A stretch of 64,000 nt of DNA, taken from contig JAXHNJ010000001.1 of NCBI GenBank assembly GCA_034520665.1, positions 66,579 through 130,578 on the forward strand, written 5' to 3'. This DNA comes from Patescibacteria group bacterium (GTDB lineage: Bacteria > Patescibacteriota > Patescibacteriia > JAXHNJ01). Both the position numbers and the translations under genes were made by a program. Positions 1 through 64,000 of the stretch are shown piece by piece (the first letter of the stretch is position 1; every line of letters starts with the position of its first letter). The notes beneath the pieces were generated by a model, which did not search any database, was not told where the DNA came from, and was given only the letters and a program-made list of their open reading frames with translations.

Positions 1-417
1 ATTTATTTTATCTCCCAGGTCCACTTTTTCTAAAAGAGACTGGGCTCTATGGCGGCAGCTCTTAGCGGCCTGAAGCATCATGGCCGGCAGCATCACATTT
101 TCTAGAGCGGTTAACTCGGCAATTAAAGCGTATTCCTGGAAAATATAGCCCAGCTGGGTCAATCTTAATTCACGTCTTTTCTTAGAGGACATTTTAACCA
201 TTTCCTGAGTATTCAGATATATTTCTCCTTTATCCGGCCGGTCAACCAAAGCCAGCTGCCGCATTAAAGTAGATTTGCCAGAGCCATTACGGCCGCAAAT
301 AATTAAAAAATCACCCTGATTTACGGTGAGGGAAATATTTTTTAAAGCCGGTACTTTAACTTCTCCAAGATGATAAGTCTTAGAAATATTATTAACTTTG
401 ATTAAAGTTTTAGACAT
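1..417 (-). CDS. ABC transporter ATP-binding protein, N-terminal part (gene continues beyond window start)
   Basis: Minus-strand ORF with ATG at 415-417. Translation MSKTLIKVNNISKTYHLGE...GRNGSGKSTLMRQL (Walker A)...YIFQEYALIAELTALENV. It runs off the window edge. Confidence 0.8.
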   Translation of the reverse strand, partial: MSKTLIKVNNISKTYHLGEVKVPALKNISLTVNQGDFLIICGRNGSGKSTLMRQLALVDRPDKGEIYLNTQEMVKMSSKKRRELRLTQLGYIFQEYALIAELTALENVMLPAMMLQAAKSCRHRAQSLLEKVDLGDKIN

Positions 418-470
418 AAAAAAACAGAGCTAGTAGCCTTATTATAGGCTTAATAAAAGGCAAAGTCAAT

Positions 471-1163
471 TTAAATTCTAATTAAAGAATTTTTAGAAAA
501 AGGAAATTCAATATTTTTATTAATCTTTTTATAGATAAATTCAGGTACGCCAATATCAGCCAGAAAGATCTTACCAGAATATTCTTGGCCCATTTCAGTT
601 TTAAAAGCTTTTTTAGCCAGACCTAAAGAAAGTGTAGCAAAAGCTTGCACAGTTGGCTGATAGGCTCGGCCTTCAACTGATAGTCCCGAAGGGATATCAT
701 AGGCAATAATATTATTTTTTGACTGATTCATTAAATTTATTAACTCGGCGAAATTATCACGGGGAGCCCCTTTCAGATGATAGCCAATCAGTCCGTCAAT
801 GAGAATATCAGCTTTTTTAATTTTGTTTTTAGCGGTATTTTTATTAAAAAGTGAAATGGGCACTTTCATTTTCTTTAATAAATTCAAATGATCTTGGGCC
901 GCTGAACTGACCTTTTTTGAAATCAATATAATTTCTCCCTTAAAGCCGTGATTAATAAGATGGCGGGAAGCACCAAGTACGTCGCCACCTTTATTGCCTT
1001 TACCAATGACGCTTAAAAATTTTTGATTTTTTTTGATTTTAAGTCGGCTAAATAAATCTAAAATATGAAAACCAGCTAGCTCCATCATTTGCTGAGTTTT
1101 CAGGCCGTGCTTGACAGCTAAAGCATCAAGTTTTTCCAAATCTTTTTCCAAAGCATAATACAT
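471..1163 (-). CDS. NAD(P)H-hydrate epimerase (YjeF N-terminal domain family)
   Basis: 230-aa ORF with GKGNKGGDVLGASRHL and DGLIGYHLKGAPR motifs typical of the YjeF-N / NnrE fold. Confidence 0.6.
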   Translation of the reverse strand: MYYALEKDLEKLDALAVKHGLKTQQMMELAGFHILDLFSRLKIKKNQKFLSVIGKGNKGGDVLGASRHLINHGFKGEIILISKKVSSAAQDHLNLLKKMKVPISLFNKNTAKNKIKKADILIDGLIGYHLKGAPRDNFAELINLMNQSKNNIIAYDIPSGLSVEGRAYQPTVQAFATLSLGLAKKAFKTEMGQEYSGKIFLADIGVPEFIYKKINKNIEFPFSKNSLIRI

Positions 1164-1461
1164 ATTATTATCATATCAATAAAACCCCGCCTTTAGTTAA
1201 GGGCCGGGTTTTATTACTTTTATGAGCAGCCGCCACAGCCGCCGCAAGGAGGATCTAATTTCATAGTATATTTTTATTAATTATTAATCTTAGTTTTTAA
1301 GATAGCAGAAATTTTTATTGAAAGCAAATTGGTCATTTATAGTAATAATTATTTTAAAAACAATATTTGACCATTATTTATGTTTTTGTTAATGTTAGAA
1401 GCTATCTTATGCTTAAATGATGCTCTTTATTATATAAAAAATTTTTTCAGGGAGGAAACAG

Positions 1462-1710
1462 ATGAGTCTGAAGATTAGCTGGCAAAACTGGTTTATGGCT
1501 ATAAACAATAGCCATCTAAGCCCTAATGACAAGAAATTTTTAAGAGGAGTAATTGGCGGTTATATCAATCGTGAAGACGGACGTTATCCGGAAATTAGTG
1601 AGGAGGAATTTCGCCAGCTGTGCCAGGAAGTCGGGTCAATAAATTTAGGCACTTTTAATATGCGCCTAGCTCTTGAAAAAGGTCGTCTAGTTTTGCAAAA
1701 AGTAAACTAA
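1462..1710 (+). CDS. hypothetical small protein
   Basis: 82-aa ORF with GGAGG Shine-Dalgarno 7 nt upstream. A strong terminator follows. Confidence 0.5.
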   Translation: MSLKISWQNWFMAINNSHLSPNDKKFLRGVIGGYINREDGRYPEISEEEFRQLCQEVGSINLGTFNMRLALEKGRLVLQKVN

Positions 1711-1727
1711 TAGAAAAATCAGAATAT

Positions 1728-1762
1728 ATCCTACTGCTGATTATAGGTGGTAGGATTTTTTT
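1728..1762 (+). terminator. rho-independent terminator
   Basis: ATCCTAC...GTAGGAT 7-bp stem followed by TTTTTTT. Confidence 0.7.
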
Positions 1763-1874
1763 ATTTAGAATAATTTTGATTATATCGGGGAATATTGTCC
1801 AAATATAGAATTTATAAAAAGCCCGTAATGTATATATCTATTCGTTATTTTAAATTATAGATCTAATTTTGTTA

Positions 1875-1902
1875 TTTACAAACTAATAAATTTTGATATA
1901 CT
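1875..1902 (+). promoter_or_regulatory. sigma70-like promoter candidate upstream of the tRNA locus
   Basis: TTTACA-N16-TATACT about 20 nt upstream of the structured RNA locus. Confidence 0.35.
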
Positions 1903-1923
1903 AAGAAAGTTAAATAGACTTTT

Positions 1924-2288
1924 CGGGGTATGGCGCAGTTGTCCCGAAGTTATCGAAATCTTTGATTTCGTCATAACTTCGAGAATCCTCGTCCTACCAC
2001 AAAGTGGCAAGGACGGGAGCTAGCGCGTACGCATAAGGTGCCTGCCCGCCTTGACTGCCGGGGATTAGCTCAGTTGGCTAGAGCGCGCGCATGGGGTGCG
2101 TGAGGTCGCCCGTTCAAGTCGGGTATCCCCGATAGTCAAGGCTGTCGGGCGGGCGTGAGGTCGCCTGTTCAAGCTTGCCCCGTACCTGACGACTCTGAGC
2201 GAAGTCGAAGAGAAGTCATGGTTCGGGGTCTGGCCTGCCCGCTGAAGCCCGCAGTAAAACAAAGGGCGAAAGCGGGCTACCCCGACCA
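1924..2288 (+). ncRNA. GC-rich composite structured RNA with tRNA-like termini (5' CGGGGTA pairs with 3' TACCCCG, then A, then encoded CCA). It encloses a tRNA-Pro. Class unresolved.
   Basis: Sharply GC-rich block in AT-rich DNA. The ends form a perfect 7-bp acceptor-like helix plus A-CCA. A GCGC/AGTTG...GCTA/GCGC D-arm is interrupted by about 77 nt of hairpins. A degenerate copy of a tRNA 3' half lies at 2153-2182. Multiple GCCCGC/GCGGGC complementary boxes. Confidence 0.35.
2059..2132 (+). tRNA. tRNA-Pro (anticodon GGG)
   Basis: Hand-folded cloverleaf: acceptor CGGGGAT/ATCCCCG with C1-G72 and A73 (bacterial Pro identity). D-arm GCTC-AGTTGGCTA-GAGC. Anticodon stem CGCGC/GCGTG with loop ATGGGGT. 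T-arm GCCCG-TTCAAGT-CGGGT. No encoded CCA. Confidence 0.85.
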
Positions 2289-2410
2289 CAGTTTATCTGA
2301 CTAACGTGCGCTTGTCCCGATTTCTCTATACGACAAAAGTGTTTGGATGGTAATTGATGTTGTTGTTATTGGGTTTTTAATAGGATTAATAATTAAATTT
2401 AGAAAATAAT

Positions 2411-3475
2411 ATGTTTTGTGAACAATGTGGAAAACAAATATCTGAAGCGGGAAAATATTGTCGCTATTGTGGCCATAAAACACAAGAATTAAAACAAGAA
2501 GTTAGTGTTGATAAACAAAAAGATGAAATATCAAAACAAAAACAAAAGATTGATAATATTAAATATGCGGGATTTTGGATTAGATTTTTTGCGTACCTAA
2601 TTGATGGCTTTGTTATTTTGGTATTATTGGCTGTTTTGTACTTAATATTACCGAAAATTTTTGATGATTATACTCTTTTTATAATCCTTTATATATTTTT
2701 AATTTGGGCGTATTTTATTTATTTTGAAGGCAAAAGTGGTTCAACAATAGGAAAAAAGTTACTAGGGATTAAAGTGCTCTCTAAGGATTTAAAACCGATT
2801 AATTATAATATTGCGTTCATACGAACATTAGGGAAAATTCCATCAAGTATATTATTTTTAGGTTATATTGCCATTGCCTTAAACAAAAACAAATTGGGTT
2901 GGCACGATAAAATTGCCAAGACAGTAGTTATTTATGAAAGAAAAAAGGCAAAGAGTAAAAAATTTGAGGATAAAAAAGTAAAGAATAAGAAAAATACAAA
3001 AAAATCTACTAGCACTATTATTGCCACAAGAATTCTTTATAGTGTACTTATCTTACTTTTATTATTTTTATCAATCCTTGGAGCAATAGGAGCATTTACA
3101 GAGAAAGGGAACGGTAATCAAAATTCAAATAAAACATCAATTACAAATAGAGTGATTAATCCTATGCCCGACCATTTAATAATAATGGATCCCCTTTTTA
3201 AAATAGATAGCTCTGGGGAATATCAGTGCAAAAGGTTCGGTGAAATTGGCTTTATGCCTGAGGATTATTTAGCAGAAAAAGAAATTGAAATTAGAGGATA
3301 TTTTGCGGGGACGTCATTAAGCGTTAATGATATAGATATAGAGTTAAAAGGTACAAAATTTGACACAAATATAGAGTTTGATTTTAAGTCAGGGAAAAAT
3401 AGATTGATATTTAAAGGTATATACCCAACAGGGAGAGAAGAAATAAGAGAATGTTATATGGAATATAGACCCTAA
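2411..3475 (+). CDS. zinc-ribbon plus RDD-family membrane protein
   Basis: N-terminal CxxC...CxxC (MFCEQCGKQISEAGKYCRYCGHK), then hydrophobic RDD-like segment (FWIRFFAYLIDGFVILVLL) and a C-terminal soluble domain. Confidence 0.6.
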   Translation: MFCEQCGKQISEAGKYCRYCGHKTQELKQEVSVDKQKDEISKQKQKIDNIKYAGFWIRFFAYLIDGFVILVLLAVLYLILPKIFDDYTLFIILYIFLIWAYFIYFEGKSGSTIGKKLLGIKVLSKDLKPINYNIAFIRTLGKIPSSILFLGYIAIALNKNKLGWHDKIAKTVVIYERKKAKSKKFEDKKVKNKKNTKKSTSTIIATRILYSVLILLLLFLSILGAIGAFTEKGNGNQNSNKTSITNRVINPMPDHLIIMDPLFKIDSSGEYQCKRFGEIGFMPEDYLAEKEIEIRGYFAGTSLSVNDIDIELKGTKFDTNIEFDFKSGKNRLIFKGIYPTGREEIRECYMEYRP

Positions 3476-3667
3476 ATTGTAAAAATACTTATACTTGCGT
3501 TAAAATTTAATCTATAACAAAGAAAAGAGAAAAATCCTAAGAAAAATATTGCCCGAAATGTATGAAGAATAAGACAGTTAGGATTGACAAATGTACTGTA
3601 AAAAATGTGGCGCTAAACTTATGCTGGTAGATTAGTCAAATGGCATAAGAATTTAATTTTAAAAAGT

Positions 3668-4222
3668 ATGAAGATATTAGAATCAATAAAGCAGGATGAA
3701 GTTTGGGAGCATTGGTTTAAAATAGAAAAGCCTAAAGAATATAAAAAAATCATTGATAATGGTGATAACACTGAATTAAAGAAAGAGATTAGATGTTGGC
3801 GTTGCGATATTAAGTCTTTACTCCCCACAAATATTAAATGGTCTAAAGCTAAATTAGAAAATAATGATATAGAAAAAATTTTTATCATTTCTTCAAGCGA
3901 CTGGAGATTAGATAAGCTATGTATACCAGACTATAAATTAACATCAGCTATTATAAATTACAGAAAAAAGTTCTCCACAGCAGGTAAGTTTAAAAATATC
4001 CATGAAAAAGAAAATCTTTTTTTGTCTAGCCCTAATGTACTTGACACAAAGTTAATTTTTATTTCGGAAAAAATAAGCGGACTATTTACTATAATAGAGG
4101 GCAACAAAAGAGCTGTTGCGTTAGGTAAACTTGATAAAATGAAAGGTTTAGAAATTTTTTTAGGGATTTCACCGGAAATAAAAGATTCTACTTGGGCGAG
4201 GTATTCATATAATATTAAGTGA
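3668..4222 (+). CDS. hypothetical protein with ParB/Srx-like nuclease-fold motif
   Basis: 184-aa ORF. C-terminal IIEGNKRAVALGKL resembles the ParB-type GxxRxxA motif. Weak call. Confidence 0.4.
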   Translation: MKILESIKQDEVWEHWFKIEKPKEYKKIIDNGDNTELKKEIRCWRCDIKSLLPTNIKWSKAKLENNDIEKIFIISSSDWRLDKLCIPDYKLTSAIINYRKKFSTAGKFKNIHEKENLFLSSPNVLDTKLIFISEKISGLFTIIEGNKRAVALGKLDKMKGLEIFLGISPEIKDSTWARYSYNIK

Positions 4223-4380
4223 TTATAATTAACATAATGAATGAGTTTAATAGAAAAGAAGTAAGTAAATTATTGTTCGATTGTCATCGGAGGCGCTGTA
4301 TTTGTCATTAGTTTTGTGGGATCAAGATGGAAACAGACCATATTGATTAGCATGCAGAACCACAAAATAATTCTATTGAG

Positions 4381-4771
4381 ATGCAATTCTGGTTTATTTT
4401 GAGTGCCATGCCGAAATACATCTTTACAATAATAAACACCAAAGGGAAGAAAATTTTTACCTGAAGAATTAAAACAGCATAAAAAACAGTGGTTCAATAC
4501 ATACAAAAACTATCCTGAAATTTTTATTATTCCCATGCAGCATAGTGACATTGGACCATTACAAGCACTGCTCGATGAGCTAATGTTTAATAATAAAAAA
4601 AACAACTCAAATGAAATTGGATGTCCATTTGAGACAAAACAATTTGATCGCGTTTTGTCAGAAGGATACCTTTCAATATTACATGACGATTTATTCGATT
4701 CATTAATGGAGATATATCGGAAGGGCAGTCGCTCGAATGTCAGCGAAAATTCTCTTCAAAATAGGTTCTAA
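4381..4771 (+). pseudogene. frameshifted / decayed gene of unknown function
   Basis: 27-codon ORF (MQFWFILSAMPKYIFTIINTKGKKIFT*) and the downstream 78-codon ORF overlap in different frames, with the similar peptide strings NTKGKKIF and TPKGRKFL across an A-run. Several more short broken frames lie upstream (4270-4380). Confidence 0.4.
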
Positions 4772-4862
4772 CCTCGTTCAATAATTGCGACCAAATTATT
4801 TATTAATAAAAAAACACTCTCATAATATTTTCGGAGCGTTTTTTAAATTTATTAAATAATAT

Positions 4863-5039
4863 TTACTTTTTCTCTTTGGCCTGATCTCTAATACAAGCAG
4901 CACAGGCTTTATATTTTTTGCCGTTTTTGATTAAAGTTTGCAAATTTATCTTTTGTAATCTTTTGGTGGCTATGTTAGAATGACTGCGCGAAATAGCTGT
5001 CTTAGCCGTCTTGCCGCAGATTTCACATTTTCTGGCCAT
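4863..5039 (-). CDS. rpmB: 50S ribosomal protein L28
   Basis: 58-aa ORF MARKCEICGKTAKTAISRSHSNIATKRLQKINLQTLIKNGKKYKACAACIRDQAKEKK. Below the ORF-track length cutoff. Confidence 0.85.
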   Translation of the reverse strand: MARKCEICGKTAKTAISRSHSNIATKRLQKINLQTLIKNGKKYKACAACIRDQAKEKK

Positions 5040-5112
5040 GAGTCTGTTTACTTAATTTATTATAATAATTTAACTTAAATAAGTATAACATAATTTTTAT
5101 TTTTTTCAAGCG

Positions 5113-5742
5113 ATGATACTACAATTACTATTTTCCGAACCATTATTTTTCTTTATCTGGGTAGCCGCTATTATTGTCGGTATTACTATTCATGAGTTTG
5201 CTCATGCCTGGTCAGCCTATCTTTTAGGCGATCCGACGGCTAAAAATATGGGCCGGCTTTCTTTAAATCCCTTGGTTCATCTGGATCCTTTTGGGTTCCT
5301 CTTTTTATTAATTGCCGGCATTGGCTATGGCAAACCGGTTCCGGTTAACCCATATAATCTAAAGGATCAAAAAAAAGGAGAAATATTGGTTTCAGCGGCT
5401 GGTCCGGTTTCTAATCTGGTACAGATAGTCATTTTTGGCTTAGCTTTTCATTTTTTAGTCTCTCTTGGTCCCAACAACCTTTTAGTCAGTTTTTTAGTGG
5501 CTCTAATTTATATTAATATTATATTAATGGTTTTTAATTTAGTGCCTATTCCGCCCTTAGATGGGTCAAAAATACTGATGAATGTTTTACCCTCTTCAGC
5601 TGATAATTTTAAGCTTTGGCTGCAAAGGCGCGGACCTTTGGTGCTTTTTGGCCTGATAATTTTAGATAGAGTCCTTGGTTTGGGTATTTTTGCCGGAATT
5701 TTTAATTTTTTCATTAATTTAATATTTAGTGTTTTTGGATAG
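5113..5742 (+). CDS. site-2 protease family zinc metalloprotease (peptidase M50-like)
   Basis: Polytopic membrane ORF with HEFAHA (HExxH) and downstream LDGS motif. Confidence 0.7.
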   Translation: MILQLLFSEPLFFFIWVAAIIVGITIHEFAHAWSAYLLGDPTAKNMGRLSLNPLVHLDPFGFLFLLIAGIGYGKPVPVNPYNLKDQKKGEILVSAAGPVSNLVQIVIFGLAFHFLVSLGPNNLLVSFLVALIYINIILMVFNLVPIPPLDGSKILMNVLPSSADNFKLWLQRRGPLVLFGLIILDRVLGLGIFAGIFNFFINLIFSVFG

Positions 5743-5863
5743 TTTTTTGAGGACAAGAGGACAATAGATATAGAGACAATTGACATAAGGACATCGAACA
5801 ATAGGGTGTTGGATAGTTTAATTATCGACAAGCGCTAAGCAATTAGCTAAAAGCCGCCTTGAC

Positions 5864-5892
5864 TTGACATCTATTATATGATTTGATATATT
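5864..5892 (+). promoter_or_regulatory. sigma70-like promoter of the str operon
   Basis: TTGACA-N17-TATATT about 75 nt upstream of rpsL. Confidence 0.55.
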
Positions 5893-5968
5893 TTAAGCAA
5901 GGAATTCCTCGCTTTATAATAAGAGGATTTTTTAATAAAACAATTTATGCTAGAATTAAAGAAATAAA

Positions 5969-6391
5969 ATGCCCACAACCAATCAATTAATTAGAAAAGG
6001 AAGAAAATCCACCAAGAAAAAATCAAAAACGCCGGCTTTGCAGACGACTTTGAATGTGCTCAAAAGAAAAAGAAAAGAACTGAAAAAAGGAGCTCCTTTT
6101 AAAAGAGGCGTTTGTACTAAGGTAACTACAGTAACTCCCAAAAAACCGAACTCAGCCTTGCGTAAAATTGCCAGAGTCCGGCTTTCTAATGGTCAGGAAG
6201 TAACGGCCTATATACCGGGAGAAGGCCATAATCTACAGGAACACTCCATTGTGATGATACGCGGCGGCCGAGTTAAAGACTTGCCAGGCGTGCGCTATCA
6301 CGTAGTTAGGGGAAGATATGATACCTCGGGTGTGGAAGGCCGTCAGCAAAGTCGCAGCCACTACGGCACTAAAAAGGAGAAAAAAGCATGA
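5969..6391 (+). CDS. rpsL: 30S ribosomal protein S12
   Basis: [12 protein letters not shown]...[10 protein letters not shown]...[13 protein letters not shown]. Confidence 0.97.
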
Positions 6392-6858
6392 GAGCCAAAC
6401 AATTTCCCAAAAGAGACATCAAGCCTGACCCTAAGTTTAATAATGTTATTGTAGCTAAGTTTATAAACCAAATAATGCGTCGGGGTAAAAAATCCCTGGC
6501 TCAAAATTTAGTTTATAAGACTTTTGATATTATTTCAGAAAAAGAAAAGACAGATCCTTTGGAAGTTTTTGAAAAAGCTTTAAAAAATGTCTCACCAGTC
6601 TTAGAAGTTATTTCCAGACGCATTGGCGGGGCTAACTATCAGATTCCAATTGAAGTTCGCGGCGATCGTCGTATGACTTTAGCTATGCGCTGGATTATCA
6701 AAGCAGCTCAAAGTAAAAAAGGCAAACAAATGCCTGAAAAATTAGCTAGCGAATTGATTTTGGCGGCTAAAAAAGAAGGCAGTGCTATGTCTAAAAAAGA
6801 AGAAGTACACCGCATGGCTGAATCAAACCGCGCTTTTGCTCATTTTGGCCGCAGTTAA
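6388..6858 (+). CDS. rpsG: 30S ribosomal protein S7
   Basis: S7 signature ([11 protein letters not shown]...[18 protein letters not shown]...AHFGR). 4-nt overlap with rpsL. Confidence 0.95.
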
Positions 6859-6886
6859 TTTTTAAATAATTAATTATAAAAAATAT

Positions 6887-7120
6887 ATGGGAAACGAATC
6901 CAGAGAAAATATAAGATTAGAAGGATTAATAGAATCAGCCAAAATGTTGGCCAAAAATTTTAATCAAAATGAGGTTAATCCACAAAATCTCCCCAAAGAA
7001 AGAAAAGTTTTAATAGAAAAACTAGAAGATGTAGTAGCTCAGATTGAAGAATTTGATGCTAAAGAAGTGCCAGAGTTAGCTAAAAATATTCTTGAAGAAG
7101 AAAAAAAGAGCCAAGAATAA
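6887..7120 (+). CDS. hypothetical small acidic protein inserted between rpsG and fusA
   Basis: 77-aa ORF, coiled-coil-like (EKLEDVVAQIEEFDAKEVPELAKNILEEEKK). Confidence 0.4.
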   Translation: MGNESRENIRLEGLIESAKMLAKNFNQNEVNPQNLPKERKVLIEKLEDVVAQIEEFDAKEVPELAKNILEEEKKSQE

Positions 7121-7164
7121 GTAATATTATTTAATTAAACTAAATATTAATAATTTTTTAATTT

Positions 7165-7266
7165 ATGCCCAGAAAATATCCCCTAGAAAAAACTCGTAAT
7201 ATTGGTATTATTGCTCACCCTTCGGCGGAGCTCAGGATGACTAAAATCAAGAAAGGAGTTAATTAA
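7165..7266 (+). pseudogene. duplicated fusA 5' end (33-codon pseudo-N-terminus) ending 5 nt before the real fusA start
   Basis: [36 protein letters not shown]. Codons 4-17 repeat the true fusA codons 4-17 (32-nt exact repeat 7174-7205 versus 7280-7311). The 3' end of the ORF carries the GAAAGGAG RBS of fusA. Confidence 0.5.
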
Positions 7267-7270
7267 ATCT

Positions 7271-9355
7271 ATGGAACGTAAATATCCCCTAGAAAAAACT
7301 CGTAATATTGGAATAATAGCTCACATCGACGCTGGTAAAACTACGGTGACCGAGCGCGTTTTATTTTATACCGGACGCAAACACAAAATTGGCGAAGTTC
7401 ATGAAGGGGAAGCGGAAATGGACTGGATGGAACAGGAAAGAGAAAGAGGTATTACTATTACTTCAGCCGCTACCACTTGTTTTTGGAAAGATAATCGCAT
7501 TAATATAATTGATACTCCGGGTCATATTGATTTTACCGCTGAAGTTCAGCGATCTTTACGGGTTTTGGACGGTGGCGTGGTAGTTTTTGATGGTGTGGCC
7601 GGAGTTGAACCTCAGTCAGAAACAGTCTGGCATCAGGCTGAAAAGTTTAAAATCCCTCTGCTTTGTTTTGTTAATAAAATGGATCGTACTGGCGCAGATT
7701 TTTACTATGACTTAAAAACTATTCACGAAAGATTAAATAAAAACGCCGTTCCCATTCAACTGCCGATTGGAGCTGAAGATAAATTTGAAGGAGTGATTGA
7801 CCTTTTGGCAATGAAAGCCCGGGTTTATAAAGATGAAATGGGTAAGGAATGGGAAGATAAAGATATACCAGAGGACATGAAAGAAAAAGCTGATGAATAT
7901 CGCAAAAAAATGATTGAAACTGTGGCTGAACAGGATGATGAATTATTAAATAAATATTTAGAAGGCGAAGAATTAGATATAAAGGAAATTAAAAAAGTTT
8001 TAAGACAAGCCGTGGTTGATCATAAGCTTTTTCCGGTTCTTTGCGGTTCGGCTTTAAAAAACAGAGGCGTGCAGTTTTTAATGGACGCTATTGTAGACTT
8101 TTTACCCTCACCGCTGGAAGTACCGTCAGTGACTGGCTTTCATCCGGATGATGAAGAAAAAGAAGAGACAAGAAAAGCTGATGATACAGCTCCTTTTGCG
8201 GCTCTTGCTTTTAAAGTAGCTAACGACCCTTATGTGGGGACTTTGACTTTTTTCCGGGTTTATTCCGGTACTTTAAAAGCCGGTTCATACGCTTTAAATC
8301 CCAGAACTGGCAAGAAAGAAAGAATTGGTCGTATTGTTCGAATGCATGCTAATTCCCGGGAAGAAGTGCAAGAAATTCACTCTGGTGAAATAGCCGGCGC
8401 AGTCGGTCTTAAAGACACGACTACCGGTGATACTTTATGTGATGAAAAGCATCCTATAATTTTAGAGTCAATTGAGTTTCCTGACCCGGTTATTTCTATT
8501 GCTATTGAACCAAAAACAAAAGCCGACCAGGAAAAAATGGGACTGGCTTTATCCAAGTTAGCTCAAGAAGATCCTACTTTTAAAATAAGAAGTGACGAAG
8601 AAGTTAATCAAACCATAATTTCAGGCATGGGCGAGCTTCATTTAAATATTCTGGTTGACCGCATGAAAAGGGAGTTTAAAGTGGAAGCTAATGTGGGCGA
8701 ACCTCAGGTAGCTTATAAAGAAACAGTGAGTAAAGTAGCCGAAGCAGAAAGCAAATATATTAAACAATCCGGTGGACGCGGTCAGTATGGCCACTGTATT
8801 GTTAGAATTGAACCTAAAGAAAGAGGCAAAGGCTTTGAATTTGTGGACGCAGTAAAAGGCGGTAATATTCCTAAAGAATTTATTCCGGCTGTAGAAAAAG
8901 GAGTTAAAGAAGCGGTGGATAACGGAATATTAGCCGGTTATCCTCTAGTTGACTTAAAATTGACTTTGCTTGACGGTTCTTACCATGATGTAGACTCTTC
9001 AGAAGCGGCTTTTAAAATCGCCGGCTCTATGGCCTTGCAGGAAGCGGCTAAAAAAGCCAAACCGACCTTGCTAGAGCCAGTCATGAGAATTGAAGTTGTC
9101 ACTCCAGAGAAATTTATGGGAGATGTTATTGGTGATTTGAACGCTAAAAGGGCTAATATTAAAGAGATGACTGATCGGGGCAAAATGAAACTGGTTAAGG
9201 CTAATGTTCCCTTAGCTTCCATGTTTGGTTATACCACTGAATTGCGCTCCATGACTCAGGGCCGGGCTTCAAATTCTATGGAATTTTCTCATTACGCTAA
9301 AGTAGCCCAAAATATAGTAAATGAAATTTTAGAAAGCAAGAATAAAGAAGAATAA
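7271..9355 (+). CDS. fusA: elongation factor G
   Basis: 694 aa with GTPase motifs [21 protein letters not shown]. Confidence 0.97.
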
Positions 9356-9361
9356 TTTAAA

Positions 9362-10678
9362 ATGAAATTAAATAAAAAATATCTTACCTTGGCTTTCGTA
9401 ATAGTTGTGGTTCTGGCCATAGCGGGGGGTATTTTTTATTATCAGTTTAATTCTAAAAAAGAAGAATCCGAGTCTTTTACAGTCAGCTATAAAGAATTAA
9501 AAGCGGAAGAGGTTGATGATCTGAGTAAAATTGAGAGTCAGGAAAAAATAGTCTATGCTCAAAGAGAAGTGATTGATAATAAAGGTAATGAGAATGTTTA
9601 CCAAACCAGGTATTATGTTACCAACAGTAAGGGAGAGAAAAAATATAACTTTTATACAGCTGATGATCTGACTTTTGAAATTGGCTATCCCTATTTAGAA
9701 GATAAAATATTAATCTTAACTGAATTTGGCCAGGCTGATAATCGGGTAGTTAATTTAAAAGGGGAAGTTTTAAAGGAGGTTTTTATACCGGGTATTGATT
9801 TTGGCACTGATTTTGTAGTTTCAGATGACCATAAAAAAGTGGCTTACCTGGAAAATCAGTCAAAAGCTAATCTAGAAAATGAGCTTAGTTTTGATTTTAA
9901 TTATTTAATAAAAGTTAAAGATTTAGAGAGTGGTGTGGTTGAAGAGTTTAATCCTGAGGAAATTAAACACGAAGAGATTGAATATAGTCAATTTGTGCCC
10001 GGTGCTTTTTCCCAAGACGGAAAAAAACTCTATATCTTTGCTTCTCAATATGGCTTGGATTTAAGTTATCAAAACCCAAATGGCTTATATGAAATTAATT
10101 TAGAGAATAACCAAATAAAAGAAATATATTATTCTTCTATTGAAAATCAAGAGGAAAAGGATTTGTTGGTTTTATTGGGTGTTTTTCCCCGGCAAAATTT
10201 GGCTTTAGTTAATCGGGGTCCGAGATTATCAAAAGATGATGAAACTGTCTTTCGTACTCAAATACAAAAAATAAATTTGGAAACCGGAGAATTTAAGGAT
10301 TTGTATATTGATGAATATACGGATCGGGTAGGTAGTGGTGGCAAAATACTAAGCCCGGATGGCCATAAATTAATTCTACTTAATAATGCTTATTATGACC
10401 GAGGACTTTCTCTCTATAATTTAGAAACAAAAAAAATGACCAAATTGCTGGATCAAGGGGAATTTGTGACCTGGATGAGTGATAACCAGACAATTATTTA
10501 TCGTCTTTACAAAACTAAAGAAAACGAGCCGGGACAGATTGATCAAACAGTTGAAATTCATTCATTAAACATTGACACGGGAGGGGATTATAAGTTATAC
10601 TCACAGGAATCAGTAAATGAAGGTACGGGTATGAATGAAATGGGAGATAAATTTTATACTTTTATCGGTTTAATCTAA
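9362..10678 (+). CDS. hypothetical membrane-anchored / secreted protein inserted between fusA and tuf
   Basis: 438 aa with N-terminal TM helix (LTLAFVIVVVLAIAGGIFYY). Repetitive beta-rich body. No recognisable catalytic motif. Confidence 0.5.
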   Translation: MKLNKKYLTLAFVIVVVLAIAGGIFYYQFNSKKEESESFTVSYKELKAEEVDDLSKIESQEKIVYAQREVIDNKGNENVYQTRYYVTNSKGEKKYNFYTADDLTFEIGYPYLEDKILILTEFGQADNRVVNLKGEVLKEVFIPGIDFGTDFVVSDDHKKVAYLENQSKANLENELSFDFNYLIKVKDLESGVVEEFNPEEIKHEEIEYSQFVPGAFSQDGKKLYIFASQYGLDLSYQNPNGLYEINLENNQIKEIYYSSIENQEEKDLLVLLGVFPRQNLALVNRGPRLSKDDETVFRTQIQKINLETGEFKDLYIDEYTDRVGSGGKILSPDGHKLILLNNAYYDRGLSLYNLETKKMTKLLDQGEFVTWMSDNQTIIYRLYKTKENEPGQIDQTVEIHSLNIDTGGDYKLYSQESVNEGTGMNEMGDKFYTFIGLI

Positions 10679-10803
10679 TTAGAATACTTTATTAATAGTT
10701 AATAATAATGGCTTAAAATAATAATAATATTTTCTATTTTTGGCTAGCTATAGGCAAAAATTAAGACAGAACTGTTTTTATGAGAATTTCTTTATTTAAA
10801 AAC

Positions 10804-10832
10804 TTGCCAAAGACTGATATTATTGCTATAAT
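10804..10832 (+). promoter_or_regulatory. sigma70-like promoter upstream of tuf
   Basis: TTGCCA-N17-TATAAT. Confidence 0.5.
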
Positions 10833-10918
10833 CGTTATTGCTATTTTGTAAAAAATATTGTAAAATAAATAAAATAACAATCATCTCAATTTAATTTAAA
10901 AAAGAAAGGATAAAAATT

Positions 10919-12103
10919 ATGGCAGATAAATTTGAAAGATCAAAACCCCATCTTAATGTTGGTACTATTGGTCATGTTGACCATGGTAAAACTACTTTAA
11001 CCGCCGCTATGCTTAAAGTTTTAAAAGAGAATGGCTTAAATGTCTCAGAAAAGGCAGTAGATGAAATTGATAATGCCCCTGAAGAAAAAGAAAGAGGTAT
11101 TACTATTGCTACTTGTCATGTAGAATATGAGAGTGAAAAAAGACATTATGCTCATATCGACTGTCCTGGACACGCTGATTACGTTAAAAATATGATTACC
11201 GGAGCTGCTCAAATGGATGGTGCTATTTTGGTAGTTTCCGCGGCTGACGGTCCGATGCCACAAACAAGAGAGCATATTTTGTTAGCTAACCAGGTAGGAG
11301 TGGAATCAATAGTTGTTTATTTAAATAAAACCGATCAGGTTGAAGATAAAGAATTAATTGATTTAGTTGAAGAAGAAATTAAAGATCTTCTTAAAAAATA
11401 TGATTTTGATCCGGACAAATGCCCGATTATAAAAGGCTCAGCCCTAAAAGCTCTTGAAGGTGATGAGGAATCTAAAAAATCTATTATGGAACTGCTTAAA
11501 GCACTGGATGAAAATATTCCTGAACCCAAGAGAGACGTGGAAAAACCCTTTCTTATGCCAATTGAAGACATTTTCTCTATTGAAGGAAGAGGTACAGTAG
11601 TCACTGGTCGGATTGAAAGAGGGAAACTTAAGCTTAATGACGAAATTGAAATTGTTGGTCTGGGTGAAACCCAAAAAACAGTAGTCACTGGCATAGAGAT
11701 GTTCAATAAATCCTTAGATGAAGGCCAGGCTGGTGATAATGCGGGTATTTTATTGCGCGGCACTAAAAAAGAAGAGGTTGAGCGTGGACAGGTTATTGCT
11801 AAACCCGGCAGTGTTACTCCGCATACTGATTTTGAATGTGAAGTTTATATCTTAAAGAAAGAAGAAGGTGGACGCCACACGCCATTTTTCAAAGGCTATA
11901 AACCTCAATTTTATATCAGAACTACTGATGTAACTGGTTCTGTAGAATTACCCGAAAAAACTGAAATGGTTATGCCTGGTGACACAGTTAACCTCAAAGT
12001 TAAACTTAATAAACCGATTGCTTTAGAAGAACAGCAGAGATTTGCTATTCGTGAAGGTGGTCATACTGTTGGTGCTGGAGTGGTAACTAAAATTAGTAAA
12101 TAA
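10919..12103 (+). CDS. tuf: elongation factor Tu
   Basis: 394 aa with [22 protein letters not shown]. Confidence 0.97.
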
Positions 12104-12135
12104 TTATAAGATAAAAATAATATTTCGATCTTTCC

Positions 12136-12477
12136 ATGCCTAAAACAAAACAAAAAAATGATCAAGAAGAGGTTCAGCAGAGAATTCGCATAAAAATTAG
12201 AGCTTATGATCATAAAATTATTGATCAATGTACAAAAAAAATAATTGATACCGCTGAAAAAAGCGGCATGAAGGTAAAAGGACCAGTGCCCCTGCCCACC
12301 GAGAAAAGTAAATATACAGTTATTAGATCACCATTTGTACATAAAAAGTCAAGAGATCAGTATGAGATGCGCATACATAAGCGTTTAATTGATATTTTAG
12401 AACCGGATCCTAAATCAGTTGATTCTTTAATGAGTTTAAATCTACCGGCTGGCGTGGACGTCGAAATAAAAATGTAA
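12136..12477 (+). CDS. rpsJ: 30S ribosomal protein S10
   Basis: [15 protein letters not shown]...[13 protein letters not shown]. Confidence 0.95.
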
Positions 12478-12646
12478 AATTAAAATTTAATAATAGCAGT
12501 GAATAGGTTCTGAGGATGATAATAGCTGATATTTAATTGACAGAGATTTAATCCTCAGATAACAATTTGCGAGATAATAAAGAACCGAGTTTAAAAGGTT
12601 TAATTCTTGCGACCTCGGTTTTTTTCTTAAAATTTTTAGTAAAAAA

Positions 12647-13447
12647 ATGAAATTTATCATCGGAAAAAAAATTGAAATGACTTCTGTTTTTGGCCATTCT
12701 GGCCGAATGATAGCCGCGACCAGAATAAAAGTTAATCCGAATTTTGTTAGCCAGATTAAAACTAAAGAAAAAGAAGGCTATGAAGCTGTTCAGCTGGCTT
12801 TTGACAAGAATAAAAAGATTAAAAAACCCCAGAAAGGACACTTGGGCAAAATCGGTTCTTACGGGGTTTTAAAAGAATTCAGAGTGGATAAATCTTCAGA
12901 TTTTAAGGTAGGTCAGGAAGTCAATGCTTCAATTTTTGAAACCGGAGAAATTGTAAATATTATGGGATTTTCTAAAGGTAAAGGTTTCCAGGGAGTAGTC
13001 AAGAGGCATGGTTTTAAAGGAGCGCCGGCTACCCACGGTACTAAGGATCAGCTGCGCATGCCTGGTTCAATTGGCCCCACTGGCCCAGCCCATGTTTTTA
13101 AAGGCACACGTATGCCCGGTCGTATGGGCCATGATCAGGTAACCGTTAGAAATTTGGAAATTATTAAAGTTAATAAAAAATCAAACGAAATATTTGTTAA
13201 AGGAGCCGTGCCTGGTCCGCGCCACCAAATACTTAAAATTGTGGCTACTGGAAATAAAAATGAAAAAAATGCCTCTGATTTCGACTCACCTACTGAAGCT
13301 AATAAAGGCCAGGAAGAGACAAATGATAAAAAGAAAGATAATAAAGCAGAAAATAAATCCACTTCTACTAAAGCTTCAACAAATAAAAAAGAGGAAAAAA
13401 CCAAAGAAAAACCTCAAAAAGATTCAAAGGAAAAGAAAGAAAAATAA
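12647..13447 (+). CDS. rplC: 50S ribosomal protein L3 with lysine-rich C-terminal extension
   Basis: MKFIIGKKIEMTSVF...FKGTRMPGRMG. About 70 extra C-terminal residues rich in K/E/T. Confidence 0.93.
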   Translation: MKFIIGKKIEMTSVFGHSGRMIAATRIKVNPNFVSQIKTKEKEGYEAVQLAFDKNKKIKKPQKGHLGKIGSYGVLKEFRVDKSSDFKVGQEVNASIFETGEIVNIMGFSKGKGFQGVVKRHGFKGAPATHGTKDQLRMPGSIGPTGPAHVFKGTRMPGRMGHDQVTVRNLEIIKVNKKSNEIFVKGAVPGPRHQILKIVATGNKNEKNASDFDSPTEANKGQEETNDKKKDNKAENKSTSTKASTNKKEEKTKEKPQKDSKEKKEK

Positions 13448-13449
13448 TT

Positions 13450-14079
13450 ATGCTTAAAGCAAATATTTATAATAATAAAGGTGAAAAAACCGGAACTGTG
13501 GATTTAAAAGAAGAAATTTTTGGTATCAAGCCAAAGGTTTCTCTTATACAGGAAGTGATTAGAGTTCAGATGGCTAATAAGCGGTATAATATAGCTCACA
13601 GCAAAGGACGGAGTCAAAAACGGGGCGGCGGACGTAAGCCTTGGCGCCAAAAAGGCACCGGCCGGGCTAGGCACGGATCAATTAGATCACCACTTTGGCG
13701 AGGCGGCGGAGTTACTTTTGGGCCTGACAAAGACAGAAATTTTAAAAAGAAAGTCAATAAAAAGGTAAAAAGAAAAGCTTTATTTATGGCTCTATCAGAT
13801 AAAGCCATAAATAAAAATGTTTTACTTTTTAAAAATTTAAATATTGATGAGCCAAAAACCAAGAAGTTCCTGGAATTAATCAAAAATGTACCAGTTAAAA
13901 AACCTTATTTATTAATTTTACCTGATACTAATTTAAATATAATCAGAGCTTCAAATAATTTAAAAGAAAATAGATGTATTCGGGCCGATTCCCTTAATGT
14001 TTATGATATTATAAAGTATAAAAGTTTACTTATGCCCGAAGAATCTTTAGCTATTATCTATAAAACTTATTTAAAATAA
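13450..14079 (+). CDS. rplD: 50S ribosomal protein L4
   Basis: [34 protein letters not shown]. Confidence 0.95.
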
Positions 14080-14082
14080 ATC

Positions 14083-14583
14083 ATGGGATTATTTGATAGA
14101 TTTAAAAAACCAAAAACTGACAAGGCTTCTCACAAAGAGGAAAAGCGTGTACGTGACAAAAAAAAGAAATCCAAATTAACAAAGCAAAAGCAAGAGGAAG
14201 CCAAAAAAAAGCGTTTTCAAGCGGTTGGCACCGCTGCTCCAGAAGTCAAAAAAAAGACAGCCAAAAAGAAAAAGACAGCTAAAAAGAAGACTAGAACGGA
14301 AAGTGGTACAGCCCCAAAAATACTGATTAGGCCGATAGTCTCAGAAAAAAGTACTGAATTAGGTGTGGCCAATAAATATGTTTTTGAAGTTAACAAGGTC
14401 TCAAATAAAATCCAAATAAAAAAAGCTTTTAAGGATTTATACGGCTATAAACCTATAAGTGTTAATATTATTAACATGAGCGGCAAACAGGTTAGATATG
14501 GCCGATCAACTGGTCGTACTAAAAATTGGAAAAAGGCGGTTATTACCTTGAAAGCTGAAGAAAAAATTGATATAAATACTTAA
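14083..14583 (+). CDS. rplW: 50S ribosomal protein L23 with about 70-aa lysine/alanine-rich N-terminal extension
   Basis: Core ILIRPIVSEKST...KAFKDLYGY preceded by KKTAKKKKTAKKK-type tail. Confidence 0.9.
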   Translation: MGLFDRFKKPKTDKASHKEEKRVRDKKKKSKLTKQKQEEAKKKRFQAVGTAAPEVKKKTAKKKKTAKKKTRTESGTAPKILIRPIVSEKSTELGVANKYVFEVNKVSNKIQIKKAFKDLYGYKPISVNIINMSGKQVRYGRSTGRTKNWKKAVITLKAEEKIDINT

Positions 14584-14586
14584 TAT

Positions 14587-15420
14587 ATGGCAGTTAAGAA
14601 AAACAAACCAACTACTCCCGGACGAAGGCGATCATCCTCATTAACTTATGAGGAATTAACCAAAAAGAAACCAGAGAAATCTTTGCTTAAGATTATCAAG
14701 AAGAAAGCTGGTCGTTCAAAAGGAAAAATTACCGTTAGGCACAAAGGCGGCGGACATAAAAGATTTTATCGTTTAGTAGATTTTAAGCGCCATAATTTTG
14801 ATGTGCCAGCTGAAGTTAAAAGTATTGAGTATGATCCTAATCGCAGTGCTTTTATTGCTCTTTTGGCATATGAAGACGGTAAGAAAAGTTATGTTCTGTC
14901 TCCGACTGGCCTGTCAGTTGGCGATAAAATACTTTCTTCTAAAGATAAGATAGAAATAAAAAATGGTAATCGTATGCCTTTGGAGAAAATGCCACCTGGT
15001 TCTTTTATTTATAATATTGAAATGAATCCCGGGCAAGGTGGTAAAATAGTAAGATCAGCCGGCTTGAGGGCTGCTTTGATGGGAGTTGAAGGAAAAAATG
15101 CCCAGTTAAAAATGCCTTCCGGAGAAATAAGATTATTTGATAAAAAGTCATTAGCCACTTTGGGACAAGTTTCTAATGCTGATCATATTAATGTTAGACT
15201 AGGTAAAGCTGGCAAGAAAAGATGGCTGGGCATCCGACCGACAGTACGTGGTAAGGCTATGAACCCAACAGATCATCCTCATGGTGGCGGCGAAGGTAGT
15301 ACTCCGGTGGGTATGAAACATCCAAAAACCCCAACTGGTAAACCAGCTATGGGTAAAACTACCCGGAAAAAAAATAAAAAATCCAATCGGATGATTATTA
15401 AAAAAAGAAGAAAGAAATAA
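14587..15420 (+). CDS. rplB: 50S ribosomal protein L2
   Basis: VRHKGGGHKR...NPTDHPHGGGEG. Confidence 0.96.
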   Translation: MAVKKNKPTTPGRRRSSSLTYEELTKKKPEKSLLKIIKKKAGRSKGKITVRHKGGGHKRFYRLVDFKRHNFDVPAEVKSIEYDPNRSAFIALLAYEDGKKSYVLSPTGLSVGDKILSSKDKIEIKNGNRMPLEKMPPGSFIYNIEMNPGQGGKIVRSAGLRAALMGVEGKNAQLKMPSGEIRLFDKKSLATLGQVSNADHINVRLGKAGKKRWLGIRPTVRGKAMNPTDHPHGGGEGSTPVGMKHPKTPTGKPAMGKTTRKKNKKSNRMIIKKRRKK

Positions 15421-15423
15421 TTT

Positions 15424-15777
15424 ATGTCAAGAAGTCTAAAAAAAGGCCCATACATTAATCCAAAATTGCTTAAAAAAATGAGCAAGGTTAGAGTTGGTGA
15501 TAAAACAGTAATTAAAACTTGGTCACGTGCTTCGGTTATTACTCCGGAAATGGTTGGCTATACTTTTGGGGTGCATAATGGGAAAGAGCACGTACCGGTC
15601 AGAGTAACTGAAAATATGGTTGGTCATAAATTGGGTGAATTCTCTCCTACTCGTAAATTTGTCAAACATGGCGGACGTATGCAAAAAGAAGCAGAAATTG
15701 CCCAAGCTGAAACAGTTCGCCAGGAAGCCAAAAAGACAGCTGGAGAAGAAGAAACAAAAAAACCTAAAGAAGAATAA
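15424..15777 (+). CDS. rpsS: 30S ribosomal protein S19 (with C-terminal extension)
   Basis: [11 protein letters not shown]...[13 protein letters not shown]. Confidence 0.95.
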
Positions 15778-15785
15778 TAAAAATT

Positions 15786-16187
15786 ATGGAAGCCAAAGCA
15801 AAATTAAGATATTTAAAAATAGCCCCAAGAAAAGTGAGACTGGTTATTAATTTAATAAGGGGCAAAGATATTGAAAGAGCCAGAAATGAGCTTAAATTTA
15901 GTTCAAAAAGAGCGGCTAAGCCACTTCTAAAACTTTTAGAATCAGCTATAGCCAACGCTGAAAACAATTTTGATTTAAAAAAAGAAAATCTTTATATAAA
16001 AAAAATCACAGCTGATGAAGGCCCCAAGCTTAAAAGATGGCGCCCACGGGCTTATGGAAGAGCTACACAAATATTAAAGCGCTCCAGTCATGTTACCTTA
16101 ATTCTGGCAGAGAAAAAAATGAGCAAAAAAGAAAAAAAATCTGATAAAAAAAATGATAATAAGAAAAATAAGGGAAGGAAAAAATAA
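15786..16187 (+). CDS. rplV: 50S ribosomal protein L22 (lysine-rich C-terminus)
   Basis: MEAKAKLRYLKIAPRKVRLV... Confidence 0.93.
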   Translation: MEAKAKLRYLKIAPRKVRLVINLIRGKDIERARNELKFSSKRAAKPLLKLLESAIANAENNFDLKKENLYIKKITADEGPKLKRWRPRAYGRATQILKRSSHVTLILAEKKMSKKEKKSDKKNDNKKNKGRKK

Positions 16188-16855
16188 TGGGAAGAAAGGT
16201 TAATCCAAAAATATTTCGTCTAGGCACAACCCAGAGTTGGAAATCAAAATGGTTTTCCAGAAAGAATTATAGTAAATATTTAAAACAAGATACTAAAATA
16301 AGAAAATTTTTAAGGAATAAATTAAAAGGAGCCAGTGTTGCTAAAATTGGTATTGAACGTTCAGCCAACAATATTACCATAAATATTCATACTTCAAAAC
16401 CAGGATTAGTTATTGGCCGTGGTGGAGCGGGCGCTGATCAGCTGAAAAAAGAAGTTAAAAATAAAGTCTTAAAAAATCCTAAAGGCAGTTTAAAAGTAAA
16501 TATTACTGAAGTTTCCCAGCCCAATCTAAACGCAGAGATTGTTTGCCAGAGTGTTATTGAGCAGATTGAAAAAAGAATACCCTTTCGAAGGGTTATGAAA
16601 AGAACTCTGGATAATGTAATGAAAGCTGGAGCTAAAGGGGTAAAAATTACAGTCTCTGGTCGATTAAACGGCGCTGAAATTGCTCGTACTGAGAAATTAG
16701 CTAAAGGCCAGATTCCACTTCATACCCTCCGGGCTGATGTTGATTATTCTAGAGGAAATGCGGCTACTACGTATGGCAGTATTGGAGTACGAGTTTGGAT
16801 TTATAAAGGTGAAGTTTTTGAAGATGATAAAAAAAATAATAACCAGAAAAAATAA
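16187..16855 (+). CDS. rpsC: 30S ribosomal protein S3
   Basis: [13 protein letters not shown]...KH domain...[18 protein letters not shown]. Confidence 0.95.
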
Positions 16856-17262
16856 TGTTAATACCGAAAAAAGTAAAATACAGAAAATGGCAAAAAGGCC
16901 GGCAAAAAGGCCGGGCTACTTCGGGTAATAAAATTTCTTTTGGTCAGTATGGCTTGAAATCTTTAGATAAATCTTGGATAACGGCCAGACAAGTAGAAGC
17001 AGCTAGACGGTCCATTACCCGTTTTTTACAAAAAGGCGGAAAAATATGGATAAGAGTTTTTCCAGACAAACCAGTGACTGGCAAGAGTTCAGAAGTGCCC
17101 ATGGGCGGTGGTAAAGGAGCAGTAGATCATTTTGTAGCTGTGGTTAAACCGGGTACTGTCCTTTTCGAGCTTGGTGGTATTGATAAAGAAACAGCCAAAG
17201 AGGCTTTAAGAAGGGCTTCTTTCAAGCTGCCGGTTAAAACTAAATTTGTAGAAAGAATATAG
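16855..17262 (+). CDS. rplP: 50S ribosomal protein L16
   Basis: [11 protein letters not shown]...RVFPDKPVT. Confidence 0.95.
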
Positions 17263-17265
17263 AAT

Positions 17266-17499
17266 ATGAAGTTCAAAGAATTAAAAACTAAATCATCTAA
17301 AGAATTAAAAAATCTTTTAAAAAATAATAGAGAAGATTTAAGAGACTTAAGATTTAAAGTTTCCAATAAACAAATAAAAAATGTTAGGGAAATAAGAAAA
17401 GTAAAAAAAAGTATCGCTCAAATATTGACACTGCTTAAGAAGAAAAGTAAAGTACAAACTAATAAAGCAAATAATAAAGAAAAAAATGTCTCAAAATAA
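17266..17499 (+). CDS. rpmC: 50S ribosomal protein L29
   Basis: 77 aa, [31 protein letters not shown]. Confidence 0.85.
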
Positions 17500-17737
17500 T
17501 AAGAAGAAAAGAAAATTAAAAGGAGTGGTTGTTTCCGATAAAATGGACAAAACTATTGTGGTTAAAGTAGAAAGATCTAAAAAACATCCGCTTTATAAAA
17601 AAATATTTTTTATTTCTAAAAAATATAAAGTTCACGATCCCGAAAATAAGTATAAAGAAGGAGACAAAGTGGTTATTATTGAATCAAAGCCATATTCAAA
17701 AGATAAAAGATGGCTGGTAATTAATAAAATTTCATAA
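17486..17737 (+). CDS. rpsQ: 30S ribosomal protein S17
   Basis: [21 protein letters not shown]... Confidence 0.92.
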
Positions 17738-17740
17738 ACT

Positions 17741-18112
17741 ATGATACAAGTACACACATCTTTAAAAGTGGCTGATAATACCGGAGCTAGAAAAATCCAA
17801 TGTATACGTCTTCACAGAGGTTTTAAAAGAAGATACGCTCGCTTAGGCGATATTATTACAGCTACAGTTAAAAAAGCTGATCCGCATGCTATGATTAAAA
17901 AAGGTGAAATTGTCAAAGCAGTCATTGTTAGAATGAGAAAAGAAACTCGCCGGTCTGATGGTTCTTATTTAAGATTTGATGAAAACGCAGCTGTGGTTAT
18001 CGATCCGAAAACAAAAATGCCGCGAGGCACTAGAATTTTCGGACCAGTAGCCAGAGAATTAAGAAAAAGAGGCTTTAATAAGATTATATCATTAGCAGCT
18101 GAAGTATTATAA
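17741..18112 (+). CDS. rplN: 50S ribosomal protein L14
   Basis: [22 protein letters not shown]. Confidence 0.96.
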
Positions 18113-18129
18113 ATTTTATTTTAAATATT

Positions 18130-18435
18130 ATGAAAATAAAAAAAGGCGATACAGTTAAAATATTAACCGGTAAAGATCGTGGCAAAAAAGGTAAAGTAAT
18201 TCAAGTTTTACCAAACGAAAATATGGTTATGGTTGAAAATATAAATATGATGGTTAAAAATATTAGACCGAAAAAAGCCGGAGAAAAAGGGCAAAAAGTT
18301 GAATACGCCGCTCCTCTTAATATTTCTAATGTTAGCTTGCTTTGTCCTAAATGTTCAAAACCAACTCGAGCTGGTTATAAGGTTTTAAAAAATGAGAAAA
18401 TTAGAATTTGTAAAAAATGTAAGGAGAAAATATAA
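18130..18435 (+). CDS. rplX: 50S ribosomal protein L24 with C-terminal CxxC...CxxC zinc-ribbon tail
   Basis: KOW-type MKIKKGDTVKILTGKDRGKKGKV plus LCPKCSK...ICKKCKEKI. Confidence 0.9.
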   Translation: MKIKKGDTVKILTGKDRGKKGKVIQVLPNENMVMVENINMMVKNIRPKKAGEKGQKVEYAAPLNISNVSLLCPKCSKPTRAGYKVLKNEKIRICKKCKEKI

Positions 18436-18998
18436 TGAATCGACTTTATAAAAAATATCAAGAAAAAATTATTCCTTATATGGCGAAAACTTTTAGCTAT
18501 AAGAATAAAATGGCTGTACCAAAAATTAAAAAAGTAGTTTTGAATGTTGGTATACCGGCAGAAAATTTGAACGATGATAAATTTGTTAAAGCCATCACTA
18601 AAAGTTTAGAGCAAATCACTGGCCAAAAACCAGTATTCACACGAGCCAAAAAGTCTATTTCAGCTTTTAAAGTGAAACAGGGTATGAAAGTTGGAGCTAA
18701 GGTTACCTTACGCGGGAAAAGAATGTATGATTTTATAGATAAGTTGGTTAACATTACCCTACCTCGTGTCCGTGATTTTCGCGGATTAGATAAAGACCTA
18801 GTAACAGGCGGGAAAAGTTTGACCATTGGTTTTATAGAGAATGTTGTTTTTCCCGAAATAAACAGCGAAAAAATTGAAAGAATGCATGGATTAGAAGTTA
18901 CAATTGTTAGTAATGCCGAAGATAATAAAGAAATGCTGGCTCTTCTTACGGCCTTTGGCTTTCCTTTTAAGAAAGATAAAGATAAAAATAATTTATAA
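18435..18998 (+). CDS. rplE: 50S ribosomal protein L5
   Basis: MNRLYKKYQEKI...GLEVTIVSNA. Confidence 0.95.
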   Translation: MNRLYKKYQEKIIPYMAKTFSYKNKMAVPKIKKVVLNVGIPAENLNDDKFVKAITKSLEQITGQKPVFTRAKKSISAFKVKQGMKVGAKVTLRGKRMYDFIDKLVNITLPRVRDFRGLDKDLVTGGKSLTIGFIENVVFPEINSEKIERMHGLEVTIVSNAEDNKEMLALLTAFGFPFKKDKDKNNL

Positions 18999-19017
18999 TT
19001 ATTAATTTATATTATAT

Positions 19018-19203
19018 ATGGCTAAAAAATCAGTGATAGCAAGATCAAAAAAGAAACCCAAATATTCTACCCGCCAGGTGAATCGTTGTTGGCGCTGCGG
19101 TCGTAAAAGGGGTTATATGAGGAAATTTGGTCTTTGCCGTATTTGTTTTCGGGAGTTAGCTAACAAAAATGAAATCCCGGGTATTAAAAAATCATCTTGG
19201 TAA
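19018..19203 (+). CDS. rpsN: 30S ribosomal protein S14 type Z (zinc-binding)
   Basis: 61 aa with [23 protein letters not shown]. Confidence 0.93.
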
Positions 19204-19251
19204 ATAAAATATTTATACTAATTAATTAATTTATTCTTAATAAAAAATTCT

Positions 19252-19641
19252 ATGACTGATCCAATTGCTGATATGTTATCACGAATAAGAAATGGCCTTT
19301 TAGCTAAAAAGTCAGAAATTATTTTTCCGTATTCAAATATAAAATTTGAAATTGCAAAAATTTTAGCTGAAAGAGGCTGGATTGAAAGTGCCAATAAAAT
19401 AGAAGATAAATTTGATAAAATAAAAATAGTATTAAAATATGATGAAGATAAAAAGCCGGCCATTACTTCTATAAAGAGAGTAAGTAAACCCGGACGTCGT
19501 ATTTATGTACCAAAGGATAAATTGCCGATTGTACTTAATAATTATGGTGAAGCAATAATTTCTACATCAAGAGGTCTAATGACTAATAAAAAAGCCAGAA
19601 AAGAAAAAGTCGGCGGAGAAATAATTTGTGAAATTTATTAA
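19252..19641 (+). CDS. rpsH: 30S ribosomal protein S8
   Basis: MTDPIADMLSRIRNG. Confidence 0.95.
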   Translation: MTDPIADMLSRIRNGLLAKKSEIIFPYSNIKFEIAKILAERGWIESANKIEDKFDKIKIVLKYDEDKKPAITSIKRVSKPGRRIYVPKDKLPIVLNNYGEAIISTSRGLMTNKKARKEKVGGEIICEIY

Positions 19642-19649
19642 TAAAATTT

Positions 19650-20204
19650 ATGTCTAGAATAGGTAAATTACCCATAAAATTTGGAGATGAAATAGAAATT
19701 AATTTAAAGGAGCATACTTTAGAAGTGAAAGGTCCCAAGGGTAAACTTGAACAAAAAATACATTCACATATTTCCTTAGATATTAAGGATGATGAGATTG
19801 TAGTTAAGGTAAGAAATCCTCAGGAAAAAAAAGACCGGGCACTTTGGGGGTTATTCAGAGCTTTAATAGACAATATGGTTCAGGGTGTGAAAGAAGGCTT
19901 TGAAAAAAAGTTAGAAATCAATGGTGTTGGTTATAAAGCAAAAGTGAGCGATCATAAATTAACTCTTAATTTGGGTTATTCTCATTCTATTGAATATAAC
20001 TTTCCAGAAGATATTGAAATAAAGGTGGATAAGAATATTGTCACTGTAGCTGGCCCGGATCGTCAAAAAGTAGGACAAGTAGCGGCTGAAATTAGAAGAT
20101 TTAGAAAACCAGAGCCTTACAAAGGTAAAGGTATTAAGTATGTCGATGAAGTCATTCGCCGTAAAGCTGGTAAAGCCGCTAAAGGAGATGAAGACGGGGC
20201 TTAA
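19650..20204 (+). CDS. rplF: 50S ribosomal protein L6
   Basis: MSRIGKLPIKFGDEIEIN...GYSHSIEY. Confidence 0.95.
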   Translation: MSRIGKLPIKFGDEIEINLKEHTLEVKGPKGKLEQKIHSHISLDIKDDEIVVKVRNPQEKKDRALWGLFRALIDNMVQGVKEGFEKKLEINGVGYKAKVSDHKLTLNLGYSHSIEYNFPEDIEIKVDKNIVTVAGPDRQKVGQVAAEIRRFRKPEPYKGKGIKYVDEVIRRKAGKAAKGDEDGA

Positions 20205-20224
20205 GTTTAATTTAAAACAAATTT

Positions 20225-20611
20225 ATGAGAAAACTTAAAGATAAAAAGTTAAAAAGAAAAAAAAGAAAGATAAGAATAAGATCTAAAATTTTTGGCACGG
20301 CTAAGAAGCCCAGACTAAATGTTTATAAAAGTAATAAGCATATTTATGCTCAGCTTATTGATGATAAAAAAAATAAAACAATAGTTTCGGTTTCCGATAT
20401 GAATACAGACAAAGCTAAAATTTCTAAAGAAAAAAAAGAAAAGGAAGAAAATTCTGGTCAGAAAGCAGCTTTTTTGGTAGGACAAAAAATTGGCCAAAAA
20501 GCTCTTAAAAAAAATATCAAAAATGTGGTATTTGATCGAGGCGGTTTTAAATACCACGGCCAAGTAAAATCTTTAGCTGAAGGGGCCCGGAAGGCCGGAT
20601 TAATTTTTTAA
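20225..20611 (+). CDS. rplR: 50S ribosomal protein L18
   Basis: [19 protein letters not shown]...[11 protein letters not shown]. Confidence 0.93.
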
Positions 20612-20620
20612 ATAAATATT

Positions 20621-21178
20621 ATGAAAAAAAGATTTAAAAAGCATAGAGATAAAAATTTTAAAAAGCGAGAATATGAACAAAATGTTATTGAAATTGCTCG
20701 TATTTCCCGCGTAGTGGCTGGTGGCCGAAGAATGCGTTTTCGCGCCTGCATGGTTATTGGTGATATGAAGGGTAAAATCGGTCTCGGCGTAAAAAAAGGA
20801 GCTGATGTAGCCACGGCTATTAATAAGGCGGTTAATGCGGCCAAGAAAGAAATGATAAAAGTAAAAACTATTGACGAGACTATTCCTCATGAAATGCGGG
20901 TAAAATATAAATCAGCTAAGGTTTTAATAAAACCAGCTCCTAAGGGTACTGGTATTATTGCTGGCGGAGCTGTTAGGGCTGCTTTAGAATTAACTGGTAT
21001 TAAAAATATTGTAGCAAAAATGATCGGTTCAAAAAATAAGATTAACAACGTTAAAGCCTTAATAAAGGCTTTAAAAGAATTAAAAGAACCCAGAAAAGAA
21101 AAAAATACCAAGAAAAAAGAAAAGGAATCTAAAAAAGAGTCTCCAGAAAAAAATGATAAAGATAGGATTAAAAAATAA
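20621..21178 (+). CDS. rpsE: 30S ribosomal protein S5 (lysine-rich C-terminus)
   Basis: IARISRVVAGGRRMRF...GTGIIAGGAVRA. Confidence 0.95.
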   Translation: MKKRFKKHRDKNFKKREYEQNVIEIARISRVVAGGRRMRFRACMVIGDMKGKIGLGVKKGADVATAINKAVNAAKKEMIKVKTIDETIPHEMRVKYKSAKVLIKPAPKGTGIIAGGAVRAALELTGIKNIVAKMIGSKNKINNVKALIKALKELKEPRKEKNTKKKEKESKKESPEKNDKDRIKK

Positions 21179-21621
21179 TGGAAATTACTTTAGATAATTT
21201 AAAAAATCCCAATAAAAAGAAAAAAAGAAGAAAGGGTCGCGGCGATTCCTCTGGCCGTGGTACTTATTCCGGGCGTGGACAAAAGGGACAGAAATCAAGA
21301 TCAGGTGGGCAAAAAGGTCTTCGTTGGCTTGGTTTAAGACAAACCTTAAAAAGAATACCTAAAAAGAGAGGATTTAAAAGTTTTTATCCAAAAATGTCAG
21401 TTATTAATATTGGTGATTTAGATAAGCATTTTGATGATGGAGAAATAATCAATCAAAAGAAATTACTAAAAATGGATTTGGTTAATTATTCCCCACGAGG
21501 TTTAAAAGTTCTTGGTCAGGGTAAAATAAATAAAAAATTGATTGTTAAGGCCAAAGCCTTTTCTAAATCGGCTAAAGAAGCTATAGTTAAGGCAGGCGGT
21601 CAAGCGGAAGAAATAAAATAA
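21178..21621 (+). CDS. rplO: 50S ribosomal protein L15
   Basis: GRGTYSGRGQKGQKSRSG. It directly follows rpsE, with no rpmD between. Confidence 0.93.
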   Translation: MEITLDNLKNPNKKKKRRKGRGDSSGRGTYSGRGQKGQKSRSGGQKGLRWLGLRQTLKRIPKKRGFKSFYPKMSVINIGDLDKHFDDGEIINQKKLLKMDLVNYSPRGLKVLGQGKINKKLIVKAKAFSKSAKEAIVKAGGQAEEIK

Positions 21622-21629
21622 TATAATAT

Positions 21630-22901
21630 ATGCTGGAAAAATTATCGCAAATTTGGCGGGTTAAAGAAATAAGAAATAAAATATTATATGTTTTATTCAT
21701 TCTTTTAATATTCAGACTCGCGGCTCATATTCCTATTCCGGGAGTAGATATTGAAGGTTTGAAATCATTTTTTGAGTCAAATCAGCTTTTGGGTCTGGCT
21801 AATCTTTTCTCTGGCGGAGCCATGAGTAACTTTTCTGTAGTTATGCTCGGTATTGCTCCTTATATTACTTCATCTATTATTTTTCAGCTTTTGACCGTTA
21901 TTGTGCCTCGTTTGGCCGAGTTGCAAAAAGAAGAATCAGGTCGGCAAAAAATTAATCAATGGCAGAGAATGTTAACGGTGCCCCTAGCTATTGTCCAGTC
22001 TTATGCCACTATTCATATTCTTAAACAGCAAGGACAGGGCATAATTACCGGTTTGGATGGATTTAATTTAGTAGTAGCTATTGTTACTATTACCGCTGGC
22101 AGTTTGTTTTTGATGTGGTTAGGTGAGCTTATTTCCGAAAAGAAAATTGGCAATGGTATTTCCCTATTAATTTTTGCCGGTATTATTGCTCGTTTTCCTC
22201 AGCAAATAAGCCAGACCATTGTTACTTTTACAGCGGCCAATGTTATTAATCTGATGGTCTTAGTCTTTATTGGTTTAGTTACTATTGCTGGGGTGGTTTA
22301 TATTACTCAGGGTCAGAGAAACATTCCGGTTTCCTATGCCCGACGTATCCGAGGCAATAAAATGTATGGTGGAGTTAATACGCATCTGCCTTTACGAGTT
22401 AACCAGGCCGGAGTTATTCCTATTATTTTTGCTCTTTCTTTTGTTTTGATACCACCTTTGATAGCTCAGTTTTTTGTTGAAAGCGGTAATTACTGGGTGG
22501 CTACTATTGCTGAATGGGTAGTTATTAATTTTAAAGGGGGACTAGTTTATGGCGTTTTATATTTTACTTTTGTTGTAGCTTTTACTTATTTTTATACCAC
22601 GGTAGTTTTTCATCCTGATCAGATAGCTGACAATTTACAGAAACAAGGGGGTTTTATACCCGGTATCAGACCTGGTCGTAATACAGCCGAATTTTTAAAT
22701 TATGTTTCTAATCGCATTATTTTAGGTGGCGCTCTTTTCCTCGGTGTTATTGCTGTTTTACCGACTATTTTACAATCAGCTACTAATATTAGCACTTTAA
22801 CTATTGGCGGCACCAGTCTTTTGATTATTGTTTCGGTGGTTATACAAACAGTTAAACAAATAGAGTCCCAGCTGGTTATGCGTGATTATGAAGGTTTTTA
22901 G
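21630..22901 (+). CDS. secY: preprotein translocase subunit SecY
   Basis: 423-aa 10-TM protein in canonical operon position. Contains GIAPYITSSIIFQLL. Confidence 0.95.
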   Translation: MLEKLSQIWRVKEIRNKILYVLFILLIFRLAAHIPIPGVDIEGLKSFFESNQLLGLANLFSGGAMSNFSVVMLGIAPYITSSIIFQLLTVIVPRLAELQKEESGRQKINQWQRMLTVPLAIVQSYATIHILKQQGQGIITGLDGFNLVVAIVTITAGSLFLMWLGELISEKKIGNGISLLIFAGIIARFPQQISQTIVTFTAANVINLMVLVFIGLVTIAGVVYITQGQRNIPVSYARRIRGNKMYGGVNTHLPLRVNQAGVIPIIFALSFVLIPPLIAQFFVESGNYWVATIAEWVVINFKGGLVYGVLYFTFVVAFTYFYTTVVFHPDQIADNLQKQGGFIPGIRPGRNTAEFLNYVSNRIILGGALFLGVIAVLPTILQSATNISTLTIGGTSLLIIVSVVIQTVKQIESQLVMRDYEGF

Positions 22902-22961
22902 TTTGAAAATCAATTTTTGAGGAGTGATTATTAAATGTATATGAGAAAAAAATAAGGCATA

Positions 22962-22987
22962 AAGCGGGCCTAATCTCCGCTTTTTTA
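22962..22987 (+). terminator. rho-independent terminator after secY
   Basis: AAGCGG-loop-CCGCTT followed by a T-run. Confidence 0.6.
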
Positions 22988-23015
22988 AATTTATAAATAT
23001 TGTTATAATAAAGCT

Positions 23016-23669
23016 ATGAAGAAGAAAGTAAAAAAAATAATCGTGCTAGGGCCTCAGGGTTCAGGTAAAGATACTCAGTCAGAAAAGCTTTCAAAGGAAT
23101 TAAAGATCCCTTTTTTTGGTATGGGAGATATTTTTCGACAGGAGTTAAAGAATAAAACTAAAATAGGTAAAAAAGTAGCTGATTTAATTAATAAGGGCCA
23201 ATTAGTGCCTGATAAAATTGCTTTGGAGTTATTAAAAAAAAGACTGGCCAAAAAAAAGGCCCAAAAAGGTTTTATTTTAAACGGTTTTCCCAGAAATATT
23301 AATCAGGCCAAAATGCTAGAAAAGGTAGTAATTATTGATTTGGTTATGGAAATATATATTTCAGATAAAGAAGGAATTCACCGTCTTTCCGGACGTCGAG
23401 TTTGTCCAGTTTGCGGAGCTACTTTTCATATCAAGTATAAACCGCCAAAAGAAGAAAATATTTGTGATTATTGCGGGGCTGAGCTTATAGTCAGAGAAGA
23501 TGATAAAGAGCAAGCCATTAAAAAAAGATTAAAAATTTATCACCAAAGAACAGAGCCGGTATTTGATTATTACCGCCAAAAGGGTCTTTATCTTAAAATT
23601 AATGGTGAACAAACAATTAATAATGTTTTTAAAGAAATTATAAATAAATTAAAAAAAATAATAGAATAA
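23016..23669 (+). CDS. adk: adenylate kinase
   Basis: GPQGSGKDTQ P-loop. Zinc-binding lid CPVCG...CDYCG. Confidence 0.95.
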   Translation: MKKKVKKIIVLGPQGSGKDTQSEKLSKELKIPFFGMGDIFRQELKNKTKIGKKVADLINKGQLVPDKIALELLKKRLAKKKAQKGFILNGFPRNINQAKMLEKVVIIDLVMEIYISDKEGIHRLSGRRVCPVCGATFHIKYKPPKEENICDYCGAELIVREDDKEQAIKKRLKIYHQRTEPVFDYYRQKGLYLKINGEQTINNVFKEIINKLKKIIE

Positions 23670-23671
23670 AA

Positions 23672-24418
23672 ATGGTTATTATAAAAACAACTAAAGAAAT
23701 CGAAATAATAAGAGAGGGCGGAAAAATTTTAGCAGAAGTGATAAATACTTTAGTTAAAAAATCAAAACCTGGAATTTCCACTTTAGAATTGGATAAAATA
23801 GCTGATAAATTAATGCATGAAAAAGGCGGTCAGCCTTCTTTTAAAGGCTATCAGGGTTTTCCGGCTGCTATTTGTGCCTCTCTTAATGATGAAGTAGTTC
23901 ATGGTATACCCTCCGAGGATAAAATTTTAAAAGAGGGTGATATTTTTAGTATTGATGCTGGAATGCAATACAAAGGTCTTTATACTGATATGTCCCGTAC
24001 TATTAATATTGGCCGAACTTCAAAAAAAGCCAAAAGATTAGTTAATACGACCAAAAAAGCTTTAGAGCTGGGACTAAGACAAATTAGAGCCGGAAATCAG
24101 ATTGGGGACATTTCTTTTGCTATTCAAGATTATGCTGAGTCAAATGGCTTTGGGGTAGTTAGAAGTTTAGTCGGCCATGGAGTGGGTAAAAAAGTGCATG
24201 AAGAGCCAAAAATTCCTAATTATGGAGAAAAAGCCACCGGTCCTATTTTGGAAGAGGGTATGGTTCTGGCTATTGAGCCGATGCTAACAGCTGGAAATTA
24301 TGAAGTGAGTATTGATGAGGATGGATGGACAGCCCGCACAAAAGATGGCTTATTATCGGCTCATTTTGAAGACACAGTGGCTGTTACTAAAAATGGTTAC
24401 TCACTATTAACAAAATAA
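23672..24418 (+). CDS. map: methionine aminopeptidase type I
   Basis: VVHGIP...IDAGMQY...VGHGVGKKVHEEP. Confidence 0.95.
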   Translation: MVIIKTTKEIEIIREGGKILAEVINTLVKKSKPGISTLELDKIADKLMHEKGGQPSFKGYQGFPAAICASLNDEVVHGIPSEDKILKEGDIFSIDAGMQYKGLYTDMSRTINIGRTSKKAKRLVNTTKKALELGLRQIRAGNQIGDISFAIQDYAESNGFGVVRSLVGHGVGKKVHEEPKIPNYGEKATGPILEEGMVLAIEPMLTAGNYEVSIDEDGWTARTKDGLLSAHFEDTVAVTKNGYSLLTK

Positions 24419-24421
24419 CCT

Positions 24422-24841
24422 ATGTCTAAACTTCTTGGTATTGATTATGGTAAAAAAAGAATTGGCCTGGCAGTCTCGGATGAAGAAGAAAAATTTTCTT
24501 TTGCCCGGGAGACCCTAGAGAACAAATCTAAAATTAATATTTTCGATGAATTACAAAAATATTGTATTGAAGAAGAAATAAAAAAAATTATTATTGGTTT
24601 GCCTTTAAATATGAAAGGACAGGCCAGTGAATGGACTGAAGAAGTAAAGAAATTTAAAAAAAATTTAGAAAATAAATTAAATATACCTTGCCAGTTTCAA
24701 GACGAAAGAATGACTTCTCGTTTGAGTCATAATCTTTTTCAGAATAAAAAAGTAAGCCAAAAAGTTTCTAAAAATAAAATTAATGAACAATCAGCCCGAA
24801 TAATTCTACAGGATTATATTGATCGTCAAAGCTTAAAATAA
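24422..24841 (+). CDS. ruvX: Holliday junction resolvase-like protein RuvX/YqgF
   Basis: MSKLLGIDYGKKRIGLAVSDEE. Confidence 0.8.
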   Translation: MSKLLGIDYGKKRIGLAVSDEEEKFSFARETLENKSKINIFDELQKYCIEEEIKKIIIGLPLNMKGQASEWTEEVKKFKKNLENKLNIPCQFQDERMTSRLSHNLFQNKKVSQKVSKNKINEQSARIILQDYIDRQSLK

Positions 24842-24842
24842 T

Positions 24843-25934
24843 ATGAATTATTATAATTACATTTTTTCTTTTTTATTAGCTTTTATTTTTTCTGTAATTT
24901 TCACTTATTTTATAAAAAAAATAGCTAAAGGCAAGAAAATTATTGACAGACCCCAAGAGGCTCCCGAAAGAAAAGTTCAAAAAAAACCAATCCCACTTCT
25001 TGGTGGTTTGGCTATTTTTTTCTCTTTTTTTCTAACTATTTTATTTTTTAAAAATTTAATTATCACTGAGAATATTCAGCCTAAGTATATTTGGGGGTTA
25101 TTAGCGGCTTCTGGCCTGATAATGCTAGGCGGTTATTTGGACGATAAATACTCGCTTAAAGCTAAATATCAAATAATTTGGCCTATTTTAGCTATTTTAG
25201 TGGTTATTGCCTCGGGTATTGGTGTTACCTATATTTCTAACCCTTTAGGGGGTTTTTTATGGTTAGACACTATTAATGTCGATTTTATAAAAATAGGCCA
25301 GACAGTTTATCAATTTACACTGCTAGCTGATATTTTTTCTTTTGTCTGGCTTTTAGGTATGATGTATACCACCAAATTTTTAGATGGCTTGGACGGGCTT
25401 TTGTCAGGGGTAACAGTTATTGGTTCGGTTATTATTTTTATCCTTAGTTTAAGTAAAGATGTTTCCCAGCCGGGCACGGCCATGATCTGTGCCATATTGG
25501 CTGGCAGTGCTCTCGGTTTTCTTATTTTCAATTGGCATCCAGCTAAAGTATTTTTAGGCGAGGGAGGTAGTTTATTTTGTGGATTTATGTTAGGAATTTT
25601 AGCTATTATTTCCGGCGGTAAAATAGCTACAGCCTTATTAATTATGGGCCTACCTATTTTAGATGTTATCTGGGTTATTATAAGGCGGCTGCTTTTTAAA
25701 AAAGGTAAAATTTTCTCAGCTGATAAAAAGCATTTACATTTTAGACTTTTAGATGTTGGTTTTTCTCATCAGGGAGCGGTTATCTTTCTTTATTTTTTAA
25801 CCCTTGTTTTTGGTTCTACCACTTTATTTTTTAGAGGCTTTTCTAAGTTAATAAGTCTAGTAGTTTTGGTTTTTTTTATGCTTATTTTAGGCTTGGTTTT
25901 GGTATTTGTTTATAGAAAAAGAAGATTTTCCTAA
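24843..25934 (+). CDS. polyprenyl-phosphate sugar-1-phosphate transferase (MraY/WecA family, GT4)
   Basis: 363-aa polytopic membrane protein with DDKYSLKAKYQ and FLGEGGSLFCGF motifs. Confidence 0.65.
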   Translation: MNYYNYIFSFLLAFIFSVIFTYFIKKIAKGKKIIDRPQEAPERKVQKKPIPLLGGLAIFFSFFLTILFFKNLIITENIQPKYIWGLLAASGLIMLGGYLDDKYSLKAKYQIIWPILAILVVIASGIGVTYISNPLGGFLWLDTINVDFIKIGQTVYQFTLLADIFSFVWLLGMMYTTKFLDGLDGLLSGVTVIGSVIIFILSLSKDVSQPGTAMICAILAGSALGFLIFNWHPAKVFLGEGGSLFCGFMLGILAIISGGKIATALLIMGLPILDVIWVIIRRLLFKKGKIFSADKKHLHFRLLDVGFSHQGAVIFLYFLTLVFGSTTLFFRGFSKLISLVVLVFFMLILGLVLVFVYRKRRFS

Positions 25935-25963
25935 CTTAGGCGTATATAAAATAATAATATTAT

Positions 25964-26467
25964 ATGAAAATAAGTATATTAATAATAGTAGCTATTTTTT
26001 TTGGAGTTTTATTCTGGTCTATAGCCAGCGAAGATTTAAGCCAGGATATCACTTTTTATTATAAAAAACTACTGGGCCAAACTACTACCATAGAAATAAA
26101 TAACAGTAAATTTGAGGTAGAAATAGCTCGCTCTTCTTCAGAAAAAAGAAAAGGTCTTTCCAAAAGGGATGACCTCAAAGAAAAACGAGGTATGATTTTT
26201 CTAAATAATAAAGAAGATTTATATTCCTTTTGGATGAAGGATGTTAAATTTCCTTTGGATATAATCTGGATAAAAGACGATAAGATTATTGGTCTTGAAA
26301 AAAATGTGCCAATAGAAACTGATAAGGATTATAAAAAATATATACCGCCTCAGCCAGTGGATAAAATTCTTGAACTAAAGGGGGGAGTTAGCCAAAAATA
26401 TAATATAAAAGTAGGGGATAAAGTAAATTTTTCTAAAAATTTATGGGGGCTTGACGTTTTACCGTAA
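25964..26467 (+). CDS. DUF192 family protein
   Basis: N-terminal TM, core GMIFLNNKED...WMKDVKFPLDIIWI typical of DUF192/COG1430. Confidence 0.5.
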   Translation: MKISILIIVAIFFGVLFWSIASEDLSQDITFYYKKLLGQTTTIEINNSKFEVEIARSSSEKRKGLSKRDDLKEKRGMIFLNNKEDLYSFWMKDVKFPLDIIWIKDDKIIGLEKNVPIETDKDYKKYIPPQPVDKILELKGGVSQKYNIKVGDKVNFSKNLWGLDVLP

Positions 26468-26511
26468 TTAATGTATTATGTAAATTAATAAATTAATGTT
26501 TTTAAAATATT

Positions 26512-26820
26512 ATGTTAGCCATTATTAAAACCGGAGGTAAGCAATATAAAGTAAAAAAAGGTGATAAGATCCGGGTAGAAAAATTGAATAAGAAAGAAGG
26601 AGCTGAAGTAACTTTTTCCGATGTTTTACTTACCGGCGACAATAAAAAAATTAATCTTGGACAGCCAAAAGTAAAATCAAGCAAAGTCAAAGCTAAAGTT
26701 TTAAAGAACGGCAAAGCCAAAAAGATTGATGTTATTAAGTATAAAAATAAGATCCGTTATCGAAAAAAAATCGGACATCGCCAATTTTTTACTGAAGTTG
26801 AGATATTATCGATTAATTAA
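26512..26820 (+). CDS. rplU: 50S ribosomal protein L21
   Basis: MLAIIKTGGKQYKVKKGDKIRVEKL. Confidence 0.92.
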   Translation: MLAIIKTGGKQYKVKKGDKIRVEKLNKKEGAEVTFSDVLLTGDNKKINLGQPKVKSSKVKAKVLKNGKAKKIDVIKYKNKIRYRKKIGHRQFFTEVEILSIN

Positions 26821-26836
26821 AAGTTATCTATAAATA

Positions 26837-26871
26837 AAAAAGATGTTTTTTGATTCAAAGCATCTTTTTTT
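26837..26871 (+). terminator. terminator candidate after rplU
   Basis: AAAAGATG...CATCTTTT stem with T-run. The loop is large. Confidence 0.45.
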
Positions 26872-27274
26872 GTAATAAAAAAGCACCCAAATTTATAAAT
26901 GGGGGCCATAATAATTTAAAATAAAAATCTTTTTAACTCCCTTCTTTATTCCTTTTGATTATATTTTCAGAGGTTTCTTTTAATTGTTTTCATAAAAACT
27001 AGCATTAATTTATGTTTAATAACCCCTTTTGCGGAGATAAATTTCCGCTTACGCGACGGGTGGAAAAAAGTGTTTCCTTCTATGGGATTTGACCGAATAA
27101 ATAACGTCGGTTTTTCTAATCTGTGCTTCTTGGTTATTTTAATTTTAATATTCAAGGTTAAAGCAAAAATTTTGACTTACCTTTAATAAGTAGAACAGGT
27201 TAAGCTTGTTCTGCTAACTGCATCAACAGGTGGGCTGGGAACTTGGTCTAGTCAATTTTTAGTTTATAAATCTT

Positions 27275-27874
27275 TTAAACTTTTTTACGGTCATTTAAAG
27301 CGTTAGACAGGGTAATTTCGTCAGCATATTCCAATTCAGAACCCATAGCCAGCCCGCGGCCTAGCTGAGTAATTTTTAGATTAAAAGGGGATAGCAATTT
27401 TTTAATATGCAGAGAGGTGGATTCACCTTCTATGTCAGGATTAAGGGCCAGAATAATTTCATTTATATTATTTTTCTCAACCCTTTTAAGTAATTCATTT
27501 ATTTTTAATTTTTGGGGGGTAATACCTTCGGGTGGGTTTAGAGTACCATGTAGTACATGGTAAGTACCTTGATATTGACTAGTTTTTTCAATGGCTAAAA
27601 CATCCTGTGGCTGAGCCACAATACAAATAATATTTTTATCCCGGGCTGAAGAAACGCAAATAGGGCAAGGGTCTTCTTTTGAAAAATTCTGACAAACTGA
27701 ACATTGTTTAATTTCTGTTTTTATATTTTCAATAGCCAGCCCTAAATTCTTTAATTCATGCGGAGGTTGTTTTAATAAATAAAAAACAAAGCGCTCGGCT
27801 GATTTACGGCCAATACCAGGGAGTTTATTAAACTCAGTGATTAAGTTTTCAATAGCCTCGGGATATTTTGACAT
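27275..27874 (-). CDS. recR: recombination protein RecR
   Basis: HhH (PGIGRKSAER), C4 zinc finger CSVCQN...CPIC, Toprim. Confidence 0.95.
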   Translation of the reverse strand: MSKYPEAIENLITEFNKLPGIGRKSAERFVFYLLKQPPHELKNLGLAIENIKTEIKQCSVCQNFSKEDPCPICVSSARDKNIICIVAQPQDVLAIEKTSQYQGTYHVLHGTLNPPEGITPQKLKINELLKRVEKNNINEIILALNPDIEGESTSLHIKKLLSPFNLKITQLGRGLAMGSELEYADEITLSNALNDRKKV

Positions 27875-27883
27875 GGATTTTTT

Positions 27884-28186
27884 TTACATCCCTGGCAGAT
27901 TCATGCCCTCTAAACCTCCCAGACCCTGCATTTTTCGGGCCGCAGCCATTTGTGATTTTTTAATAGCGTCAGCCAGACAAGCTTTTATACCTTTTTCTAA
28001 GTCTTCTTTTTTATCCGGGTTTAGCATCTCAGGGCTAATATCAACACTTAAGATTTTTTGATTACCATCCATGACCATATTTATTTTATCTTTCCAGTCA
28101 GCCTTAACCGTTTCTTCGGCCAATTGCTCTTTAAGTTGTTTAGCCTGATCTCTTAAATTTTTGAATTGTTTAATTTTATTAAACAT
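27884..28186 (-). CDS. ybaB: nucleoid-associated protein YbaB/EbfC
   Basis: 100 aa, QMAAARKMQ...GLGGLEGMNLPGM, upstream of recR. Confidence 0.85.
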   Translation of the reverse strand: MFNKIKQFKNLRDQAKQLKEQLAEETVKADWKDKINMVMDGNQKILSVDISPEMLNPDKKEDLEKGIKACLADAIKKSQMAAARKMQGLGGLEGMNLPGM

Positions 28187-28242
28187 AAAATATTAAAAAA
28201 TTAATTATTAAGACTTTAGTATTATACCATAAATTGGTTATA

Positions 28243-28268
28243 AAAAAAAGAGATTATTTTATCTCTTA
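28243..28268 (-). terminator. terminator candidate after dnaB
   Basis: AAGAGAT-TATTTT-ATCTCTT hairpin followed by a T-run on the minus strand. Confidence 0.5.
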
Positions 28269-28320
28269 TAATTTAAAAACATTTTCTAACAGTTTCAACA
28301 GTTTGAATAATTATAACATA

Positions 28321-29703
28321 TTAGAATGGTTCTTCCTCCAGTTTTCTTTCTAAATTTTTGAAGCAAACTTTAGTTTCATCAAAGAAAAGCTCAATTTGAC
28401 CAGTCGGACCGTTACGGTGCTTGGAAATTAAAATATCAGCAATACCTTTACGATCAGTGTCTTTTTTGTAGACTTCTTCTCGGTAAATAAAGAGAACCAC
28501 GTCGGCATCCTGCTCAATAGAACCTGATTCACGCAAGTCAGACAGTTTAGGAATAGGCGGGGTTCTTTGTTCAGTAGCCCGCGAAAGCTGTGAAAGAACC
28601 AAAACAGGGATATTCAGCTCTTTAGCAATACCTTTTAATCCTCTAGTAATTTCGGCAATTTGCTGGACTCGACTTTCAGCCTTGGCTCGACCTTCCATCA
28701 ACTGCAGATAATCAACAATAATTAAACCCAAGCCGTGCTCGGCTTGTAGACGCCTGGCTTTAGTCCTTATTTCCATAACTGAAGTAATTGAAGAATCGTC
28801 AATAAATATCGGAGCCTCAGATAAAACACCCATAGCATGACCAATTCTGGGAAAATCATCTTCTTCATCACTTTCTGAAAGTTTGCCAGTCCTCATTTTC
28901 CACAAGTCAACACTGGCTTCAGCACAAAGCATACGGTCAACCAGCTGTTCTTTTGACATTTCCAGGGAAAAGAAACCAACTGGCACTTTTACTTTAATAG
29001 CGGCCTGGCGAGCCATATCCAGGGCTAGTGAGGTTTTGCCTAGCGAAGGTCGGGCCGCTAAGACAACTAAATCACTTTTTTGCAAGCCAGCTAACATATT
29101 ATCAAGGTCAGAAAAACCAGTGGCTATACCTCGAAGTTTACCTTTTTCTTTATGCAATTCATCAATACGGTCAAAGGCTTCGGTGAGCACATTTTTAATG
29201 GGTACAAAAAGTTCCCGCATGTGTTTTTGCGAGACCTGAAAAATGGCTTGCTCAGCCTGGTCTAAAACCTCTTGAACATCATCAGTCTCTTGATAACCCA
29301 GACGGGCAATTTCTGAAGAAACGCCGATTAATCGTCTTAAAGTAGCTTTTTTCTGGACGATATTGGCGTAGTTAACAATATTAGAAGCCGTTGGTACTTG
29401 ATTAGTTAGGTCAGCCAAATAACTTTGTCCGCCAATGGCTTTAAACTGCTTTTTTTCTTTTAATTTATTGGATAAGGAGAGTAAGTCAATCGGCTCGCGT
29501 TTTTCATAAATTTCTAATATAGCTTCAAAAATAATTTTATGTTTTTCCTGATAAAAATCTCCTGGCTTGATAATATCAGCAATTTTAACAATGGCGTCTT
29601 TATCAATCAAAAGAGAACCTAAAACAGATCTTTCCGCCTCAATATTCTGAGGCGGTATTTTGCCAATCCGGGTCATATCATCGGATTTTTTTTGTTTGGC
29701 CAT
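28321..29703 (-). CDS. dnaB: replicative DNA helicase DnaB
   Basis: 460 aa with Walker A GARPSLGKTSLAL, IIVDYLQLM and SQLSRATEQR. Confidence 0.95.
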   Translation of the reverse strand: MAKQKKSDDMTRIGKIPPQNIEAERSVLGSLLIDKDAIVKIADIIKPGDFYQEKHKIIFEAILEIYEKREPIDLLSLSNKLKEKKQFKAIGGQSYLADLTNQVPTASNIVNYANIVQKKATLRRLIGVSSEIARLGYQETDDVQEVLDQAEQAIFQVSQKHMRELFVPIKNVLTEAFDRIDELHKEKGKLRGIATGFSDLDNMLAGLQKSDLVVLAARPSLGKTSLALDMARQAAIKVKVPVGFFSLEMSKEQLVDRMLCAEASVDLWKMRTGKLSESDEEDDFPRIGHAMGVLSEAPIFIDDSSITSVMEIRTKARRLQAEHGLGLIIVDYLQLMEGRAKAESRVQQIAEITRGLKGIAKELNIPVLVLSQLSRATEQRTPPIPKLSDLRESGSIEQDADVVLFIYREEVYKKDTDRKGIADILISKHRNGPTGQIELFFDETKVCFKNLERKLEEEPF

Positions 29704-29877
29704 AAAATTATCTATAAATTAAGTATAATTTATCTTATCAAATACTACTTATATAAACAAGCAGTGATTTCAACAGGATTTTACCCAGCTTTATACACAA
29801 ACAAAAAATATTAATAGATTTGATTTTTTTCTTATTTTATGATATAATATAAAAGGAATAAAATTAATATTATAATT

Positions 29878-32532
29878 ATGTTTAAAGAAAAAAAAGAAGA
29901 GACTAATAATATTGGAGAAAAAGTTAAAAATAACGAAAAACCAATTATAGAAAAATCAAATAATAATGTAGAGAGCAATTTACCCTTTTCTGAAGCGTCA
30001 AAAGAAAATAATTCAGGAAAGCAAGAAAGGCCAAGTTTAAATAAGGAAGAAACAAATAATGACCAAAAACAATTCACCTCGCCATCTTTTGCCGATGAAA
30101 AATTAAGAAAAAAATTCTCTTGGAAATTAGCAGCCCTTATTAGCGGGCTGGTTTTAATTATAGGGGGCTTTTGTGCGGTTTATTTTACAGACCTTAAATA
30201 TAAGATACCTTTTTTTCAGGCGGAAGAATCAGAGCTAGTTGGTATGATGTATGAACGCTTTAAGGAATTTAAAAGCAGTGATTTTACCATGAATTTTTTA
30301 GTGGAAGTAGCTGACCGTACAGACAAATTTAGTAAATTAAATAAAAAATCTAATTTTGGTATTAATTTAATAAATCCAGCTAAGGCCATTACTTCCTATA
30401 CTATAGAGGATATAACCACTAATATTGGCTTAGAAAAAACAAATGAAAATTCTAATAGTGCAAACTCTGATATGTTATCCTTTTTTTCCGGAGAAACTTT
30501 TGAAGAATACGAAAAAAAAATAGGGATGTATTTAGCCGGGGAGTCAAGACTTAATTTAACATTTAGTGGCAGCGGATTTGATTTATCAAAAGTAAAAGAA
30601 AAAAATGAATTACCCGATGTAGAAATGGTAGTTAATGGTGATTTTAAAACGGATTCAATGACTATGCTTATAGATTTAGCAGGAAAGTTGATAAAAGATA
30701 ATGTTTATTATAAAGTTTCTGAATTTCCTTATATTGATATTACTCAGGGACATCAAGGTGAATGGATTAAAGCTTCATCAATGAATGAAGAGATAAATGA
30801 TTTTGTCTCAAAGGTTGAAGAAAAAGGAGAGGATTTTATTAATAAAGCCAGAGATTTTATTTCTAAAACCAGAGATAAAAAACTTCTTATTTTTAAACAA
30901 ACTGGTAATAAGGTAAAGATTGAAGGTATTGAAGCTCCTGAGTTTGAAGTAGAGATAAATAGTGAAGTAGTTCCTGATTGGATAAAAAGTATTCAAAATG
31001 ATAATAGTAATACTAATATTTCTAAGATTATTAATATTAGTCAAAAAGAACTTACTCAAGAAGAAGAAAATGAAATTAAACAAAAAATAGAAAAAGCTAT
31101 GAAAAATATTAGGATCAAAGTAGCTCTTCATCCGGGGACCGGAGATCTTATGCAGTTGTCATTTAATTCGCGTATTGTACCACCTGAAGATCTAAAAATA
31201 TATAAAGACAAACAAATAAACATGGGTTTTACAGTTAAAATGTGGAATCATAATAATCCCTCAAAAGTAAAAGTTCCCTCATCTTATGTGGACGCTGATG
31301 AAATTGAACGCGAGAAACTAGGTCTTTCAAAAGAAGCGTATAGAGACAGAAAACAGGCCGAAAAGGTCCTATTTATTCGGGAAAAATTAATGGAATACTA
31401 TATTGAAAACAAAAAGTTTCCTGATAAACTTTCAAAAGTAACCCGTAATACCAAAGATTTAAACACAGAAAAAGATTATATTTATGAAGTTAAAGGCAAT
31501 AATTATAGTTTAGAATATAATATGAATGATGTTGAACAGGAGCCAAAACCTTCTGAAAAAGAATATACAAGCTACGGCATACTATATTCCACTAATTCTA
31601 AAGAAGGAATAGGAATAAATAGTATTACTAATGAAAAAAACGAATGGAGAAAAGGCAAAAATATAGCTGATCGTTATTCTCCTATTACTGACCAAATTAA
31701 AGAAAAATCTAATTTTGTAAAAAAAGGAGTGGAAAAAAGTAATTATGATGTTTTAGTGGCTAAAGAACAATCAAAAATCGTTCACCGAACAAAAGATCTT
31801 CTAAGTCGTTATAAAGCAAAATATGAAACATTTCCTGAAACCATTAATAAGCTGGAAGAAGCAGTAAATAATAATGAAATATATTATTATGATAAGAGTG
31901 ACGGTTATATGTGTGAAGATTTATTAAAAGGAGAATTTTGTCAATACATGACGGAAAATGATAACAAAACTTATAAATTTGATATTAATTTTGACTTAGG
32001 CATAGAGGATATTTCTTCTGAAGCCTCTTTATCCTTTAGACATTCTTTAGATGAATTTGTCTCAGGTAAAAATACGTTTATTGGTGGTTCTAACTTTAGT
32101 AATACTAATATTAACACTAATTCCAATAATGTTGATATGGATAATGATGGTGATGGTGATGGTATTAAAGATATAATAGAATCATATCTTGGCAGTAATA
32201 AGTATAAAAAAGATACTGATGGTGACGGCTATGATGATAAAACTGAATATTATGGCGGATATAATATAATGGGTGAAGGTAAATCAATCATCGGCGCTTG
32301 GTCGGAGTGTGTAAATTTAACCGGACTTGAAACATGCTCCGCCTATTGCCAGTCAATTGGAAAAACCTGTACGAGTGAGAAAGCAGTAACTTCTCAGGGG
32401 ATTTATGGAAAACCGGCTGAAACCTGGAATTCAGCAGCTGATTGTAAAAATGGAGCTACTTCAGCCGGTTATAATAATTGTTATTTTAATTCTAAAGCGA
32501 CTGATGCTCGCTGGAAATGTTTTTGCAAATAA
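29878..32532 (+). CDS. large membrane-anchored surface protein with thrombospondin-type-3-like Asp-rich calcium-binding repeats and Cys-rich C-terminal domain
   Basis: 884 aa. TM at about residue 95. DMDNDGDGDGIKD and DTDGDGYDDKTEY repeats. The last 80 residues carry 10 Cys. Confidence 0.6.
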   Translation: MFKEKKEETNNIGEKVKNNEKPIIEKSNNNVESNLPFSEASKENNSGKQERPSLNKEETNNDQKQFTSPSFADEKLRKKFSWKLAALISGLVLIIGGFCAVYFTDLKYKIPFFQAEESELVGMMYERFKEFKSSDFTMNFLVEVADRTDKFSKLNKKSNFGINLINPAKAITSYTIEDITTNIGLEKTNENSNSANSDMLSFFSGETFEEYEKKIGMYLAGESRLNLTFSGSGFDLSKVKEKNELPDVEMVVNGDFKTDSMTMLIDLAGKLIKDNVYYKVSEFPYIDITQGHQGEWIKASSMNEEINDFVSKVEEKGEDFINKARDFISKTRDKKLLIFKQTGNKVKIEGIEAPEFEVEINSEVVPDWIKSIQNDNSNTNISKIINISQKELTQEEENEIKQKIEKAMKNIRIKVALHPGTGDLMQLSFNSRIVPPEDLKIYKDKQINMGFTVKMWNHNNPSKVKVPSSYVDADEIEREKLGLSKEAYRDRKQAEKVLFIREKLMEYYIENKKFPDKLSKVTRNTKDLNTEKDYIYEVKGNNYSLEYNMNDVEQEPKPSEKEYTSYGILYSTNSKEGIGINSITNEKNEWRKGKNIADRYSPITDQIKEKSNFVKKGVEKSNYDVLVAKEQSKIVHRTKDLLSRYKAKYETFPETINKLEEAVNNNEIYYYDKSDGYMCEDLLKGEFCQYMTENDNKTYKFDINFDLGIEDISSEASLSFRHSLDEFVSGKNTFIGGSNFSNTNINTNSNNVDMDNDGDGDGIKDIIESYLGSNKYKKDTDGDGYDDKTEYYGGYNIMGEGKSIIGAWSECVNLTGLETCSAYCQSIGKTCTSEKAVTSQGIYGKPAETWNSAADCKNGATSAGYNNCYFNSKATDARWKCFCK

Positions 32533-32684
32533 AGACTTAGAATAGTCACTATTTATTGAAAAAGTAGTTTTTTAGTTATTGTTATTACTCTAAAATTGAA
32601 ATATTATTTAAGCTTGATATTTTTAATTATCTGTGCTATCATTTCCAAAGTTAAACTTAAGTATAAGGAAAAGAATATTTTGTT

Positions 32685-32760
32685 GGGTCGTTAGCTCAGT
32701 TGGTAGAGCACCTGCCTTTTAAGCAGGGTGTCACAGGTTCGAGACCTGTACGACCCACCA
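32685..32760 (+). tRNA. tRNA-Lys (anticodon TTT), CCA encoded
   Basis: GGGTCGT/ACGACCC acceptor; D-arm GCTC-AGTTGGTA-GAGC; anticodon stem CCTGC/GCAGG with loop CTTTTAA; T-arm ACAGG-TTCGAGA-CCTGT; ends ACCA. Confidence 0.9.
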
Positions 32761-32822
32761 AAACATTCTTTTTTTAATACAATAGAATTTAGAGTACTCT
32801 GTATTTTGTGCCAAGATATTAC

Positions 32823-32866
32823 GGTTCGCTTGTCTGCTTCTGGCGGGAGACTCTTACGACCCACCA
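32823..32866 (+). repeat. degenerate direct repeat of the tRNA-Lys 3' end (att-site-like remnant)
   Basis: ACGGTTCG...TTACGACCCACCA matches the tRNA T-arm start and the last 12 nt (TACGACCCACCA) exactly. Confidence 0.5.
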
Positions 32867-32970
32867 GAGGTTTTTTTATTTGACTTTTATTATATTTTTT
32901 TATAAAGTGAAATACTCGCACATTTTATTAGAAGTAATAAATGGTGTCTTTTAACCAAAAAGGAGGATTT

Positions 32971-34317
32971 ATGATTAAGCGTTATAATCCGAAAGATGTG
33001 GCTAGAATCTGGCGCTTACGTTCAAAGTTTGAATACTGGCTAAAGGTAGAGCTAGCCATGATCAAAGCCAGATACCAGCGTGGTGATTATCCGAAGAATG
33101 TTTACAAACAGATAAGAAAAAAGGCCCGCTTCAAAGTTTCCGAAGTGCAGGCTATTGATAAGATTATTCATCATGATCTTCAGGCCTTTGTTGATAATGT
33201 CCGCAGTTATCTAGATGAAAATTTACGGAAATATTTCCATGAAGAAATGACTTCCTATGACACAGAAGAGCCGGCTTTGGCCCTTCAGCTGTTAAAAGCC
33301 GGAGGGATAATACACCGTGAACTGAAAAGTCTTGCTGACTGCCTAAGAGAGAAAGCCAGTCAACACATGTGGACTTTTTGTATCGGAGTAACCCATGGGC
33401 AGGACGCCAGACCGACTACTTTTGGCTGGAGACTATGCAGCTACCTGGAAGCTATTGAAAGAGCTGATGAAAATCTGGCCTTTATACTTGAGCAGCTCAG
33501 AGAAGTCAAGATGTCCGGAGCTATTGGTAATTATCTGACTATTGATCCGGAACTGGAAGAAGAGGCTTTGAGAATTCTTAATCTTAAAGTGCGGCCGGCG
33601 GCCACCCAAATAACTCTGCGCGACAATATTGCCCGTTTCTTGGCGGAGATAGCCGTAATTGGATCTTGTCTGGAAAAAATGGCTGTTGATCTTAGGCATT
33701 GGTCTAAGACTTCAACGCTGGAGATTCAAGAGCCCCGCAGTAAAAAACAGAAAGGCTCTTCGGCTATGCCTCACAAGAAGAATCCGATTATTCTGGAAAG
33801 ATTGACCGGCCAGTCGCGCCTACTCAGAGCCAACGCCCTGGTAGCTATGGAGAATATTGCTACTTGGGAAGAAAGGGATATTTCTCAGTCTTCACCGGAA
33901 AGAATTATTTTACCTGATGCCACTGGTTTAGTGGTTTACATGCTGCGCCAAATGAACTGGGTTATTAGCCACCTGGTGGTTTTCCGGGAAAGGATGGCTT
34001 TGAATATTGATCGCACTAACGGCTGCTGGGCTAGTGAAGAAGTTAAGACCTTGCTGGCCGATACTGGTATTAATCCGGAGGATGTTTACCGATTAGTTCA
34101 AACCGCAGCTTTCCGGGCTATGGAAGAAGATACTTCCTTTATGCAGTCAGTATTGCAGGCCAGTATACCAGGAAGTGGTCAGGTAGTAGCTGAAGTAGTA
34201 TCGGCTGAAAAAATAAGAGGGTGCTTCAATTTTCAATCCAGGCTCCATGAGGTATTACCGCGAGTTTATCAAAGATTTAACCTTGATCCGGACCGAGCTT
34301 TACCGGATAACTGTTAA
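32971..34317 (+). CDS. purB: adenylosuccinate lyase
   Basis: Fumarate-lyase signature GSSAMPHKKNP. Start chosen at MIKRYNP after AGGAGG. The gene is GC-richer than its surroundings. Confidence 0.85.
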   Translation: MIKRYNPKDVARIWRLRSKFEYWLKVELAMIKARYQRGDYPKNVYKQIRKKARFKVSEVQAIDKIIHHDLQAFVDNVRSYLDENLRKYFHEEMTSYDTEEPALALQLLKAGGIIHRELKSLADCLREKASQHMWTFCIGVTHGQDARPTTFGWRLCSYLEAIERADENLAFILEQLREVKMSGAIGNYLTIDPELEEEALRILNLKVRPAATQITLRDNIARFLAEIAVIGSCLEKMAVDLRHWSKTSTLEIQEPRSKKQKGSSAMPHKKNPIILERLTGQSRLLRANALVAMENIATWEERDISQSSPERIILPDATGLVVYMLRQMNWVISHLVVFRERMALNIDRTNGCWASEEVKTLLADTGINPEDVYRLVQTAAFRAMEEDTSFMQSVLQASIPGSGQVVAEVVSAEKIRGCFNFQSRLHEVLPRVYQRFNLDPDRALPDNC

Positions 34318-34436
34318 AAATTTTACCCCGAATTTATTTCGGGGTTTTTTCTTTACTTTTTTAATATCATTTGCTAAGATAATTAACTTGTTAATTGTGG
34401 AAAAAGAGCTCTTTAAAACCAAAGAAAGGAGAAATT

Positions 34437-35972
34437 ATGATAAAGAGAGCTTTGATCAGTGTAGCTGATAAAGAAGGTATTCTTGAATTTGCTCGTGAGC
34501 TTGACAAGATGGGAGTAGAAATTGTTTCCTCAGGGGGGACAGCTAATTTTCTCCGCGGATTCGGAATTCCGGTCACCGACGTTGAGCAAATTACTGATTT
34601 TCCAGAGATGATGGATGGACGCTTAAAAACTCTTCATCCGAGAATTCATGGCGGTATTCTGGGACGGGCTACTTCTGAAGATCGGAGCCTTCAGAGCTTA
34701 CATGGTATTCCTCGTTTTGACTTAGTCTGTGTTGACCTCTATCATCTAGTCGAGTATGCTAATGATCCTGACAGAACCTTACTTGAAGTTTTGGATAAAG
34801 TGGATATTGGTGGACCGACTATGATCCGCGGGGCTGCTAAGAATTACCATCACGGGGTAACTGTCATTTGTTCTCTGGAACACCGGTCATTGGTTATTAA
34901 AGAATTAAAAGAACACGGTCGGGTAAGAGAGCCAATGAGAGCTAAATTAGCCACTGAAGTTTTTGCTTTAATGACTCGTTATAACAGTGTTATTGCTTCT
35001 CGTATGGCTGATGAGTATGGTGAAAACTTTTTAGTAATAGCCGGTACAAATGGTGAAACACTGCGTTATGGCACTAATCCTCATCAGATAACAGCGGGTG
35101 TTCATTATAATGAAGAGGATTATAAAATCCTCTATGCTGGCAAAGACCTTTCTTATACTAACTGGGAAGAAATTGCCTGGGCTGTGGAAATGATTAATCA
35201 TTTCGATATGGAAAAAGCTTGTGCTATTTTTAAACATTTATCTCCCTGTGGTGTGGCTTTAGCTGAAAATACTAGTCTGGCCTTTAAAAGAGCCTGGTCT
35301 GGTGATCCCTTGTCTGCTTTTGGCAGTACGGTGGCCATAAACGGTTTGGTAGATGAAGCCACAGTGGATCTGATGGAAGATAAATTTTTTGAAACTTTGA
35401 TTTGTTTCAATATTTCTCAAGAAGCTCTTAATAAATTAGTCGCTTCCCACGGTAATATTCGGATAATCCAAACTAATAAGTTGTTATTTGGTCGACTCCA
35501 GCGGGAAACTAAGATGAAAATGGGTATCTGTCTTATTCAAGAGCCAGATACTTTTTTACCTGAGCTTACTAATTTCATCCAGGCGGGTAAAAAAGAAGCT
35601 ACGCAAAAGCAGCTTGAAGAGCTGATTTTTGCGGCCACGTGCTGTAAGTTTCTCTCCTCAAATGCAACGGCCATTACACGTCGCAAAAAAATGATCGGTT
35701 ATGGTCGTGGCGGTGCTTCTCGAGTTGAGGTTTGTCAAAGAGCTGTTGAATCGGCAAATAATAATGAGCACGGACTTAATCAGTCTGTGGCTGTGACTGA
35801 CGGTTTTTTCCCCTTTCCGGACGGACTGGAAGTTTTAGCTAAGGCAGGAATTAAGGTAATTGCCGGTCCCAATGCTCCAACAGCCGGTCTCAGGAGGAAG
35901 AAGGTAATAGCTAAAGCTGATGAACTAGGTGTAGCTTTTTACTACCTTGATCACCGGCTCTTTAGACATTAA
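34437..35972 (+). CDS. purH: bifunctional AICAR transformylase / IMP cyclohydrolase
   Basis: N-terminal MGS-like MIKRALISVADKEGILEFARELDKMGVEIVSSGGTA. C-terminal formyltransferase part. Start chosen at the ATG after an AGGAG RBS. Confidence 0.8.
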   Translation: MIKRALISVADKEGILEFARELDKMGVEIVSSGGTANFLRGFGIPVTDVEQITDFPEMMDGRLKTLHPRIHGGILGRATSEDRSLQSLHGIPRFDLVCVDLYHLVEYANDPDRTLLEVLDKVDIGGPTMIRGAAKNYHHGVTVICSLEHRSLVIKELKEHGRVREPMRAKLATEVFALMTRYNSVIASRMADEYGENFLVIAGTNGETLRYGTNPHQITAGVHYNEEDYKILYAGKDLSYTNWEEIAWAVEMINHFDMEKACAIFKHLSPCGVALAENTSLAFKRAWSGDPLSAFGSTVAINGLVDEATVDLMEDKFFETLICFNISQEALNKLVASHGNIRIIQTNKLLFGRLQRETKMKMGICLIQEPDTFLPELTNFIQAGKKEATQKQLEELIFAATCCKFLSSNATAITRRKKMIGYGRGGASRVEVCQRAVESANNNEHGLNQSVAVTDGFFPFPDGLEVLAKAGIKVIAGPNAPTAGLRRKKVIAKADELGVAFYYLDHRLFRH

Positions 35973-35985
35973 TTTGTAATTTGAT

Positions 35986-36021
35986 AAACCCCATCACGCT
36001 TTGGCGCGATCGGGGTTTTTT
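35986..36021 (+). terminator. rho-independent terminator after purH
   Basis: GC-rich hairpin AAACCCCATCACGC...GCGCGATCGGGG followed by TTTTTT. Confidence 0.6.
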
Positions 36022-36054
36022 CTTTGGTTTTTTTTATGCTAAAATAAAGGTAAT

Positions 36055-38730
36055 ATGACCAAAACAAAATGGTATAAATTAAGCTCTGATCAAGCTTTAA
36101 AAAAGCTTGATTCTTCAGGGCACGGGCTAAGTCAAGAAGAGGTTAAAAACAGAAAAAAAGAATTTGGAAAAAACGAATTGCCAAAGGAAAAACAAATGCC
36201 TTGGCTAAAATTATTTTTTAGCCAATTTAAAAGTTCTTTAGTTTATATTTTGCTAGCTGCTACGGTGGTTAGTTTTTTTCTGGGCGATTATATGGATGGC
36301 TATGTTATTTTAGCGGCGGTCATTATTAATGTTATTATTGGCTTTTTTCAAGAGCGTAAGGCTCAAAATGCTCTTAAAAAATTAAAAGAAGTTATTACTT
36401 TAAAAACTTTGGTTTTTCGTAATGGGCAGGAATCTGAAATTAATGTTGAGGATTTAGTGCCTGGCGATGTTTTAGTGCTTTATGCCGGTGATAAAATTCC
36501 GGCTGACGCCCGTATTATTTCAGCTAAGAATTTAAAAGTAAATGAAGCTAGTCTGACCGGGGAGGCTTATCCGATTGAAAAATTTAGCCATAAAATATCC
36601 AAAGAAACTTCTCTGCCGGACCGCCAGAATATGCTTTATATGGGTACAGTCCTAGCTGAAGGCAGTGCTCGGGCGGTAGTCACTAACATCGGAGACAACA
36701 CAGAATTTGGTAAAATTGCTAAACTGGTTAAAGAAACCGAGCAAAACAAGACTCCACTCCAGGTCAAATTAACTCGCTTTTCTCGGCGATTGGCCATTAT
36801 TGTTTTAGTGGTTAGTGCTCTTTTACTAGTCATTGGTCTTTTTACCGGTCGGGAATTTATTGAAATGTTTACTACTTCTGTAGCCGTAGCTGTTTCGGCT
36901 ATTCCCGAAGGTCTTTTAATTGCTGTTACTCTAATATTGACTATTGGCATGCAGAGAATTTTAAAACATAAATCTTTAGTGCGTAATTTACTTTCAGCTG
37001 AGACCTTGGGTTCAACCACAGTAATTTGTACCGATAAAACTGGCACCTTAACTGAAGGTATTATGCATGTTTCTCAAATTATTACTAACAAGCATGATTT
37101 TTCTACTGAAGATCCGCAAACAGCTATTAATAAGGATAGCGCTGAAAGTTTCATCTTTGCCTTAAAAATTGGTATGCTTTGTAATGACGCTTTTATTGAA
37201 AACGAGGAAGATGATTTAAAAAAATGGAAAATAGCTGGTGGCAATCCGACGGAAAGAGCTCTTTTAAATGCCGGTATTAAGCTGGGTTTGAGAAAAAGTG
37301 AATTAGAAAAAGAGTACAAAAGAATAGATGAGATTCCTTTTAACTCCACAATAAAATACATGGCTACTTTACATCATTACTCTAAAGAGCAAAATATTAT
37401 ATTTGTCAAAGGAGCCCCGGAAAAAATATTGGAAATGTCGAACTATATTGATAGTGACGGCCAGCGTATAAAAATGACCGGACCCAAGCAAAAAGAACTG
37501 AAAAAAAAGTTTGAAAAACTTTCTAATAAGGGCTTGCGTATTTTAGCTTTTGGCTATAAGCGCCTTGGAGGCCAGATTCGTTCTTTGGAAGAGTTTGAAA
37601 AAGAAGAAGATAAAGCCATAATTTTTGTCGGATTTATGGCTCTAAAAGATCCCTTGCGTAAGGAAGCCAAAGAGACCCTTAAATTAGTGGAACAAGCCGG
37701 TATTAAGTCGGTCATGATTACTGGTGATCATAAATTAACGGCCCAGTCTATTGCTCAGGAGTTGGGACTACCAGCTGAAAACGAAAATATTATAGAAGGT
37801 AAAGAATTGCAAAGATTAAGTGACTATGAACTGAAGAAAAAAGTAAAAGAAATTTCAGTCTACGCCCGAGTTTCGCCAGAAGACAAACTACGCATTGTAG
37901 ATGCTTGGCAGGCTAATGACGAGGTAGTAGCTATGACTGGTGACGGAGTTAATGATGCGCCGGCTTTAAAGAGTGCGAATATTGGCATAGCTTTGGGCTC
38001 AGGTACTGATGTGGCTAAGGGGGCGGCTGGCTTGGTTCTTATGGATGATAATTTTAAGACCATTGAAAAGGCCGTGGAACAGGGAAGGGTTATTTTTGAT
38101 AATATTAAAAAAGTAGTACTTTATTTATTATCGGATGGTTTTTCAGAAATATTATTAATTACCGGCAGTTTTATTTTGGGGTACCCTTTGCCTCTTTTAG
38201 CGGCTCAAATTCTTTGGATTAATTTAATTGATGATACTTTTCCTTCATTAGCTATGGCTATGGAGCCGGCGGATAAAGAAATAATGAAAAAAAAGCCCGA
38301 AGGACTGATTAGCAGTGTCTTAAATACAGAAATGAAAGTAATGATTGCTATTATTAGTGTTTTAAGTGCTATAGCTTCTTTTATAATTTTTGTCTATTTT
38401 TATGAAACTACCGGCAATTTAACATTGGCTCGTACTATTGCTTTTACCAATTTAGCTTTTGATTCTTTGCCTTTGGCTTTTAGTATTCGCAGTTTACGAC
38501 GTTCAATCCTGAAAATGAATCCTTTTAAAAACAAAGCCTTAGTAGCCGCAGTCATATTTTGTCTTTTTCTCCAATTGGCGGCTGTCTATGTGCCTTTCTT
38601 ACAAAGAGTGCTGCGAACCGAATCTTTGGGGCTTATTCACTGGGGAGTTATTGTATTAACTACTTTGATAGAAATAATTATTATTGAAATTACTAAACAC
38701 TTTTTTGCGTCAAAAAAAAGAAAAAATTAG
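36055..38730 (+). CDS. P-type cation-transporting ATPase (type II, Ca2+/Mg2+-like)
   Basis: 891 aa with CTDKTGTLT phosphorylation motif, TGDHKLTA and TGDGVNDAPAL. Confidence 0.9.
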   Translation: MTKTKWYKLSSDQALKKLDSSGHGLSQEEVKNRKKEFGKNELPKEKQMPWLKLFFSQFKSSLVYILLAATVVSFFLGDYMDGYVILAAVIINVIIGFFQERKAQNALKKLKEVITLKTLVFRNGQESEINVEDLVPGDVLVLYAGDKIPADARIISAKNLKVNEASLTGEAYPIEKFSHKISKETSLPDRQNMLYMGTVLAEGSARAVVTNIGDNTEFGKIAKLVKETEQNKTPLQVKLTRFSRRLAIIVLVVSALLLVIGLFTGREFIEMFTTSVAVAVSAIPEGLLIAVTLILTIGMQRILKHKSLVRNLLSAETLGSTTVICTDKTGTLTEGIMHVSQIITNKHDFSTEDPQTAINKDSAESFIFALKIGMLCNDAFIENEEDDLKKWKIAGGNPTERALLNAGIKLGLRKSELEKEYKRIDEIPFNSTIKYMATLHHYSKEQNIIFVKGAPEKILEMSNYIDSDGQRIKMTGPKQKELKKKFEKLSNKGLRILAFGYKRLGGQIRSLEEFEKEEDKAIIFVGFMALKDPLRKEAKETLKLVEQAGIKSVMITGDHKLTAQSIAQELGLPAENENIIEGKELQRLSDYELKKKVKEISVYARVSPEDKLRIVDAWQANDEVVAMTGDGVNDAPALKSANIGIALGSGTDVAKGAAGLVLMDDNFKTIEKAVEQGRVIFDNIKKVVLYLLSDGFSEILLITGSFILGYPLPLLAAQILWINLIDDTFPSLAMAMEPADKEIMKKKPEGLISSVLNTEMKVMIAIISVLSAIASFIIFVYFYETTGNLTLARTIAFTNLAFDSLPLAFSIRSLRRSILKMNPFKNKALVAAVIFCLFLQLAAVYVPFLQRVLRTESLGLIHWGVIVLTTLIEIIIIEITKHFFASKKRKN

Positions 38731-38739
38731 CAAGAAAAA

Positions 38740-39327
38740 ATGAAAGAGAAAACGAATAAGCTATTATTTTACCTGGCTATATTCTCATTAATATTTTTAT
38801 TTTTTATTGAAATTTTTTCTAGTTATGATACACCTGTCAGGCAAGCAGCCCTGGCTTTAACTGGCTTGTCAGCTATAATAGTTTTATTAATTGTTTTTCA
38901 AAAAACAAAATCAAAGTTGCAAATATCTCTGCCTTTTTATATTGCCTGGACGACAGCTTTAGCGGTTTGGTTTGATGCCCTGGGTAACTTTGCCGGACTT
39001 TATGAAAAAATACTTTGGTGGGATAAACTGGCGCATGTAGTTGGCTCAGGAGCTTTAACCTTGGCTTTCTTTTTTATTTTTTATGAGCTTAATAAAAAAG
39101 GTAAAATAAAACTAGGAAAATTTAATTTATCGCTTTACTCTATATCGTTAGCTGTTTTTCTTTCATCAATTTATGAAGTCAGTGAATTTTTGGGTGATCA
39201 ATGGTTTGCCACCAGGCGAGTGACTGACTTATATGACACAGCTGATGATATGATGTGGAATATAATAGCGGGCATAGTAATAGTTATTATTTTCTGGCTA
39301 TTATTAAGTTTTAAAAGAAGAAAATAA
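38740..39327 (+). CDS. hypothetical integral membrane protein
   Basis: 195 aa, 5-6 predicted TM helices. Confidence 0.5.
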   Translation: MKEKTNKLLFYLAIFSLIFLFFIEIFSSYDTPVRQAALALTGLSAIIVLLIVFQKTKSKLQISLPFYIAWTTALAVWFDALGNFAGLYEKILWWDKLAHVVGSGALTLAFFFIFYELNKKGKIKLGKFNLSLYSISLAVFLSSIYEVSEFLGDQWFATRRVTDLYDTADDMMWNIIAGIVIVIIFWLLLSFKRRK

Positions 39328-39370
39328 TTAATTCATAAAAACCTAAAAAGCCTATATTACTGATAACATC

Positions 39371-39445
39371 GGGCTTAAGGGAAGTTTTTTCTCGCAGAGA
39401 AAAAACTTGGGAGAGCGAAGTGCAACGAGCGAACCCTTTAAGCCC
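39371..39445 (+). repeat. GC-rich structured intergenic element with nested inverted repeats
   Basis: GGGCTTAAGGG...CCCTTTAAGCCC outer inverted repeat enclosing a perfect 12-bp hairpin AAGTTTTTTCTC-GCA-GAGAAAAAACTT. Imperfect GTGCAACG..CGAAC direct repeats follow. Confidence 0.45.
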
Positions 39446-39558
39446 TGTTAATTGTCCCGAGCGTAGCGAGAGTGCAACGTGGTCGAACGAAGTGAGAAGT
39501 AATCAGAAGCCCCGTTCTATTCACAAGTTATTTAAAATAGAAAGGATCCTATTTAATT

Positions 39559-40035
39559 ATGATTACAAAAATAGGAATAACACTCGCAGGGTTATGGATA
39601 TGCTTAGGGATTATTTTTCCTTACATAATCTTTCCTAATTACTTGATAAAGCCAAAAATAAAATCAAGTAATGGAATAAGAAAAGTTGCTAAAAAGCTAA
39701 AATCAAAGAATAAAGAAAAAACAATTAGAAATGTTTATGATTTTTTGATAAAACAATATGAAGGACATAGAAAAATCATAAGTATAAATTCTTTGAAGCA
39801 ACTTTTCAAATATAATGTTGATGAATTGTTAAAAAATAAACAATTTTTGTGGTGTCATTCACAAAATTTAATTCTGAAAACTTTATTAATAAACACAGGA
39901 CACTTTAAAGAAAATGATATCAGAATTAAATGGACAATCACAAAAAGATTAACAATTCATCAGTATATTGAAATTAGGAAAAATAATTCTTTGTATAAAT
40001 TAGATCCTTTCTATGAGCAATTTAGGGGCTTCTGA
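39559..40035 (+). CDS. hypothetical membrane-anchored protein, possible transglutaminase-like Cys-His domain
   Basis: N-terminal TM, then QFLWCHSQNLILKTLLINTG resembling the transglutaminase-like core (GxC..(F/H)..L...LLR..GIP). Weak call. Confidence 0.35.
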   Translation: MITKIGITLAGLWICLGIIFPYIIFPNYLIKPKIKSSNGIRKVAKKLKSKNKEKTIRNVYDFLIKQYEGHRKIISINSLKQLFKYNVDELLKNKQFLWCHSQNLILKTLLINTGHFKENDIRIKWTITKRLTIHQYIEIRKNNSLYKLDPFYEQFRGF

Positions 40036-40068
40036 TTATTGCAATTAACGGGTTTTTTTCCTATTTTT

Positions 40069-40097
40069 TTGACGAAAGGGCTAAAATTAGTTATAAT
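40069..40097 (+). promoter_or_regulatory. sigma70-like promoter upstream of asnS
   Basis: TTGACG-N17-TATAAT. Confidence 0.5.
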
Positions 40098-40140
40098 AAG
40101 GTTATAGATATTATTGATAAAAAGGTAAAAACAACATAAT

Positions 40141-41427
40141 ATGGCTTATGTTTCCGAAATTAGTCAATTTATAGACAAGAAAGTGCTTTTAAAGGGATGG
40201 ATATTTAATATCCGCTCCTCTGGAAGCATCTTTTTTTTACAGTTTCGGGACGGTACTGGTGTTATTCAGGCTATAGTGGCCAAAAATGATGTTTCTGATA
40301 AAGTTTTTGAAAGCTGCCAAAAATTAACTATTGAAAGCTCAGTAGAAATAAAGGGTAAGGTGGTTAAACAGCCTAAAGCCCCGACAGGATATGAACTGCA
40401 GGTCAGTGATTTAAAAGTAATTCAAGTGGCCCCGCGTTATCCGATTGGCAAAAAGTCCCACGGTACCGAATTTTTGATGAATCACCGGCATCTTTGGCTG
40501 CGTTCCAGTCGTCAGCGGGCTATTTTAAGGCTACGCGACGCGATTATCTGGGCCGCTCGTAAATTTTTTAAAGAAGAAGGTTTTATCCTCACTGATTCTC
40601 CTATTTTAACTCCGACGGCTTGTGAAGGCACCACTACGCTTTTTGAAACTGATTATTTTGACCAACCGGCTTATCTTTCGCAGTCCGGTCAGCTCTATAT
40701 TGAAGCCACAGCCGCTGCTTTGGGTCGGGTTTATGATTTTGGACCAACTTTCCGGGCGGAAAAATCAAAAACTAGAAAACACTTGATGGAATTTTGGATG
40801 TTGGACGCCGAAGCGGCTTTTGTTGAACATAAAGAAAATTTAGAAATTCAGGAAAATATGGTGGCCTATATCGTAAAATATGTTTTGGAAAATAATAAAA
40901 AAGATTTAAAAAACCTAAAGCGTGACACCAAAAAACTGGAAAAAATTAAAGCTCCTTTTATCCGTAAAAAATATGAAGAGATAATCAACGAATTAAATAA
41001 AAAAAGCTTTAAAATTAAATTTGGTGATGACTTTGGGGCCGAAGAAGAAACGGCTATTTCTGAAGATGTTGATAAACCAGTCTTTGTCACTCACTGGCCT
41101 AAAGAAACCAAACCTTTTTATATGAAGCAAGATCCGAAAAATAAAAAGCTGGTTTTAAATTCAGATCTGATTGCTCCTGAAAGCTATGGTGAAATAATCG
41201 GCGGCTCACAAAGAGAGGATGACTATGAGATTTTAAAAGCCAATATGGAAAAAGCCGGTATTCCCATCAAAGACTATCAGTGGTACCTTGATTTGAGAAA
41301 ATATGGCACTTTTCCACATTCCGGTTTTGGCATTGGTATTGAAAGGACTGTGGCTTGGATCTGCGGACTAGATCATATTCGCGAAACTATTCCCTTCCCA
41401 AGAATGCTTAATCGATTAAGACCATAA
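40141..41427 (+). CDS. asnS: asparaginyl-tRNA synthetase (class IIb; archaeal-type AspRS not excluded)
   Basis: 428 aa, GPTFRAEKSKTRKHLMEFWMLDAE motif 2 and C-terminal GFGIGIERTV motif 3. Confidence 0.75.
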   Translation: MAYVSEISQFIDKKVLLKGWIFNIRSSGSIFFLQFRDGTGVIQAIVAKNDVSDKVFESCQKLTIESSVEIKGKVVKQPKAPTGYELQVSDLKVIQVAPRYPIGKKSHGTEFLMNHRHLWLRSSRQRAILRLRDAIIWAARKFFKEEGFILTDSPILTPTACEGTTTLFETDYFDQPAYLSQSGQLYIEATAAALGRVYDFGPTFRAEKSKTRKHLMEFWMLDAEAAFVEHKENLEIQENMVAYIVKYVLENNKKDLKNLKRDTKKLEKIKAPFIRKKYEEIINELNKKSFKIKFGDDFGAEEETAISEDVDKPVFVTHWPKETKPFYMKQDPKNKKLVLNSDLIAPESYGEIIGGSQREDDYEILKANMEKAGIPIKDYQWYLDLRKYGTFPHSGFGIGIERTVAWICGLDHIRETIPFPRMLNRLRP

Positions 41428-41431
41428 ATAT

Positions 41432-41533
41432 ATGGAACAAGAACAAGGTTCAAACAAATTAATAATTCTTATGCTTGTTTTGGCGGTTTTGGTTATTAGT
41501 TATGCTGTGTTTTACTATGTTTGGTTAGTTTAA
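41432..41533 (+). CDS. hypothetical 33-aa single-TM peptide
   Basis: MEQEQGSNKLIILMLVLAVLVISYAVFYYVWLV. No clear RBS. Overlaps the asnS stop region. Confidence 0.25.
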   Translation: MEQEQGSNKLIILMLVLAVLVISYAVFYYVWLV

Positions 41534-41545
41534 TTGTAAAAATAA

Positions 41546-41610
41546 TCAACTATTCAACCAGTTAACTTAATCAACTAATTAACTTATTCCATGAACAAAA
41601 AAGGCTTAAC
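41546..41610 (+). repeat. leader module copy A (AT-rich TAACTAATTAACTTATTCC plus ATGAACAAAAAAGGCTTAAC) at serpin start
   Basis: Near-identical to 42980-43040 and 43915-43950. Confidence 0.6.
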
Positions 41611-42892
41611 TCAAATATTATCTCTTGGTTTAATTTTAGCTCTTATTATTATTGGCTTTTCTTCAGCTTATGTTTATTTGAAACCAAAAAAAGAAACAAA
41701 TAGTAATACTACTAGCAGTAAAATAAATTTGAATTCCTCTCAAGCAAATATAAATACAAATTCAAGTTCTATGATACCAGTTGATAGCCTAAGTCAGGCC
41801 CACACTATTTTTGGTTTAAATATTTTAGATAAATTATATCAATCAGCAAAAAAGGATAATATCTTTATTTCTCCGACTAGTATTGCTTTAGCTCTTTCCA
41901 TGGTTTATCAGGGTAGCGACAGTCAGACCAAAGCCGAAATAGCCGAGACTTTGGCCATTTCCGATATTTCTATGGAGGATTTAAATAAACAAACTAAAAA
42001 TTTGATTACTCAATATAAAGATATTGATCCGGATGTTGAAGTGGCTATAGCTAATTCCATTTGGACTAGGTCTGGTTTTAAACCAAAACAGGATTTTATA
42101 AATACTTTACAAACTTGGTATGAAGCTACTGCTAAAGCTTTGGATTTTAACCAAAAAGAATCTGTTGACGAAATAAATAACTGGGTTAAAGAAAATACTA
42201 AAGATAAAATTGAGAGTATAGTAAACGACCCCATTTCTTCTGACGTGATTATGTATCTGATTAACGCCACTTATTTTAAAGGTATCTGGACCAAGGAGTT
42301 TAAACCTGAAAACACCCAAGAACGCCCTTTTTATAACGGTGATAACACTGAAGAACAACATGATTTCATGTACCAGCGTGAAGATTATGCCTATTTAGAG
42401 AACAATGATTTCCAAGCGGTAAAGTTACCTTACGGTGAAAATGAACGGCTTAGTATGTATGTCTTTTTACCAAAGGATGATCTTGAGTCATTTATGGCAG
42501 AATTAAATTCTGAAAATTGGCATGATTGGCTAAAAGATTTTTCCACTAAAGAAGGATATTTGTATCTGCCAAAAATAAAGCTTGAATATGAAAAAAGTCT
42601 TAATTCATATTTAAAAGACTTGGGTATGAAGCAGGCTTTTACTGCTAGCGCTGATTTTAATAAAATAGCGGCGGATGTATATATTAGTGATGTTTTGCAT
42701 AAGACTTTTGTTGAGGTTAATGAAGAGGGCACTGAAGCAGCGGCTGTTACTAGTGTTAAAATCATTACAACCGCTGAAGAACCCCAGGAATCTTTTAATA
42801 TGTTAGTTAATAAACCCTACTTCTTTGCCATTAGAGATAATGAAATAGGTGAGAATCTTTTTATGGGTATTATTAATAATCCGGAATATTAA
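41591..42892 (+). CDS. serpin (serine protease inhibitor family), membrane-anchored/secreted, with Asn/Ser-rich linker
   Basis: 433 aa. NATYFKGIWTKEF. Hinge and reactive-centre loop EEGTEAAAVTSVKII. C-terminal NKPYFFAIRDNEIGENLFMGIINNP. Confidence 0.85.
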   Translation: MNKKGLTQILSLGLILALIIIGFSSAYVYLKPKKETNSNTTSSKINLNSSQANINTNSSSMIPVDSLSQAHTIFGLNILDKLYQSAKKDNIFISPTSIALALSMVYQGSDSQTKAEIAETLAISDISMEDLNKQTKNLITQYKDIDPDVEVAIANSIWTRSGFKPKQDFINTLQTWYEATAKALDFNQKESVDEINNWVKENTKDKIESIVNDPISSDVIMYLINATYFKGIWTKEFKPENTQERPFYNGDNTEEQHDFMYQREDYAYLENNDFQAVKLPYGENERLSMYVFLPKDDLESFMAELNSENWHDWLKDFSTKEGYLYLPKIKLEYEKSLNSYLKDLGMKQAFTASADFNKIAADVYISDVLHKTFVEVNEEGTEAAAVTSVKIITTAEEPQESFNMLVNKPYFFAIRDNEIGENLFMGIINNPEY

Positions 42893-42979
42893 GGTAGGGT
42901 TATTTGAGACTTGAGAGTCATAATTTAATAGTTAACTTATCAAGTAATCACTAATCATCAATTAACTAAGTAACAAATC

Positions 42980-43040
42980 AACCAATCAACTAAGTAACTA
43001 ATTAACTTATTTCATGAACCAAAAAGGCTTAACAACAATA
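42980..43040 (+). repeat. leader module copy B
   Basis: TAACTAATTAACTTATTTCATGAACCAAAAAGGCTTAAC. Encodes the MNQKGLT N-terminus of the next ORF. Confidence 0.6.
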
Positions 43041-43859
43041 TTAATCCTCGGACTGATCGTCGCTGTTTTAATCGCCGGACTTAGCTTTGGCTATGTCAAG
43101 TATATAAAGAATGGAAATGATAATACCAATATAGTTAGTAATAAAAACACTAATTTGAATACTAATGTGGCTATAAATTCAAACGAGAATGAAAACATAA
43201 ATTCAGTTACCGATAAAAATGAGAATCTTAACACTAATAAAGCTGTAAATCTTAATGAAAATGAGAATACTAATCTTAATGCTAACACAGCCGTAAATCT
43301 AAACAAGAATGAAAATACCAATACCGTGGTGGTTGTGAATAAAAATTTGAATACAAATTCTTCAGCAGAAGATAACGATAACTGGGTTAGTTATGTAAAT
43401 GAAAAATTAAATATTCAATTAGAATATCCGAAAGAAATAAGTAATATTATTAGAGATAACCAAACAAATAAATATAGTGATCAAATTGTTACCACCATTC
43501 AAACTAGTGATTATCAAACAAATGAAACGCCCCTTAACTTAGAGATAATTAAAGGTATTCAATTTAATATTACCCAAGGAACGCCGAGTTGGAACTCAGC
43601 AGTGGGTGGGGTTAATTTTGAGGGCTTAAAAAATTGGTTAGATTTAGGAAGAGGAGGCACGGCACCATCAGTTGAAGAAGAAATTACAGTCTGTGATGAG
43701 AACGCTATTTATCATCTTGGTAATTATAGTTCTGGAGGTAAATTTGAACATGCATATTTTCTACACCATAGTAAATTATACAACCTAAGTGTTTCTTTAG
43801 CTGATAACAAAGTCTTAATATTAAAAAACATTTTATCTACTCTTGAATTTACTAAGTAG
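43014..43859 (+). CDS. hypothetical secreted/anchored protein with NENxNTN tandem repeats
   Basis: 281 aa. N-terminus homologous to the serpin signal anchor (MNQKGLTTILILGLIVAVLIAGL). Long Asn-rich repeat tract, then a globular C-terminus. Confidence 0.6.
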   Translation: MNQKGLTTILILGLIVAVLIAGLSFGYVKYIKNGNDNTNIVSNKNTNLNTNVAINSNENENINSVTDKNENLNTNKAVNLNENENTNLNANTAVNLNKNENTNTVVVVNKNLNTNSSAEDNDNWVSYVNEKLNIQLEYPKEISNIIRDNQTNKYSDQIVTTIQTSDYQTNETPLNLEIIKGIQFNITQGTPSWNSAVGGVNFEGLKNWLDLGRGGTAPSVEEEITVCDENAIYHLGNYSSGGKFEHAYFLHHSKLYNLSVSLADNKVLILKNILSTLEFTK

Positions 43860-43914
43860 GATTATTCGAAACTCGTGATTCGCAATCCGGATTAATAAAC
43901 TAAACAACTTAATT

Positions 43915-43967
43915 AACTAATTAACTTATTCCATGAACAAAAAAGGCTTTAAATCAATTAACTGATT
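43915..43967 (+). repeat. leader module copy C, truncated (MNKKGFKSIN* remnant)
   Basis: AACTAATTAACTTATTCCATGAACAAAAAAGGCTTT followed by a stop after 10 codons, just upstream of aspS. Confidence 0.55.
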
Positions 43968-43993
43968 AATTAATCAACCAATTAACTAACATC

Positions 43994-45385
43994 ATGCAAC
44001 GAATTTTTACGAACGAAACATTAGACCAAATTGATAAAAAAGTTAAACTAGCTGGCTTTGTCAATAATGTCCGCAAAATGGGCTCGATTGTTTTTATTGA
44101 CTTGCGCGACAAAGAGGGGATTATCCAGGTCGTTTTAGACAAAGGCTTTAAAGAAGCTAAAGATTTAAAACCGGAATATGTGATTGAATTAGAGGGTAAA
44201 GTAGCTAAAAGAAGCGAAAAAAATATTAATCCGGAAATACCGACCGGTGAGGTGGAAATTCAGGCTACCAGCTTAAAAATCTTATCAGAAAGCAAAACTC
44301 CGCCTTTTGAGATTGAAAATGAAGAGCGGCAGGCTAACGAAGAATTAAGGCTAAAATACCGTTATTTGGATCTGCGTCATGAGCGTATGAAAAATAATAT
44401 TATTTTACGGGATAAAGTGATTTGGTTTATTCGCCAGTGGCTGCATAATAAAAATTTTTATGAAATTGAAACCCCTCTTTTAACCAAAGGGACCCCTGAA
44501 GGAGCTCGAGAATACATTGTGCCTTCCAGGAATTTTCCGGGCCAGTTTTATGTTTTACCGCAATCACCGCAGCAGTTTAAACAACTTTTAATGATCAGCG
44601 GTTTTGAAAGGTATTTTCAAGTAGCCCGGTGTTTTCGCGATGAAGACGCTCGAGGCGACCGCCAGGCTGAGTTCACCCAGCTGGATTTGGAGATGGCTTT
44701 TACTAGCGACAAAAAGATAATGGAGCTGACGGAAAACTTAATGACTGAATTGGTCAAGAGTGTTTGCCCGAAAAAGAAAATCGCTAAAAAGCCTTTCCCC
44801 ATACTTACTTATGAAGAAGCTATGAAAAAACACCAAAGTGATAAGCCTGATTTGCGGGAGAATAAAAAAGACAAAGATAACTTGGCTTTTTGCTGGGTAG
44901 TCAATCCGCCGCTTTTTGAGCGCGCAGAAAAAGAAAAAAAATTAGTTTCCACTCATCACCCTTTTACGGCACCGGTAGAAAAAGATTTAAAAAATTTAGA
45001 TAAAAATCCGGAAAAAGTAAAGGCCCTCTCTTACGACCTGGTTTTAAACGGCTATGAAATCGGTACCGGCAGTATCAGAATTCACCAAAAAGATTTGCAG
45101 CAAAAAATATTTGAAATTTTAGGGCTTAGTCAAAAAGAAATAAAAAAACGCTTTGGCCATATTTTGGAAGCCTTTGAATATGGGGTGCCACCTCATGGAG
45201 GTATGGCTCCGGGTCTAGACCGCCTGGTCATGCTTTTGGCGGGTGAGCCGAATATCCGCGAAGTAATGGCTTTCCCCAAAACTTCAGATGCCCGTGATCT
45301 GATGATGGGAGCTCCTTCTAAATTGCCGGAGTCGGAAGTTAAAGAAAAGCATATTTCTATTGATAAAAAACATGAGAATATCTAA
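43994..45385 (+). CDS. aspS: aspartyl-tRNA synthetase, bacterial type lacking the GAD insertion domain
   Basis: 463 aa. ARCFRDEDARGDRQAEFTQLD motif 2. GGMAPGLDRLVMLL motif 3. Confidence 0.85.
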   Translation: MQRIFTNETLDQIDKKVKLAGFVNNVRKMGSIVFIDLRDKEGIIQVVLDKGFKEAKDLKPEYVIELEGKVAKRSEKNINPEIPTGEVEIQATSLKILSESKTPPFEIENEERQANEELRLKYRYLDLRHERMKNNIILRDKVIWFIRQWLHNKNFYEIETPLLTKGTPEGAREYIVPSRNFPGQFYVLPQSPQQFKQLLMISGFERYFQVARCFRDEDARGDRQAEFTQLDLEMAFTSDKKIMELTENLMTELVKSVCPKKKIAKKPFPILTYEEAMKKHQSDKPDLRENKKDKDNLAFCWVVNPPLFERAEKEKKLVSTHHPFTAPVEKDLKNLDKNPEKVKALSYDLVLNGYEIGTGSIRIHQKDLQQKIFEILGLSQKEIKKRFGHILEAFEYGVPPHGGMAPGLDRLVMLLAGEPNIREVMAFPKTSDARDLMMGAPSKLPESEVKEKHISIDKKHENI

Positions 45386-45692
45386 TCTGCAAAAATATAT
45401 TTTAGTTAATTCCTATTTTTCAAAGTCGCAAAAAACAAACCGCTCTATATTTGAAGATTTTTATAAAAACAAAAGAAAAAAACCAAAAAAAAGAGATATT
45501 CAGAATATTATTACTAAATCAATAGAGAGACTTATACAAAAAGAGCTTTTAGTCGGTTATGGCCGGCGGACTCCACATATGTGGTTTATTGAAAAAGTGC
45601 GTTTAACATCTAAAGGGCGAAAACAGGTCAAGAAGCTTTTGGGTCAACAACAAAAATTACCTTTTAAAATTAAAAAAATGAGAAATGGATAA
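45360..45692 (+). CDS. hypothetical basic protein (possible nucleic-acid binding)
   Basis: 110 aa, K/R-rich. Overlaps the aspS 3' end. Start uncertain. Confidence 0.35.
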   Translation: MIKNMRISNLQKYILVNSYFSKSQKTNRSIFEDFYKNKRKKPKKRDIQNIITKSIERLIQKELLVGYGRRTPHMWFIEKVRLTSKGRKQVKKLLGQQQKLPFKIKKMRNG

Positions 45693-46239
45693 TTATATAC
45701 AACCAGTTAAAAAAGAAAATAAGAATGACGAGGGTAATGAAGAAGAAAAAGAAGAGGAAGAAGAAAAAAAGCTGAAAAATCAATATTCTGCTTGGGGAAT
45801 TTTCTTTGGCATTCTTTTATTTATAGTTTTTGTAATTATATGGGAGTTGGGACTTCACGACTTGCCGCGTTTTTTTAACCCTTATTATGAAGTTTGTCAG
45901 AATTCTGGCTATCAGGTTGTACAAAAGTTTTGTGATATAAAGCAATATGAAATTATTCGTCTGCTTTTACATTTTTGTCTGTTGGTACCGCTTTTGATGG
46001 TTATTATTGTGGTTAATCATACTAATCAGGGTAAAAAAATGAAAAGTTATAACAGAATTTTACTGCTAGCTTACTTTTTTTCTATTTTATTTCTTTTAAC
46101 TCATGTTTTTGTGGAATTTGCCTATTATCTTTTCCGTTATTATCGTGAAATTGGTAATTATGTGGTTTTGAGTGTTATTGCTATTGCTTTTGTGTTTTTA
46201 ATAGTTTACTTACAAAAAAGATTTAATAAATCTAAATAA
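45685..46239 (+). CDS. hypothetical membrane protein with acidic N-terminus
   Basis: 184 aa. EEEKEEEEEKK then 4 TM helices. Confidence 0.45.
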   Translation: MDNYIQPVKKENKNDEGNEEEKEEEEEKKLKNQYSAWGIFFGILLFIVFVIIWELGLHDLPRFFNPYYEVCQNSGYQVVQKFCDIKQYEIIRLLLHFCLLVPLLMVIIVVNHTNQGKKMKSYNRILLLAYFFSILFLLTHVFVEFAYYLFRYYREIGNYVVLSVIAIAFVFLIVYLQKRFNKSK

Positions 46240-46261
46240 AAAAATTAATATAAATAAAATT

Positions 46262-46846
46262 ATGTCAATTCCAGTTAAAGTTAAAAACTATTTAAAAAAA
46301 ACCGGACTTAATTATAAACTTTTAGAACACAAAAAAGTTTTTACGGCTTATGATTTAGCCCAGACTACCCGCAATGAGCTAAAAAATATTGCTAAAACTT
46401 TATTTATAAAAGCCGATTCTGATTATTATCTGGTAGTTTTAGGAGCCAATCGTCGTCTAGATAAAACTAAATTAAAAAAAGTCTTAAAAGCCAAGAAAGT
46501 AAAAATGGCTTCGGAAAAACAGATGGCTAAGAAATTAAAAATTAAACCTGGCGCTATTACTCCATTTGGCGGTCTTTATGATATTACTCTTATTTTAGAC
46601 CGTCCCTTAAGCCAAATAAAAAAGGCTCTTTTTGGGGCTGGCAGTTTTACAGAGAGTCTGCTTATTAAAATGAAAGATTTTATAAAAAAAGAGGAGCCGG
46701 TTATCGGTACTATTGGCCAGTCAGCTAAATTAAAAGTTCAATACAAAAAGAAGCCAAAGAAAAAGAAGAAAAGAAAAAAGAAGAAGAAGAGATCTAAGAA
46801 AAAAAAGAAGACTTCAAAAAAGACGAAGAGAAAGAAGAAAAAATAA
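46262..46846 (+). CDS. ybaK: YbaK/ProX-type aminoacyl-tRNA deacylase domain protein with poly-lysine C-terminal tail
   Basis: Core PGAITPFGG...GAGS. The last 45 residues are nearly all K/R. Confidence 0.55.
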   Translation: MSIPVKVKNYLKKTGLNYKLLEHKKVFTAYDLAQTTRNELKNIAKTLFIKADSDYYLVVLGANRRLDKTKLKKVLKAKKVKMASEKQMAKKLKIKPGAITPFGGLYDITLILDRPLSQIKKALFGAGSFTESLLIKMKDFIKKEEPVIGTIGQSAKLKVQYKKKPKKKKKRKKKKKRSKKKKKTSKKTKRKKKK

Positions 46847-46894
46847 ATTAATTAAACTTTTCTCTTTTTCTAAAAAAAGTTATTATTTTTAATT

Positions 46895-47602
46895 ATGTAT
46901 AAAATAAAAATAGAAAAATTTGAAGGGCCTTTAGATTTATTACTGAAATTAATTCAGAAAGAAAAAATGGATATCACCCAGATTTCTCTATCTAAAGTAA
47001 CTGAACAATATATCCATTATATTGAAAATTCTGAAGATATTTCTCCGGAAGAGCTGGCGGATTTTTTAGTTATTGCGGCTAAACTTTTACTAATTAAATC
47101 AAAATCACTCTTACCTTACTTAGAAAGAGAAGAGGAAGAAACGGGTTTTGAATTGGAACGTCAGCTGAAAATGTATAAAATTTTTCTTGAAGCAGCTGAA
47201 AATCTCAAGGATATTATTAAAAAGAAGAATTTCAGTTATTTCCGTCAATCCAACAAACTCTTTGAAAAAGTTTTTATTCCGCCTGAAAACATTAATAAAA
47301 ATATACTTAAAGATTGTTTTAAAGGTATTATTCATAGCATTACCCCCATTGTCACTTATAAACAAAGAACAATTAAAAAAACAATTTCCTTAAAAGATAA
47401 AATTGATGATATAAAAAAAATAGTTTTAGAGAAAGAGTTTAGCAATTTTAAAGAAATTCTAGGATCAGCTAAGAATAAAATGGAAATAATAGTTTGTTTT
47501 CTGGCCTTGTTGGAACTGGTTAAAAGACGAAATATTATTTTAGATCAGAATAATATTTTTTCTGATATTTCTATAAAAAAAATTAATAATGAAAACGCAT
47601 GA
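46895..47602 (+). CDS. scpA: segregation and condensation protein A
   Basis: FEGPLDLLLKLIQKEKMDITQISLSKVTEQY. Confidence 0.85.
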   Translation: MYKIKIEKFEGPLDLLLKLIQKEKMDITQISLSKVTEQYIHYIENSEDISPEELADFLVIAAKLLLIKSKSLLPYLEREEEETGFELERQLKMYKIFLEAAENLKDIIKKKNFSYFRQSNKLFEKVFIPPENINKNILKDCFKGIIHSITPIVTYKQRTIKKTISLKDKIDDIKKIVLEKEFSNFKEILGSAKNKMEIIVCFLALLELVKRRNIILDQNNIFSDISIKKINNENA

Positions 47603-48186
47603 ATTTAAAATCAAAAATAGAAAGCTTACTTTTTGTCAGTATCAGTCCGCTTTCGGTTAGCAAAATTGCTAAACTAGTTTCTTCAGATAAAGATAAAGTG
47701 AAGCAGTCCTTGCAAGATCTTAAAGAGAGGCTAAAGGAGGAGCAGAGAGGTATCCAGCTTATGAAGATACAAAACAGTTGGCAGCTTTCAACTAATCCGG
47801 ATAATTCTTCAATTGTTAGAGAATATTTAAAAGACGAGCAAACTGGAGAATTAACCCGGCCGGCTCTGGAAACATTAACCATAATTGCCTATCGTGGGCC
47901 TATAGCTAAATCGGAATTAGATGTTATTCGTGGAGTTAACTGCTCTTTAATTTTAAGAAATTTAATGATTAAGGGATTGGTTGAGTCTTATAAAGATAAG
48001 AGCAAGATGGATACTTTTTATAAAGTTACTTTTGAATTTTTAAAATTTTTAGGACTCTCTGAAACTAGTCATCTCCCTGATTATGAAAAACTGAATAAAG
48101 ATGAAAGTTTAGAAAAATTACTCAATCCTGAAAGTCAAAAAGAGTCTGAAAATGAAGAAAAGGAGAAAAAAAATGAAGAAGAATAA
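47599..48186 (+). CDS. scpB: segregation and condensation protein B
   Basis: TLTIIAYRGPIAKSELDVIRGV. Confidence 0.85.
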   Translation: MNLKSKIESLLFVSISPLSVSKIAKLVSSDKDKVKQSLQDLKERLKEEQRGIQLMKIQNSWQLSTNPDNSSIVREYLKDEQTGELTRPALETLTIIAYRGPIAKSELDVIRGVNCSLILRNLMIKGLVESYKDKSKMDTFYKVTFEFLKFLGLSETSHLPDYEKLNKDESLEKLLNPESQKESENEEKEKKNEEE

Positions 48187-48213
48187 TTATTTACATGAGG
48201 AGATAAATTTGCT

Positions 48214-48711
48214 ATGTTTAGTATAGAATGGGCTAGTTTATTTAGTTCTTTACCAGGAGAAATAAGTACGTTATTAGTAGCCATGATACCCATAGCTGAG
48301 CTAAGAGTAGCTTTACCGATGGCTCTGGGCCCTTATAAATTACCTTTATTTGAAGCTTTTATTTGGTCTTTTATCGGTAACATGATTCCTGTATTTTTTA
48401 TTTTATGGTTTTTAGAGCCGGTTTCGCGTTTTTTAATGAAAAAATCTCGCTTCTTTAACAAATTTTTTAACTGGCTTTTTGACAGAACCCGCCGGAAATT
48501 TACTAAAAATACCGAACGTTATGGTGTAGTCATTGCTTTAATATTATTTGTAGCTATTCCTTTACCTGTTACTGGGGCCTGGACTGGTTCAGTTGCTGCT
48601 TTTCTTTTTGCTGTTTCTTATAAAAAAGCCATTCTTTCCATTGCTTTAGGGGTTTTAATTGCCAGCTTTGTTGTTGGCTCCTTATATTTTGGCGCTATTA
48701 GTTTATTTTAA
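48214..48711 (+). CDS. putative small multidrug export protein family (COG2426-like) membrane protein
   Basis: 165 aa, 4 TM. IPIAELRVALPMALG motif. Confidence 0.5.
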   Translation: MFSIEWASLFSSLPGEISTLLVAMIPIAELRVALPMALGPYKLPLFEAFIWSFIGNMIPVFFILWFLEPVSRFLMKKSRFFNKFFNWLFDRTRRKFTKNTERYGVVIALILFVAIPLPVTGAWTGSVAAFLFAVSYKKAILSIALGVLIASFVVGSLYFGAISLF

Positions 48712-48716
48712 TATTT

Positions 48717-49499
48717 ATGGCTAAAAATAAAAAATCGAAAAAAGAATTAATTATCATAGCTAATTGGAAGATGAACTTATTTTATCAGGATACTGAAGAT
48801 TTGATTATTAATCTAAGAGAAATTTTAAAAAATTATAGGGGTAAAATGGAAGTAGTTATTTGTCCCTCTTTGACCTATTTGGACCGGGCTCATGAAATAT
48901 TAATTGCTTCAAAAATTAAGCTTGGAGCCCAAAATGTTTTTTGGGAGAAAGACGGTAATTATACTGGGGAAGTTTCGCCAAAGATGTTGAAAGAACTCGG
49001 TTGCCAGTATGTAATTATCGGTCATTCAGAGAGGAGAAAATATTTGGGAGAAACTGATGAAATGGTTGATCGTAAAACTGTTAATACTTTGCGTAATCAT
49101 TTAACCCCAATAGTTTGTGTGGGTGAAACTAAAGATGAAAGAAGGCAGCAGGTTCACCAGATGGTAGTAACTGATCAGGTAAAAAAAGCCTTGCGCTATC
49201 TTAATCCTATTTTCAGGAAGGAAAGAATTATAATTGCTTATGAACCGGTCTGGTCAATATATCCGGGACAGCCTTGTTCTCCGGATGAAGCCAAAGAAAT
49301 GGCTTTAGTTATAGAGCAGGCTTTGATAGATCTCTATCCGAAAAAAGTGGTTGGAAATAATTTTAATATCATTTATGGCGGCAGTATCAATGAAAAAAAT
49401 GTTCTTGATTATATTGACCAAAAACATTTTCAGGGCGGATTAGTCGGCAATGCTTCGTTAGATCATAAAAGTTTTTATAAGATTATTAAAAAATTATAA
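48717..49499 (+). CDS. tpiA: triosephosphate isomerase
   Basis: IIANWKMN, IGHSERR, IAYEPVWSI, GGSI. Confidence 0.93.
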   Translation: MAKNKKSKKELIIIANWKMNLFYQDTEDLIINLREILKNYRGKMEVVICPSLTYLDRAHEILIASKIKLGAQNVFWEKDGNYTGEVSPKMLKELGCQYVIIGHSERRKYLGETDEMVDRKTVNTLRNHLTPIVCVGETKDERRQQVHQMVVTDQVKKALRYLNPIFRKERIIIAYEPVWSIYPGQPCSPDEAKEMALVIEQALIDLYPKKVVGNNFNIIYGGSINEKNVLDYIDQKHFQGGLVGNASLDHKSFYKIIKKL

Positions 49500-49508
49500 A
49501 ATAAACCT

Positions 49509-50393
49509 ATGCTTGTCTCTTTAAAAAAGTTAGTAGAACAGGCTCATCAGCATAAATACGCTGTGGGAGCTTTTAATACTTCAAATTTGGAAGTAACTCA
49601 AGGGATTATCCAGGGTGCTGTGGAAATGCAGGCCCCGGTTATTATCCAAGTCTCAGAAACCGCTATTAAATACGCTGGCTTAAAATCAATCACAGCCATT
49701 GTTGAAACTGTAGCCAAAAATGAAGCGGTTAATATTCCAGTAGCTCTTCATCTTGATCACGGTCGTAGTTTTCGAGCCGTAGCAGAATGTATAGAAGCCG
49801 GTTTTTCCTCAATCATGATTGATGCTTCAAATTTACCTTTTGACGAAAATGTAACTATTACCAAACAGTCAGTTGAGTACGCTCATAAAAAAGGTGTTTG
49901 GGCCCAAGGAGAATTAGGTAAGATTAGCGGTTCAGAAGACTATATAGTAGTTGATAAAAAAGACGCCTATTTTACTGATCCTAAAGAAGCAAAAAAATTT
50001 GCTAAGCAGACAAAAGTTGATACTCTAGCCGTTTCAGTAGGTAACGTTCATGGTATTTATAAATTACGTAAGGGTGTGCCTAAATTAAATCAAAAAAGAT
50101 TAAAAGAAATTCACCAGATAATTCCTGAAATTCCTTTAGTTTTACATGGAGCTTCTGGTTTGCCAGAAGATGCGATTATTGAAGGGGTTAAAAACGGTAT
50201 TAGAATTATTAATATTGATACCGAACTTCGTTTAGCTTTTACTGATAAATTAAGAGAAACCTTAGAAAATGATAAAAAAGAATACGATCCCAGAAAAGTT
50301 TTAAAGCCATCAACTGAGGCAGTCAAAAAAATAGTAAAAAAGAAAATCAAAATTTTTCAATCTGAAGGACAAGCTAAGAATTTTCAAAAATAA
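49509..50393 (+). CDS. fba: fructose-bisphosphate aldolase class II
   Basis: AVGAFNTSNLE, LHLDHG, VSVGNVHG. Confidence 0.9.
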   Translation: MLVSLKKLVEQAHQHKYAVGAFNTSNLEVTQGIIQGAVEMQAPVIIQVSETAIKYAGLKSITAIVETVAKNEAVNIPVALHLDHGRSFRAVAECIEAGFSSIMIDASNLPFDENVTITKQSVEYAHKKGVWAQGELGKISGSEDYIVVDKKDAYFTDPKEAKKFAKQTKVDTLAVSVGNVHGIYKLRKGVPKLNQKRLKEIHQIIPEIPLVLHGASGLPEDAIIEGVKNGIRIINIDTELRLAFTDKLRETLENDKKEYDPRKVLKPSTEAVKKIVKKKIKIFQSEGQAKNFQK

Positions 50394-50414
50394 TTAACTA
50401 TTAATTATAAATAT

Positions 50415-51425
50415 ATGAGTAAAAAAATTGCCATCAATGGATTTGGTCGTATAGGCCGAACCACCTTAAAAATTTTAATTGAAAAAAAAGATGTAGAAAT
50501 TGTAGCGGTTAATGATTTAACTGATGTGAAAACATTAGCTCATCTTTTAAAATATGATTCTTCTTACGGCATTTATAATCATGAGGTAGATTTTAAGGAG
50601 AAAAAACTAATAATTGATGGAAATAAAATAAAAGTAATTTCAGAAAAAGATCCCGAAAATTTACCCTGGGATAAACTGGATATTGACATAGTTTTAGAAT
50701 GCACTGGAATTTTTCGTGATTTTGAAGGAGCTAATAAACATATAAAAGCCGGAGCTAAAAAAGTAATAATTTCAGCCCCGGCTAGGAGTGAAAATATAAA
50801 AACTTTTGTTTTAGGGGTAAATGATGATGATTATGAACCCGATAAGGACAAAATTATATCTAATGCTTCTTGTACCACTAATTGTTTAACTCCTCTAGTG
50901 CATGTTTTAAATAAAGCTTTTGGTATTGATAAGGGATTAATGACTACTGTACATAGCTATACTAGTGATCAAAAACTTCAAGATTTGCCTCATAAGGATT
51001 TAAGGAGAGCTAGGGCTGCGGCTTTAAATATTATTCCTACCTCTACTGGTGCGGCTAAAACTACTACCAAAATAATTACCGAACTTGATAAAAAAATTGA
51101 CGGTCTAGCTTTTCGAGTACCGACACCAGTTGTGTCAGTAGTTGACTTTGTTTGTTTATTAAAGAAGGAAACTACTAAAGAGGAAATTGATAAAGCTTTT
51201 ATAGAGGCCTCTAAAAGCAAAAAATTAAAAGGAATTTTAGGAGTTTCCAATGAAGGTTTAGTTTCTATGGATTATAAGGGCAATCCCTTTTCCTCAATTA
51301 TTGATTTACCTTTAACAAATGTGGTTGGTGGTAATTTAATAAAAATAGTAGCTTGGTATGATAATGAATGGGGCTACGCTACTCGTTTAGCAGAATTATG
51401 TCAGCTAGTTAGTAAAAAAATATAA
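50415..51425 (+). CDS. gap: glyceraldehyde-3-phosphate dehydrogenase
   Basis: INGFGRIGR, ASCTTNCL, WYDNEWGY. Confidence 0.95.
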   Translation: MSKKIAINGFGRIGRTTLKILIEKKDVEIVAVNDLTDVKTLAHLLKYDSSYGIYNHEVDFKEKKLIIDGNKIKVISEKDPENLPWDKLDIDIVLECTGIFRDFEGANKHIKAGAKKVIISAPARSENIKTFVLGVNDDDYEPDKDKIISNASCTTNCLTPLVHVLNKAFGIDKGLMTTVHSYTSDQKLQDLPHKDLRRARAAALNIIPTSTGAAKTTTKIITELDKKIDGLAFRVPTPVVSVVDFVCLLKKETTKEEIDKAFIEASKSKKLKGILGVSNEGLVSMDYKGNPFSSIIDLPLTNVVGGNLIKIVAWYDNEWGYATRLAELCQLVSKKI

Positions 51426-51463
51426 TTAATAATTATTTTTAATAGGGAAGGAGGTGAAAAGTT

Positions 51464-51703
51464 AATGTTTAAACTTAATAACAAAATATTAGTTGAATGT
51501 TTTTGGTGGTTTGGCTTAGTTTGTGCTTTATTTGGTATAGTTACTGAAATTTCAGGGCAACAAGTTTATCTTTCCTCTTATTTTTATTTAGAAGTAGCAG
51601 TAGTTGCTTTTTTAGCCGGTGTTTTTACCAAGATAAAAGATTAATAAACAAGAATAGTATTATTTTTATATTTTCTTCAGATCATAAGAAAGCGGTTTAT
51701 TGA
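51464..51703 (+). CDS. hypothetical small membrane protein
   Basis: 79-codon frame read by hand; it is absent from the supplied ORF track. Strong GGAAGGAGGTG RBS 6 nt upstream. One TM helix. Confidence 0.35.
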
Positions 51704-51744
51704 CTGATTAGAAAAAAAATGTTATTTTCTATGTTATAAAACAG

Positions 51745-51819
51745 GCCGCTTTCGTCTAGCTTGGTTTAGGACGCATCCCTCTCACGGATGAAACACGGGT
51801 TCAAATCCCGTAGGCGGTA
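51745..51819 (+). tRNA. tRNA-Glu (anticodon CTC)
   Basis: Hand-folded. Acceptor GCCGCTT/AGGCGGT (two GU pairs, including 1-72). D-arm GTCT-AGCTTGGTTTA-GGAC. Anticodon stem CATCC/GGATG with loop CTCTCAC. T-arm ACGGG-TTCAAAT-CCCGT. No CCA. Confidence 0.65.
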
Positions 51820-52027
51820 TTTCAAATTTGTTGTGATTTTTTCACCAGTTACTATAAGTTAATTTATATTATATTAAAAAATTGCTTAGGCCATAGATTA
51901 TTGAGGGAGAAACTATATTATATTCAAGTACTTTAAAGCTTTTTTTCTAATTTATAAATGATATATTTTTAATTAAACTTTAAATCTTATTTAAACTATC
52001 TGTTAAAAAAAAGATAGTTTTAATTTT

Positions 52028-53140
52028 ATGAAAATTGCTATAATTACACAAAGCTATTATCCGGTTAAAGGAGGGGTGGCCGAACACGTTCACGCTCTTT
52101 CTGGAGAGTTAGAAAAAAGAGGGCATGAAGTAGTGATAATAACCGGTAATTTTACCGGCTTTGATGATAATTTTGGCCGTAATGTTATTCGTATCGGCCG
52201 TGACCTGACAATTTTAGCTAACGGCGCTTTCTGCAATGTTACGATTAGCCTACAGTTTAAGAAACTTTTGGAAAAAATTGAAAAAAAAGAAAAATTTGAT
52301 GTTGTTCATATCCATCAGCCGATTGACCCAGTATTGCCACTTCTGGCCACTAAATATTTAAAAGCTCCAAAAGTCGGCACTTTCCATACCTATCAGAAGA
52401 AAAACTTTTGGCTGGAAATGTTAAAAGAGCCAGCCGAGCCTTATTTCAAAAGGCTAAAGGCTCTAATTGCTGTTTCCAGTTCAGCCCGGCAGTTTATTTC
52501 GCAGTATTATAAGGCTGATTATCATATTATACCTAACGGTATAGATACCAAACGTTTTTCTCCTGAAGTTAAGCCAATGGAGCAATATAAAAATGACAAA
52601 GATTTTAAAATTCTTTTTTTGGGTCGTATGGATCCAAGAAAGGGTTTTAAATATTTATTAAGAGCTTTTCCTTTAATCTATCAGAAAATTACTAATGTTA
52701 AAATAATAGTAGTTGGTGGCGGTATTATGAAGCATTGGTATAAAATGGCTCTGCCTTCTGAATTATCGCCAAGAGTGGATTATCACGGTTTTGTGCCCAA
52801 TGATCAGGTACCGCGTTTTTATGCTGCCTGTGATTTGTACTGTTCACCAGCTACTAGGGGTGAAAGCTTTGGTATTGTATTATTAGAGGCCATGGCTTCG
52901 GGTAAACCGGTGGTGGCTTCAAATATCCATGGGTATAACTCTATAGTCAAGGACGGTCAGACCGGATTTCTGGTCGAAAAGAAAAACCCTCTAGCTTTAG
53001 CGGAATCTATTATTAAATTGGCAAAAAATAAAGAGATGAGAAATAATATGGAAAAGTTTGCAAGAGAAGAAGCTTTAAAGTATGACTGGAAGAAGGTGAC
53101 CGATCGGATAGAGAGAGTTTATAAAGAAGTTTTAAGCTAA
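52028..53140 (+). CDS. glycosyltransferase family 4 (GT-B, group 1)
   Basis: MKIAIITQSYYPVKGGVAEHV N-terminus. C-terminal GESFGIVLLEAMASGKPVVA. Confidence 0.85.
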   Translation: MKIAIITQSYYPVKGGVAEHVHALSGELEKRGHEVVIITGNFTGFDDNFGRNVIRIGRDLTILANGAFCNVTISLQFKKLLEKIEKKEKFDVVHIHQPIDPVLPLLATKYLKAPKVGTFHTYQKKNFWLEMLKEPAEPYFKRLKALIAVSSSARQFISQYYKADYHIIPNGIDTKRFSPEVKPMEQYKNDKDFKILFLGRMDPRKGFKYLLRAFPLIYQKITNVKIIVVGGGIMKHWYKMALPSELSPRVDYHGFVPNDQVPRFYAACDLYCSPATRGESFGIVLLEAMASGKPVVASNIHGYNSIVKDGQTGFLVEKKNPLALAESIIKLAKNKEMRNNMEKFAREEALKYDWKKVTDRIERVYKEVLS

Positions 53141-53144
53141 AAAA

Positions 53145-55028
53145 ATGCCTAAAAAAAAGCATAAAATAATTAAATTAATTTTATGGAGCTTTATTTCTCT
53201 AGTTCTTTTTTTTAGTATTTTGTATTTTTCCTTTGTCTTAGTTATTACGCCATCCCCCCAGCCGAAATTTATACCAAGCCAAAATAATTTGAAAGTAAAT
53301 AAAGCGGTTGAATTTGATTTTAATATACCCATAGCCAGAGAAGTGAAAGTTGATATTGAGCCAGAAACTTTAGGGGTGGTTAGTTATGAAAATAAATTAA
53401 TTAATAATCATTTATCACGGACAATAGTTTTTACTCCGGAATATAATTGGCAGGCTGAAACAAATTATAAAATTACTCTTTCTAATCTTAGAAATGCTTT
53501 GCCTGGTTTTCGTTCTTCAAAAACATACAGTTTTAATTTTCAGACCGAGAAATTGCCAAGTATTAAAAAAGTTTCTCCTTCACAAAAGGAAAAAATAGAA
53601 CTGCTTAAATATTTTACCATTGAATTTGATAAAAAACCGAAAAATTTAGCTGAATATTATTTTGAGTTTGATCCTCAAATAAGTTTTACTAAGGAAATCA
53701 GCCAGGATGGAAAAATTCACACTCTTAAACCTAATCTTCTGCTTTCACAAGGCACAGAATATAATCTAACAATAAAAAGAAGTAAAATTAGAAAAATCTT
53801 TTGCCAAGAAGAAATAGTAGAATGTTTACAAAAAGAAACTGTTTGGCTGGGATCCTGGACAGTTCAGGAGGCTCCTTATATTAATAATTTTTATCCCAAG
53901 GGTGATAAGGTTGACTTAGACAGCCAGATAAAAATAAATTTTAGTCAGGAAGTTGATTTGAATTCATTCCTAGAAAAAGTGAAAATCTCTCCTGAATTAT
54001 CCGGTCAGTGGACGACCAGTGATAATCTTACTTTTATTTTCGAGCCGGAAAACATGGTTAAGGATATGAAATATGAAGTGCTAATTTTAAAAGATTTAAA
54101 AACAAAAAACGGCGGATATTTTGAGGAGAATTCTCTTCATAGTTTTACTACCAAAGGACCGGTAAAAATGATAAATTCTTTTCCGCAGGCCGGAGATACT
54201 GGTATTTTAGTAAATAGTCCTATAAAAACTACTTTTAGCGGTTCAGTTGATCACTCTTCAGCTCAAAACCATTTTTTAATAGAGCCGGCTATTGAAGGTG
54301 ATTTTTCCTGGGATAACAATACTATGATATTTATACCAAGGCAGAGTTTAGATTTTAATAAAACCTACACCATCTCTTTAAGTCCGGGTATTGTTTCCCA
54401 TGAATTATATGATTCTGAAAGTGAGTTTAATTTTAGTTTTTCTACTGAATTATCAACAACTAAACTTGAGGTGTCTTTTCACCGTCAGGAACATAATCTA
54501 TCCTGTGAAGTAGCCACTTTAGTTATGGCTTTAAATTATAAAGGGGTTAATGTAGGCGAAGCAGAATTAATTAATTTAATTGGTTTTGATCCGACTCCAA
54601 AACAAAACGGAATTTGGGGTAATCCGCACATTGCTTTTGTTGGTGATATTGATGGACTTCAGCCATCTACTGGTTATGGAGTTTATTGGCAGCCGATTGC
54701 CGCCGCCGGACAGAATTACCGCCCCACCCGCTGGTTCACCGATGGCCGCTTGGAAACTATTACTAGTGAAATAAAAAAAGGCAACCCAGTGATTATCTGG
54801 GGCACCGCTGGTACCGGCCGGAGAATAGACTGGAAAACTACTTCCGGTGGTAATGTAGTGGCAGTTACTGGCGAACATACTATGGTGGTCACCGGATTTA
54901 TCGGCTCAGCTTCCAACCCCACCCGCATTATCGTACTCGATCCGCTTTACGGCGAAAAAACCTTTAGCCAGTCTTCTTTTTTATGGAACTGGGGCCTTTT
55001 AAATCGTAGCGGGGTAGTGGTTGAGTAG
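53145..55028 (+). CDS. membrane-anchored surface protein with tandem Ig-like domains and C-terminal C39-like (YvpB-type) cysteine peptidase domain
   Basis: 627 aa. N-terminal TM. C-terminal SCEVATLVMALNYKG...GNPVIIWG...HTMVVTGF (Cys/His arrangement of Peptidase_C39_2). Confidence 0.6.
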   Translation: MPKKKHKIIKLILWSFISLVLFFSILYFSFVLVITPSPQPKFIPSQNNLKVNKAVEFDFNIPIAREVKVDIEPETLGVVSYENKLINNHLSRTIVFTPEYNWQAETNYKITLSNLRNALPGFRSSKTYSFNFQTEKLPSIKKVSPSQKEKIELLKYFTIEFDKKPKNLAEYYFEFDPQISFTKEISQDGKIHTLKPNLLLSQGTEYNLTIKRSKIRKIFCQEEIVECLQKETVWLGSWTVQEAPYINNFYPKGDKVDLDSQIKINFSQEVDLNSFLEKVKISPELSGQWTTSDNLTFIFEPENMVKDMKYEVLILKDLKTKNGGYFEENSLHSFTTKGPVKMINSFPQAGDTGILVNSPIKTTFSGSVDHSSAQNHFLIEPAIEGDFSWDNNTMIFIPRQSLDFNKTYTISLSPGIVSHELYDSESEFNFSFSTELSTTKLEVSFHRQEHNLSCEVATLVMALNYKGVNVGEAELINLIGFDPTPKQNGIWGNPHIAFVGDIDGLQPSTGYGVYWQPIAAAGQNYRPTRWFTDGRLETITSEIKKGNPVIIWGTAGTGRRIDWKTTSGGNVVAVTGEHTMVVTGFIGSASNPTRIIVLDPLYGEKTFSQSSFLWNWGLLNRSGVVVE

Positions 55029-55029
55029 G

Positions 55030-55200
55030 AGGGAGTTAGTTAATTAGTTAGGTAGTTAATTGGTTGATTAGTTTTAGCTAGTGGCAAATCCTTTCGTATC
55101 TTTACCAGACTTGTCTTTGTGGAATTTAAATAGTTAATTGGTTGATTAGTTGATTAGTGATTAACTAATTAATTATATAGACCCATAGTTGATTGCTTAA
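55030..55200. repeat. AT-rich TAACTAAT/CAACCAAT-type oligomer repeat tract, both orientations
   Basis: AGTTAATTAGTTAGGTAGTTAATTGGTTGATTAGTT and TAGTGATTAACTAATTAATT share motifs with the leader modules at 41546, 42930, 43900 and 62625. Confidence 0.5.
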
Positions 55201-55269
55201 ATAAAAGGAATCTGTTGACAAAAATGGCAAAATTTATTATTATTTACTATCAATAAAGTATTTATTTGT

Positions 55270-57246
55270 ATGAACAATCAAGAAAAAGATATGTCTTCTG
55301 TTTGCCCTCATTGTGGTTACCCACTAGAAATTAAAGAGCATTCACCTGACTGTCCGAATAATCCGGCTAATCAAAAAGAGGATGGGGAGAAATCATCTGA
55401 AAGTCAGGTTGACGAATCTGAACTGCGTTTATTTAGCCGTGAAAATTTGCCTGAGGAAAGAAAAAGATTGGCCGAAGAATTATTGGAAATGCGCCGTCTT
55501 TATTACGAACAGAAAAAGGCGGTTGAAAATAAATTGTCTGAAATTAGATTTTTAATAGAAAGAAAAACTGAAGAGATCGATGATTTAGAAAGAAAACAAA
55601 ATGAATTAGAACAAATTGCTAGTGATAAAAATAAAACGCTTTTTTCTCGCCTGTGGCAGCATAGTACTATCAGAGGTATTGATTCTCAGCTTGAAAGTGT
55701 GCAGTCTGGAATTGAAGATCGAAAAGAAGCTATTGGTGAATTAATAAGAAGTCAAGAAGAGGTAGAGCAAAATCTGGGGGATAAAAAGTTAATAGAAGAG
55801 TCTCGGAGGCGAGTAGACAATTTTTATAAAAGCCACATCGAAGATTTTCTAGAACACCAAGAGAAAAAAAGAATTGAAGAATTAGAAAGATTTGAAAAAG
55901 AAGAAAAATTAAGGCAGGTTGAAAGAATAGCCAGAGATCATAAAGGGGCATTTTTACACGGGATCATGAATAAACACGCCCCGGGTACTAATTCATTATT
56001 ACAGAACGGGACTTCCTTTGAAACTAAATTAAAACTGGCTATTGGGCTCGAACCCACTCTTTCAACTTCAGTGATCCAAAAAGGTGATAGCCCTAAAGCC
56101 ACCTGGGCCCGAATGGGAGTGGTTATTAGTGAGGGTCGGGTTGACTCAGCCAGTTCACAGGACTCAGCCACAGTAGCCAAAAGTTTATCAAAAAGAACAG
56201 TCGGAGCCGGTTCGGAAAAAATTGCCGATATCGAAACAAGCGTTCGCGGTAAGTCTTCCACTGATTATAATGAATTTGTAGTCTCTAGCCCTAAGATTGC
56301 TGGCATGTATTATTCTCCCGAACATCATGGTTTAAAATCAAGTATTTCTGAAGATGAATTTTTTTCTCTAGCAAAAAACTTAGAACTTCCTACCTATGTA
56401 GTTAAGAGTGGAGAATTATTTGAAATTAGTCTTGATGAAGAAAGTGGAGAATTAATAATTGGCGATTCGGTTGATCCGGAAAAAATCAAAGAAAATGCAA
56501 AAATATTTTCTGAGGAAGAGAAAGATAATATTTTAACTGAAACCCTTGAGAACGATATGCCTTTTCGGGTCGAAAGTATTTTACCGGAAGCAAGACTACT
56601 TAGTTCTCGTTCAAATGGCATAGAATTATATTTGCAATTACAGCAAAATAAACTCGATACAAAAAATTTAGGCGAAAAAGTGTCAGTTGAATCACTTGGT
56701 CTTTATCCTGATGCTGTAAAAGGGAAGCTAGTTGGCGGTAAAGTTAAAGTAATACAGGAAGTTAAATTTCCTGGAGGAGCTACCATCAGATATTTTGAAA
56801 ATAACGGAATAATTTATCAACAGGAATGGGATTATAATAAAGGTGAATTTAGCCGTAATTTCCGCCAGCCAGAAGATCCTAATCATTTTGCTAGCGAATA
56901 TATTAGAATTTCGCAAAATACCATGAAACTAGACAAAAAGATTAGAAAACCAGAGAATTACCTTGCAGGTATGGAAAAATGTGTTAGGCAAGCATTAGAA
57001 AGATATAATAATATTGATGATCAAGATAAAGAAAATAAAGAATTTTATCATGAATTATTAGGACGATTAGCTTTTCATTTACATGGCTTTGCTGAAACAG
57101 CCGAGCGCTATGGAAATAAAGAAAGCAGTGAGAAAGCCTTAGCTATTGCTGAAAAAATTATCTCTGATGATGATTATCAAGAAATGCTTGAGAGACGTAT
57201 AGATAATAAGGGTAATTTTAAGATTTCTAGAGAAGATTTAGAATAA
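55270..57246 (+). CDS. hypothetical large protein with N-terminal zinc ribbon and extended coiled coil
   Basis: 658 aa. CPHCGYP...CPNN. Heptad-rich 60-230 region. GC-richer central segment. Confidence 0.5.
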   Translation: MNNQEKDMSSVCPHCGYPLEIKEHSPDCPNNPANQKEDGEKSSESQVDESELRLFSRENLPEERKRLAEELLEMRRLYYEQKKAVENKLSEIRFLIERKTEEIDDLERKQNELEQIASDKNKTLFSRLWQHSTIRGIDSQLESVQSGIEDRKEAIGELIRSQEEVEQNLGDKKLIEESRRRVDNFYKSHIEDFLEHQEKKRIEELERFEKEEKLRQVERIARDHKGAFLHGIMNKHAPGTNSLLQNGTSFETKLKLAIGLEPTLSTSVIQKGDSPKATWARMGVVISEGRVDSASSQDSATVAKSLSKRTVGAGSEKIADIETSVRGKSSTDYNEFVVSSPKIAGMYYSPEHHGLKSSISEDEFFSLAKNLELPTYVVKSGELFEISLDEESGELIIGDSVDPEKIKENAKIFSEEEKDNILTETLENDMPFRVESILPEARLLSSRSNGIELYLQLQQNKLDTKNLGEKVSVESLGLYPDAVKGKLVGGKVKVIQEVKFPGGATIRYFENNGIIYQQEWDYNKGEFSRNFRQPEDPNHFASEYIRISQNTMKLDKKIRKPENYLAGMEKCVRQALERYNNIDDQDKENKEFYHELLGRLAFHLHGFAETAERYGNKESSEKALAIAEKIISDDDYQEMLERRIDNKGNFKISREDLE

Positions 57247-57280
57247 TATTTATCAAGATATATAATAACTTAGTAAATTT

Positions 57281-58057
57281 ATGAAAAAAAGAACCTCCAC
57301 TATAATACTATTACTACTTTTCGCTTCTTTAATCTGGTTTGGCCGGCATCAGATATTAGATGTTTTGGATTCCTGGACAGCTGAACCGATTCCGGAGGTA
57401 ACTCCTAAAGATGAGGTTATCAAAAACGAAAATACTAATGAGAATTTAAATACTAATCAAGCCCCGGAACCAGTGGTTTTGCCCGATGAATTTAATTTGA
57501 ACGTACCCTTTACTACTCAATCACCGTATGCTGAATGGACCGAGCAGGATAATGAATCTTGCGAAGAAGCGGCTCTTTTAATTACTCATTATTATTGGCA
57601 GGACAAAGCTTTTACTAAAGAAATTGCTAAGCAGGAACTGCAAAAAATAGTTGATTTTGAAATGGATTATTTTGGTTATTATAAAGATACGACAGCTGAA
57701 GAAACTGCTGAATTAGCCCAGCAAATGTGGGGTTATGACAAAGTTGAAGTTATTTCAGATTTTACTATGGAAGACATTAAAAAGCATGTTTATCAGGGCC
57801 GGCCAGTTATTTTACCAACCGCCGGACGCATGCTGGATAATCCAAATTTTCGCAGTCCGGGACCTCTATACCACATGCTGGTGGTGAGGGGCTGGAACAA
57901 AGATAATATTATCACTAATGATCCGGGTACTCGCAAAGGGGAAAATTTTCAATACACCCCGGAAAATTTATACAAGGCTATTCATGACTGGAATGACGGT
58001 GATCCAGTCAATGGCCAGAAAGTCATTATTGTCATCTATGGAGAAAATAGTACTTAA
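57281..58057 (+). CDS. C39-like (YvpB-type) peptidase domain protein, secreted
   Basis: 258 aa. Signal/TM. SCEEAALLITHYY...GRPVILP...HMLVVRGWN parallels the C-terminus of the 53145 gene. Confidence 0.6.
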   Translation: MKKRTSTIILLLLFASLIWFGRHQILDVLDSWTAEPIPEVTPKDEVIKNENTNENLNTNQAPEPVVLPDEFNLNVPFTTQSPYAEWTEQDNESCEEAALLITHYYWQDKAFTKEIAKQELQKIVDFEMDYFGYYKDTTAEETAELAQQMWGYDKVEVISDFTMEDIKKHVYQGRPVILPTAGRMLDNPNFRSPGPLYHMLVVRGWNKDNIITNDPGTRKGENFQYTPENLYKAIHDWNDGDPVNGQKVIIVIYGENST

Positions 58058-58176
58058 AATTATTGGCTGCCGAATAAACGGAACTACTATTTAATTTTTT
58101 AATTAGGGAGTGGACGAATTTTATTCGGCGGCTTTTTTATTTGCTTTATTTTAACTTATAGGCTACACTTGTGAAT

Positions 58177-58196
58177 AAGTATGAAATTTCATACTT
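58177..58196. promoter_or_regulatory. perfect 20-bp palindrome (candidate operator) upstream of AbrB-like regulator
   Basis: AAGTATGAAATTTCATACTT, 22 nt upstream of the 58219 start. Confidence 0.45.
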
Positions 58197-58218
58197 TTCA
58201 TATTAATGATTATTTATT

Positions 58219-58461
58219 ATGACTAAAACAAACCATATTAATATTGGCGGCACCACCAAAATGGGAAAACGCGGACAAGTAGTTATTCCGGCTGATATCA
58301 GGCGAGAAATGAAATTAAAAAAAGGTGACCATTTACTGGTTTTTTACAGAAAAGGCCATTTAATTGGTCTGGTAAAATCGGACCAACTTGATAAGATGCT
58401 TAGCAAGATGACCGGACAACTTACCAAGTTAAAAAAGTTAAAAAAAGATATTACGAGATAA
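58219..58461 (+). CDS. AbrB/MazE/SpoVT-family DNA-binding protein
   Basis: GKRGQVVIPADIRREMKLKKGDHLLV swapped-hairpin motif. True start may be the internal Met. Confidence 0.65.
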   Translation: MTKTNHINIGGTTKMGKRGQVVIPADIRREMKLKKGDHLLVFYRKGHLIGLVKSDQLDKMLSKMTGQLTKLKKLKKDITR

Positions 58462-59439
58462 ATGCCTATTATAGAAGTCAATAATTTAACCAAAAAATTT
58501 AAAAATTTAACCGCGGTTAATGATGTTTCCTTTAAGGTTAAAAAAGGAGAAATTTTTGGCTTTTTAGGTCCTAACGGGGCTGGTAAAACTACTACCATTA
58601 ATATACTGACCACGCTACTGCCACCAAGTTCGGGAAAGGCTAGAGTCAATGGCTATGATGTAATTAATGAAAAGGATAAAGTTAGAGGATCTATTGGCTT
58701 AATTTTTCAGGAGCCTTCCTTAGACGAGCAGTTAACAGCCTTGGAAAATCTAAAATTTCATGCTTGGGTTTATCATGTGCCCAAAGAAAAAATTGACAAG
58801 AGAATCAACAAAATGTTGAAAATGGTTGAATTAGCTGACCGGGCTAAAAATAAAGTGGAAACTTTTTCTGGTGGTATGAAAAGGCGTCTGGAAATTGCCC
58901 GCGGATTGCTTCATCACCCGTGTGTTTTGTTTTTAGATGAACCAACCATTGGCCTGGATCCACAGACTAGAAGCCGCATCTGGGAATATATACTGGAGTT
59001 AAGAAGAGCTCATAATATTACTATGTTTATGACTACTCATTATATGGATGAAGCGGAATATTGTGACCGTATTGCTATTATGGATCAGGGTAAGATAATT
59101 GCCTTGAACACCCCGACTGAGCTTAAAGAGAGTATTGGTGGTGACGTGATTAATATTAAAACCGATAATGATAAGCAAGCGGCTGAAATAATTAAAAATA
59201 AGTTTAATTTAAAGGCTAAAAAAATTGACAGTCATATTTGTATTTATGTTAAAGAAGCTGATAAATTTGTACCTAAACTTTTAAATGAATTAGATTTGAA
59301 GGTTAGTTCAATCAATATTCACAAACCAACATTAAATGACGTTTTTCTTAAATTAACCGGTAAAGAAATAAGAGATGAAGAAGCTTCAGCTTCGGATAAA
59401 ATGAAAAGAAGGCTAAAAACGAGGGGCCGGCCTCATTAA
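58462..59439 (+). CDS. ABC transporter ATP-binding protein (ABC-2 / DrrA-like exporter)
   Basis: GPNGAGKTTT, LSGGMKRRLEIA, LFLDEPT. Confidence 0.9.
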   Translation: MPIIEVNNLTKKFKNLTAVNDVSFKVKKGEIFGFLGPNGAGKTTTINILTTLLPPSSGKARVNGYDVINEKDKVRGSIGLIFQEPSLDEQLTALENLKFHAWVYHVPKEKIDKRINKMLKMVELADRAKNKVETFSGGMKRRLEIARGLLHHPCVLFLDEPTIGLDPQTRSRIWEYILELRRAHNITMFMTTHYMDEAEYCDRIAIMDQGKIIALNTPTELKESIGGDVINIKTDNDKQAAEIIKNKFNLKAKKIDSHICIYVKEADKFVPKLLNELDLKVSSINIHKPTLNDVFLKLTGKEIRDEEASASDKMKRRLKTRGRPH

Positions 59440-59455
59440 TTTTAATAATAAACAT

Positions 59456-60277
59456 ATGCAATTTTTACGTTCAATTTATATAATTTGGCTACGTGATATG
59501 CTGCGTTATTGGCGCAATCGAGTGCGGCTGATTTCTTCGATAGCTATGCCTTTGCTCTGGTTAGTTATTTTTGGCTCGGGTATGAAAGGTTCTTTAAATT
59601 TTGCCGGGCCAGAAATGGCAGCCAGTAATTTTGACTATTTGACTTTTCTTTTTCCGGGAGTGATTGGTATGACGGTTTTATTTACTTCAGTCTTTTCGGC
59701 TATTTCTATTGTTACTGACCGTGAATTTGGGTTTTTAAAGGAAATTTTGGTGGCTCCGATATCGCGTACGTCTATTGCTTTGGGTAAAATTTTAAGCGGC
59801 TCAACCACAGCTGTCATTCAGGGATTAATTATTGTGGCCATAGCGCCTTTAGTTGGTATTAAACTTTCTTTTCTTTTAGTCTTAGCATTAATACCAGCCA
59901 TTTTTTTAGTGGCTTTTGCTTTGTCTTCTTTGGGTCTTTTGATTGCTTCACGTATTAAGTCAACCGAAGGCTTTCCCATGGTAATAAATTTTATTATGAT
60001 GCCGATGTTTTTTCTGTCTGGTGCTATGTTTCCTTTAGTTAATTTACCGACTTGGATGTCTTTTGTTTCTAAGATAAATCCCGCTTCATACGCTATTGAT
60101 ATGTTTCGACAAATAGCTTTTAGTTTTATGTCAGTGCCGACTATGGTAAGCGATTTTTTTCGGATTAAGCTTTTTGGTCAACCAGTAACCTTATTCGGGG
60201 ATATTGCTATAGTTGTCGGTTTTGGCTTGGTTATGGTCATTCTCAGCACTATTGCTTTTAAAAAGAGCGAAAATTAG
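59456..60277 (+). CDS. ABC-2 family transporter permease
   Basis: 273 aa, 6 TM, directly downstream of the ATPase. Confidence 0.8.
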   Translation: MQFLRSIYIIWLRDMLRYWRNRVRLISSIAMPLLWLVIFGSGMKGSLNFAGPEMAASNFDYLTFLFPGVIGMTVLFTSVFSAISIVTDREFGFLKEILVAPISRTSIALGKILSGSTTAVIQGLIIVAIAPLVGIKLSFLLVLALIPAIFLVAFALSSLGLLIASRIKSTEGFPMVINFIMMPMFFLSGAMFPLVNLPTWMSFVSKINPASYAIDMFRQIAFSFMSVPTMVSDFFRIKLFGQPVTLFGDIAIVVGFGLVMVILSTIAFKKSEN

Positions 60278-60320
60278 AGTAATAAGCATAAAGAAAATAA
60301 ACAGAGGAGACCAACGGCCC

Positions 60321-60348
60321 TTGACCGCTATTTTTTATATGGTATACT
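60321..60348 (+). promoter_or_regulatory. sigma70-like promoter of hrcA operon
   Basis: TTGACC-N16-TATACT immediately upstream of CIRCE. Confidence 0.55.
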
Positions 60349-60352
60349 GAAA

Positions 60353-60379
60353 TTAGCACTCGGAGTGTGAGAGTGCTAA
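60353..60379 (+). promoter_or_regulatory. CIRCE operator (HrcA binding site)
   Basis: TTAGCACTC-N9-GAGTGCTAA, exact match to the CIRCE consensus. Confidence 0.9.
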
Positions 60380-60408
60380 TAGATAAAAGAAGCTAATATT
60401 AGGTAAAA

Positions 60409-61116
60409 ATGCCCGAAAAACGTCAAAATAAGATATTAAATATCATTATAAATGAGCATATCAAAGAAGCTCAACCGGTTGGTTCAGGAGCTATTGCTAA
60501 AAAATACGGTCTTAAACTCTCTTCGGCTACTATACGTCATGAAATGAAGGATTTAGAAGATAAAGGCTATATTTATCAACCATATACCAGTGCTGGCCGA
60601 GTACCTACAGAAAAAGGCTGGAAATATTATCTAGAAAACTTTTTATCAGAAAAAAAAATATCAGATCAAGAAAAAAAGGAACTGGAGCATTCATTTAATA
60701 TTAAAAGCGATGATAAAAAACAAAATGTTAAAAATTTAGCCAAAAAATTAGCTGAAATATCTAGAGAAACAGTAATAGTTGGCTTTAGTCCGGAGTATAC
60801 TTATTATACGGGTCTTTCCCACTTATTTCGTCAGCCAGAATTTGAAGAGTATGAATTGATTTGTCACATAAGTGAAGTAATAGATCATTTAGATGAAGTT
60901 ATTATAAGATTATTTAAAAATACAGAAAAAGACGATTTTAAAATACTCATCGGTCAGGAAAATCCTTTTGGAGAGAATTGCGGGGCAATAATTTCTAAGT
61001 ATGAGGATAAAAATGGGCAGGAAGGAATATTTACTTTACTGGGGCCGAGAAGAATGTCTTATGCTCAAAATCTTTCCCGTTTAAAACATTCACATTCATT
61101 ATTAAAAACAATATAA
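60409..61116 (+). CDS. hrcA: heat-inducible transcription repressor HrcA
   Basis: MPEKRQNKILNIIINEHIKEAQPVGSGAIAKKYGLKLSSATIRHEM. Confidence 0.85.
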   Translation: MPEKRQNKILNIIINEHIKEAQPVGSGAIAKKYGLKLSSATIRHEMKDLEDKGYIYQPYTSAGRVPTEKGWKYYLENFLSEKKISDQEKKELEHSFNIKSDDKKQNVKNLAKKLAEISRETVIVGFSPEYTYYTGLSHLFRQPEFEEYELICHISEVIDHLDEVIIRLFKNTEKDDFKILIGQENPFGENCGAIISKYEDKNGQEGIFTLLGPRRMSYAQNLSRLKHSHSLLKTI

Positions 61117-61133
61117 AAAAGGAAAATTAAATT

Positions 61134-61646
61134 ATGGGTAAAAATAAAACAGACAAGAAAGAAAATTCCTCTATCAATTCAGGATTAGAAGAAGATCAAG
61201 AAAGTAAAACAGACTGGGAAAAAAAAGCGGCCGAGTATTTGAATGGCTGGAAAAGGGCTAGGGCTGACTATCTTAATTTAAAAAAGGAAAAAGATAAGGA
61301 AAGAGAGGAGATTATGAAATTTTCTAACGCCGCTTTAATTATCCAGCTTTTGCCAATCTACGATCATTTAAAAATAGCTTTTGATCATGTGCCAAAAGAC
61401 TTAAAAAATAATGAATGGGTTAAGGGAATAGAAGGTATAAAAAAACAAACTCAGGATTTTATAGAAAGTATTGGTATTAAAGAGATTAAAACTGTGGGTG
61501 AAAAATTTGATCCGGAAAAACACGAAGCAGTAGCTCATGAAAAAAATAAGGATTTTAAAACTGATATAATTTTTGAAGAAACTAAACCCGGGTATAAACT
61601 ACACGACAAAGTGCTTTATCCAGCTAAGGTAAAAGTAGCTAAATGA
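61134..61646 (+). CDS. grpE: nucleotide exchange factor GrpE
   Basis: 170 aa. KRARADYLNLKKE. C-terminal HEAVA...VLYPAKVKV. Confidence 0.85.
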   Translation: MGKNKTDKKENSSINSGLEEDQESKTDWEKKAAEYLNGWKRARADYLNLKKEKDKEREEIMKFSNAALIIQLLPIYDHLKIAFDHVPKDLKNNEWVKGIEGIKKQTQDFIESIGIKEIKTVGEKFDPEKHEAVAHEKNKDFKTDIIFEETKPGYKLHDKVLYPAKVKVAK

Positions 61647-61682
61647 CAAGCTAAAGCTTGTCACCCTGTACTTTCTTCAGGG

Positions 61683-61717
61683 TCTCGTTAAATAACTGAC
61701 CAAGGTAATTTAACGAG
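61683..61717 (+). promoter_or_regulatory. 10-bp perfect inverted repeat upstream of hsp20
   Basis: CTCGTTAAAT-N15-ATTTAACGAG, followed by TTCCGGA-TAAAG-TCCGGAA hairpin. Confidence 0.35.
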
Positions 61718-61774
61718 ATTCCGGATAAAGTCCGGAACGACTTAAAATAATTAAAAGAAAGGAGGAATAAAATT

Positions 61775-62185
61775 ATGGCATTAATAAAATACAGACCATT
61801 TTGGCCGGACTTTGACGAAGACTTTTTTAAGCTGCCATCAGAAATGGGTAATTTCACCCCAGCGGTAGACGTTTATGAAGAAAAAGACAATGTTATTGTT
61901 GAATCTCCTTTGGCTGGTATCGACCCAGAAAAAGTAGATATTGAAATTGAAGATAATGTGTTAAAAATTTCCGGTCAGCAGGAAAAAGAGACAGAAGTTG
62001 AAGAAAAGGATTATTATCGCAAAGAAGTGCGTTCTGGTTCTTTCTACCGTTCAGTGCCGTTGCCAAAAGCAGTTGATGGGCCAAAAGCTGAAGCAGAATT
62101 CAAAGATGGTATGCTCAAAATTACCGTGCCTAAACGGGAAGAAGCCAAACCTAAGAAGATTAAAGTTAAGGCCAAAAAAGAATAA
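61775..62185 (+). CDS. small heat shock protein (Hsp20/alpha-crystallin family)
   Basis: 136 aa. AVDVYEEKDNVIVESPLAGIDPEKVDIEIEDNVLKISG...AEFKDGMLKITVPK. AGGAGG RBS. Confidence 0.85.
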   Translation: MALIKYRPFWPDFDEDFFKLPSEMGNFTPAVDVYEEKDNVIVESPLAGIDPEKVDIEIEDNVLKISGQQEKETEVEEKDYYRKEVRSGSFYRSVPLPKAVDGPKAEAEFKDGMLKITVPKREEAKPKKIKVKAKKE

Positions 62186-62197
62186 ATATTTAAAATA

Positions 62198-62227
62198 CCT
62201 GGAGCCTGATATGTCAGGCTATCCAGG
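62198..62227 (+). terminator. hairpin after hsp20 (terminator candidate, weak T-run)
   Basis: CCTGGAGCCTGA-TATG-TCAGGCT(AT)CCAGG. Confidence 0.4.
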
Positions 62228-62277
62228 CTAGTCAGTAAAAAAAATTACTGGCTGACCTGGCTCATTATTTAAAGTAA

Positions 62278-62307
62278 ATAAAAAAGCGGCTCGCTGAACG
62301 CTCGCCG
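62278..62307 (-). terminator. rho-independent terminator for the minus-strand small gene
   Basis: Minus-strand GCGGC...GCCGC hairpin followed by TTTTTATTT. Confidence 0.5.
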
Positions 62308-62344
62308 CTCACAGATAAAAAAATTAATTAGGACAGAGATTTTT

Positions 62345-62554
62345 AGGATAAGGTCCGGGCAGACGCTGAAGCTGAGCATTGAGAGAAATCTCTCCCTGGC
62401 CGCACGGATTGTACTGCGGGTGGAAATAAATAATCCCATCTCTGACAGAATCCAGAATATGTGGACCACTTTTTCCCCCGGAAGAGGAAATTATCCAGAA
62501 CCTTGTACCTTGACTCCATTTCCTAGGGTCGCTCATAAAAACTCCTTTGGTCAA
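62345..62554 (-). CDS. hypothetical 69-aa protein, compositionally GC-rich
   Basis: MSDPRKWSQGTRFWIISSSGGKSGPHILDSVRDG... AAAGGAG RBS 5 nt upstream. TTGACA-N17-TAATTT promoter at 62606-62634 (minus). Terminator downstream. Confidence 0.45.
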
Positions 62555-62675
62555 AAAACCCTAAGCGCAGAGGAAGATAAAGAGCTAGAAACAAATTATC
62601 ATATAAATAAAAATTTGTCAATACCATTATTAACTTAATCACTCAATCACTTAATTAACTCAATTACTTAACTCC

Positions 62676-63017
62676 ATGTTTAAAAATAACTTTAATAAAA
62701 AAAATAACTTCCAGCAAATGAAAATAAACGGACGCTGTCCAGTCTGTCAATCTATGTATGATTTTGCCAAGCTAGAGGTTTTGGGCGAAAAAGACCATTC
62801 TCTTTTACTCTATATGGAATGTACTAATTGTGGGGCTTCAGTTATTAGTATTCTATCCATGAAACCAAACGGTATGATGGCCAAAGCTATGGTTACTGAT
62901 CTCTTACCAGAAGAAGTAATAAAAATGGGCCAGGAAGAAGCAGTTTCTTCTGACGATGCTTTGAATATGCATGAAATTTTGAGAGAAGATGAACCAGTTG
63001 ATAATTTTATCAACTAG
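62676..63017 (+). CDS. hypothetical zinc-ribbon protein
   Basis: 113 aa, CPVCQS...CTNCGAS. Confidence 0.5.
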   Translation: MFKNNFNKKNNFQQMKINGRCPVCQSMYDFAKLEVLGEKDHSLLLYMECTNCGASVISILSMKPNGMMAKAMVTDLLPEEVIKMGQEEAVSSDDALNMHEILREDEPVDNFIN

Positions 63018-63084
63018 CTGATAGCCGATCGCTTATGGTATAGCGAAATAAGCGATAAGCAATTAGCACTAAGCAAAAAGAACT

Positions 63085-63255
63085 ATGAAAAAAGGATCAT
63101 GGAAAAAAGAAAGAACTACCGGCCGAAAATACTGTAAATCTGATGTTCATAGTGAACCCAAAGCCAAAACCCGTAAAAAAATCTGGGTTAGTGCTTATAA
63201 AAGAAAGGGTCAGAAAATCAAGGGCTATTTTCGGAAAAATCCCTGGTATAAATAA
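63085..63255 (+). CDS. hypothetical small basic protein
   Basis: 56-aa ORF MKKGSWKKERTTGRKYCKSDVHSEPKAKTRKK..., no clear RBS. Confidence 0.25.
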   Translation: MKKGSWKKERTTGRKYCKSDVHSEPKAKTRKKIWVSAYKRKGQKIKGYFRKNPWYK

Positions 63256-63378
63256 GACTGTCACTCTGAGCGAAAGCAAAAGAGTCTTGTAAAAAGTCAA
63301 AAAAGACTTAATTAACGGGATATACTAACTCATTACGAGTTATCAAAATTCGCTCAGGATAATAGTATTATTAATTAA

Positions 63379-64000
<622 letters not shown>

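Follow-up and report, generated by a model that had tools for sequence, protein, structure and literature searches.

How a complete tRNA gene came to lie inside the pieces of another is the question raised by positions 1924–2288 of the DNA analyzed here (a 64-kb stretch of a Patescibacteria genome, referred to below as the window). A canonical tRNA-Pro(GGG) at 2059–2132 is enclosed there by four collinear outer segments that, read from the sequence and joined, give a fully paired 74-nt tRNA-like frame with an ACCA end. The initial annotation had offered two readings: a second tRNA-Pro paralog interrupted by introns with a functional tRNA-Pro as passenger, or a novel tRNA-like structured RNA. 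The elements it listed (acceptor, D-arm, 77-nt hairpin insertion, inner tRNA, tRNA 3'-half copy, and GCCCGC/GCGGGC boxes) were all found where it had placed them. The block is the sole large GC-rich non-coding stretch in the window, its GC-rich hairpins standing in a genome of 34% GC, and its predicted fold of −182.7 kcal/mol (z = −7.7) was not matched by any of 100 shuffled sequences. Because an independent assembly (L001, Logan SRR26473340) was 100% identical across the locus, the arrangement is not an assembly artifact. ARAGORN reported the tRNA-Pro(GGG) at 2059–2132 and no tmRNA, and Rfam returned no family for the block at the gathering threshold or at E ≤ 10, in agreement with the annotation's failure to recognize tmRNA, RNase P RNA, SRP RNA, or a group I intron. 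A tmRNA identity was rejected in addition because the outer frame has C1 and G3-C70 instead of G1 and G3-U70, and a group I intron host because an intron core needs at least about 200 nt.

The outer frame is closed by an acceptor stem of CGGGGTA (1924–1930) and TACCCCG (2278–2284), followed by A2285 and CCA at 2286–2288, and pairing is complete in all of its stems (7/7, 4/4, 5/5, and 5/5). Its segments (18 + 22 + 22 + 16 nt, counting the second as 2019–2040) do not overlap and add up to a 74-nt cloverleaf plus CCA. In the MFE fold, segment A pairs with 2278–2284 and, through the D-stem (GCGC at 1933–1936 with GCGC at 2023–2026), with the 5' part of segment B (Table 1). The outer D-loop, AGTTG/GCTA, is split by the 77 nt of 1942–2018, which form two hairpins. 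Two stems were newly recognized: an anticodon stem (TACGC, 2028–2032, with GCGTG, 2153–2157) and a T-stem in which GCCTG (2163–2167) can pair with CGGGC (2273–2277), enclosing the 98-nt insertion at 2175–2272. The frame is interrupted in the D-loop and the anticodon stem, in line with the D-loop and anticodon region originally named, and also in the T-loop. Segment C is identical to positions 2097–2118 of the inner tRNA at 20 of 22 nucleotides. The proline-type identity that had been assigned to the frame holds for C1-G72 and A73 but not for the anticodon: the loop is ATAAGGT, with A34 A35 G36, so that the outer gene no longer decodes proline.

Table 1. Coordinates of the predicted promoter and of the parts of the nested tRNA-Pro locus in the window.
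Feature	Positions	Strand	Description
Sigma-70-type promoter (predicted)	1875..1902	+	TTTACA, 16 nt, TG-extended TATACT; 10/12 positions + TG, the region's best match
Outer segment A	1924..1941	+	Acceptor 5' CGGGGTA, T8 G9, D-stem 5' GCGC, D-loop 5' AGTTG
D-loop insertion, 77 nt	1942..2018	+	Closing helix TCCCG/CGGGA, then two hairpins (sequence, MFE fold)
Outer segment B	2019..2041	+	D-loop 3' GCTA, D-stem 3' GCGC, G26, TACGC, ATAAGGT, G39 C40
Cassette left arm	2042..2058	+	CTGCCCGCCTTGACTGC, 5' strand of clamp helix; near-identical in L032
Inner tRNA-Pro(GGG)	2059..2132	+	ARAGORN; C1-G72, A73; without encoded CCA
Cassette right arm	2133..2152	+	TAGTCAAGGCTGTCGGGCGG, 3' strand of clamp helix
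Outer segment C	2153..2174	+	Repeated GC, GCGTG, variable loop AGGTC, T-stem 5' GCCTG, T-loop TTCAAGC
3' domain, GC-rich, 98 nt	2175..2272	+	Looks like a T-loop insertion; holds CTTGCCCCGTA + CCTGCCCGC...GCGGGC module
Outer segment D	2273..2288	+	CGGGC (T-stem 3'-like), acceptor 3' TACCCCG, A73, CCA

The inner tRNA has everything expected of a bacterial elongator, including all four stems (7/4/5/5 bp), U8, A14, G18G19, U33, and a GTTCAAG that fits GTTCRA, as well as the tRNA-Pro identity elements C1-G72, A73, G35, and G36. We conclude that it is a working gene. Neither it nor the tRNA-Glu of the window encodes CCA, which must therefore be added enzymatically. A near-identical copy at the related locus L032 scored 58.2 bits against Rfam RF00005 and differs from the inner tRNA by compensatory changes in the anticodon stem. 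The Rfam search of the window reported no RF00005 match for the inner tRNA itself, and the nearly identical tRNA of L031 likewise went unreported, while the copies in L032, L021, L020, and L017 were reported. All three unreported copies contain the run GAGCGCGCGCATG, and the missing hits are probably a filter effect; a hidden competing Rfam hit over the inner tRNA was rejected given the same silence for L031.

The arms on either side of the inner tRNA, which together with it are called the cassette below, form a helix in which CCTTGACTG (2049–2057) pairs with TAGTCAAGG (2133–2141). The annotated 9-bp inverted repeat is thus present as a helix, with eight Watson-Crick pairs and one G·U. In the MFE fold the left arm (2042–2058) pairs with 2133–2150, and its alignment with the reverse-complemented right arm shows 14 matches in 17 positions and two gaps, of 4 nt and 1 nt. 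This clamp helix is 6–9 bp long and abuts the tRNA acceptor stem with one unpaired nucleotide between them. It is found in the same register around four different nested tRNAs with 98.4% of cells paired, and 10 of its 16 pairs have changed on both sides, a degree of covariation reached in none of 500 shuffles. Such strong covariation indicates that the fold of the composite RNA matters and suggests selection for correct folding or processing. A MITE would have terminal inverted repeats, a target duplication of fixed length, and many copies per genome; here the arms form an inverted repeat, GC is repeated as 2 bp, and the 64-kb window has a single copy of the unit. Arm sequences differ between cassettes with pairing kept, unlike transposase-bound ends. 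Because the arms covary and do not share one fixed sequence, RNA-level selection fits them better than recombinase binding sites.

Related Patescibacteria carry up to three or four such outer frames, or shells, at the same tRNA-Pro spot. The un-nested relatives, L023–L026, have one tRNA-Pro(GGG) with CCA beside rpmB, in which the ATGGGGT loop and T-arm are intact and the only interruption is an 88-nt D-loop insertion homologous to the 77-nt insertion of the window. Its hairpin 1 is nearly identical, with one compensatory A-U to G-C change, and the distal part of hairpin 2 is replaced. Genes of this kind were missed by both ARAGORN and Rfam. D-loop insertions at the same site also occur in L020, L021, L031, and L032, and homologues of segment A are found at the 5' end of the L024 gene and in the outer shells of L021, L031, L020, and L017. 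In L032 a 112-nt cassette (arms plus tRNA) almost identical to that of the window sits in the same shell, between ..ATGGGGTGC and GCGTGAGGTC...; the window differs by a GG to AA change in the outer anticodon. The same L032 shell matches segment C identically on through GCGTGAGGTCG and is itself nested in further shells, so that L032 holds at least three. In its shell L2 the D-arm and T-loop are replaced by hairpins, the acceptor of shell L1 is CGAGGTA, and acceptor pairs are broken in the older shells; it also has serial 5' units, a spacer, GCCGAGAGT, and a 5' piece occurring twice. Other stages of nesting are seen in L021, L031, L017, and L020, all with anticodon-loop hairpins in their outer shells. 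L031 holds two complete tRNAs, CGG and GGG, within one frame, L021 has no outer T-arm and identical outer and inner halves (fold z = −6.7), and L017 and L020 have no outer 3' half. D- and T-arms have been lost from older shells in relatives, from which it appears that the outer gene is drifting. Shells have decayed in this way only where they enclose a replacement, whereas the L024 gene is pristine.

These comparisons bear on how the outer frame of the window reached its present form. Its degenerate anticodon loop aligns with ATGGGGT in L032 shell L2, implying two G-to-A changes, and GGG is kept both in the orthologous L032 shell and in the un-nested L024 gene, as opposed to AAG in the window. 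An origin of AAG by deletion of an anticodon-loop hairpin, AT(GG-hairpin-TA)AAGGTGC, is less likely since ATGGGGTGC stands beside the same cassette in the orthologous L032 shell. The outer 3' parts of L021, L031, and L032 also contain CTTGCCCCGTA and the module CCTG(C/T)CCGC..GAA(A/G)GCG. Because a 3' domain of the 98-nt type directly follows GCGTG in L021, that of the window may be a deletion-fusion of two shells and not a true T-loop insertion. The outer shells of L021 and L031 are likewise closed by TACCCCG-A-CCA.

Every split falls after G39-C40, in seven junction sets. The left part terminates in ..GGTGC at both levels of L032 and in the window, L031, L017, and L020, and in ..GGTG in L021; the right part opens with GC(G/A)TG at both levels of L032 and in the window, L031, and L021. 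The junction has GC on either side in the window, in L031, and at both levels of L032. The same core at both junctions and independent use of the same site are what an integrative scar would show, but the repeats vary from 1 to 9 nt (GC; GGTGC in L031; GGCTAGCRC at the L031 D-arm), which is not a uniform target duplication. The matches to a genome-wide pattern search for D-arms with a 62–92-nt gap were mostly false positives, namely tandem tRNA arrays in Bacteroidales and Saccharibacteria, and L017 alone was useful. A locus found by synteny through the RDD gene (L019) has a different arrangement, a tRNA-Ser with a repeated 3' end.

The gene upstream of the block has a terminator at 1728–1756. 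The L021 composite is preceded by a conserved copy of the promoter block TTATTTACAAAC.A.TAAATTTTGATATACTAA, and no promoter-like site was found in the GC-rich cassette arm. On these grounds the promoter position is strongly implied, and the whole block is predicted to be one transcription unit under it.

In the account that we favor, and consider reasonably probable, a nested or "Russian-doll" tRNA-Pro(GGG) gene arose when a resident gene with a D-loop expansion was split by a tRNA-bearing cassette. A resident tRNA-Pro(GGG) would already have carried the hairpin expansion in its D-loop when a 112-bp cassette (2042–2152 plus the repeated GC), consisting of a fresh tRNA-Pro(GGG) between two complementary arms, split it after G39-C40, within the 3' strand of the anticodon stem. 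As the folds strongly imply, the halves of the old gene today pair with each other, and the arms form the clamp that extends the inner acceptor stem. The promoter would transcribe the block as one RNA, from which RNase P and a 3' endonuclease would free the inner tRNA, with CCA then added; the outer halves (135 and 156 nt) would be a structured leader and trailer, left as by-products. Such loci may have originated by repeated insertion of cassettes at one tRNA-Pro(GGG) site, after which the repeated pieces recombined unequally or suffered deletions. We conclude that the outer RNA is a broken former resident gene, now a base-paired leader and trailer. Two observations pull against a pure relic built by foreign insertion. 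The outer stems are all intact and the GC-rich hairpins have been kept at 34% GC, so the shell could retain function; and the identical outer and inner halves of L021 mean that gene conversion or internal duplication may explain some shells.

The first of these observations is at the heart of an alternative in which the outer frame is a functional non-decoding RNA, a tRNA-derived, CCA-ended scaffold (processing platform, decoy, or landing pad) from which the inner tRNA is processed out. The very stable folds of the window and L021, the hairpins kept in an AT-rich genome, the 3' modules common to several loci, and the outer acceptor pairing and ACCA end retained in the window, L021, and L031 would all be expected of such an RNA, as would compensatory changes in the D-loop hairpin, the clamp helix, and the anticodon-loop hairpin (CCCGCC/GGCGGG versus CCCCGC/GCGGGG). 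Between L017 and L020, moreover, the 5' part, hairpin, and TAAAGGTGC are more conserved than the tRNAs. Every orthologous locus has a different architecture, however (L021 without an outer T-arm, L017 and L020 without an outer 3' half, L024 without a shell), which argues against a single functional RNA family. The D-loop inserts are also unrelated in sequence among loci, acceptor pairs are broken in the older L032 shells, no Rfam family matches, and gene conversion from the inner copy, as the L021 halves illustrate, can preserve shells without selection. We regard this alternative, a form of the novel structured RNA suggested initially, as unlikely. If instead the outer frame were a working tRNA with three introns, the inserts, passenger tRNA included, would be removed and four exons ligated. 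The collinear exons do rebuild a perfect cloverleaf with CCA, every insertion is helix-closed and placed either in a loop or at the edge of a stem, and the L024 insertion must be removed or tolerated if that gene functions. The spliced product, though, would carry an AAG anticodon on a proline-type body with a short variable loop. A bulge-helix-bulge motif, in which a 4-bp helix lies between two 3-nt bulges, would be expected at each boundary but is absent from the sequence and fold, where symmetric internal loops mark the junctions. Next to the D-stem comes a 5x4-nt internal loop, then the helix TCCCG/CGGGA; the anticodon junction has an 11x2-nt internal loop and then helices of 5 bp and 9 bp separated by a 4-nt bulge. 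Bacteria are not known to us to possess a splicing endonuclease, and neither such an enzyme nor a ligase was seen among the 35 window proteins scanned, with 64 kb of the genome in view. There is no group I or II intron signal, the inserts (77, 112, and 98 nt, the second including 74 nt of tRNA) are too short, and known Patescibacteria group I tRNA introns lie at 35/36 of tRNA-Asn and tRNA-Asp (PMC13011429). Further disruption of the outer anticodon loop is seen in L021 and L031, both with outer 3' halves, and in L017 and L020, where it affects 5' fragments, and the orthologous shells are degenerate. A spliced outer tRNA is thus very improbable, and of the interrupted-paralog reading it is the tRNA-Pro-derived frame, not the introns of a working tRNA, that stands.

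A third possibility dispenses with insertion and derives the nesting from a tandem tRNA-Pro array through deletions, unequal crossing-over, or gene conversion among paralogous segments. Tandem tRNA-Pro genes are common in Patescibacteria (L003, L014), the serial 5' units of L032 resemble tandem duplication, the outer and inner halves of L021 are identical, and the 98-nt "T-loop insertion" is well explained by a deletion fusing two shells. Nevertheless, two types of cassette (one with GC-rich arms, the other with an AT-rich spacer and GCYSAGAGT arms) occupy exactly the same breakpoint, and array deletions would not create the mutual complementarity of the arms flanking each nested tRNA or leave outer segments that are collinear without overlap. 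This origin is accordingly judged improbable, and splitting of a resident gene by a cassette remains the preferred explanation.

An extension of the preferred explanation, rather doubtful but worth stating, is that the cassette is a selfish or "replace-as-you-break" element of 110–150 bp, made of tRNA-Pro(GGG) and complementary arms, that inserts site-specifically after G39-C40 and requires the clamp for processing. If so, every insertion would turn the older gene into a base-paired shell, and Russian-doll loci would build up in Patescibacteria; the L024-type gene would be a bacterial tRNA that functions with, or removes, an 88-nt D-loop expansion. A candidate for the mobilizing enzyme is a large serine recombinase that abuts tRNA-Pro in three other genomes (L017, L035, L036), its connection to nested loci being circumstantial. 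A tRNA-Pro 5' fragment, displaced, is found immediately upstream in L017 and L035, and the 10-mer CCTGCCCGCC (2041–2050, including C2041 of the shell) also precedes the recombinase-linked tRNA-Pro of L035; no displaced 3' fragments were found within the examined DNA of L035, L036, and L017. The recombinase units sit at tRNA-Pro 3' ends, with inverted repeats beginning CGACCA, and not at position 39/40, which counts against the insertion model. An integrative element would also have a recombinase in or beside it, but none was detected in the window by tblastn with this recombinase as query, nor any recombinase or transposase by Pfam among 35 of the 61 predicted window proteins, all of them encoded outside about 10.9–26.5 kb. 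Searches for a free or viral cassette copy and for a phage or viral source of the recombinase were empty, the cassette occurs once in 64 kb, and a 15-mer scan gave 120 chance hits, none in a tRNA context. The arms could conceivably be read as attP/attB sites, since joined they give the palindromic GTCGGGCGG-GC-CTGCCCGCC with a GC core; the location of the recombinase units at tRNA 3' ends and the RNA-like covariation of the arms keep this as a possibility only.

In genomes regarded as streamlined, these loci show one tRNA gene disrupted and replaced time after time at a fixed position, and point to recombination activity or a mobile cassette targeting the tRNA anticodon stem. The working tRNA would have to be excised from a 365-nt precursor in which both leader and trailer share homology with it, and the D-loop expansion of the otherwise intact genes raises the question of whether bacterial tRNAs carry or remove such inserts. 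Standard tools find one tRNA at the window locus and none in L024-type genes, which affects Patescibacteria tRNA complements and completeness estimates, an argument already made for group I introns (PMC13011429).

No description of a nested tRNA-Pro arrangement was found in the literature, but several known systems resemble it in part. Mobile-element integration is a documented origin of partial tRNA genes (PMC9897764), and integrative elements likewise use a tRNA gene as target, keep a complete gene, and leave old fragments adjoining it. In the window, by contrast, the "element" is only about 112 bp, carries a whole tRNA, and lies inside the anticodon stem; the fragments on both sides still pair, no integrase was found nearby, nesting has recurred at one site, and the arms on either side show the covariation of an RNA helix. 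The disrupted tRNA genes of archaea (multi-intron, split, and tri-split; PMC4033280, PMC3218864) share non-canonical interruptions in the D-loop, anticodon stem, and T-loop, and GC-rich complementary sequences that join the pieces. The window differs in being bacterial, in lacking bulge-helix-bulge motifs, in its mutated outer anticodon and degenerate orthologous shells, and in that one "intron" is a complete tRNA of the same isoacceptor. Group I introns at position 35/36 of tRNA-Asn and tRNA-Asp, detected with group I intron models, are from the same phylum and also cause tRNA genes to be missed by annotation owing to insertions (PMC13011429). The inserts of the window, on the other hand, are 77–112 nt and match no intron model. 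In bacterial rrn operons, rRNAs are bracketed by leader-trailer processing stems within one long precursor, and the clamp is similar in that a helix of 5' leader and 3' trailer brackets a mature RNA, but it is only 6–9 bp and abuts the tRNA acceptor with one unpaired nucleotide. Finally, it is a long-standing idea that attack by mobile elements shapes fragmented tRNA genes, and the nested locus may be its bacterial counterpart.

In this Patescibacteria (CPR) bacterium, the composite tRNA-Pro locus occupies the only large GC-rich non-coding block (1924-2288, forward strand) in a window of 34% GC whose gene content is of the housekeeping type: YjeF_N, an RDD protein with its nearest database relative in Candidatus Kerfeldbacteria, rpmB, rpsL, rpsG and fusA, along with a string of ORFs sized like a ribosomal-protein operon. 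Elsewhere in the window, 213 nt without a long ORF (39328-39540) have a GC content of 41%, higher than the intergenic norm. The region at 40141-46846 contains a serpin gene (41591-42892) between two class II synthetase paralogues of the AspRS/AsnRS/LysRS type (40141-41427 and 43994-45385), together with a free-standing aminoacyl-tRNA editing-domain protein (46262-46846, Pfam tRNA_edit). Within the GC-rich block, the single tRNA reported by ARAGORN is tRNA-Pro(GGG) at 2059-2132. Direct reading of the sequence confirmed all of the elements listed in the initial annotation and added further ones: four collinear, non-overlapping outer segments assemble into a 74-nt cloverleaf plus CCA, with an anticodon loop of ATAAGGT. 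The composite RNA folds with a free energy of -182.7 kcal/mol (z = -7.7), and an independent assembly (L001, Logan SRR26473340) is identical across the locus. Given the confirmed elements, the strong fold and the matching assembly, we conclude that the composite locus is real.

Coordinates and parts of the window's outer tRNA-Pro frame and of related features in other loci
Feature	Locus	Coordinates	Strand	Sequence or length	Detail
Outer frame segments	window	1924-1941, 2019-2040, 2153-2174, 2273-2288
Outer acceptor stem	window		+	CGGGGTA/TACCCCG	sequence reading
Outer D-stem	window		+	GCGC/GCGC	sequence reading
Outer anticodon stem	window		+	TACGC/GCGTG	sequence reading
Outer T-stem	window		+	GCCTG/CGGGC	sequence reading
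Outer 3' end	window		+	A73 and CCA	sequence reading
Interruption 1 of outer frame	window			77 nt	in D-loop
Interruption 2 of outer frame	window			112 nt	after G39-C40; holds inner tRNA
Interruption 3 of outer frame	window			98 nt	after T-loop
D-loop-expanded tRNA-Pro(GGG)+CCA	L023	420-583			identical copies
	L024	938-1101
	L025	448-611
	L026	938-1101
Large serine recombinase unit	L017	1595-3418
	L035	1-1805
	L036	8357-10260

The initial annotation had failed to match the block to tmRNA, RNase P, SRP RNA or a group I intron, and this was upheld: ARAGORN found no tmRNA there, and Rfam returned no family match at gathering thresholds or at E <= 10, ruling out group I/II introns, RNase P RNA and SRP RNA. 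Rfam cmscan also left unreported the canonical inner tRNA of the window, its identical copy in L001 and the tRNA-Pro(GGG) of L031 (1283-1357), even with an 89-nt slice at E <= 10. A near-identical copy in L032 scored 58.2 bits. Because all three unreported copies contain the run GAGCGCGCGCATG, the omission is likely a composition filter effect with no bearing on the locus.

Related loci were found by several routes. One scan of a genome collection yielded chiefly tandem tRNA arrays, plus L017, which belongs to a Komeilibacteria MAG; L020 was then retrieved from a metagenome collection with a pattern combining the window and L017. The orthologous loci of the closest relatives were reached through the neighboring rpmB gene (L28 identity 81–86%). 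In four of these (L023-L026), rpmB is immediately followed by a single tRNA-Pro(GGG)+CCA whose sole oddity is an 88-nt structured D-loop insertion homologous to that of the window. In L024 the gene starts 19 nt past the rpmB stop codon, the insertion lies between G18 and G19, and the remainder is intact; this un-nested gene is pristine. Relative to the window, hairpin 1 of the insertion differs by one compensatory pair (A-U to G-C), and hairpin 2 has other sequence in its distal part. ARAGORN called no tRNA in any of the four loci, nor did Rfam in L024.

Other relatives are nested. L032 carries the window's cassette, with arms CCCGCCCGCCTTGACTGC and TAGTCAAGGCAGTCGGGCGG flanking a tRNA-Pro(GGG) that shows compensatory changes in the anticodon stem relative to that of the window. 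On either side of the cassette are ..TATGCATGGGGTGC and GCGTGAGGTCG.., parts of a shell that is homologous to the outer frame of the window and in which hairpins replace the D-loop and T-loop; this shell is bracketed by GCCGAGAGT/CTCTCGGC and enclosed by further shell pieces. In L021 the outer 5' part has a 30-nt D-loop insert and an anticodon-loop hairpin (ATGG[..]TAAAGGTG), and the inner tRNA-Pro(GGG) has a UUCGGG/CCCGAG clamp followed by the strand GCGTG. The outer T-arm is absent from L021. Its 3' domain, which has CTTGCCCCGTA and the CCTGTCCGCC..GAAGGCG module in common with the window, ends in TACCCCG-A-CCA. Since this domain directly follows GCGTG in L021, fusion of two shells by deletion may account for the window's 98-nt "T-loop insertion", and the tidy outer T-stem of the window may thus owe something to chance. 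In L031, complete tRNA-Pro(CGG) and tRNA-Pro(GGG) genes are both enclosed by pieces of one CCA-ended frame. At L031 984-1200, two outer-frame pieces, both carrying the 9-nt D-arm repeat GGCTAGC(G/A)C, enclose the tRNA-Pro(CGG)+CCA; the D-arm is a nesting site in addition to position 39/40 and separate from it. In L017 and L020 the sole shell remnant is a 5' part, followed by a hairpin, TAAAGGTGC, an AT-rich spacer, a tRNA with CCA and a terminator.

Several side observations concern the same neighborhoods. A more distant relative (L027 6190-6370, and likewise L028-L030) has a 71-nt tRNA-Pro(GGG) after rpmB with a GC-rich leader and trailer able to pair (AGGAGC/GCUCCU). Another non-coding, GC-rich block, ..CTCTCCCGCCTGCCTTAGCC..GGCGACGGGCCGG..GAGCATGGCCGAAGGGCTGTTAG, is kept in two metagenomes between rpmB and the tRNA-Pro composite (L021 1100-1290, read on the minus strand; L022 1225-1302); no genes were called in it, and Rfam gave no hit to it in L021. 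Compared with L021 (867-2003) and L024 (756-1101), the orientation of the tRNA-Pro locus with respect to rpmB is reversed in the window (1924-5039), where three additional genes, encoding RDD, a 184-aa and a 78-aa protein, separate the two. In L019 (7630-7925), upstream of the RDD ortholog from Kerfeldbacteria, the 3' end of a tRNA-Ser(GCT) (AATCCCTCTCTCCG) is repeated with CCA ~190 nt further on, preceded by GGATTCGAAC and a ~125-nt GC-rich stretch. The arrangement may represent a similar scar in another tRNA; the fold of the stretch is not better than that of shuffled sequence (z = -0.6).

Comparison of the nested loci revealed regularities. The split position is constant, with left parts ending ..GGTGC (..GGTG in L021) and right parts beginning GC(G/A)TG; GC is found on both borders wherever both sides exist (window, L031, L032). 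Encoded CCA is absent from four different nested tRNAs (the window/L032 innermost copy, L031 GGG, L032 shell L2 and L021 inner). In each case a leader-trailer helix encloses the tRNA, with one unpaired nucleotide in between. The tRNA-Pro(CGG) nested in L031 has retained CCA and is without this clamp. The sequence of the clamp varies between cassettes and its pairing is kept: in an alignment of four flanks, 98.4% of cells pair and both sides have changed in 10 of 16 pairs, a result matched by none of 500 shuffles (slid controls, 30–45%). With four sequences and hand-cut flanks, this covariation is indicative rather than conclusive. Among the loci compared, shell damage is confined to those with a nested replacement tRNA. 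For example, the outer anticodon is AAG in the window versus GGG in L032 and L024, and D-arm and T-loop features are gone from the L032 shells, one of which has the acceptor strand CGAGGTA. A hairpin lies inside the anticodon loop in four loci. The promoter 5' of the outer frame is conserved between the window and L021. Because the window's cassette arms are GC-rich and no promoter-like site was found inside the cassette, the inner tRNA must come from a long transcript.

The best and simplest explanation, which we hold with moderate confidence, is nested replacement of tRNA-Pro(GGG) within a decaying outer shell. The outer frame would have originated as a resident tRNA-Pro(GGG) gene with the D-loop expansion already present, which a small cassette bearing a new tRNA-Pro(GGG) would then have split. 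Selection would have shifted to the inner copy, and the outer halves, now a paired leader and trailer, would be drifting. The inner tRNA would presumably be freed by RNase P together with a 3' endonuclease and acquire CCA afterwards, with the outer fragments left as by-products. CCA addition is needed in any case, as the window's tRNA-Glu (51745-51819) also lacks encoded CCA. The initial annotation's proposal of an intron-bearing tRNA was not borne out, the outer frame having neither a bulge-helix-bulge motif nor a usable anticodon. That the outer frame is instead a novel functional tRNA-like RNA is possible but less likely.

For insertion of the cassette, a serine recombinase is no more than a candidate. 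In L017 the tRNA-Pro(GGG) is followed by a convergent large serine recombinase (Resolvase, Recombinase and Zn_ribbon_recom domains), whose family comprises 6652 proteins at E <= 1e-20; the best 120 of these matches are 66–90% identical to the L017 query and carry source names from several phyla. A tRNA-Pro gene adjoins both further members that were looked up (L035 and L036). Preceding it in L035 are the 10-mer CCTGCCCGCC, also present in the window's cassette arm, and a displaced 5' fragment of tRNA-Pro. Inverted repeats (150 bp and 99% identical in L017) lie on both sides of the recombinase genes, whose reading frame extends through the complement of the abutting tRNA. The outer ends of the repeats start with CGACCA, the last six bases of that tRNA, placing the units at the tRNA 3' end rather than at position 39/40. 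Moreover, no recombinase was found in the window, either by tblastn with the recombinase or in Pfam scans of ~35 of its 61 predicted proteins, no free cassette copy was found in searches that included viral and phage sources, and the arms covary as an RNA helix without keeping a protein-binding sequence. This leaves the recombinase link to insertion circumstantial. Gene conversion and unequal recombination between repeated pieces probably play a part in shaping these loci as well, given the serial 5' units of L032 and, in L021, outer halves identical to the inner ones.

Full-text literature searches returned no account of a tRNA whose anticodon stem harbors a complete paralogous tRNA, of repeated tRNA shells, or of a D-loop-expanded, otherwise intact bacterial tRNA-Pro, an absence that is not proof of novelty. 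Three features merit experimental work: the clamp helix with its covariation, the site at which insertion recurs and the D-loop expansion of the L024 type. The likeness to archaeal multi-intron and split tRNAs (PMC4033280, PMC3218864) is only architectural, for the same reasons that argue against an intron-bearing tRNA. The group I introns described within Patescibacteria tRNAs (PMC13011429) are different in kind. The nearest known phenomenon is the partial tRNA genes that integrating elements leave behind (PMC9897764).

Follow-up and report, generated by a model that had tools for sequence, protein, structure and literature searches.

Between asnS and aspS of a Patescibacteria genome, a triplicated module that probably marks the common 5' ends of a variable array of anchored-protein genes

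The module that occurs three times between asnS and aspS in this Patescibacteria group bacterium is probably the 5' end shared by a tandemly arranged gene family whose products are exported or membrane-anchored, with the AT-rich tract in front of it forming a separate leader; we put the probability of this reading at roughly two in three. Each gene would consist of an MNQKG start and a hydrophobic anchor, followed by an Asn/Thr-rich low-complexity linker and then by a variable cargo domain. Duplication, deletion and recombination, with breakage near the 5' ends of the genes, would keep changing the array, and such events would leave dead 5' stubs behind, two of them in this genome. The tract would probably lie within the 5' UTR, as an SD-independent translation leader and insulator. 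The analysed stretch of DNA (the window) comprises 64 kb of a 456-kb contig, and the counts of tracts and family members given below for this genome cover this stretch. The features are collected in Table 1.

Table 1. Features of the asnS-aspS interval and of the octamer-repeat tracts, in window coordinates.
Feature	Position	Strand	Evidence and remarks
asnS promoter TTGACG-17-TATAAT	40069..40097	+	11/12 match; probable main promoter for the downstream array
asnS	40141..41427	+	left array border; Pfam tRNA-synt_2 5e-75 and OB anticodon domain
33-aa ORF	41432..41533	+	read as truncated 5' remnant of the first array gene (N-terminal anchor only); ortholog of L226 g205
Leader tract, copy A	41540..41588	+	TRF period 8 at 41543-41584; relaxed tract scan agrees
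Module core A	41573..41607	+	-18 to +17 around serpin ATG; 35 nt identical to core C
Serpin gene	41591..42892	+	MNKKG signal-anchor, N/S/T-rich linker; Pfam Serpin
Weak promoter-like site TTGAGA-17-AATAGT	42904..42932	+	9/12 match; just upstream of tract B
Leader tract, copy B	42921..43011	+	TRF period 8, 11.6 copies; relaxed scan 42956-43011
Module core B	42995..43030	+	around ATG of the 281-aa gene; 2 mismatches vs core A
Gene B, 281 aa	43014..43859	+	MNQKG anchor, NxN-T-N linker, probably PsbP-like C-terminal domain
Leader tract, copy C	43893..43930	+	TRF period 8, 4.6 copies; relaxed scan 43907-43930
Module core C	43915..43949	+	35-nt exact direct repeat of core A
Stub C ORF	43933..43965	+	ATG 43933, MNKKGFKSIN, then TGA ending at 43965; read as relic 5' gene end, incidental upstream ORF in aspS leader
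Octamer tract directly 5' of aspS (fourth tract)	43952..43991	+	relaxed scan; orthologous to aspS-proximal tract of L004
aspS	43994..45385	+	right array border; Pfam tRNA-synt_2 3.7e-118; synteny
Two reverse octamer tracts, intergenic	55034..55159 (55034-55073, 55128-55159)	-	complementary to leaders A, B, C/aspS
Variant octamer tract (ACTCAATC type)	62633..62675	+	abuts ATG of 113-aa zinc-ribbon-like gene

The preliminary description of this DNA had reported the module in three copies, and three were found, with none expected by chance. A direct-repeat family (D3) comprises three copies of 57 nt at 41551-41607 (A), 42974-43030 (B) and 43893-43949 (C), with a similarity of 72% for copy B and 88% for copy C. 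The 25-nt core TAACTAATTAACTTATTYCATGAAC occurs three times at up to three mismatches, against 0.00 expected from 100 shuffles, and ATGAACMAAAAAGGCTT occurs three times against 0.23 expected. The translations originally given for the three copies (MNKKGLT..., MNQKGLT... and MNKKGFKSIN followed by a stop) are also correct. The longest exact match is 35 nt between copies A and C (41573-41607 = 43915-43949), 16 nt between A and B, and 17 nt between B and C. All seven A-C mismatches fall in the 22 nt upstream of the 35-nt core and none within it (Fisher p = 6e-4). Cores A and C flank a 2.34-kb unit made up of the serpin gene and gene B, and core C is extra sequence relative to the orthologous aspS leader of the relative L004. 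The module is two-layered: the coding start of a paralogous family, and a separate AT-rich octamer tract.

The coding layer is found throughout the family. A homologous signal-anchor N-terminus had been proposed for the serpin and gene B, and indeed 18 of their first 30 residues are identical, the A/B homology extends some 60 nt past the ATG (D4: 82 nt, 76%), and alignment of the two proteins gives 24% over 176 aa (E = 1.3e-9). The conserved N-terminus of the family consists of the coding start ATGAAYMAAAAAGG or ATGAAYCAAAAAGG (MNQKG) and a hydrophobic anchor of about 20 residues. A Sec-type signal peptide or signal anchor is predicted for both proteins, in which MNKKG or MNQKG is followed by a hydrophobic 19-residue window (KD mean 2.30 for the serpin and 2.64 for gene B). 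There is no Cys for a lipobox in the first 40 residues of the serpin, gene B or the 33-aa stub, and no lipoprotein signature was reported by NCBIfam. A type IV pilin-like (class III) signal peptide was considered and rejected: MNKKG/LTQIL and MNQKG/LTTIL lack the Glu at +5 of G/F-T-L-I-E, and no N_methyl or TIGR prepilin domain was matched in Pfam or NCBIfam at E <= 0.01.

Downstream of the anchor, the proteins diverge. The serpin domain (PF00079) is full-length (Pfam E = 1.9e-111, residues 71-431, profile positions 3-370 of 370), and the protein is 66% identical over its full length to a serpin in the corresponding interval of L226. Gene B itself has no Pfam or NCBIfam match; its ortholog, p236 of L225 (55% over 238 aa), lies directly 5' of aspS. 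PsbP_2 was weakly matched by four of the six homologous C-terminal domains (best E 2e-4), and the C-terminal domain of gene B is probably PsbP-like. Its linker is encoded by a 48-nt repeat at 43224-43322. The C-terminal domains of the family thus differ (serpin, PsbP-like and others): the proteins of the interval have the first 40-100 aa in common, while their C-terminal domains cannot be aligned with each other, and the same holds for the homologs P0002 to P0006. Since the N-terminal subtype LIAGxSFGYVKY is joined to at least four mutually non-aligning C-terminal domains, the suggested exchange of genes behind a shared anchor unit is real on evolutionary time. At the DNA level, identity at positions +1 to +32 is 66-88% throughout the family and the genomes; beyond +33, a gene of the window is 70-80% identical to its own ortholog against 48% to its neighbour. 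Genes starting with MNQKG are confined to the array in all the sequence examined, in the window and in the relatives.

Insertion of these genes between asnS and aspS, as first proposed, is supported by more distant Patescibacteria in which the two genes are 9-22 nt apart, with asnS directly adjoining aspS in L230 and L231. By contrast, among close relatives (at least 75% AspRS identity, the closest being L224 with 89%) every interval holds at least one array gene. Comparison of this interval across relatives had been suggested as a test, and its gene content does vary: the window has two genes and two stubs, while L226 has five array genes, L005 four, L224 and L004 at least two each, and L225 at least one, the last three counts being lower bounds, as contigs span the whole interval in L226 and L005 only. 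Presence and variability in close relatives, together with direct adjacency of asnS and aspS in distant ones, indicate that the array is a clade-specific, variable insertion. The genes flanking it encode a P-type ATPase, a DUF2238 protein, AsnS, AspS, a YbaK-like protein, ScpA, ScpB and glycolytic enzymes. Both L226 and L005, in which asnS is syntenic, retain the order ATPase / DUF2238 / asnS / array / aspS / ScpA / ScpB / TIM / FBA / GAPDH, and their array content differs despite these conserved flanks. The array genes are co-oriented in every locus examined. In L226 and L224 they are spaced by 4-22 nt, without a repeated non-coding core.

Copy C had been described as a truncated stub, and this holds: it ends 28 nt before the aspS ATG, and no counterpart was found upstream of aspS in L224, L225, L004, L226 or L005. 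Its ATG is the sole start codon within any of the tract leaders. The 33-aa ORF is separated from asnS by a 4-nt gap, as is g205 of L226; at the DNA level it can be aligned to the initial ~100 nt of g205 up to the start of tract A, where the two diverge, and the KD mean of its hydrophobic core is 2.85. Both copy C and the 33-aa ORF are, on these features, relics, that is, the 5' ends of dead genes. Stub C could have arisen by duplication followed by deletion, by Campbell-type integration, or by template switching between tracts; the order of events is one that we infer. An independent stub, MDRIFTSQTLDKVDKK*, lies upstream of g423 in L005 and repeats about 48 nt from the 5' end of aspS, so that g423 too is bracketed by a duplicated 5' gene end.

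Variable surface-protein multigene families with a conserved 5' UTR and signal peptide are found at the vsp, vpma, vsa and vlp loci of Mycoplasma. The array resembles them in consisting of clustered genes with a conserved 5' UTR and signal peptide: tandem surface-protein genes in a small-genome, host-dependent bacterium, with a near-identical 5' non-coding segment, an N-terminal export signal, repetitive linkers, divergent bodies, and gene content that differs between strains. It differs from them in having no lipobox cysteine, adjacent site-specific recombinase, inverted genes or single movable promoter. Furthermore, the variation in the array is seen between species-level relatives, and the cargo domains are not variants of a single protein but have unrelated folds. 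Patescibacteria depend on other cells and for the most part have not been cultured; their exported and surface proteins are likely tools of this dependence. The locus is a defined site within an otherwise conserved asnS-aspS pair. The anchored proteins that one clade encodes there form a changeable set, a serpin among them, with the N-terminal anchor and linker as their common chassis, and the stubs are a record of recent gain and loss. The array is thus a concrete place to seek strain-level variation in host interaction.

The non-coding layer of the module is an 8-nt tandem repeat, (AACYAATY)n (TRF period 8), located immediately before the ATG. The tract has no G, no fold and no start codon, and it has stops in all three frames. 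The intergenic leader of copy A contains 4% G with stops in all three frames (MFE -2.1 kcal/mol, z +0.8), the 28 nt between stub C and aspS (43966-43993) contain 0% G, as does the tract at 62633-62675, which again has a stop in every frame. Folding of the three leaders of the window was no better than that of shuffles (z +0.2 to +0.9), and the z-score was positive in five of the six leaders tested. With six tract regions in the window against 0.32 in shuffles, four of the six at the array locus, this is a defined octamer repeat and not the ordinary AT-rich spacer that the preliminary description had considered as a refutation. The tract is not specific to this module, however: it was not found in L224, L225, L226 and L005, four close relatives, and it precedes housekeeping genes in Bacteroidota. 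Its similarity between genomes may reflect the repeat unit rather than constraint.

A shared promoter, the other role assigned to the module, was not supported: there is no sigma-70-like site of at least 10/12 within 41300-44000, and in L226 the array genes have operon-like spacing (4-22 nt). The promoter of asnS is conserved in L226 (4007-4035) and L005 (5748-5776), and we infer that the array genes are co-transcribed from it. The site at 42904-42932 is uncertain, since a 9/12 match is within shuffle expectation. In L004, an analogous site, TTGAAT-16-TATAAT (500-527), lies just 5' of the tract, and this TATAAT box would make the tract part of the 5' UTR in that genome.

The composition of the tract suggests that it acts as an SD-independent translation leader and insulator. 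Without G, it provides no SD, no alternative ATG, GTG or TTG and no secondary structure, and its 8-nt period places TAA in all three frames, so that ribosomes running on from the upstream gene would terminate there and initiation would be limited to the first AUG after the tract. SD-like motifs precede only about 15 of the 68 genes of the window. The sequence right before the ATG in copies A, B and C is AAUUAACUUAUU, containing UUAACUU. The phage T7 gene 10 'epsilon' translational enhancer is UUAACUUUA, one 9-mer that works in concert with an SD. The tract is similar to it as an A/U-rich, SD-independent enhancer-like sequence, with UUAACUU before the ATG in all three copies, and it differs in the repetition of its unit and in the absence of an SD.

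Initiation without SD in Bacteroidetes relies on unstructured, low-GC leaders (PMC3155529, PMC6847099), and the tract shares their main traits: it is low in GC, depleted in G, A-rich, non-folding and without SD, it is placed right before the start codon with AUG absent near the start, and it occurs in an SD-poor genome and in Bacteroidota contigs. An A at position -3 is reported as favourable in Bacteroidetes and E. coli (PMC6847099). Copies A, B and C have a T there (TTATTCC-ATG), which counts against the leader reading; the position is A for aspS and in six of ten tract-bearing metagenome examples. For Bacteroidetes leaders, a compositional trend with single-position preferences has been described (PMC3155529; PMC6847099), whereas the tract is a discrete tandem repeat with stops in three frames, in which the octamer unit recurs from 3 to more than 20 times, and it is present at few genes per genome.

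In Bacteroidota contigs, the tract abuts the start codons of housekeeping genes. Across the metagenome contigs, an ORF of at least 80 aa starts near the sense end (within -8 to +40 of the tract end) in 23 of 81 tracts, against 3 of 81 for the antisense end (p = 9e-5); six of the 81 lie inside long ORFs. The downstream ORF starts coincided with the repositories' own gene calls in all seven cases checked, and two clusters among the ORFs checked were named Paludibacter or Porphyromonadaceae. It is tempting to speculate, and we do so tentatively, that the tract represents an undescribed class of cross-phylum translation leader in Patescibacteria and Bacteroidota, tuned by slippage and possibly served by an anti-leader RNA. 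Such a G-free, non-folding and non-initiating repeat would halt ribosomes ahead of the true AUG, whichever of the three frames they were in. Slippage could alter the length of the repeat and so provide a tuning knob of expression, and a complementary 'anti-leader' RNA, for joint regulation of the tract-bearing genes, might be made from the reverse copies at 55034-55159. In this lineage, the tract would have been recruited to a fast-changing array of exported host-interaction proteins. The octamer leader adjoins start codons in two phyla in which SD pairing is largely dispensed with. Should it promote or insulate translation, start-site choice without SD could easily be tested on it, and Bacteroidota would gain a ready-made expression part.

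Absence of the tract from four close relatives, with array gaps of 4-22 nt, means that it is dispensable and could be a neutral, slippage-prone microsatellite. The triplication would then combine paralogy of coding starts with low-complexity resemblance, and the finding would reduce to an ordinary paralog array. This patchy presence, a unit number ranging from 3 to 22 per tract, and occurrence of the pattern in many unrelated contigs, 95 of them viral, are all in line with such a view. Opposed to it are the strong orientation bias with respect to the downstream start codon, a distance of 0-12 nt between tract end and ATG in the majority of positive cases, and a constancy of strand and avoidance of G and start codons in two phyla that are unexpected of a neutral repeat. 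The concentration of A-C mismatches outside the 35-nt core also speaks against it, and we consider functionless tracts rather unlikely.

Alternatively, the tracts may act mainly at the level of DNA, as dispersed homology that drives unequal recombination and thereby gene gain and loss. This is compatible with the common 5' end of a gene family as the best explanation. Four co-oriented tracts lie within 2.5 kb, both stubs of the window terminate at a tract, and, as we read alignment A3, AACT repeats of the tract flank the ~53-nt extra stretch containing core C. However, array content varies also in L226, L005 and L224, which have no tract, the stub of L005 is aspS coding sequence rather than tract, and exact identity between tracts does not exceed 17 nt outside the A/C core. 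A main role of this kind is, in our view, unlikely.

Stub C might be a functional upstream ORF or leader peptide regulating the translation of aspS. It is a complete ORF from ATG to TGA, its initiation context is that of two real genes, and it contributes the only AUG of an otherwise start-free leader. Its absence from the five relatives, as well as the lack of an Asp codon, terminator, antiterminator or fold, make such a function very improbable. T-box or leader-peptide attenuation of aspS was rejected on the same grounds: Rfam returned only tRNAs at gathering score, and nothing relevant, including T-box and leader families, at E <= 1 within 41300-44200. The 64-kb window contains no rRNA.

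The arrangement had been called cassette-type, which is acceptable in a loose sense. As a dedicated site-specific cassette or phase-variation system, in which a recombinase acts on the core to insert, excise or switch genes, it is highly improbable. The core at the 5' end of each gene, the 35-nt direct repeats A and C around a two-gene unit, the different gene content of relatives and the branching of the Logan assembly graph at the core are what such a system would display. Yet no integrase or other recombinase domain is encoded among the flanking genes in the window, L226 or L005, all of them conserved housekeeping genes; all array genes have one orientation; and the spacers contain no significant inverted repeat of attC type and do not fold. 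Moreover, the closely spaced genes of L226 and L224 have no repeated non-coding core, and the conservation of MNQKG in the whole family accounts for the conserved coding part of the core. Like integron cassettes, the array genes are co-oriented, have little or no promoter of their own and follow a single strong one, are separated by a repeated element, and differ in content among relatives. Unlike integrons, the array has neither an IntI integrase nor attI, and its module, which is non-folding and includes coding sequence, is at the 5' end of genes, whereas attC sites are structured and lie 3' of the cassettes.

Finally, an independent assembly, that of SRR26473340 by Logan, matches the window exactly at 41578-43944 and 43920-55385. 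Its contigs end at cores A and C, as an exact repeat of at least 31 nt would lead one to expect. A wrong join across the 35-nt repeat can hardly be credited: contigs ending inside the cores leave the order across the repeats unconfirmed by Logan, but the sequence on both sides is reproduced exactly, a sequencing read is longer than 35 nt, and the synteny of relatives agrees, with a serpin in the interval of L226 and the gene B ortholog adjoining aspS in L225.

The preliminary description had reported a leader module present three times between asnS and aspS, heading a serpin gene, a gene for a 281-aa protein and a 10-codon stub before aspS. The three ORFs are as described there, and a repeat search returned the corresponding three-copy family (Table; positions refer to the window unless stated otherwise). 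The 25-nt core of the module occurs exactly three times in 64 kb, with 0.00 occurrences expected, and its 17-nt coding start also exactly three times, with 0.23 expected; the repeat is real and exceeds chance. The longest exact identity is 35 bases between copies A and C (41573-41607 and 43915-43949), 16 between A and B, and 17 between B and C. The source sample (SRR26473340) has also been assembled independently; that assembly reproduced the sequence exactly, and its contigs end at cores A and C, the expected behaviour for an exact repeat. Its identical repeat number is uninformative on minor variants. The source MAG (locus tag U5L76_00565), in which the window lies on a 455,760-base contig, is outside the collection of GTDB representative genomes; the core pattern had one match there, in a Calditrichales genome, presumably by chance.

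Table. Features of the asnS-aspS interval in the window and in relatives with at least 75% AspRS identity, and the reverse octamer tracts of the window
Feature	Position	Remarks
Interval, window (AspRS 100%)		33-aa stub, serpin, B, stub C
Interval, L224 (AspRS 89%)		at least 2 genes (p290, g414); 21 nt to aspS
Interval, L225 (AspRS 79%)		ortholog of B, 17 nt 5' of aspS
Interval, L004 (AspRS 78%)		at least 2 genes, the last an MNQKG gene
Interval, L226 (AspRS 76%)		g205, g250, g248, g366, serpin
Interval, L005 (AspRS 75%)		4 genes
33-aa ORF	41432-41533	4 nt 3' of asnS; aligns with first ~100 nt of L226 g205
Repeat copy A	41551-41607	57 nt
Repeat copy B	42974-43030	57 nt
Repeat copy C	43893-43949	57 nt
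Serpin gene	41591-42892	Pfam 1.9e-111
Gene B (281-aa protein)	43014-43859	
Stub C	43933-43965	10 codons; ends 28 nt 5' of aspS
Forward octamer tracts at the array locus	41540-41588, 42956-43011, 43907-43930, 43952-43991	relaxed scan
Two octamer tracts, reverse orientation	55034-55159	relaxed scan
aspS 5'-end duplicate, L005	9941-9991 of L005	~48 nt, ~92% identical; encodes MDRIFTSQTLDKVDKK then stop; just upstream of g423
Intact aspS, L005	11284 onward of L005	downstream of g423

The coding part of the module, ATGAAYMAAAAAGG (MNQKG or MNKKG) followed by some 20 hydrophobic residues that lack cysteine and have a KD mean of 2.3-2.6, is the conserved N-terminus of one protein family, the exported proteins of the array between asnS and aspS, whose genes start with ATGAAYMARAARGG. 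Homologs of the 281-aa protein have in common their first ~40 residues (MNQKGLxQILxLGxIAAxLIAGxSFGYVKYxKNxNEN) and an Asn/Thr-rich linker, and differ in their C-terminal domains. When the interval proteins were compared all against all by BLASTP, nearly all were alike over the first 40-100 residues, and C-terminal similarity was detected only between true orthologs (66% identity for the two serpins, 55% for B and L225 p236, 55% for L007 g283 and L226 g250). The preliminary description was right about a shared signal-anchor. Among all the window and relative sequence compared, MNQKG-starting genes were confined to the array. Four or more mutually unalignable C-terminal domains follow a single anchor subtype, and PsbP-like cargo was found behind several subtypes; cargo has therefore been swapped behind the anchor in the course of evolution. 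A pilin-type signal peptide, suggested by MNxKG and the hydrophobic stretch, was rejected, since position +5 is not Glu and N_methyl gave no match. Gene conversion of the A and B 5' coding ends, with B as a mosaic, was dropped because identity between genomes is equally high: at +1 to +32, B is 84% identical to L224 g414, and A and B of the window are 81% identical. A recent event is needed for the A-C identity only. Two further contigs carry three tandem MNQKG-type genes each, all with the same PsbP-like cargo in L008 (1-2694) and with mixed cargo in L007 (1-2208); the family therefore grows both by plain duplication and by cargo change.

Gene content of the interval was compared on the contigs of the 281-aa homologs and of the closest AspRS relatives. 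AspRS identity of at least 75% to the window is restricted to about eight proteins, the next best reaching at most 66%. The window, L226 and L005 have a common flanking order (P-type ATPase, DUF2238, asnS, array, aspS, ScpA, ScpB, TIM, FBA, GAPDH), and the content of the interval differs among them and the other relatives, bearing out the gene-content variation that had been anticipated. Two more distant Patescibacteria (63% AspRS identity) have the same downstream genes, with asnS and aspS 9 and 22 nt apart. The array is therefore, as the preliminary description supposed, an insertion; it is clade-specific and of variable content.

Both ends of the array in the window carry remnants of genes. 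The 33-aa ORF matches the 5' end of L226 g205, an intact gene for a PsbP_2-like protein of 205 aa, and the alignment breaks down where tract A begins; the ORF is thus a truncated first array gene and a second dead stub, reduced to the anchor, at the array end opposite stub C. At the other end, the window and L004 have orthologous aspS-adjacent tracts, and the window has ~53 extra nt, which bear core C and equal core A, in agreement with copy C being a truncated stub as first described. The seven A-C mismatches are confined to the 22 nt that precede the core, the 35-nt core itself being free of them (p = 6e-4); either the duplication boundary lies at ~41573, or else the core is under constraint. 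The duplicated 5' end of aspS in L005 arose independently: here too an array gene is flanked on both sides by copies of one 5' gene end, one copy being dead, and this arrangement is the common pattern. A tandem duplication with its breakpoint in the 5' end, followed by decay, would yield such a dead stub; single-crossover integration at short homology, again followed by decay, would do the same. That stub C is a conserved upstream ORF was rejected: none of the close relatives has this stub upstream of aspS, stub C contains no Asp codon, and the aspS leader has no fold, terminator or Rfam match.

Two elements of the earlier cassette proposal were not borne out. The first is a shared promoter, since a scan of 41300-44000 gave no site of at least 10/12, so that a promoter inside the module was also discarded. 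The asnS promoter, TTGACG-17-TATAAT (11/12), is conserved in L226 and L005, and the array gene gaps in L226 are 4-22 nt; we infer that the array is probably transcribed mainly from this promoter, perhaps with weak internal ones. A 9/12 site lies 5' of tract B (42904-42932), and the L004 tract has a 10/12 site ending immediately 5' of it; wherever a promoter can be recognised, the 5' UTR would include the tract. Leaderless mRNA with TAACTT as a -10 box was dismissed for want of a -35 box. The second element is a dedicated cassette mechanism: repeat, fold and protein-domain searches of the window and flanks, including L226, revealed neither a recombinase nor an attC-like structure. The array is not an integron. 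Mycoplasmas have clustered surface-protein families with a common 5' UTR and signal peptide. Of the systems considered, these come closest to the array in working, having in common with it the clustered genes, shared 5' UTR and signal peptide; unlike them, the array has no lipobox, recombinase or inversions. The 'hypervariation' of CPR (PMC6851277) was set aside as a precedent because the repeat there sits inside a gene, and literature searches on Patescibacteria serpins and on Patescibacteria Shine-Dalgarno (SD) sequences gave nothing useful. In evolutionary terms the array adds another instance to a familiar pattern; less expected is the octamer leader.

The AT-rich part of the module consists of tandemly repeated 8-nt units whose consensus is close to AACYAATY. 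The relaxed scan, for which 0.32 tract regions are expected in a shuffled window, also detected a tract directly 5' of aspS (43952-43991). The tract has 0% G and no ATG, GTG or TTG, and each of the three frames meets a stop codon within ~30 nt of the start. Nor does it fold, the z-scores being positive in five of the six leaders tested. An RNA structure, riboswitch or T-box was rejected, as the three window leaders fold no better than shuffles and Rfam gave no match. Bacteroidetes initiate translation without SD sequences, need unstructured low-GC leaders and are depleted of AUG near the start (PMC3155529, PMC6847099); the octamer tract resembles a discrete, repeated variant of such leaders. 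SD-like motifs are few in the window genome (~15/68 genes). Matches to a three-unit pattern were found in at least 120 metagenome contigs and 95 viral contigs, with GC of 22-63%. Flanks were long enough in 81 metagenome tracts; of these, 23 have an ORF of 80 aa or more starting within -8 to +40 of the sense end and 3 have one at the antisense end (p = 9e-5), and 6 tracts lie inside long ORFs; on the viral contigs, which include giant-virus MAGs, the bias is weaker (15 vs 6). The tract often reaches the ATG of housekeeping genes (sucD-like, ABC ATPase, rlmN, threonine dehydrogenase, KDG kinase), and ORF starts agreed with the repositories' gene calls in 7/7 cases checked. Two of the clusters to which these belong are named Paludibacter or Porphyromonadaceae, both Bacteroidota. 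From sequence features of this kind we infer that the tract may act as an SD-independent leader and three-frame insulator. A serious rival is that it is a neutral microsatellite: it is present in the window, L004 and L007 and absent from L224, L225, L226, L229 and L005, and this patchy distribution, together with the T that copies A, B and C carry at position -3, argues for a dispensable tract. Octamer strings searched in open-access literature text returned irrelevant primer matches and no description.

Several minor observations concern similar tracts. The 219-nt spacer 3' of asnS in L005 contains a TAAATYC-like tract (7113-7260, period ~7-8 nt) followed by an inverted copy; this may be a low-complexity counterpart of the octamer tract with a different sequence. 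The 8-kb metagenome contig L069 has two tract-preceded genes. In the window, a variant tract of ACTCAATC/ACTTAATT units (62633-62675, 0% G) reaches the ATG at 62676 of a gene for 113 aa that weakly matches a zinc ribbon, so that in this genome the tract also occurs outside the exported-protein array. A GATTCGYGAT-like, G-containing motif recurs between the upstream-gene stop codon and the octamer tract start (window 43860-43892, CTCGTGATTCGCAATCC; L007 60-100 and 1790-1820, GTGATTCGTGATTCGTGATT and GAGATTCGCGATCTGGATC) and resembles an inverted, G-containing form of the octamer unit. The reverse tracts lie in the stretch 55029-55180, between the stop of the Big_5/Peptidase_C39_2 gene (53145-55028) and the promoter, TTGACA-17-TATTAT, of the gene at 55270. 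If transcribed on the + strand, their RNA could form duplexes of ~35-45 bp with leaders A, B and C/aspS; the energies are -35 to -44 kcal/mol and z is -5 to -8, three control leaders giving z of ~0 to -2.

Follow-up and report, generated by a model that had tools for sequence, protein, structure and literature searches.

A complete serpin gene of inhibitor type

The 64-kb stretch of Patescibacteria DNA analysed here (the window) contains a real and complete serpin gene of inhibitor type, which is ordinary within its known family. The encoded protein is probably an inhibitory serpin that would be exported through the Sec pathway, tethered to the membrane on a stalk and directed against subtilisin-like or elastase-like proteases of foreign origin. 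The segments of the gene referred to below are the following (nucleotide numbers are positions in the window, and the evidence for the limits is given in brackets).

41591..42892, plus strand: serpin coding sequence, ATG start, 433 amino acids plus stop
41591..41671, plus strand: leader, aa 1-27, MNKKG followed by the hydrophobic helix LTQILSLGLILALIIIGFSSAY (AlphaFold2 helix 7-27; homologues with KG[FLIM])
41672..41788, plus strand: Asn/Ser/Thr-rich low-complexity linker, aa 28-66, putative stalk (AlphaFold2 disorder)
41789..42889, plus strand: serpin domain, aa 67-433 (Pfam, pLDDT, Foldseek, core residues)
42722..42751, plus strand: hinge P17-P8, E378 E G380 T381 E A A A V T387 (alignments to miropin and alpha-1-antitrypsin)
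42752..42793, plus strand: variable loop P7-P7', S388 V K I I T T / A E E P Q E S401 (low pLDDT, orthologue comparison)
42770..42775, plus strand: assigned scissile bond P1-P1', Thr394-Ala395 (alignments to alpha-1-antitrypsin and miropin; translation verified)

The protein is identical to GenBank entry MDZ7798090.1 ([quoted passage not shown]), whose serpin label was already public and whose gene is on a contig of 455,760 bp. An earlier reading, made from the sequence only, had described a full-length serpin, and this was borne out by the Pfam family Serpin (PF00079), which matched residues 71-431 over profile positions 3-370 of 370 (E=1.9e-111; 373.3 bits against a cut-off of 27). The motifs quoted in that reading, NATYFKGIWTKEF, EEGTEAAAVT (aa 378-387) and NKPYFFAIRD, were all found in the translation. 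In the PDB, 202 distinct serpin sequences matched the 433-aa protein with E<=1e-3. The best match was miropin of Tannerella forsythia (5ncs, E=1.2e-69), followed by conserpin, an engineered consensus serpin, with tengpin lower in the ranking. Miropin, siropin and tengpin belong to the clade designated Group T of the bacterial serpins (Spence et al. 2021). The NCBIfam models gave no match to the protein, which indicates only that NCBI has no dedicated HMM for the serpin family. A contig search with the single serpin protein returned six distant loci (Obscuribacterales, Chitinophagaceae, Clostridia, Spirochaetes and others).

Conserved core residues and predicted structure

At 44 of 51 conserved core positions the serpin had the same residue as alpha-1-antitrypsin (among them S53, S56, N186, W194, K290, H334, E342, G344 and P391), at an overall identity of only 23%; the reference sequence used in this comparison was checked at landmark residues only. 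The list of about 51 core positions (shutter, breach and gate) is one which we take to be that of Irving et al. 2000. The residues of the breach and the shutter were kept in the serpin.

Structure prediction, which the sequence-only reading had proposed as a check, yielded a serpin fold. The AlphaFold2 (AF2) model, computed from an alignment of 67 sequences, had a mean pLDDT of 88.5 and a pTM of 0.81. Residues 7-27 formed a helix in this model and those from about 28 to 66 were disordered, while the serpin core had pLDDT above 95, with an unstructured loop of low pLDDT at 387-401. The top matches of a Foldseek search of the PDB were exclusively serpins, with miropin leading. Target-normalised TM-scores to miropin ranged from 0.88 to 0.94, and from 0.92 to 0.94 for the protease-induced, loop-inserted forms. 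The rmsd of the model was 1.3 A against cleaved and 7.8 A against native miropin, and DSSP assigned a strand to residues 380-387, corresponding to a relaxed-like, loop-inserted state. This relaxed-like conformation is read as the known preference of the predictor for the most stable state and not as a sign of the native one. The model does show that the conformation of strand 4A is feasible for the hinge.

Hinge and assignment of the scissile bond

The sequence-only reading had called the hinge canonical for an inhibitor, naming bulky residues or proline at P14-P10 as the signature of a non-inhibitory serpin. Neither occurs in this segment, which reads T-E-A-A-A, and the description stands. 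The full assignment is P17 E378, P16 E, P15 G380, P14 T381, P13 E, P12-P10 A383-A385, P9 V386 and P8 T387, in agreement with the consensus of inhibitory serpins (Glu at P17, Gly at P15, Thr or Ser at P14, small residues at P12-P9, and neither Pro nor a charged residue at P14 or P12-P10). Letter for letter this is the hinge of miropin, a proven inhibitor. It also fits exactly the motif ExGTEAAA, the marker for inhibition-competent prokaryotic serpins in Spence et al. P17-P10 and P8 were invariant in 118 of the 120 nearest homologues, the 118 being those that could be aligned on the hinge motif. From the sequence of the hinge we infer that the serpin probably has inhibitory activity.

P1 had been left open in the sequence-only reading, and it was now placed by alignment to reference serpins. 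In a MAFFT alignment, Met358-Ser359 of human alpha-1-antitrypsin lay over Thr394-Ala395, without any gap between hinge and P1. In the alignment with miropin, Val367-Lys368-Thr369-Ser370 corresponded to Ile392-Thr393-Thr394-Ala395. The two independent alignments agree, and on this comparison P1-P1' was assigned to Thr394-Ala395. The distance from P17 to P1 is then the canonical 17 residues; the spacing from P17 to NKPY is 29, the mode of the family being 30. P1 was Thr in 96 and P1' was Ser or Ala in 102 of the 118 homologues. The other loop positions are P5 K390, P4 I391, P3 I392, P2 T393 and P2'-P4' E-E-P, and P7-P1 contains a single basic residue, Lys390. A Thr at P1 is unusual.

The canonical P1 of miropin is Thr369, and different proteases make use of three bonds in its loop, V367-K368, K368-T369 and T369-S370 (2025 preprint of the miropin group). 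Chain 5ncu_A, subtilisin-induced miropin of 336 residues, ends in ...VKT, indicating that subtilisin cuts miropin after the canonical-P1 Thr; the trypsin-induced form 5nct_A is shorter by one residue.

The unusual Thr at P1 might be taken to mean that the protein has kept the fold but lost the trap, and serves as a carrier, a chaperone or a storage protein. We regard this as very unlikely, because the hinge matches ExGTEAAA exactly, equals that of miropin and is invariant in the 118 homologues, and because the breach and shutter residues are conserved.

Variation of the loop and the probable targets

In three orthologues (P0001, P0002 and P0003) the loops read SVKIITT/AEEPQE, SVETELT/SVGNPEE and AIDVGRG/YVEPEE, respectively. 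Identity at P7-P7' was 20-33%, indel included, as compared with 68-73% in the serpin core and 78-84% in the C-terminal strands. The per-position entropy among the homologues was 1.9-3.2 bits at P5-P2 and 2.6-3.1 bits at P3'-P7'. Loop divergence of this kind, seen here in three orthologues, is consistent with what would be expected if the specificity were changing.

Residues P1 to P4 that are small or beta-branched are well matched to enzymes of the subtilisin-like or elastase-like type. P4-P1' of the serpin is I-I-T-T/A, composed of small, beta-branched and aliphatic residues, and this points to a target of the subtilisin-like or elastase-like class. A trypsin-like target seems unlikely because Lys390 (P5) is too near the hinge to serve as a productive P1.

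The proposed mechanism is as follows. The Sec pathway would carry the serpin out of the Patescibacteria (CPR) cell, and the uncleaved N-terminal helix would most likely hold it in the cytoplasmic membrane, so that a flexible stalk, rich in Asn and Ser and about 40 residues long, would display the serpin domain at the cell surface. A protease would attack the exposed loop of the reactive centre at Thr394-Ala395 or at an adjacent bond, as in the suicide-substrate mechanism. The acyl-enzyme would be trapped as P15-P1 insert into beta-sheet A as strand 4A, and this insertion would drag and distort the protease. The host or neighbouring microbes would supply the targets, serine proteases of subtilisin-like or elastase-like type, and the inhibitor may serve to protect the proteins on the cell's own surface.

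The 64-kb window contains no gene for a serine protease; its only peptidase-like genes are two C39-like genes (53145..55028 and 57281..58057) and an M50 fragment. A conserved protease partner was found neither in the window nor in loci L001-L006, and in three CPR-serpin loci besides that of the window the serpin had no protease gene as neighbour. With no partner nearby, the target is something that we can only infer.

It was also considered that the serpin controls a protease of the bacterium itself, either a subtilisin encoded elsewhere in the genome or, across classes, the C39-like cysteine peptidases of the surface. Serpins of Clostridium thermocellum have been proposed to control the bacterium's own subtilisin-like protease, miropin inhibits clan CA cysteine peptidases besides serine proteases, and the two Peptidase_C39_2 proteins are encoded 10-15 kb downstream of the serpin. 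However, there is no operon link, more than 10 kb of housekeeping genes lying between the serpin and the C39-like genes, and more distant CPR serpins are solo genes without a peptidase neighbour. Moreover, a loop that is hypervariable among close orthologues fits shifting external targets better than a conserved internal partner. Control of an own protease, although the chief alternative, is thus an unlikely role, and foreign proteases, from the host or the community, are favoured as targets by analogy with miropin.

The N-terminus: probable export and tethering

The hydrophobic N-terminal segment and the Asn/Ser-rich linker noted in the sequence-only reading are both present in the sequence, and they coincide with the helix and the disordered segment of the AF2 model. 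The hydrophobic stretch behind MNKKG comprises 18-25 residues and was modelled as a single helix of 21 residues. In the linker, pLDDT was below 50 across residues 36-61. The linkers of the homologues were 30-50 aa long (class medians about 31-47) and Pro/Thr-rich in most CPR homologues; the Asn/Ser-rich composition found in the window's serpin may reflect the 34% GC of the genome.

An N-terminal export or anchor element was present in 109 of the 120 nearest homologues. A K-G-[FLIM] leader as in the window's serpin was found in 27, a TM helix preceded by 24 aa or more of cytoplasmic tail in 22, a short, signal-peptide-like N-terminus in 48 and a lipobox-like motif in 12, whereas three had no export or anchor element and eight were incomplete. 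A tail of such length is not compatible with a cleavable signal peptide, and the 22 proteins of this class are therefore true anchors. In a neighbour-joining tree of the serpin domains, which is of modest weight because it has no bootstrap support, all proteins with a KG leader or a tail anchor fell into one clade of 68 members, and the proteins with a cyanobacterial-type signal peptide or a lipobox formed a separate clade of 50 members. The 433-aa serpin contains no Cys and hence no lipobox for anchoring of the miropin type.

The leader could be a signal-anchor or, possibly, a signal peptide with a candidate SPase I site at SSA26/Y27. Signal-peptidase sites follow the rule of small residues at -3 and -1, which is obeyed by S-S-A at -3 to -1 before Tyr27. 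This candidate site and the like charge on either side of the helix make soluble release possible, in which case the product would be a soluble extracellular inhibitor with an Asn/Ser-rich free N-terminal tail. The short, signal-peptide-like N-termini of 48 homologues and the description of chloropin and the siropins as secreted serpins are in line with such processing. Against it, the stretch of 18-25 residues, with its single long helix, exceeds the h-region of typical signal peptides, and the long cytoplasmic tails ahead of the TM helix in related CPR serpins denote true anchors. We consider cleavage and release a possible outcome, but a doubtful one. Export from the cell is very likely and membrane tethering is the likelier fate of the exported protein; surface display of the tethered serpin is plausible in view of the architecture of the homologues.

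The start of the protein, MNKKG/L..., could also be mistaken for a prepilin-type (class III) leader that is cleaved after Gly5 by a PilD-like enzyme and handled by the type IV filament machinery. The arrangement K-G-[FLI]-[TA] plus hydrophobic helix is superficially prepilin-like, K-G was invariant in 19 aligned leaders, and the leader of one distant homologue (MKKGFTAIALV...) gave 14.7 bits to Pfam N_methyl. This value is below the cut-off of 21.2 bits, however, and the window's leader gave no match at E<=10 to N_methyl (PF07963) or to the NCBIfam prepilin models. Furthermore, the residue at +5 after Gly5 is Leu and not Glu. A prepilin-type leader is accordingly most improbable. A search with the leader profile in a database of 5.8 billion proteins returned merely 10 proteins, which were 53-75 aa long and had no domains.

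Native status of the gene

The serpin gene is native to the CPR genome and positionally orthologous in a relative. Its GC content is 0.322 (z=-0.46 relative to the window) and its GC3 0.260 (z=-0.14); its RSCU values correlate with those of the other genes at 0.835, rank 50 of 60 counted from the lowest. It is flanked by the co-oriented genes of AsnRS (40141..41427) and AspRS (43994..45385). The wider neighbours include RecR, DnaB, PurB, PurH, a P-type ATPase, ScpA/B and glycolytic genes, and nearly all genes of the window are co-oriented, resembling a small, streamlined genome. A scan for promoters and terminators gave nothing beyond the expectation from shuffled sequence.

The sequence-only reading had spoken of a CPR-like genome. 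This agrees with the GenBank label Patescibacteria and with the ribosomal cluster, in which S5 (20621..21178) abuts L15 (21178..21621) and the L30 gene is absent between them; absence of L30 is a hallmark of CPR bacteria.

In the relative, the serpin (P0002) is 66% identical, and the gene order is alike on three independent contigs. It runs AsnRS, a variable block, serpin, AspRS, tRNA-edit, ScpA and ScpB, and further on TIM, FBA, GAPDH, GT4 and Big_5/C39.

Serpins are patchy across bacteria and proposals of their horizontal transfer are frequent, so that a foreign, recently transferred or misassembled fragment had to be considered; misassembly was also a concern of the sequence-only reading. 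Composition and synteny do not support this explanation. The gene resembles the rest of the window in GC, GC3 and codon usage, the AsnRS and AspRS flanks are co-oriented and the gene order matches that of the three related contigs. In addition, the serpin domain groups with CPR-style serpins, and the leader is common to a neighbouring native gene. A foreign origin of the fragment can be regarded as extremely improbable.

The AsnRS-AspRS interval

Only two ORFs of the 64-kb window have a leader of the serpin type, the serpin itself and the next gene. A head module, consisting of a 5'-UTR with AACYAAKT repeats and the first codons of the leader, occurs in three copies. The features of the interval other than the serpin are these:

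41551..41607, plus strand: head-module copy 1, 57 nt, before the serpin (repeat search, family D2)
42974-43030: head-module copy 2, before the 281-aa gene, 72% identical to copy 1
43014..43859, plus strand: 281-aa gene with the same leader, an Asn-rich linker and an unrelated C-terminal domain
43893..43965, plus strand: head-module copy 3 (module 43893-43949, 88% identical to the serpin's copy) with a stub

No Pfam family was found for the C-terminal domain of the 281-aa protein. The stub of copy 3 has 10 codons (MNKKGFKSIN, then a stop), lies just upstream of AspRS and is probably what remains of a further gene with such a leader. Four genes lie between AsnRS and the serpin in the relative, and three of them encode the same leader and an Asn-rich linker, again with unrelated C-terminal domains. 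The leader genes, the copies of the head module and the variable block of the relative together suggest that the AsnRS-AspRS interval is a small, changeable island of exported proteins, of which the serpin is the one conserved member. A 33-aa ORF with a TM segment (41432..41533) was tried as a relic of the relative's 205-aa post-AsnRS gene, which found no support (BLASTP E=76).

Comparison with known serpins

Miropin is the best solved relative of the serpin, with about 35% identity, and, as a bacterial serpin tethered to the surface and acting at several bonds, also its nearest counterpart in mechanism and way of life. Besides the hinge, both have Thr as the canonical P1 residue and a small residue next to it. 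Miropin is anchored at the cell surface, and its proposed function is to guard surface proteins against foreign proteases. It differs from the serpin described here in being lipid-anchored on the outer membrane of a diderm, whereas the latter has a TM helix and a stalk, without Cys or lipobox. They differ also at P2, which is Lys in miropin, allowing inhibition of trypsin, plasmin and Kgp, but Thr in the window's serpin.

Serpins that are surface-held, membrane-bound or inhibitory to subtilisin have already been described in bacteria. Those of C. thermocellum (PinA/Clotm-serpin 1 and the membrane-bound Clotm-3) are held at the surface via an accessory module and inhibit subtilisin-like proteases, and one C. 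thermocellum serpin has been described as a membrane protein. Tethering is there by dockerin and cellulosome, however, and the likeness to the window's serpin is one of description. Chloropin, the siropins and the serpin of Bifidobacterium longum are likewise exported and hinge-competent, with elastase-like or other serine proteases as targets, but according to reports or predictions they are secreted in soluble form; they come from non-CPR phyla and have other loop sequences. The physiological targets of bacterial serpins are mostly unknown.

Nothing found here alters existing knowledge of serpins. The value of the analysis lies in the assignment of P1-P1' to Thr394-Ala395, in the delimitation of the serpin domain to aa 67-433 and in the sharp variation of the loop among close orthologues. 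CPR bacteria have very small genomes and are attached to, or dependent on, other cells. An exported inhibitor that is retained and positionally conserved in so small a genome is probably useful at the cell surface.

Other CPR serpins in public databases (for instance Daviesbacteria GW2011 'Proteinase inhibitor I4 serpin', Uhrbacteria and Pacebacteria) show 44-52% identity; the invariant hinge recurs in them, as does the order N-terminal anchor or leader, low-complexity linker and serpin domain. Their linkers differ in being Pro/Thr-rich rather than Asn/Ser-rich, and P5-P2 differ as well. An experimental study of CPR serpins was not found in the literature searched. It is conceivable, though on balance we doubt it, that CPR serpins are a distinct set of vertically maintained traps, tethered to the membrane and displayed on a stalk, whose loops change rapidly among sister genomes in an arms race with proteases of the host or the community, and that in the island new exported cargoes arise through recombination at the shared head module (5'-UTR plus MNQKG leader). 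If this were true, the serpin would be a determinant of the interaction of an episymbiont with its host, and the head module would be a lineage-specific device for shuffling export cassettes. Serpin annotations of CPR proteins have been public for years, the Daviesbacteria GW2011 entry being an example.

Organization of the AsnRS-AspRS interval

Comparison of the interval between the AsnRS and AspRS genes of the window (41428..43993) with that of L001, a locus of a related organism (6731..9985), identified it as a variable island. Four extra genes, coding for proteins of 205, 250, 248 and 366 aa, are present in the L001 interval. The products of three of these four genes share the MNQKG leader and have a linker rich in Asn, and their C-terminal domains are unrelated. 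The window interval contains instead a 281-aa gene and a stub ORF, both located downstream of the serpin gene. The spacer between AsnRS and the serpin gene holds a small ORF that codes for a single TM-like peptide (MEQEQGSNKLIILMLVLAVLVISYAVFYYVWLV); the suspicion that this ORF is a remnant of the 205-aa gene located after AsnRS in L001 was not supported (BLASTP E=76).

A 57-nt module, consisting of 5'-UTR and the initial codons of the MN[KQ]KG leader, occurs in three copies in the window. Copy 3 shares 88% identity with the copy in front of the serpin gene, and only the stub ORF follows it, just upstream of AspRS. Together they look like what remains of a leader-bearing gene that was lost.

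Small ORFs and 57-nt module copies
41432..41533, + strand, 33-aa ORF, TM-like peptide
41551-41607, 57-nt module, copy 1
42974-43030, 57-nt module, copy 2
43893-43949, 57-nt module, copy 3
43933..43965, stub ORF of 10 codons, MNKKGFKSIN followed by a stop

G-poor octamer units (AACYAAKT) with a periodicity of 8 nt make up the spacers that surround the serpin island. When at most one mismatch was allowed, AACTAATTAACT was found 10 times against 1.56 expected occurrences, a count reached in none of 100 shuffles. A second cluster of the repeat, with units on both strands, is located at approximately 55.0-55.2 kb of the window. No Shine-Dalgarno sequence was visible in the repeat-containing spacers around the island, and the repeat was not found in the corresponding spacers of L001. 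The units may serve as a translation leader or as a promoter, or may have arisen by repeat expansion.

Regions containing AACYAAKT units
41536-41590
42957-43013
43893-43993
55038-55174

Reactive loop and predicted conformation of the serpin

Among the 118 aligned bacterial sequences of the homologue set P0001-P0120, 96 have Thr as the canonical P1 residue and 102 carry Ser or Ala at P1', and the positions flanking this bond vary freely. The same bond is cut by subtilisin in miropin, the Tannerella forsythia serpin, whose chain 5ncu_A terminates with ...VKT. The conserved Thr-Ser/Ala pair may act throughout the family as a bait for subtilisin-like proteases.

The AlphaFold2 model of the serpin (41591..42889) adopted a loop-inserted, relaxed-like conformation with a strand at 380-387, and its rmsd was 1.3 Å to cleaved miropin versus 7.8 Å to native miropin. 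Because a relaxed-like state was obtained, predicted serpin models should not be taken as the native state.

Other genes of the window

Two proteins resemble Peptidase_C39_2 (clan CA cysteine peptidase-like) and are possible surface peptidases.

Peptidase_C39_2-like proteins
53145..55028, with Big_5 Ig-like domains, syntenic in L001
57281..58057

No Pfam family matches the 884-aa ORF at 29878..32532. It has an Asp-rich segment of 49 aa in common with the 366-aa island protein of L001 (8885..9985), where this segment is located at the C-terminus (47% identity, E=4e-10). The shared segment reads ...DSDNDGLN...DTDGDGYDDLTE... and looks like a calcium-binding repeat.

In the ribosomal cluster L15 directly follows the gene of ribosomal protein S5 with a 1-nt overlap (20621..21621 for the two genes), and there is no L30 gene between them, consistent with the loss of L30, which is CPR-wide. 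A tRNA-Pro(GGG) was called by ARAGORN at 2059..2132, but the Rfam tRNA model remained below the gathering score there; the other two tRNAs of the window were detected by ARAGORN and Rfam alike.
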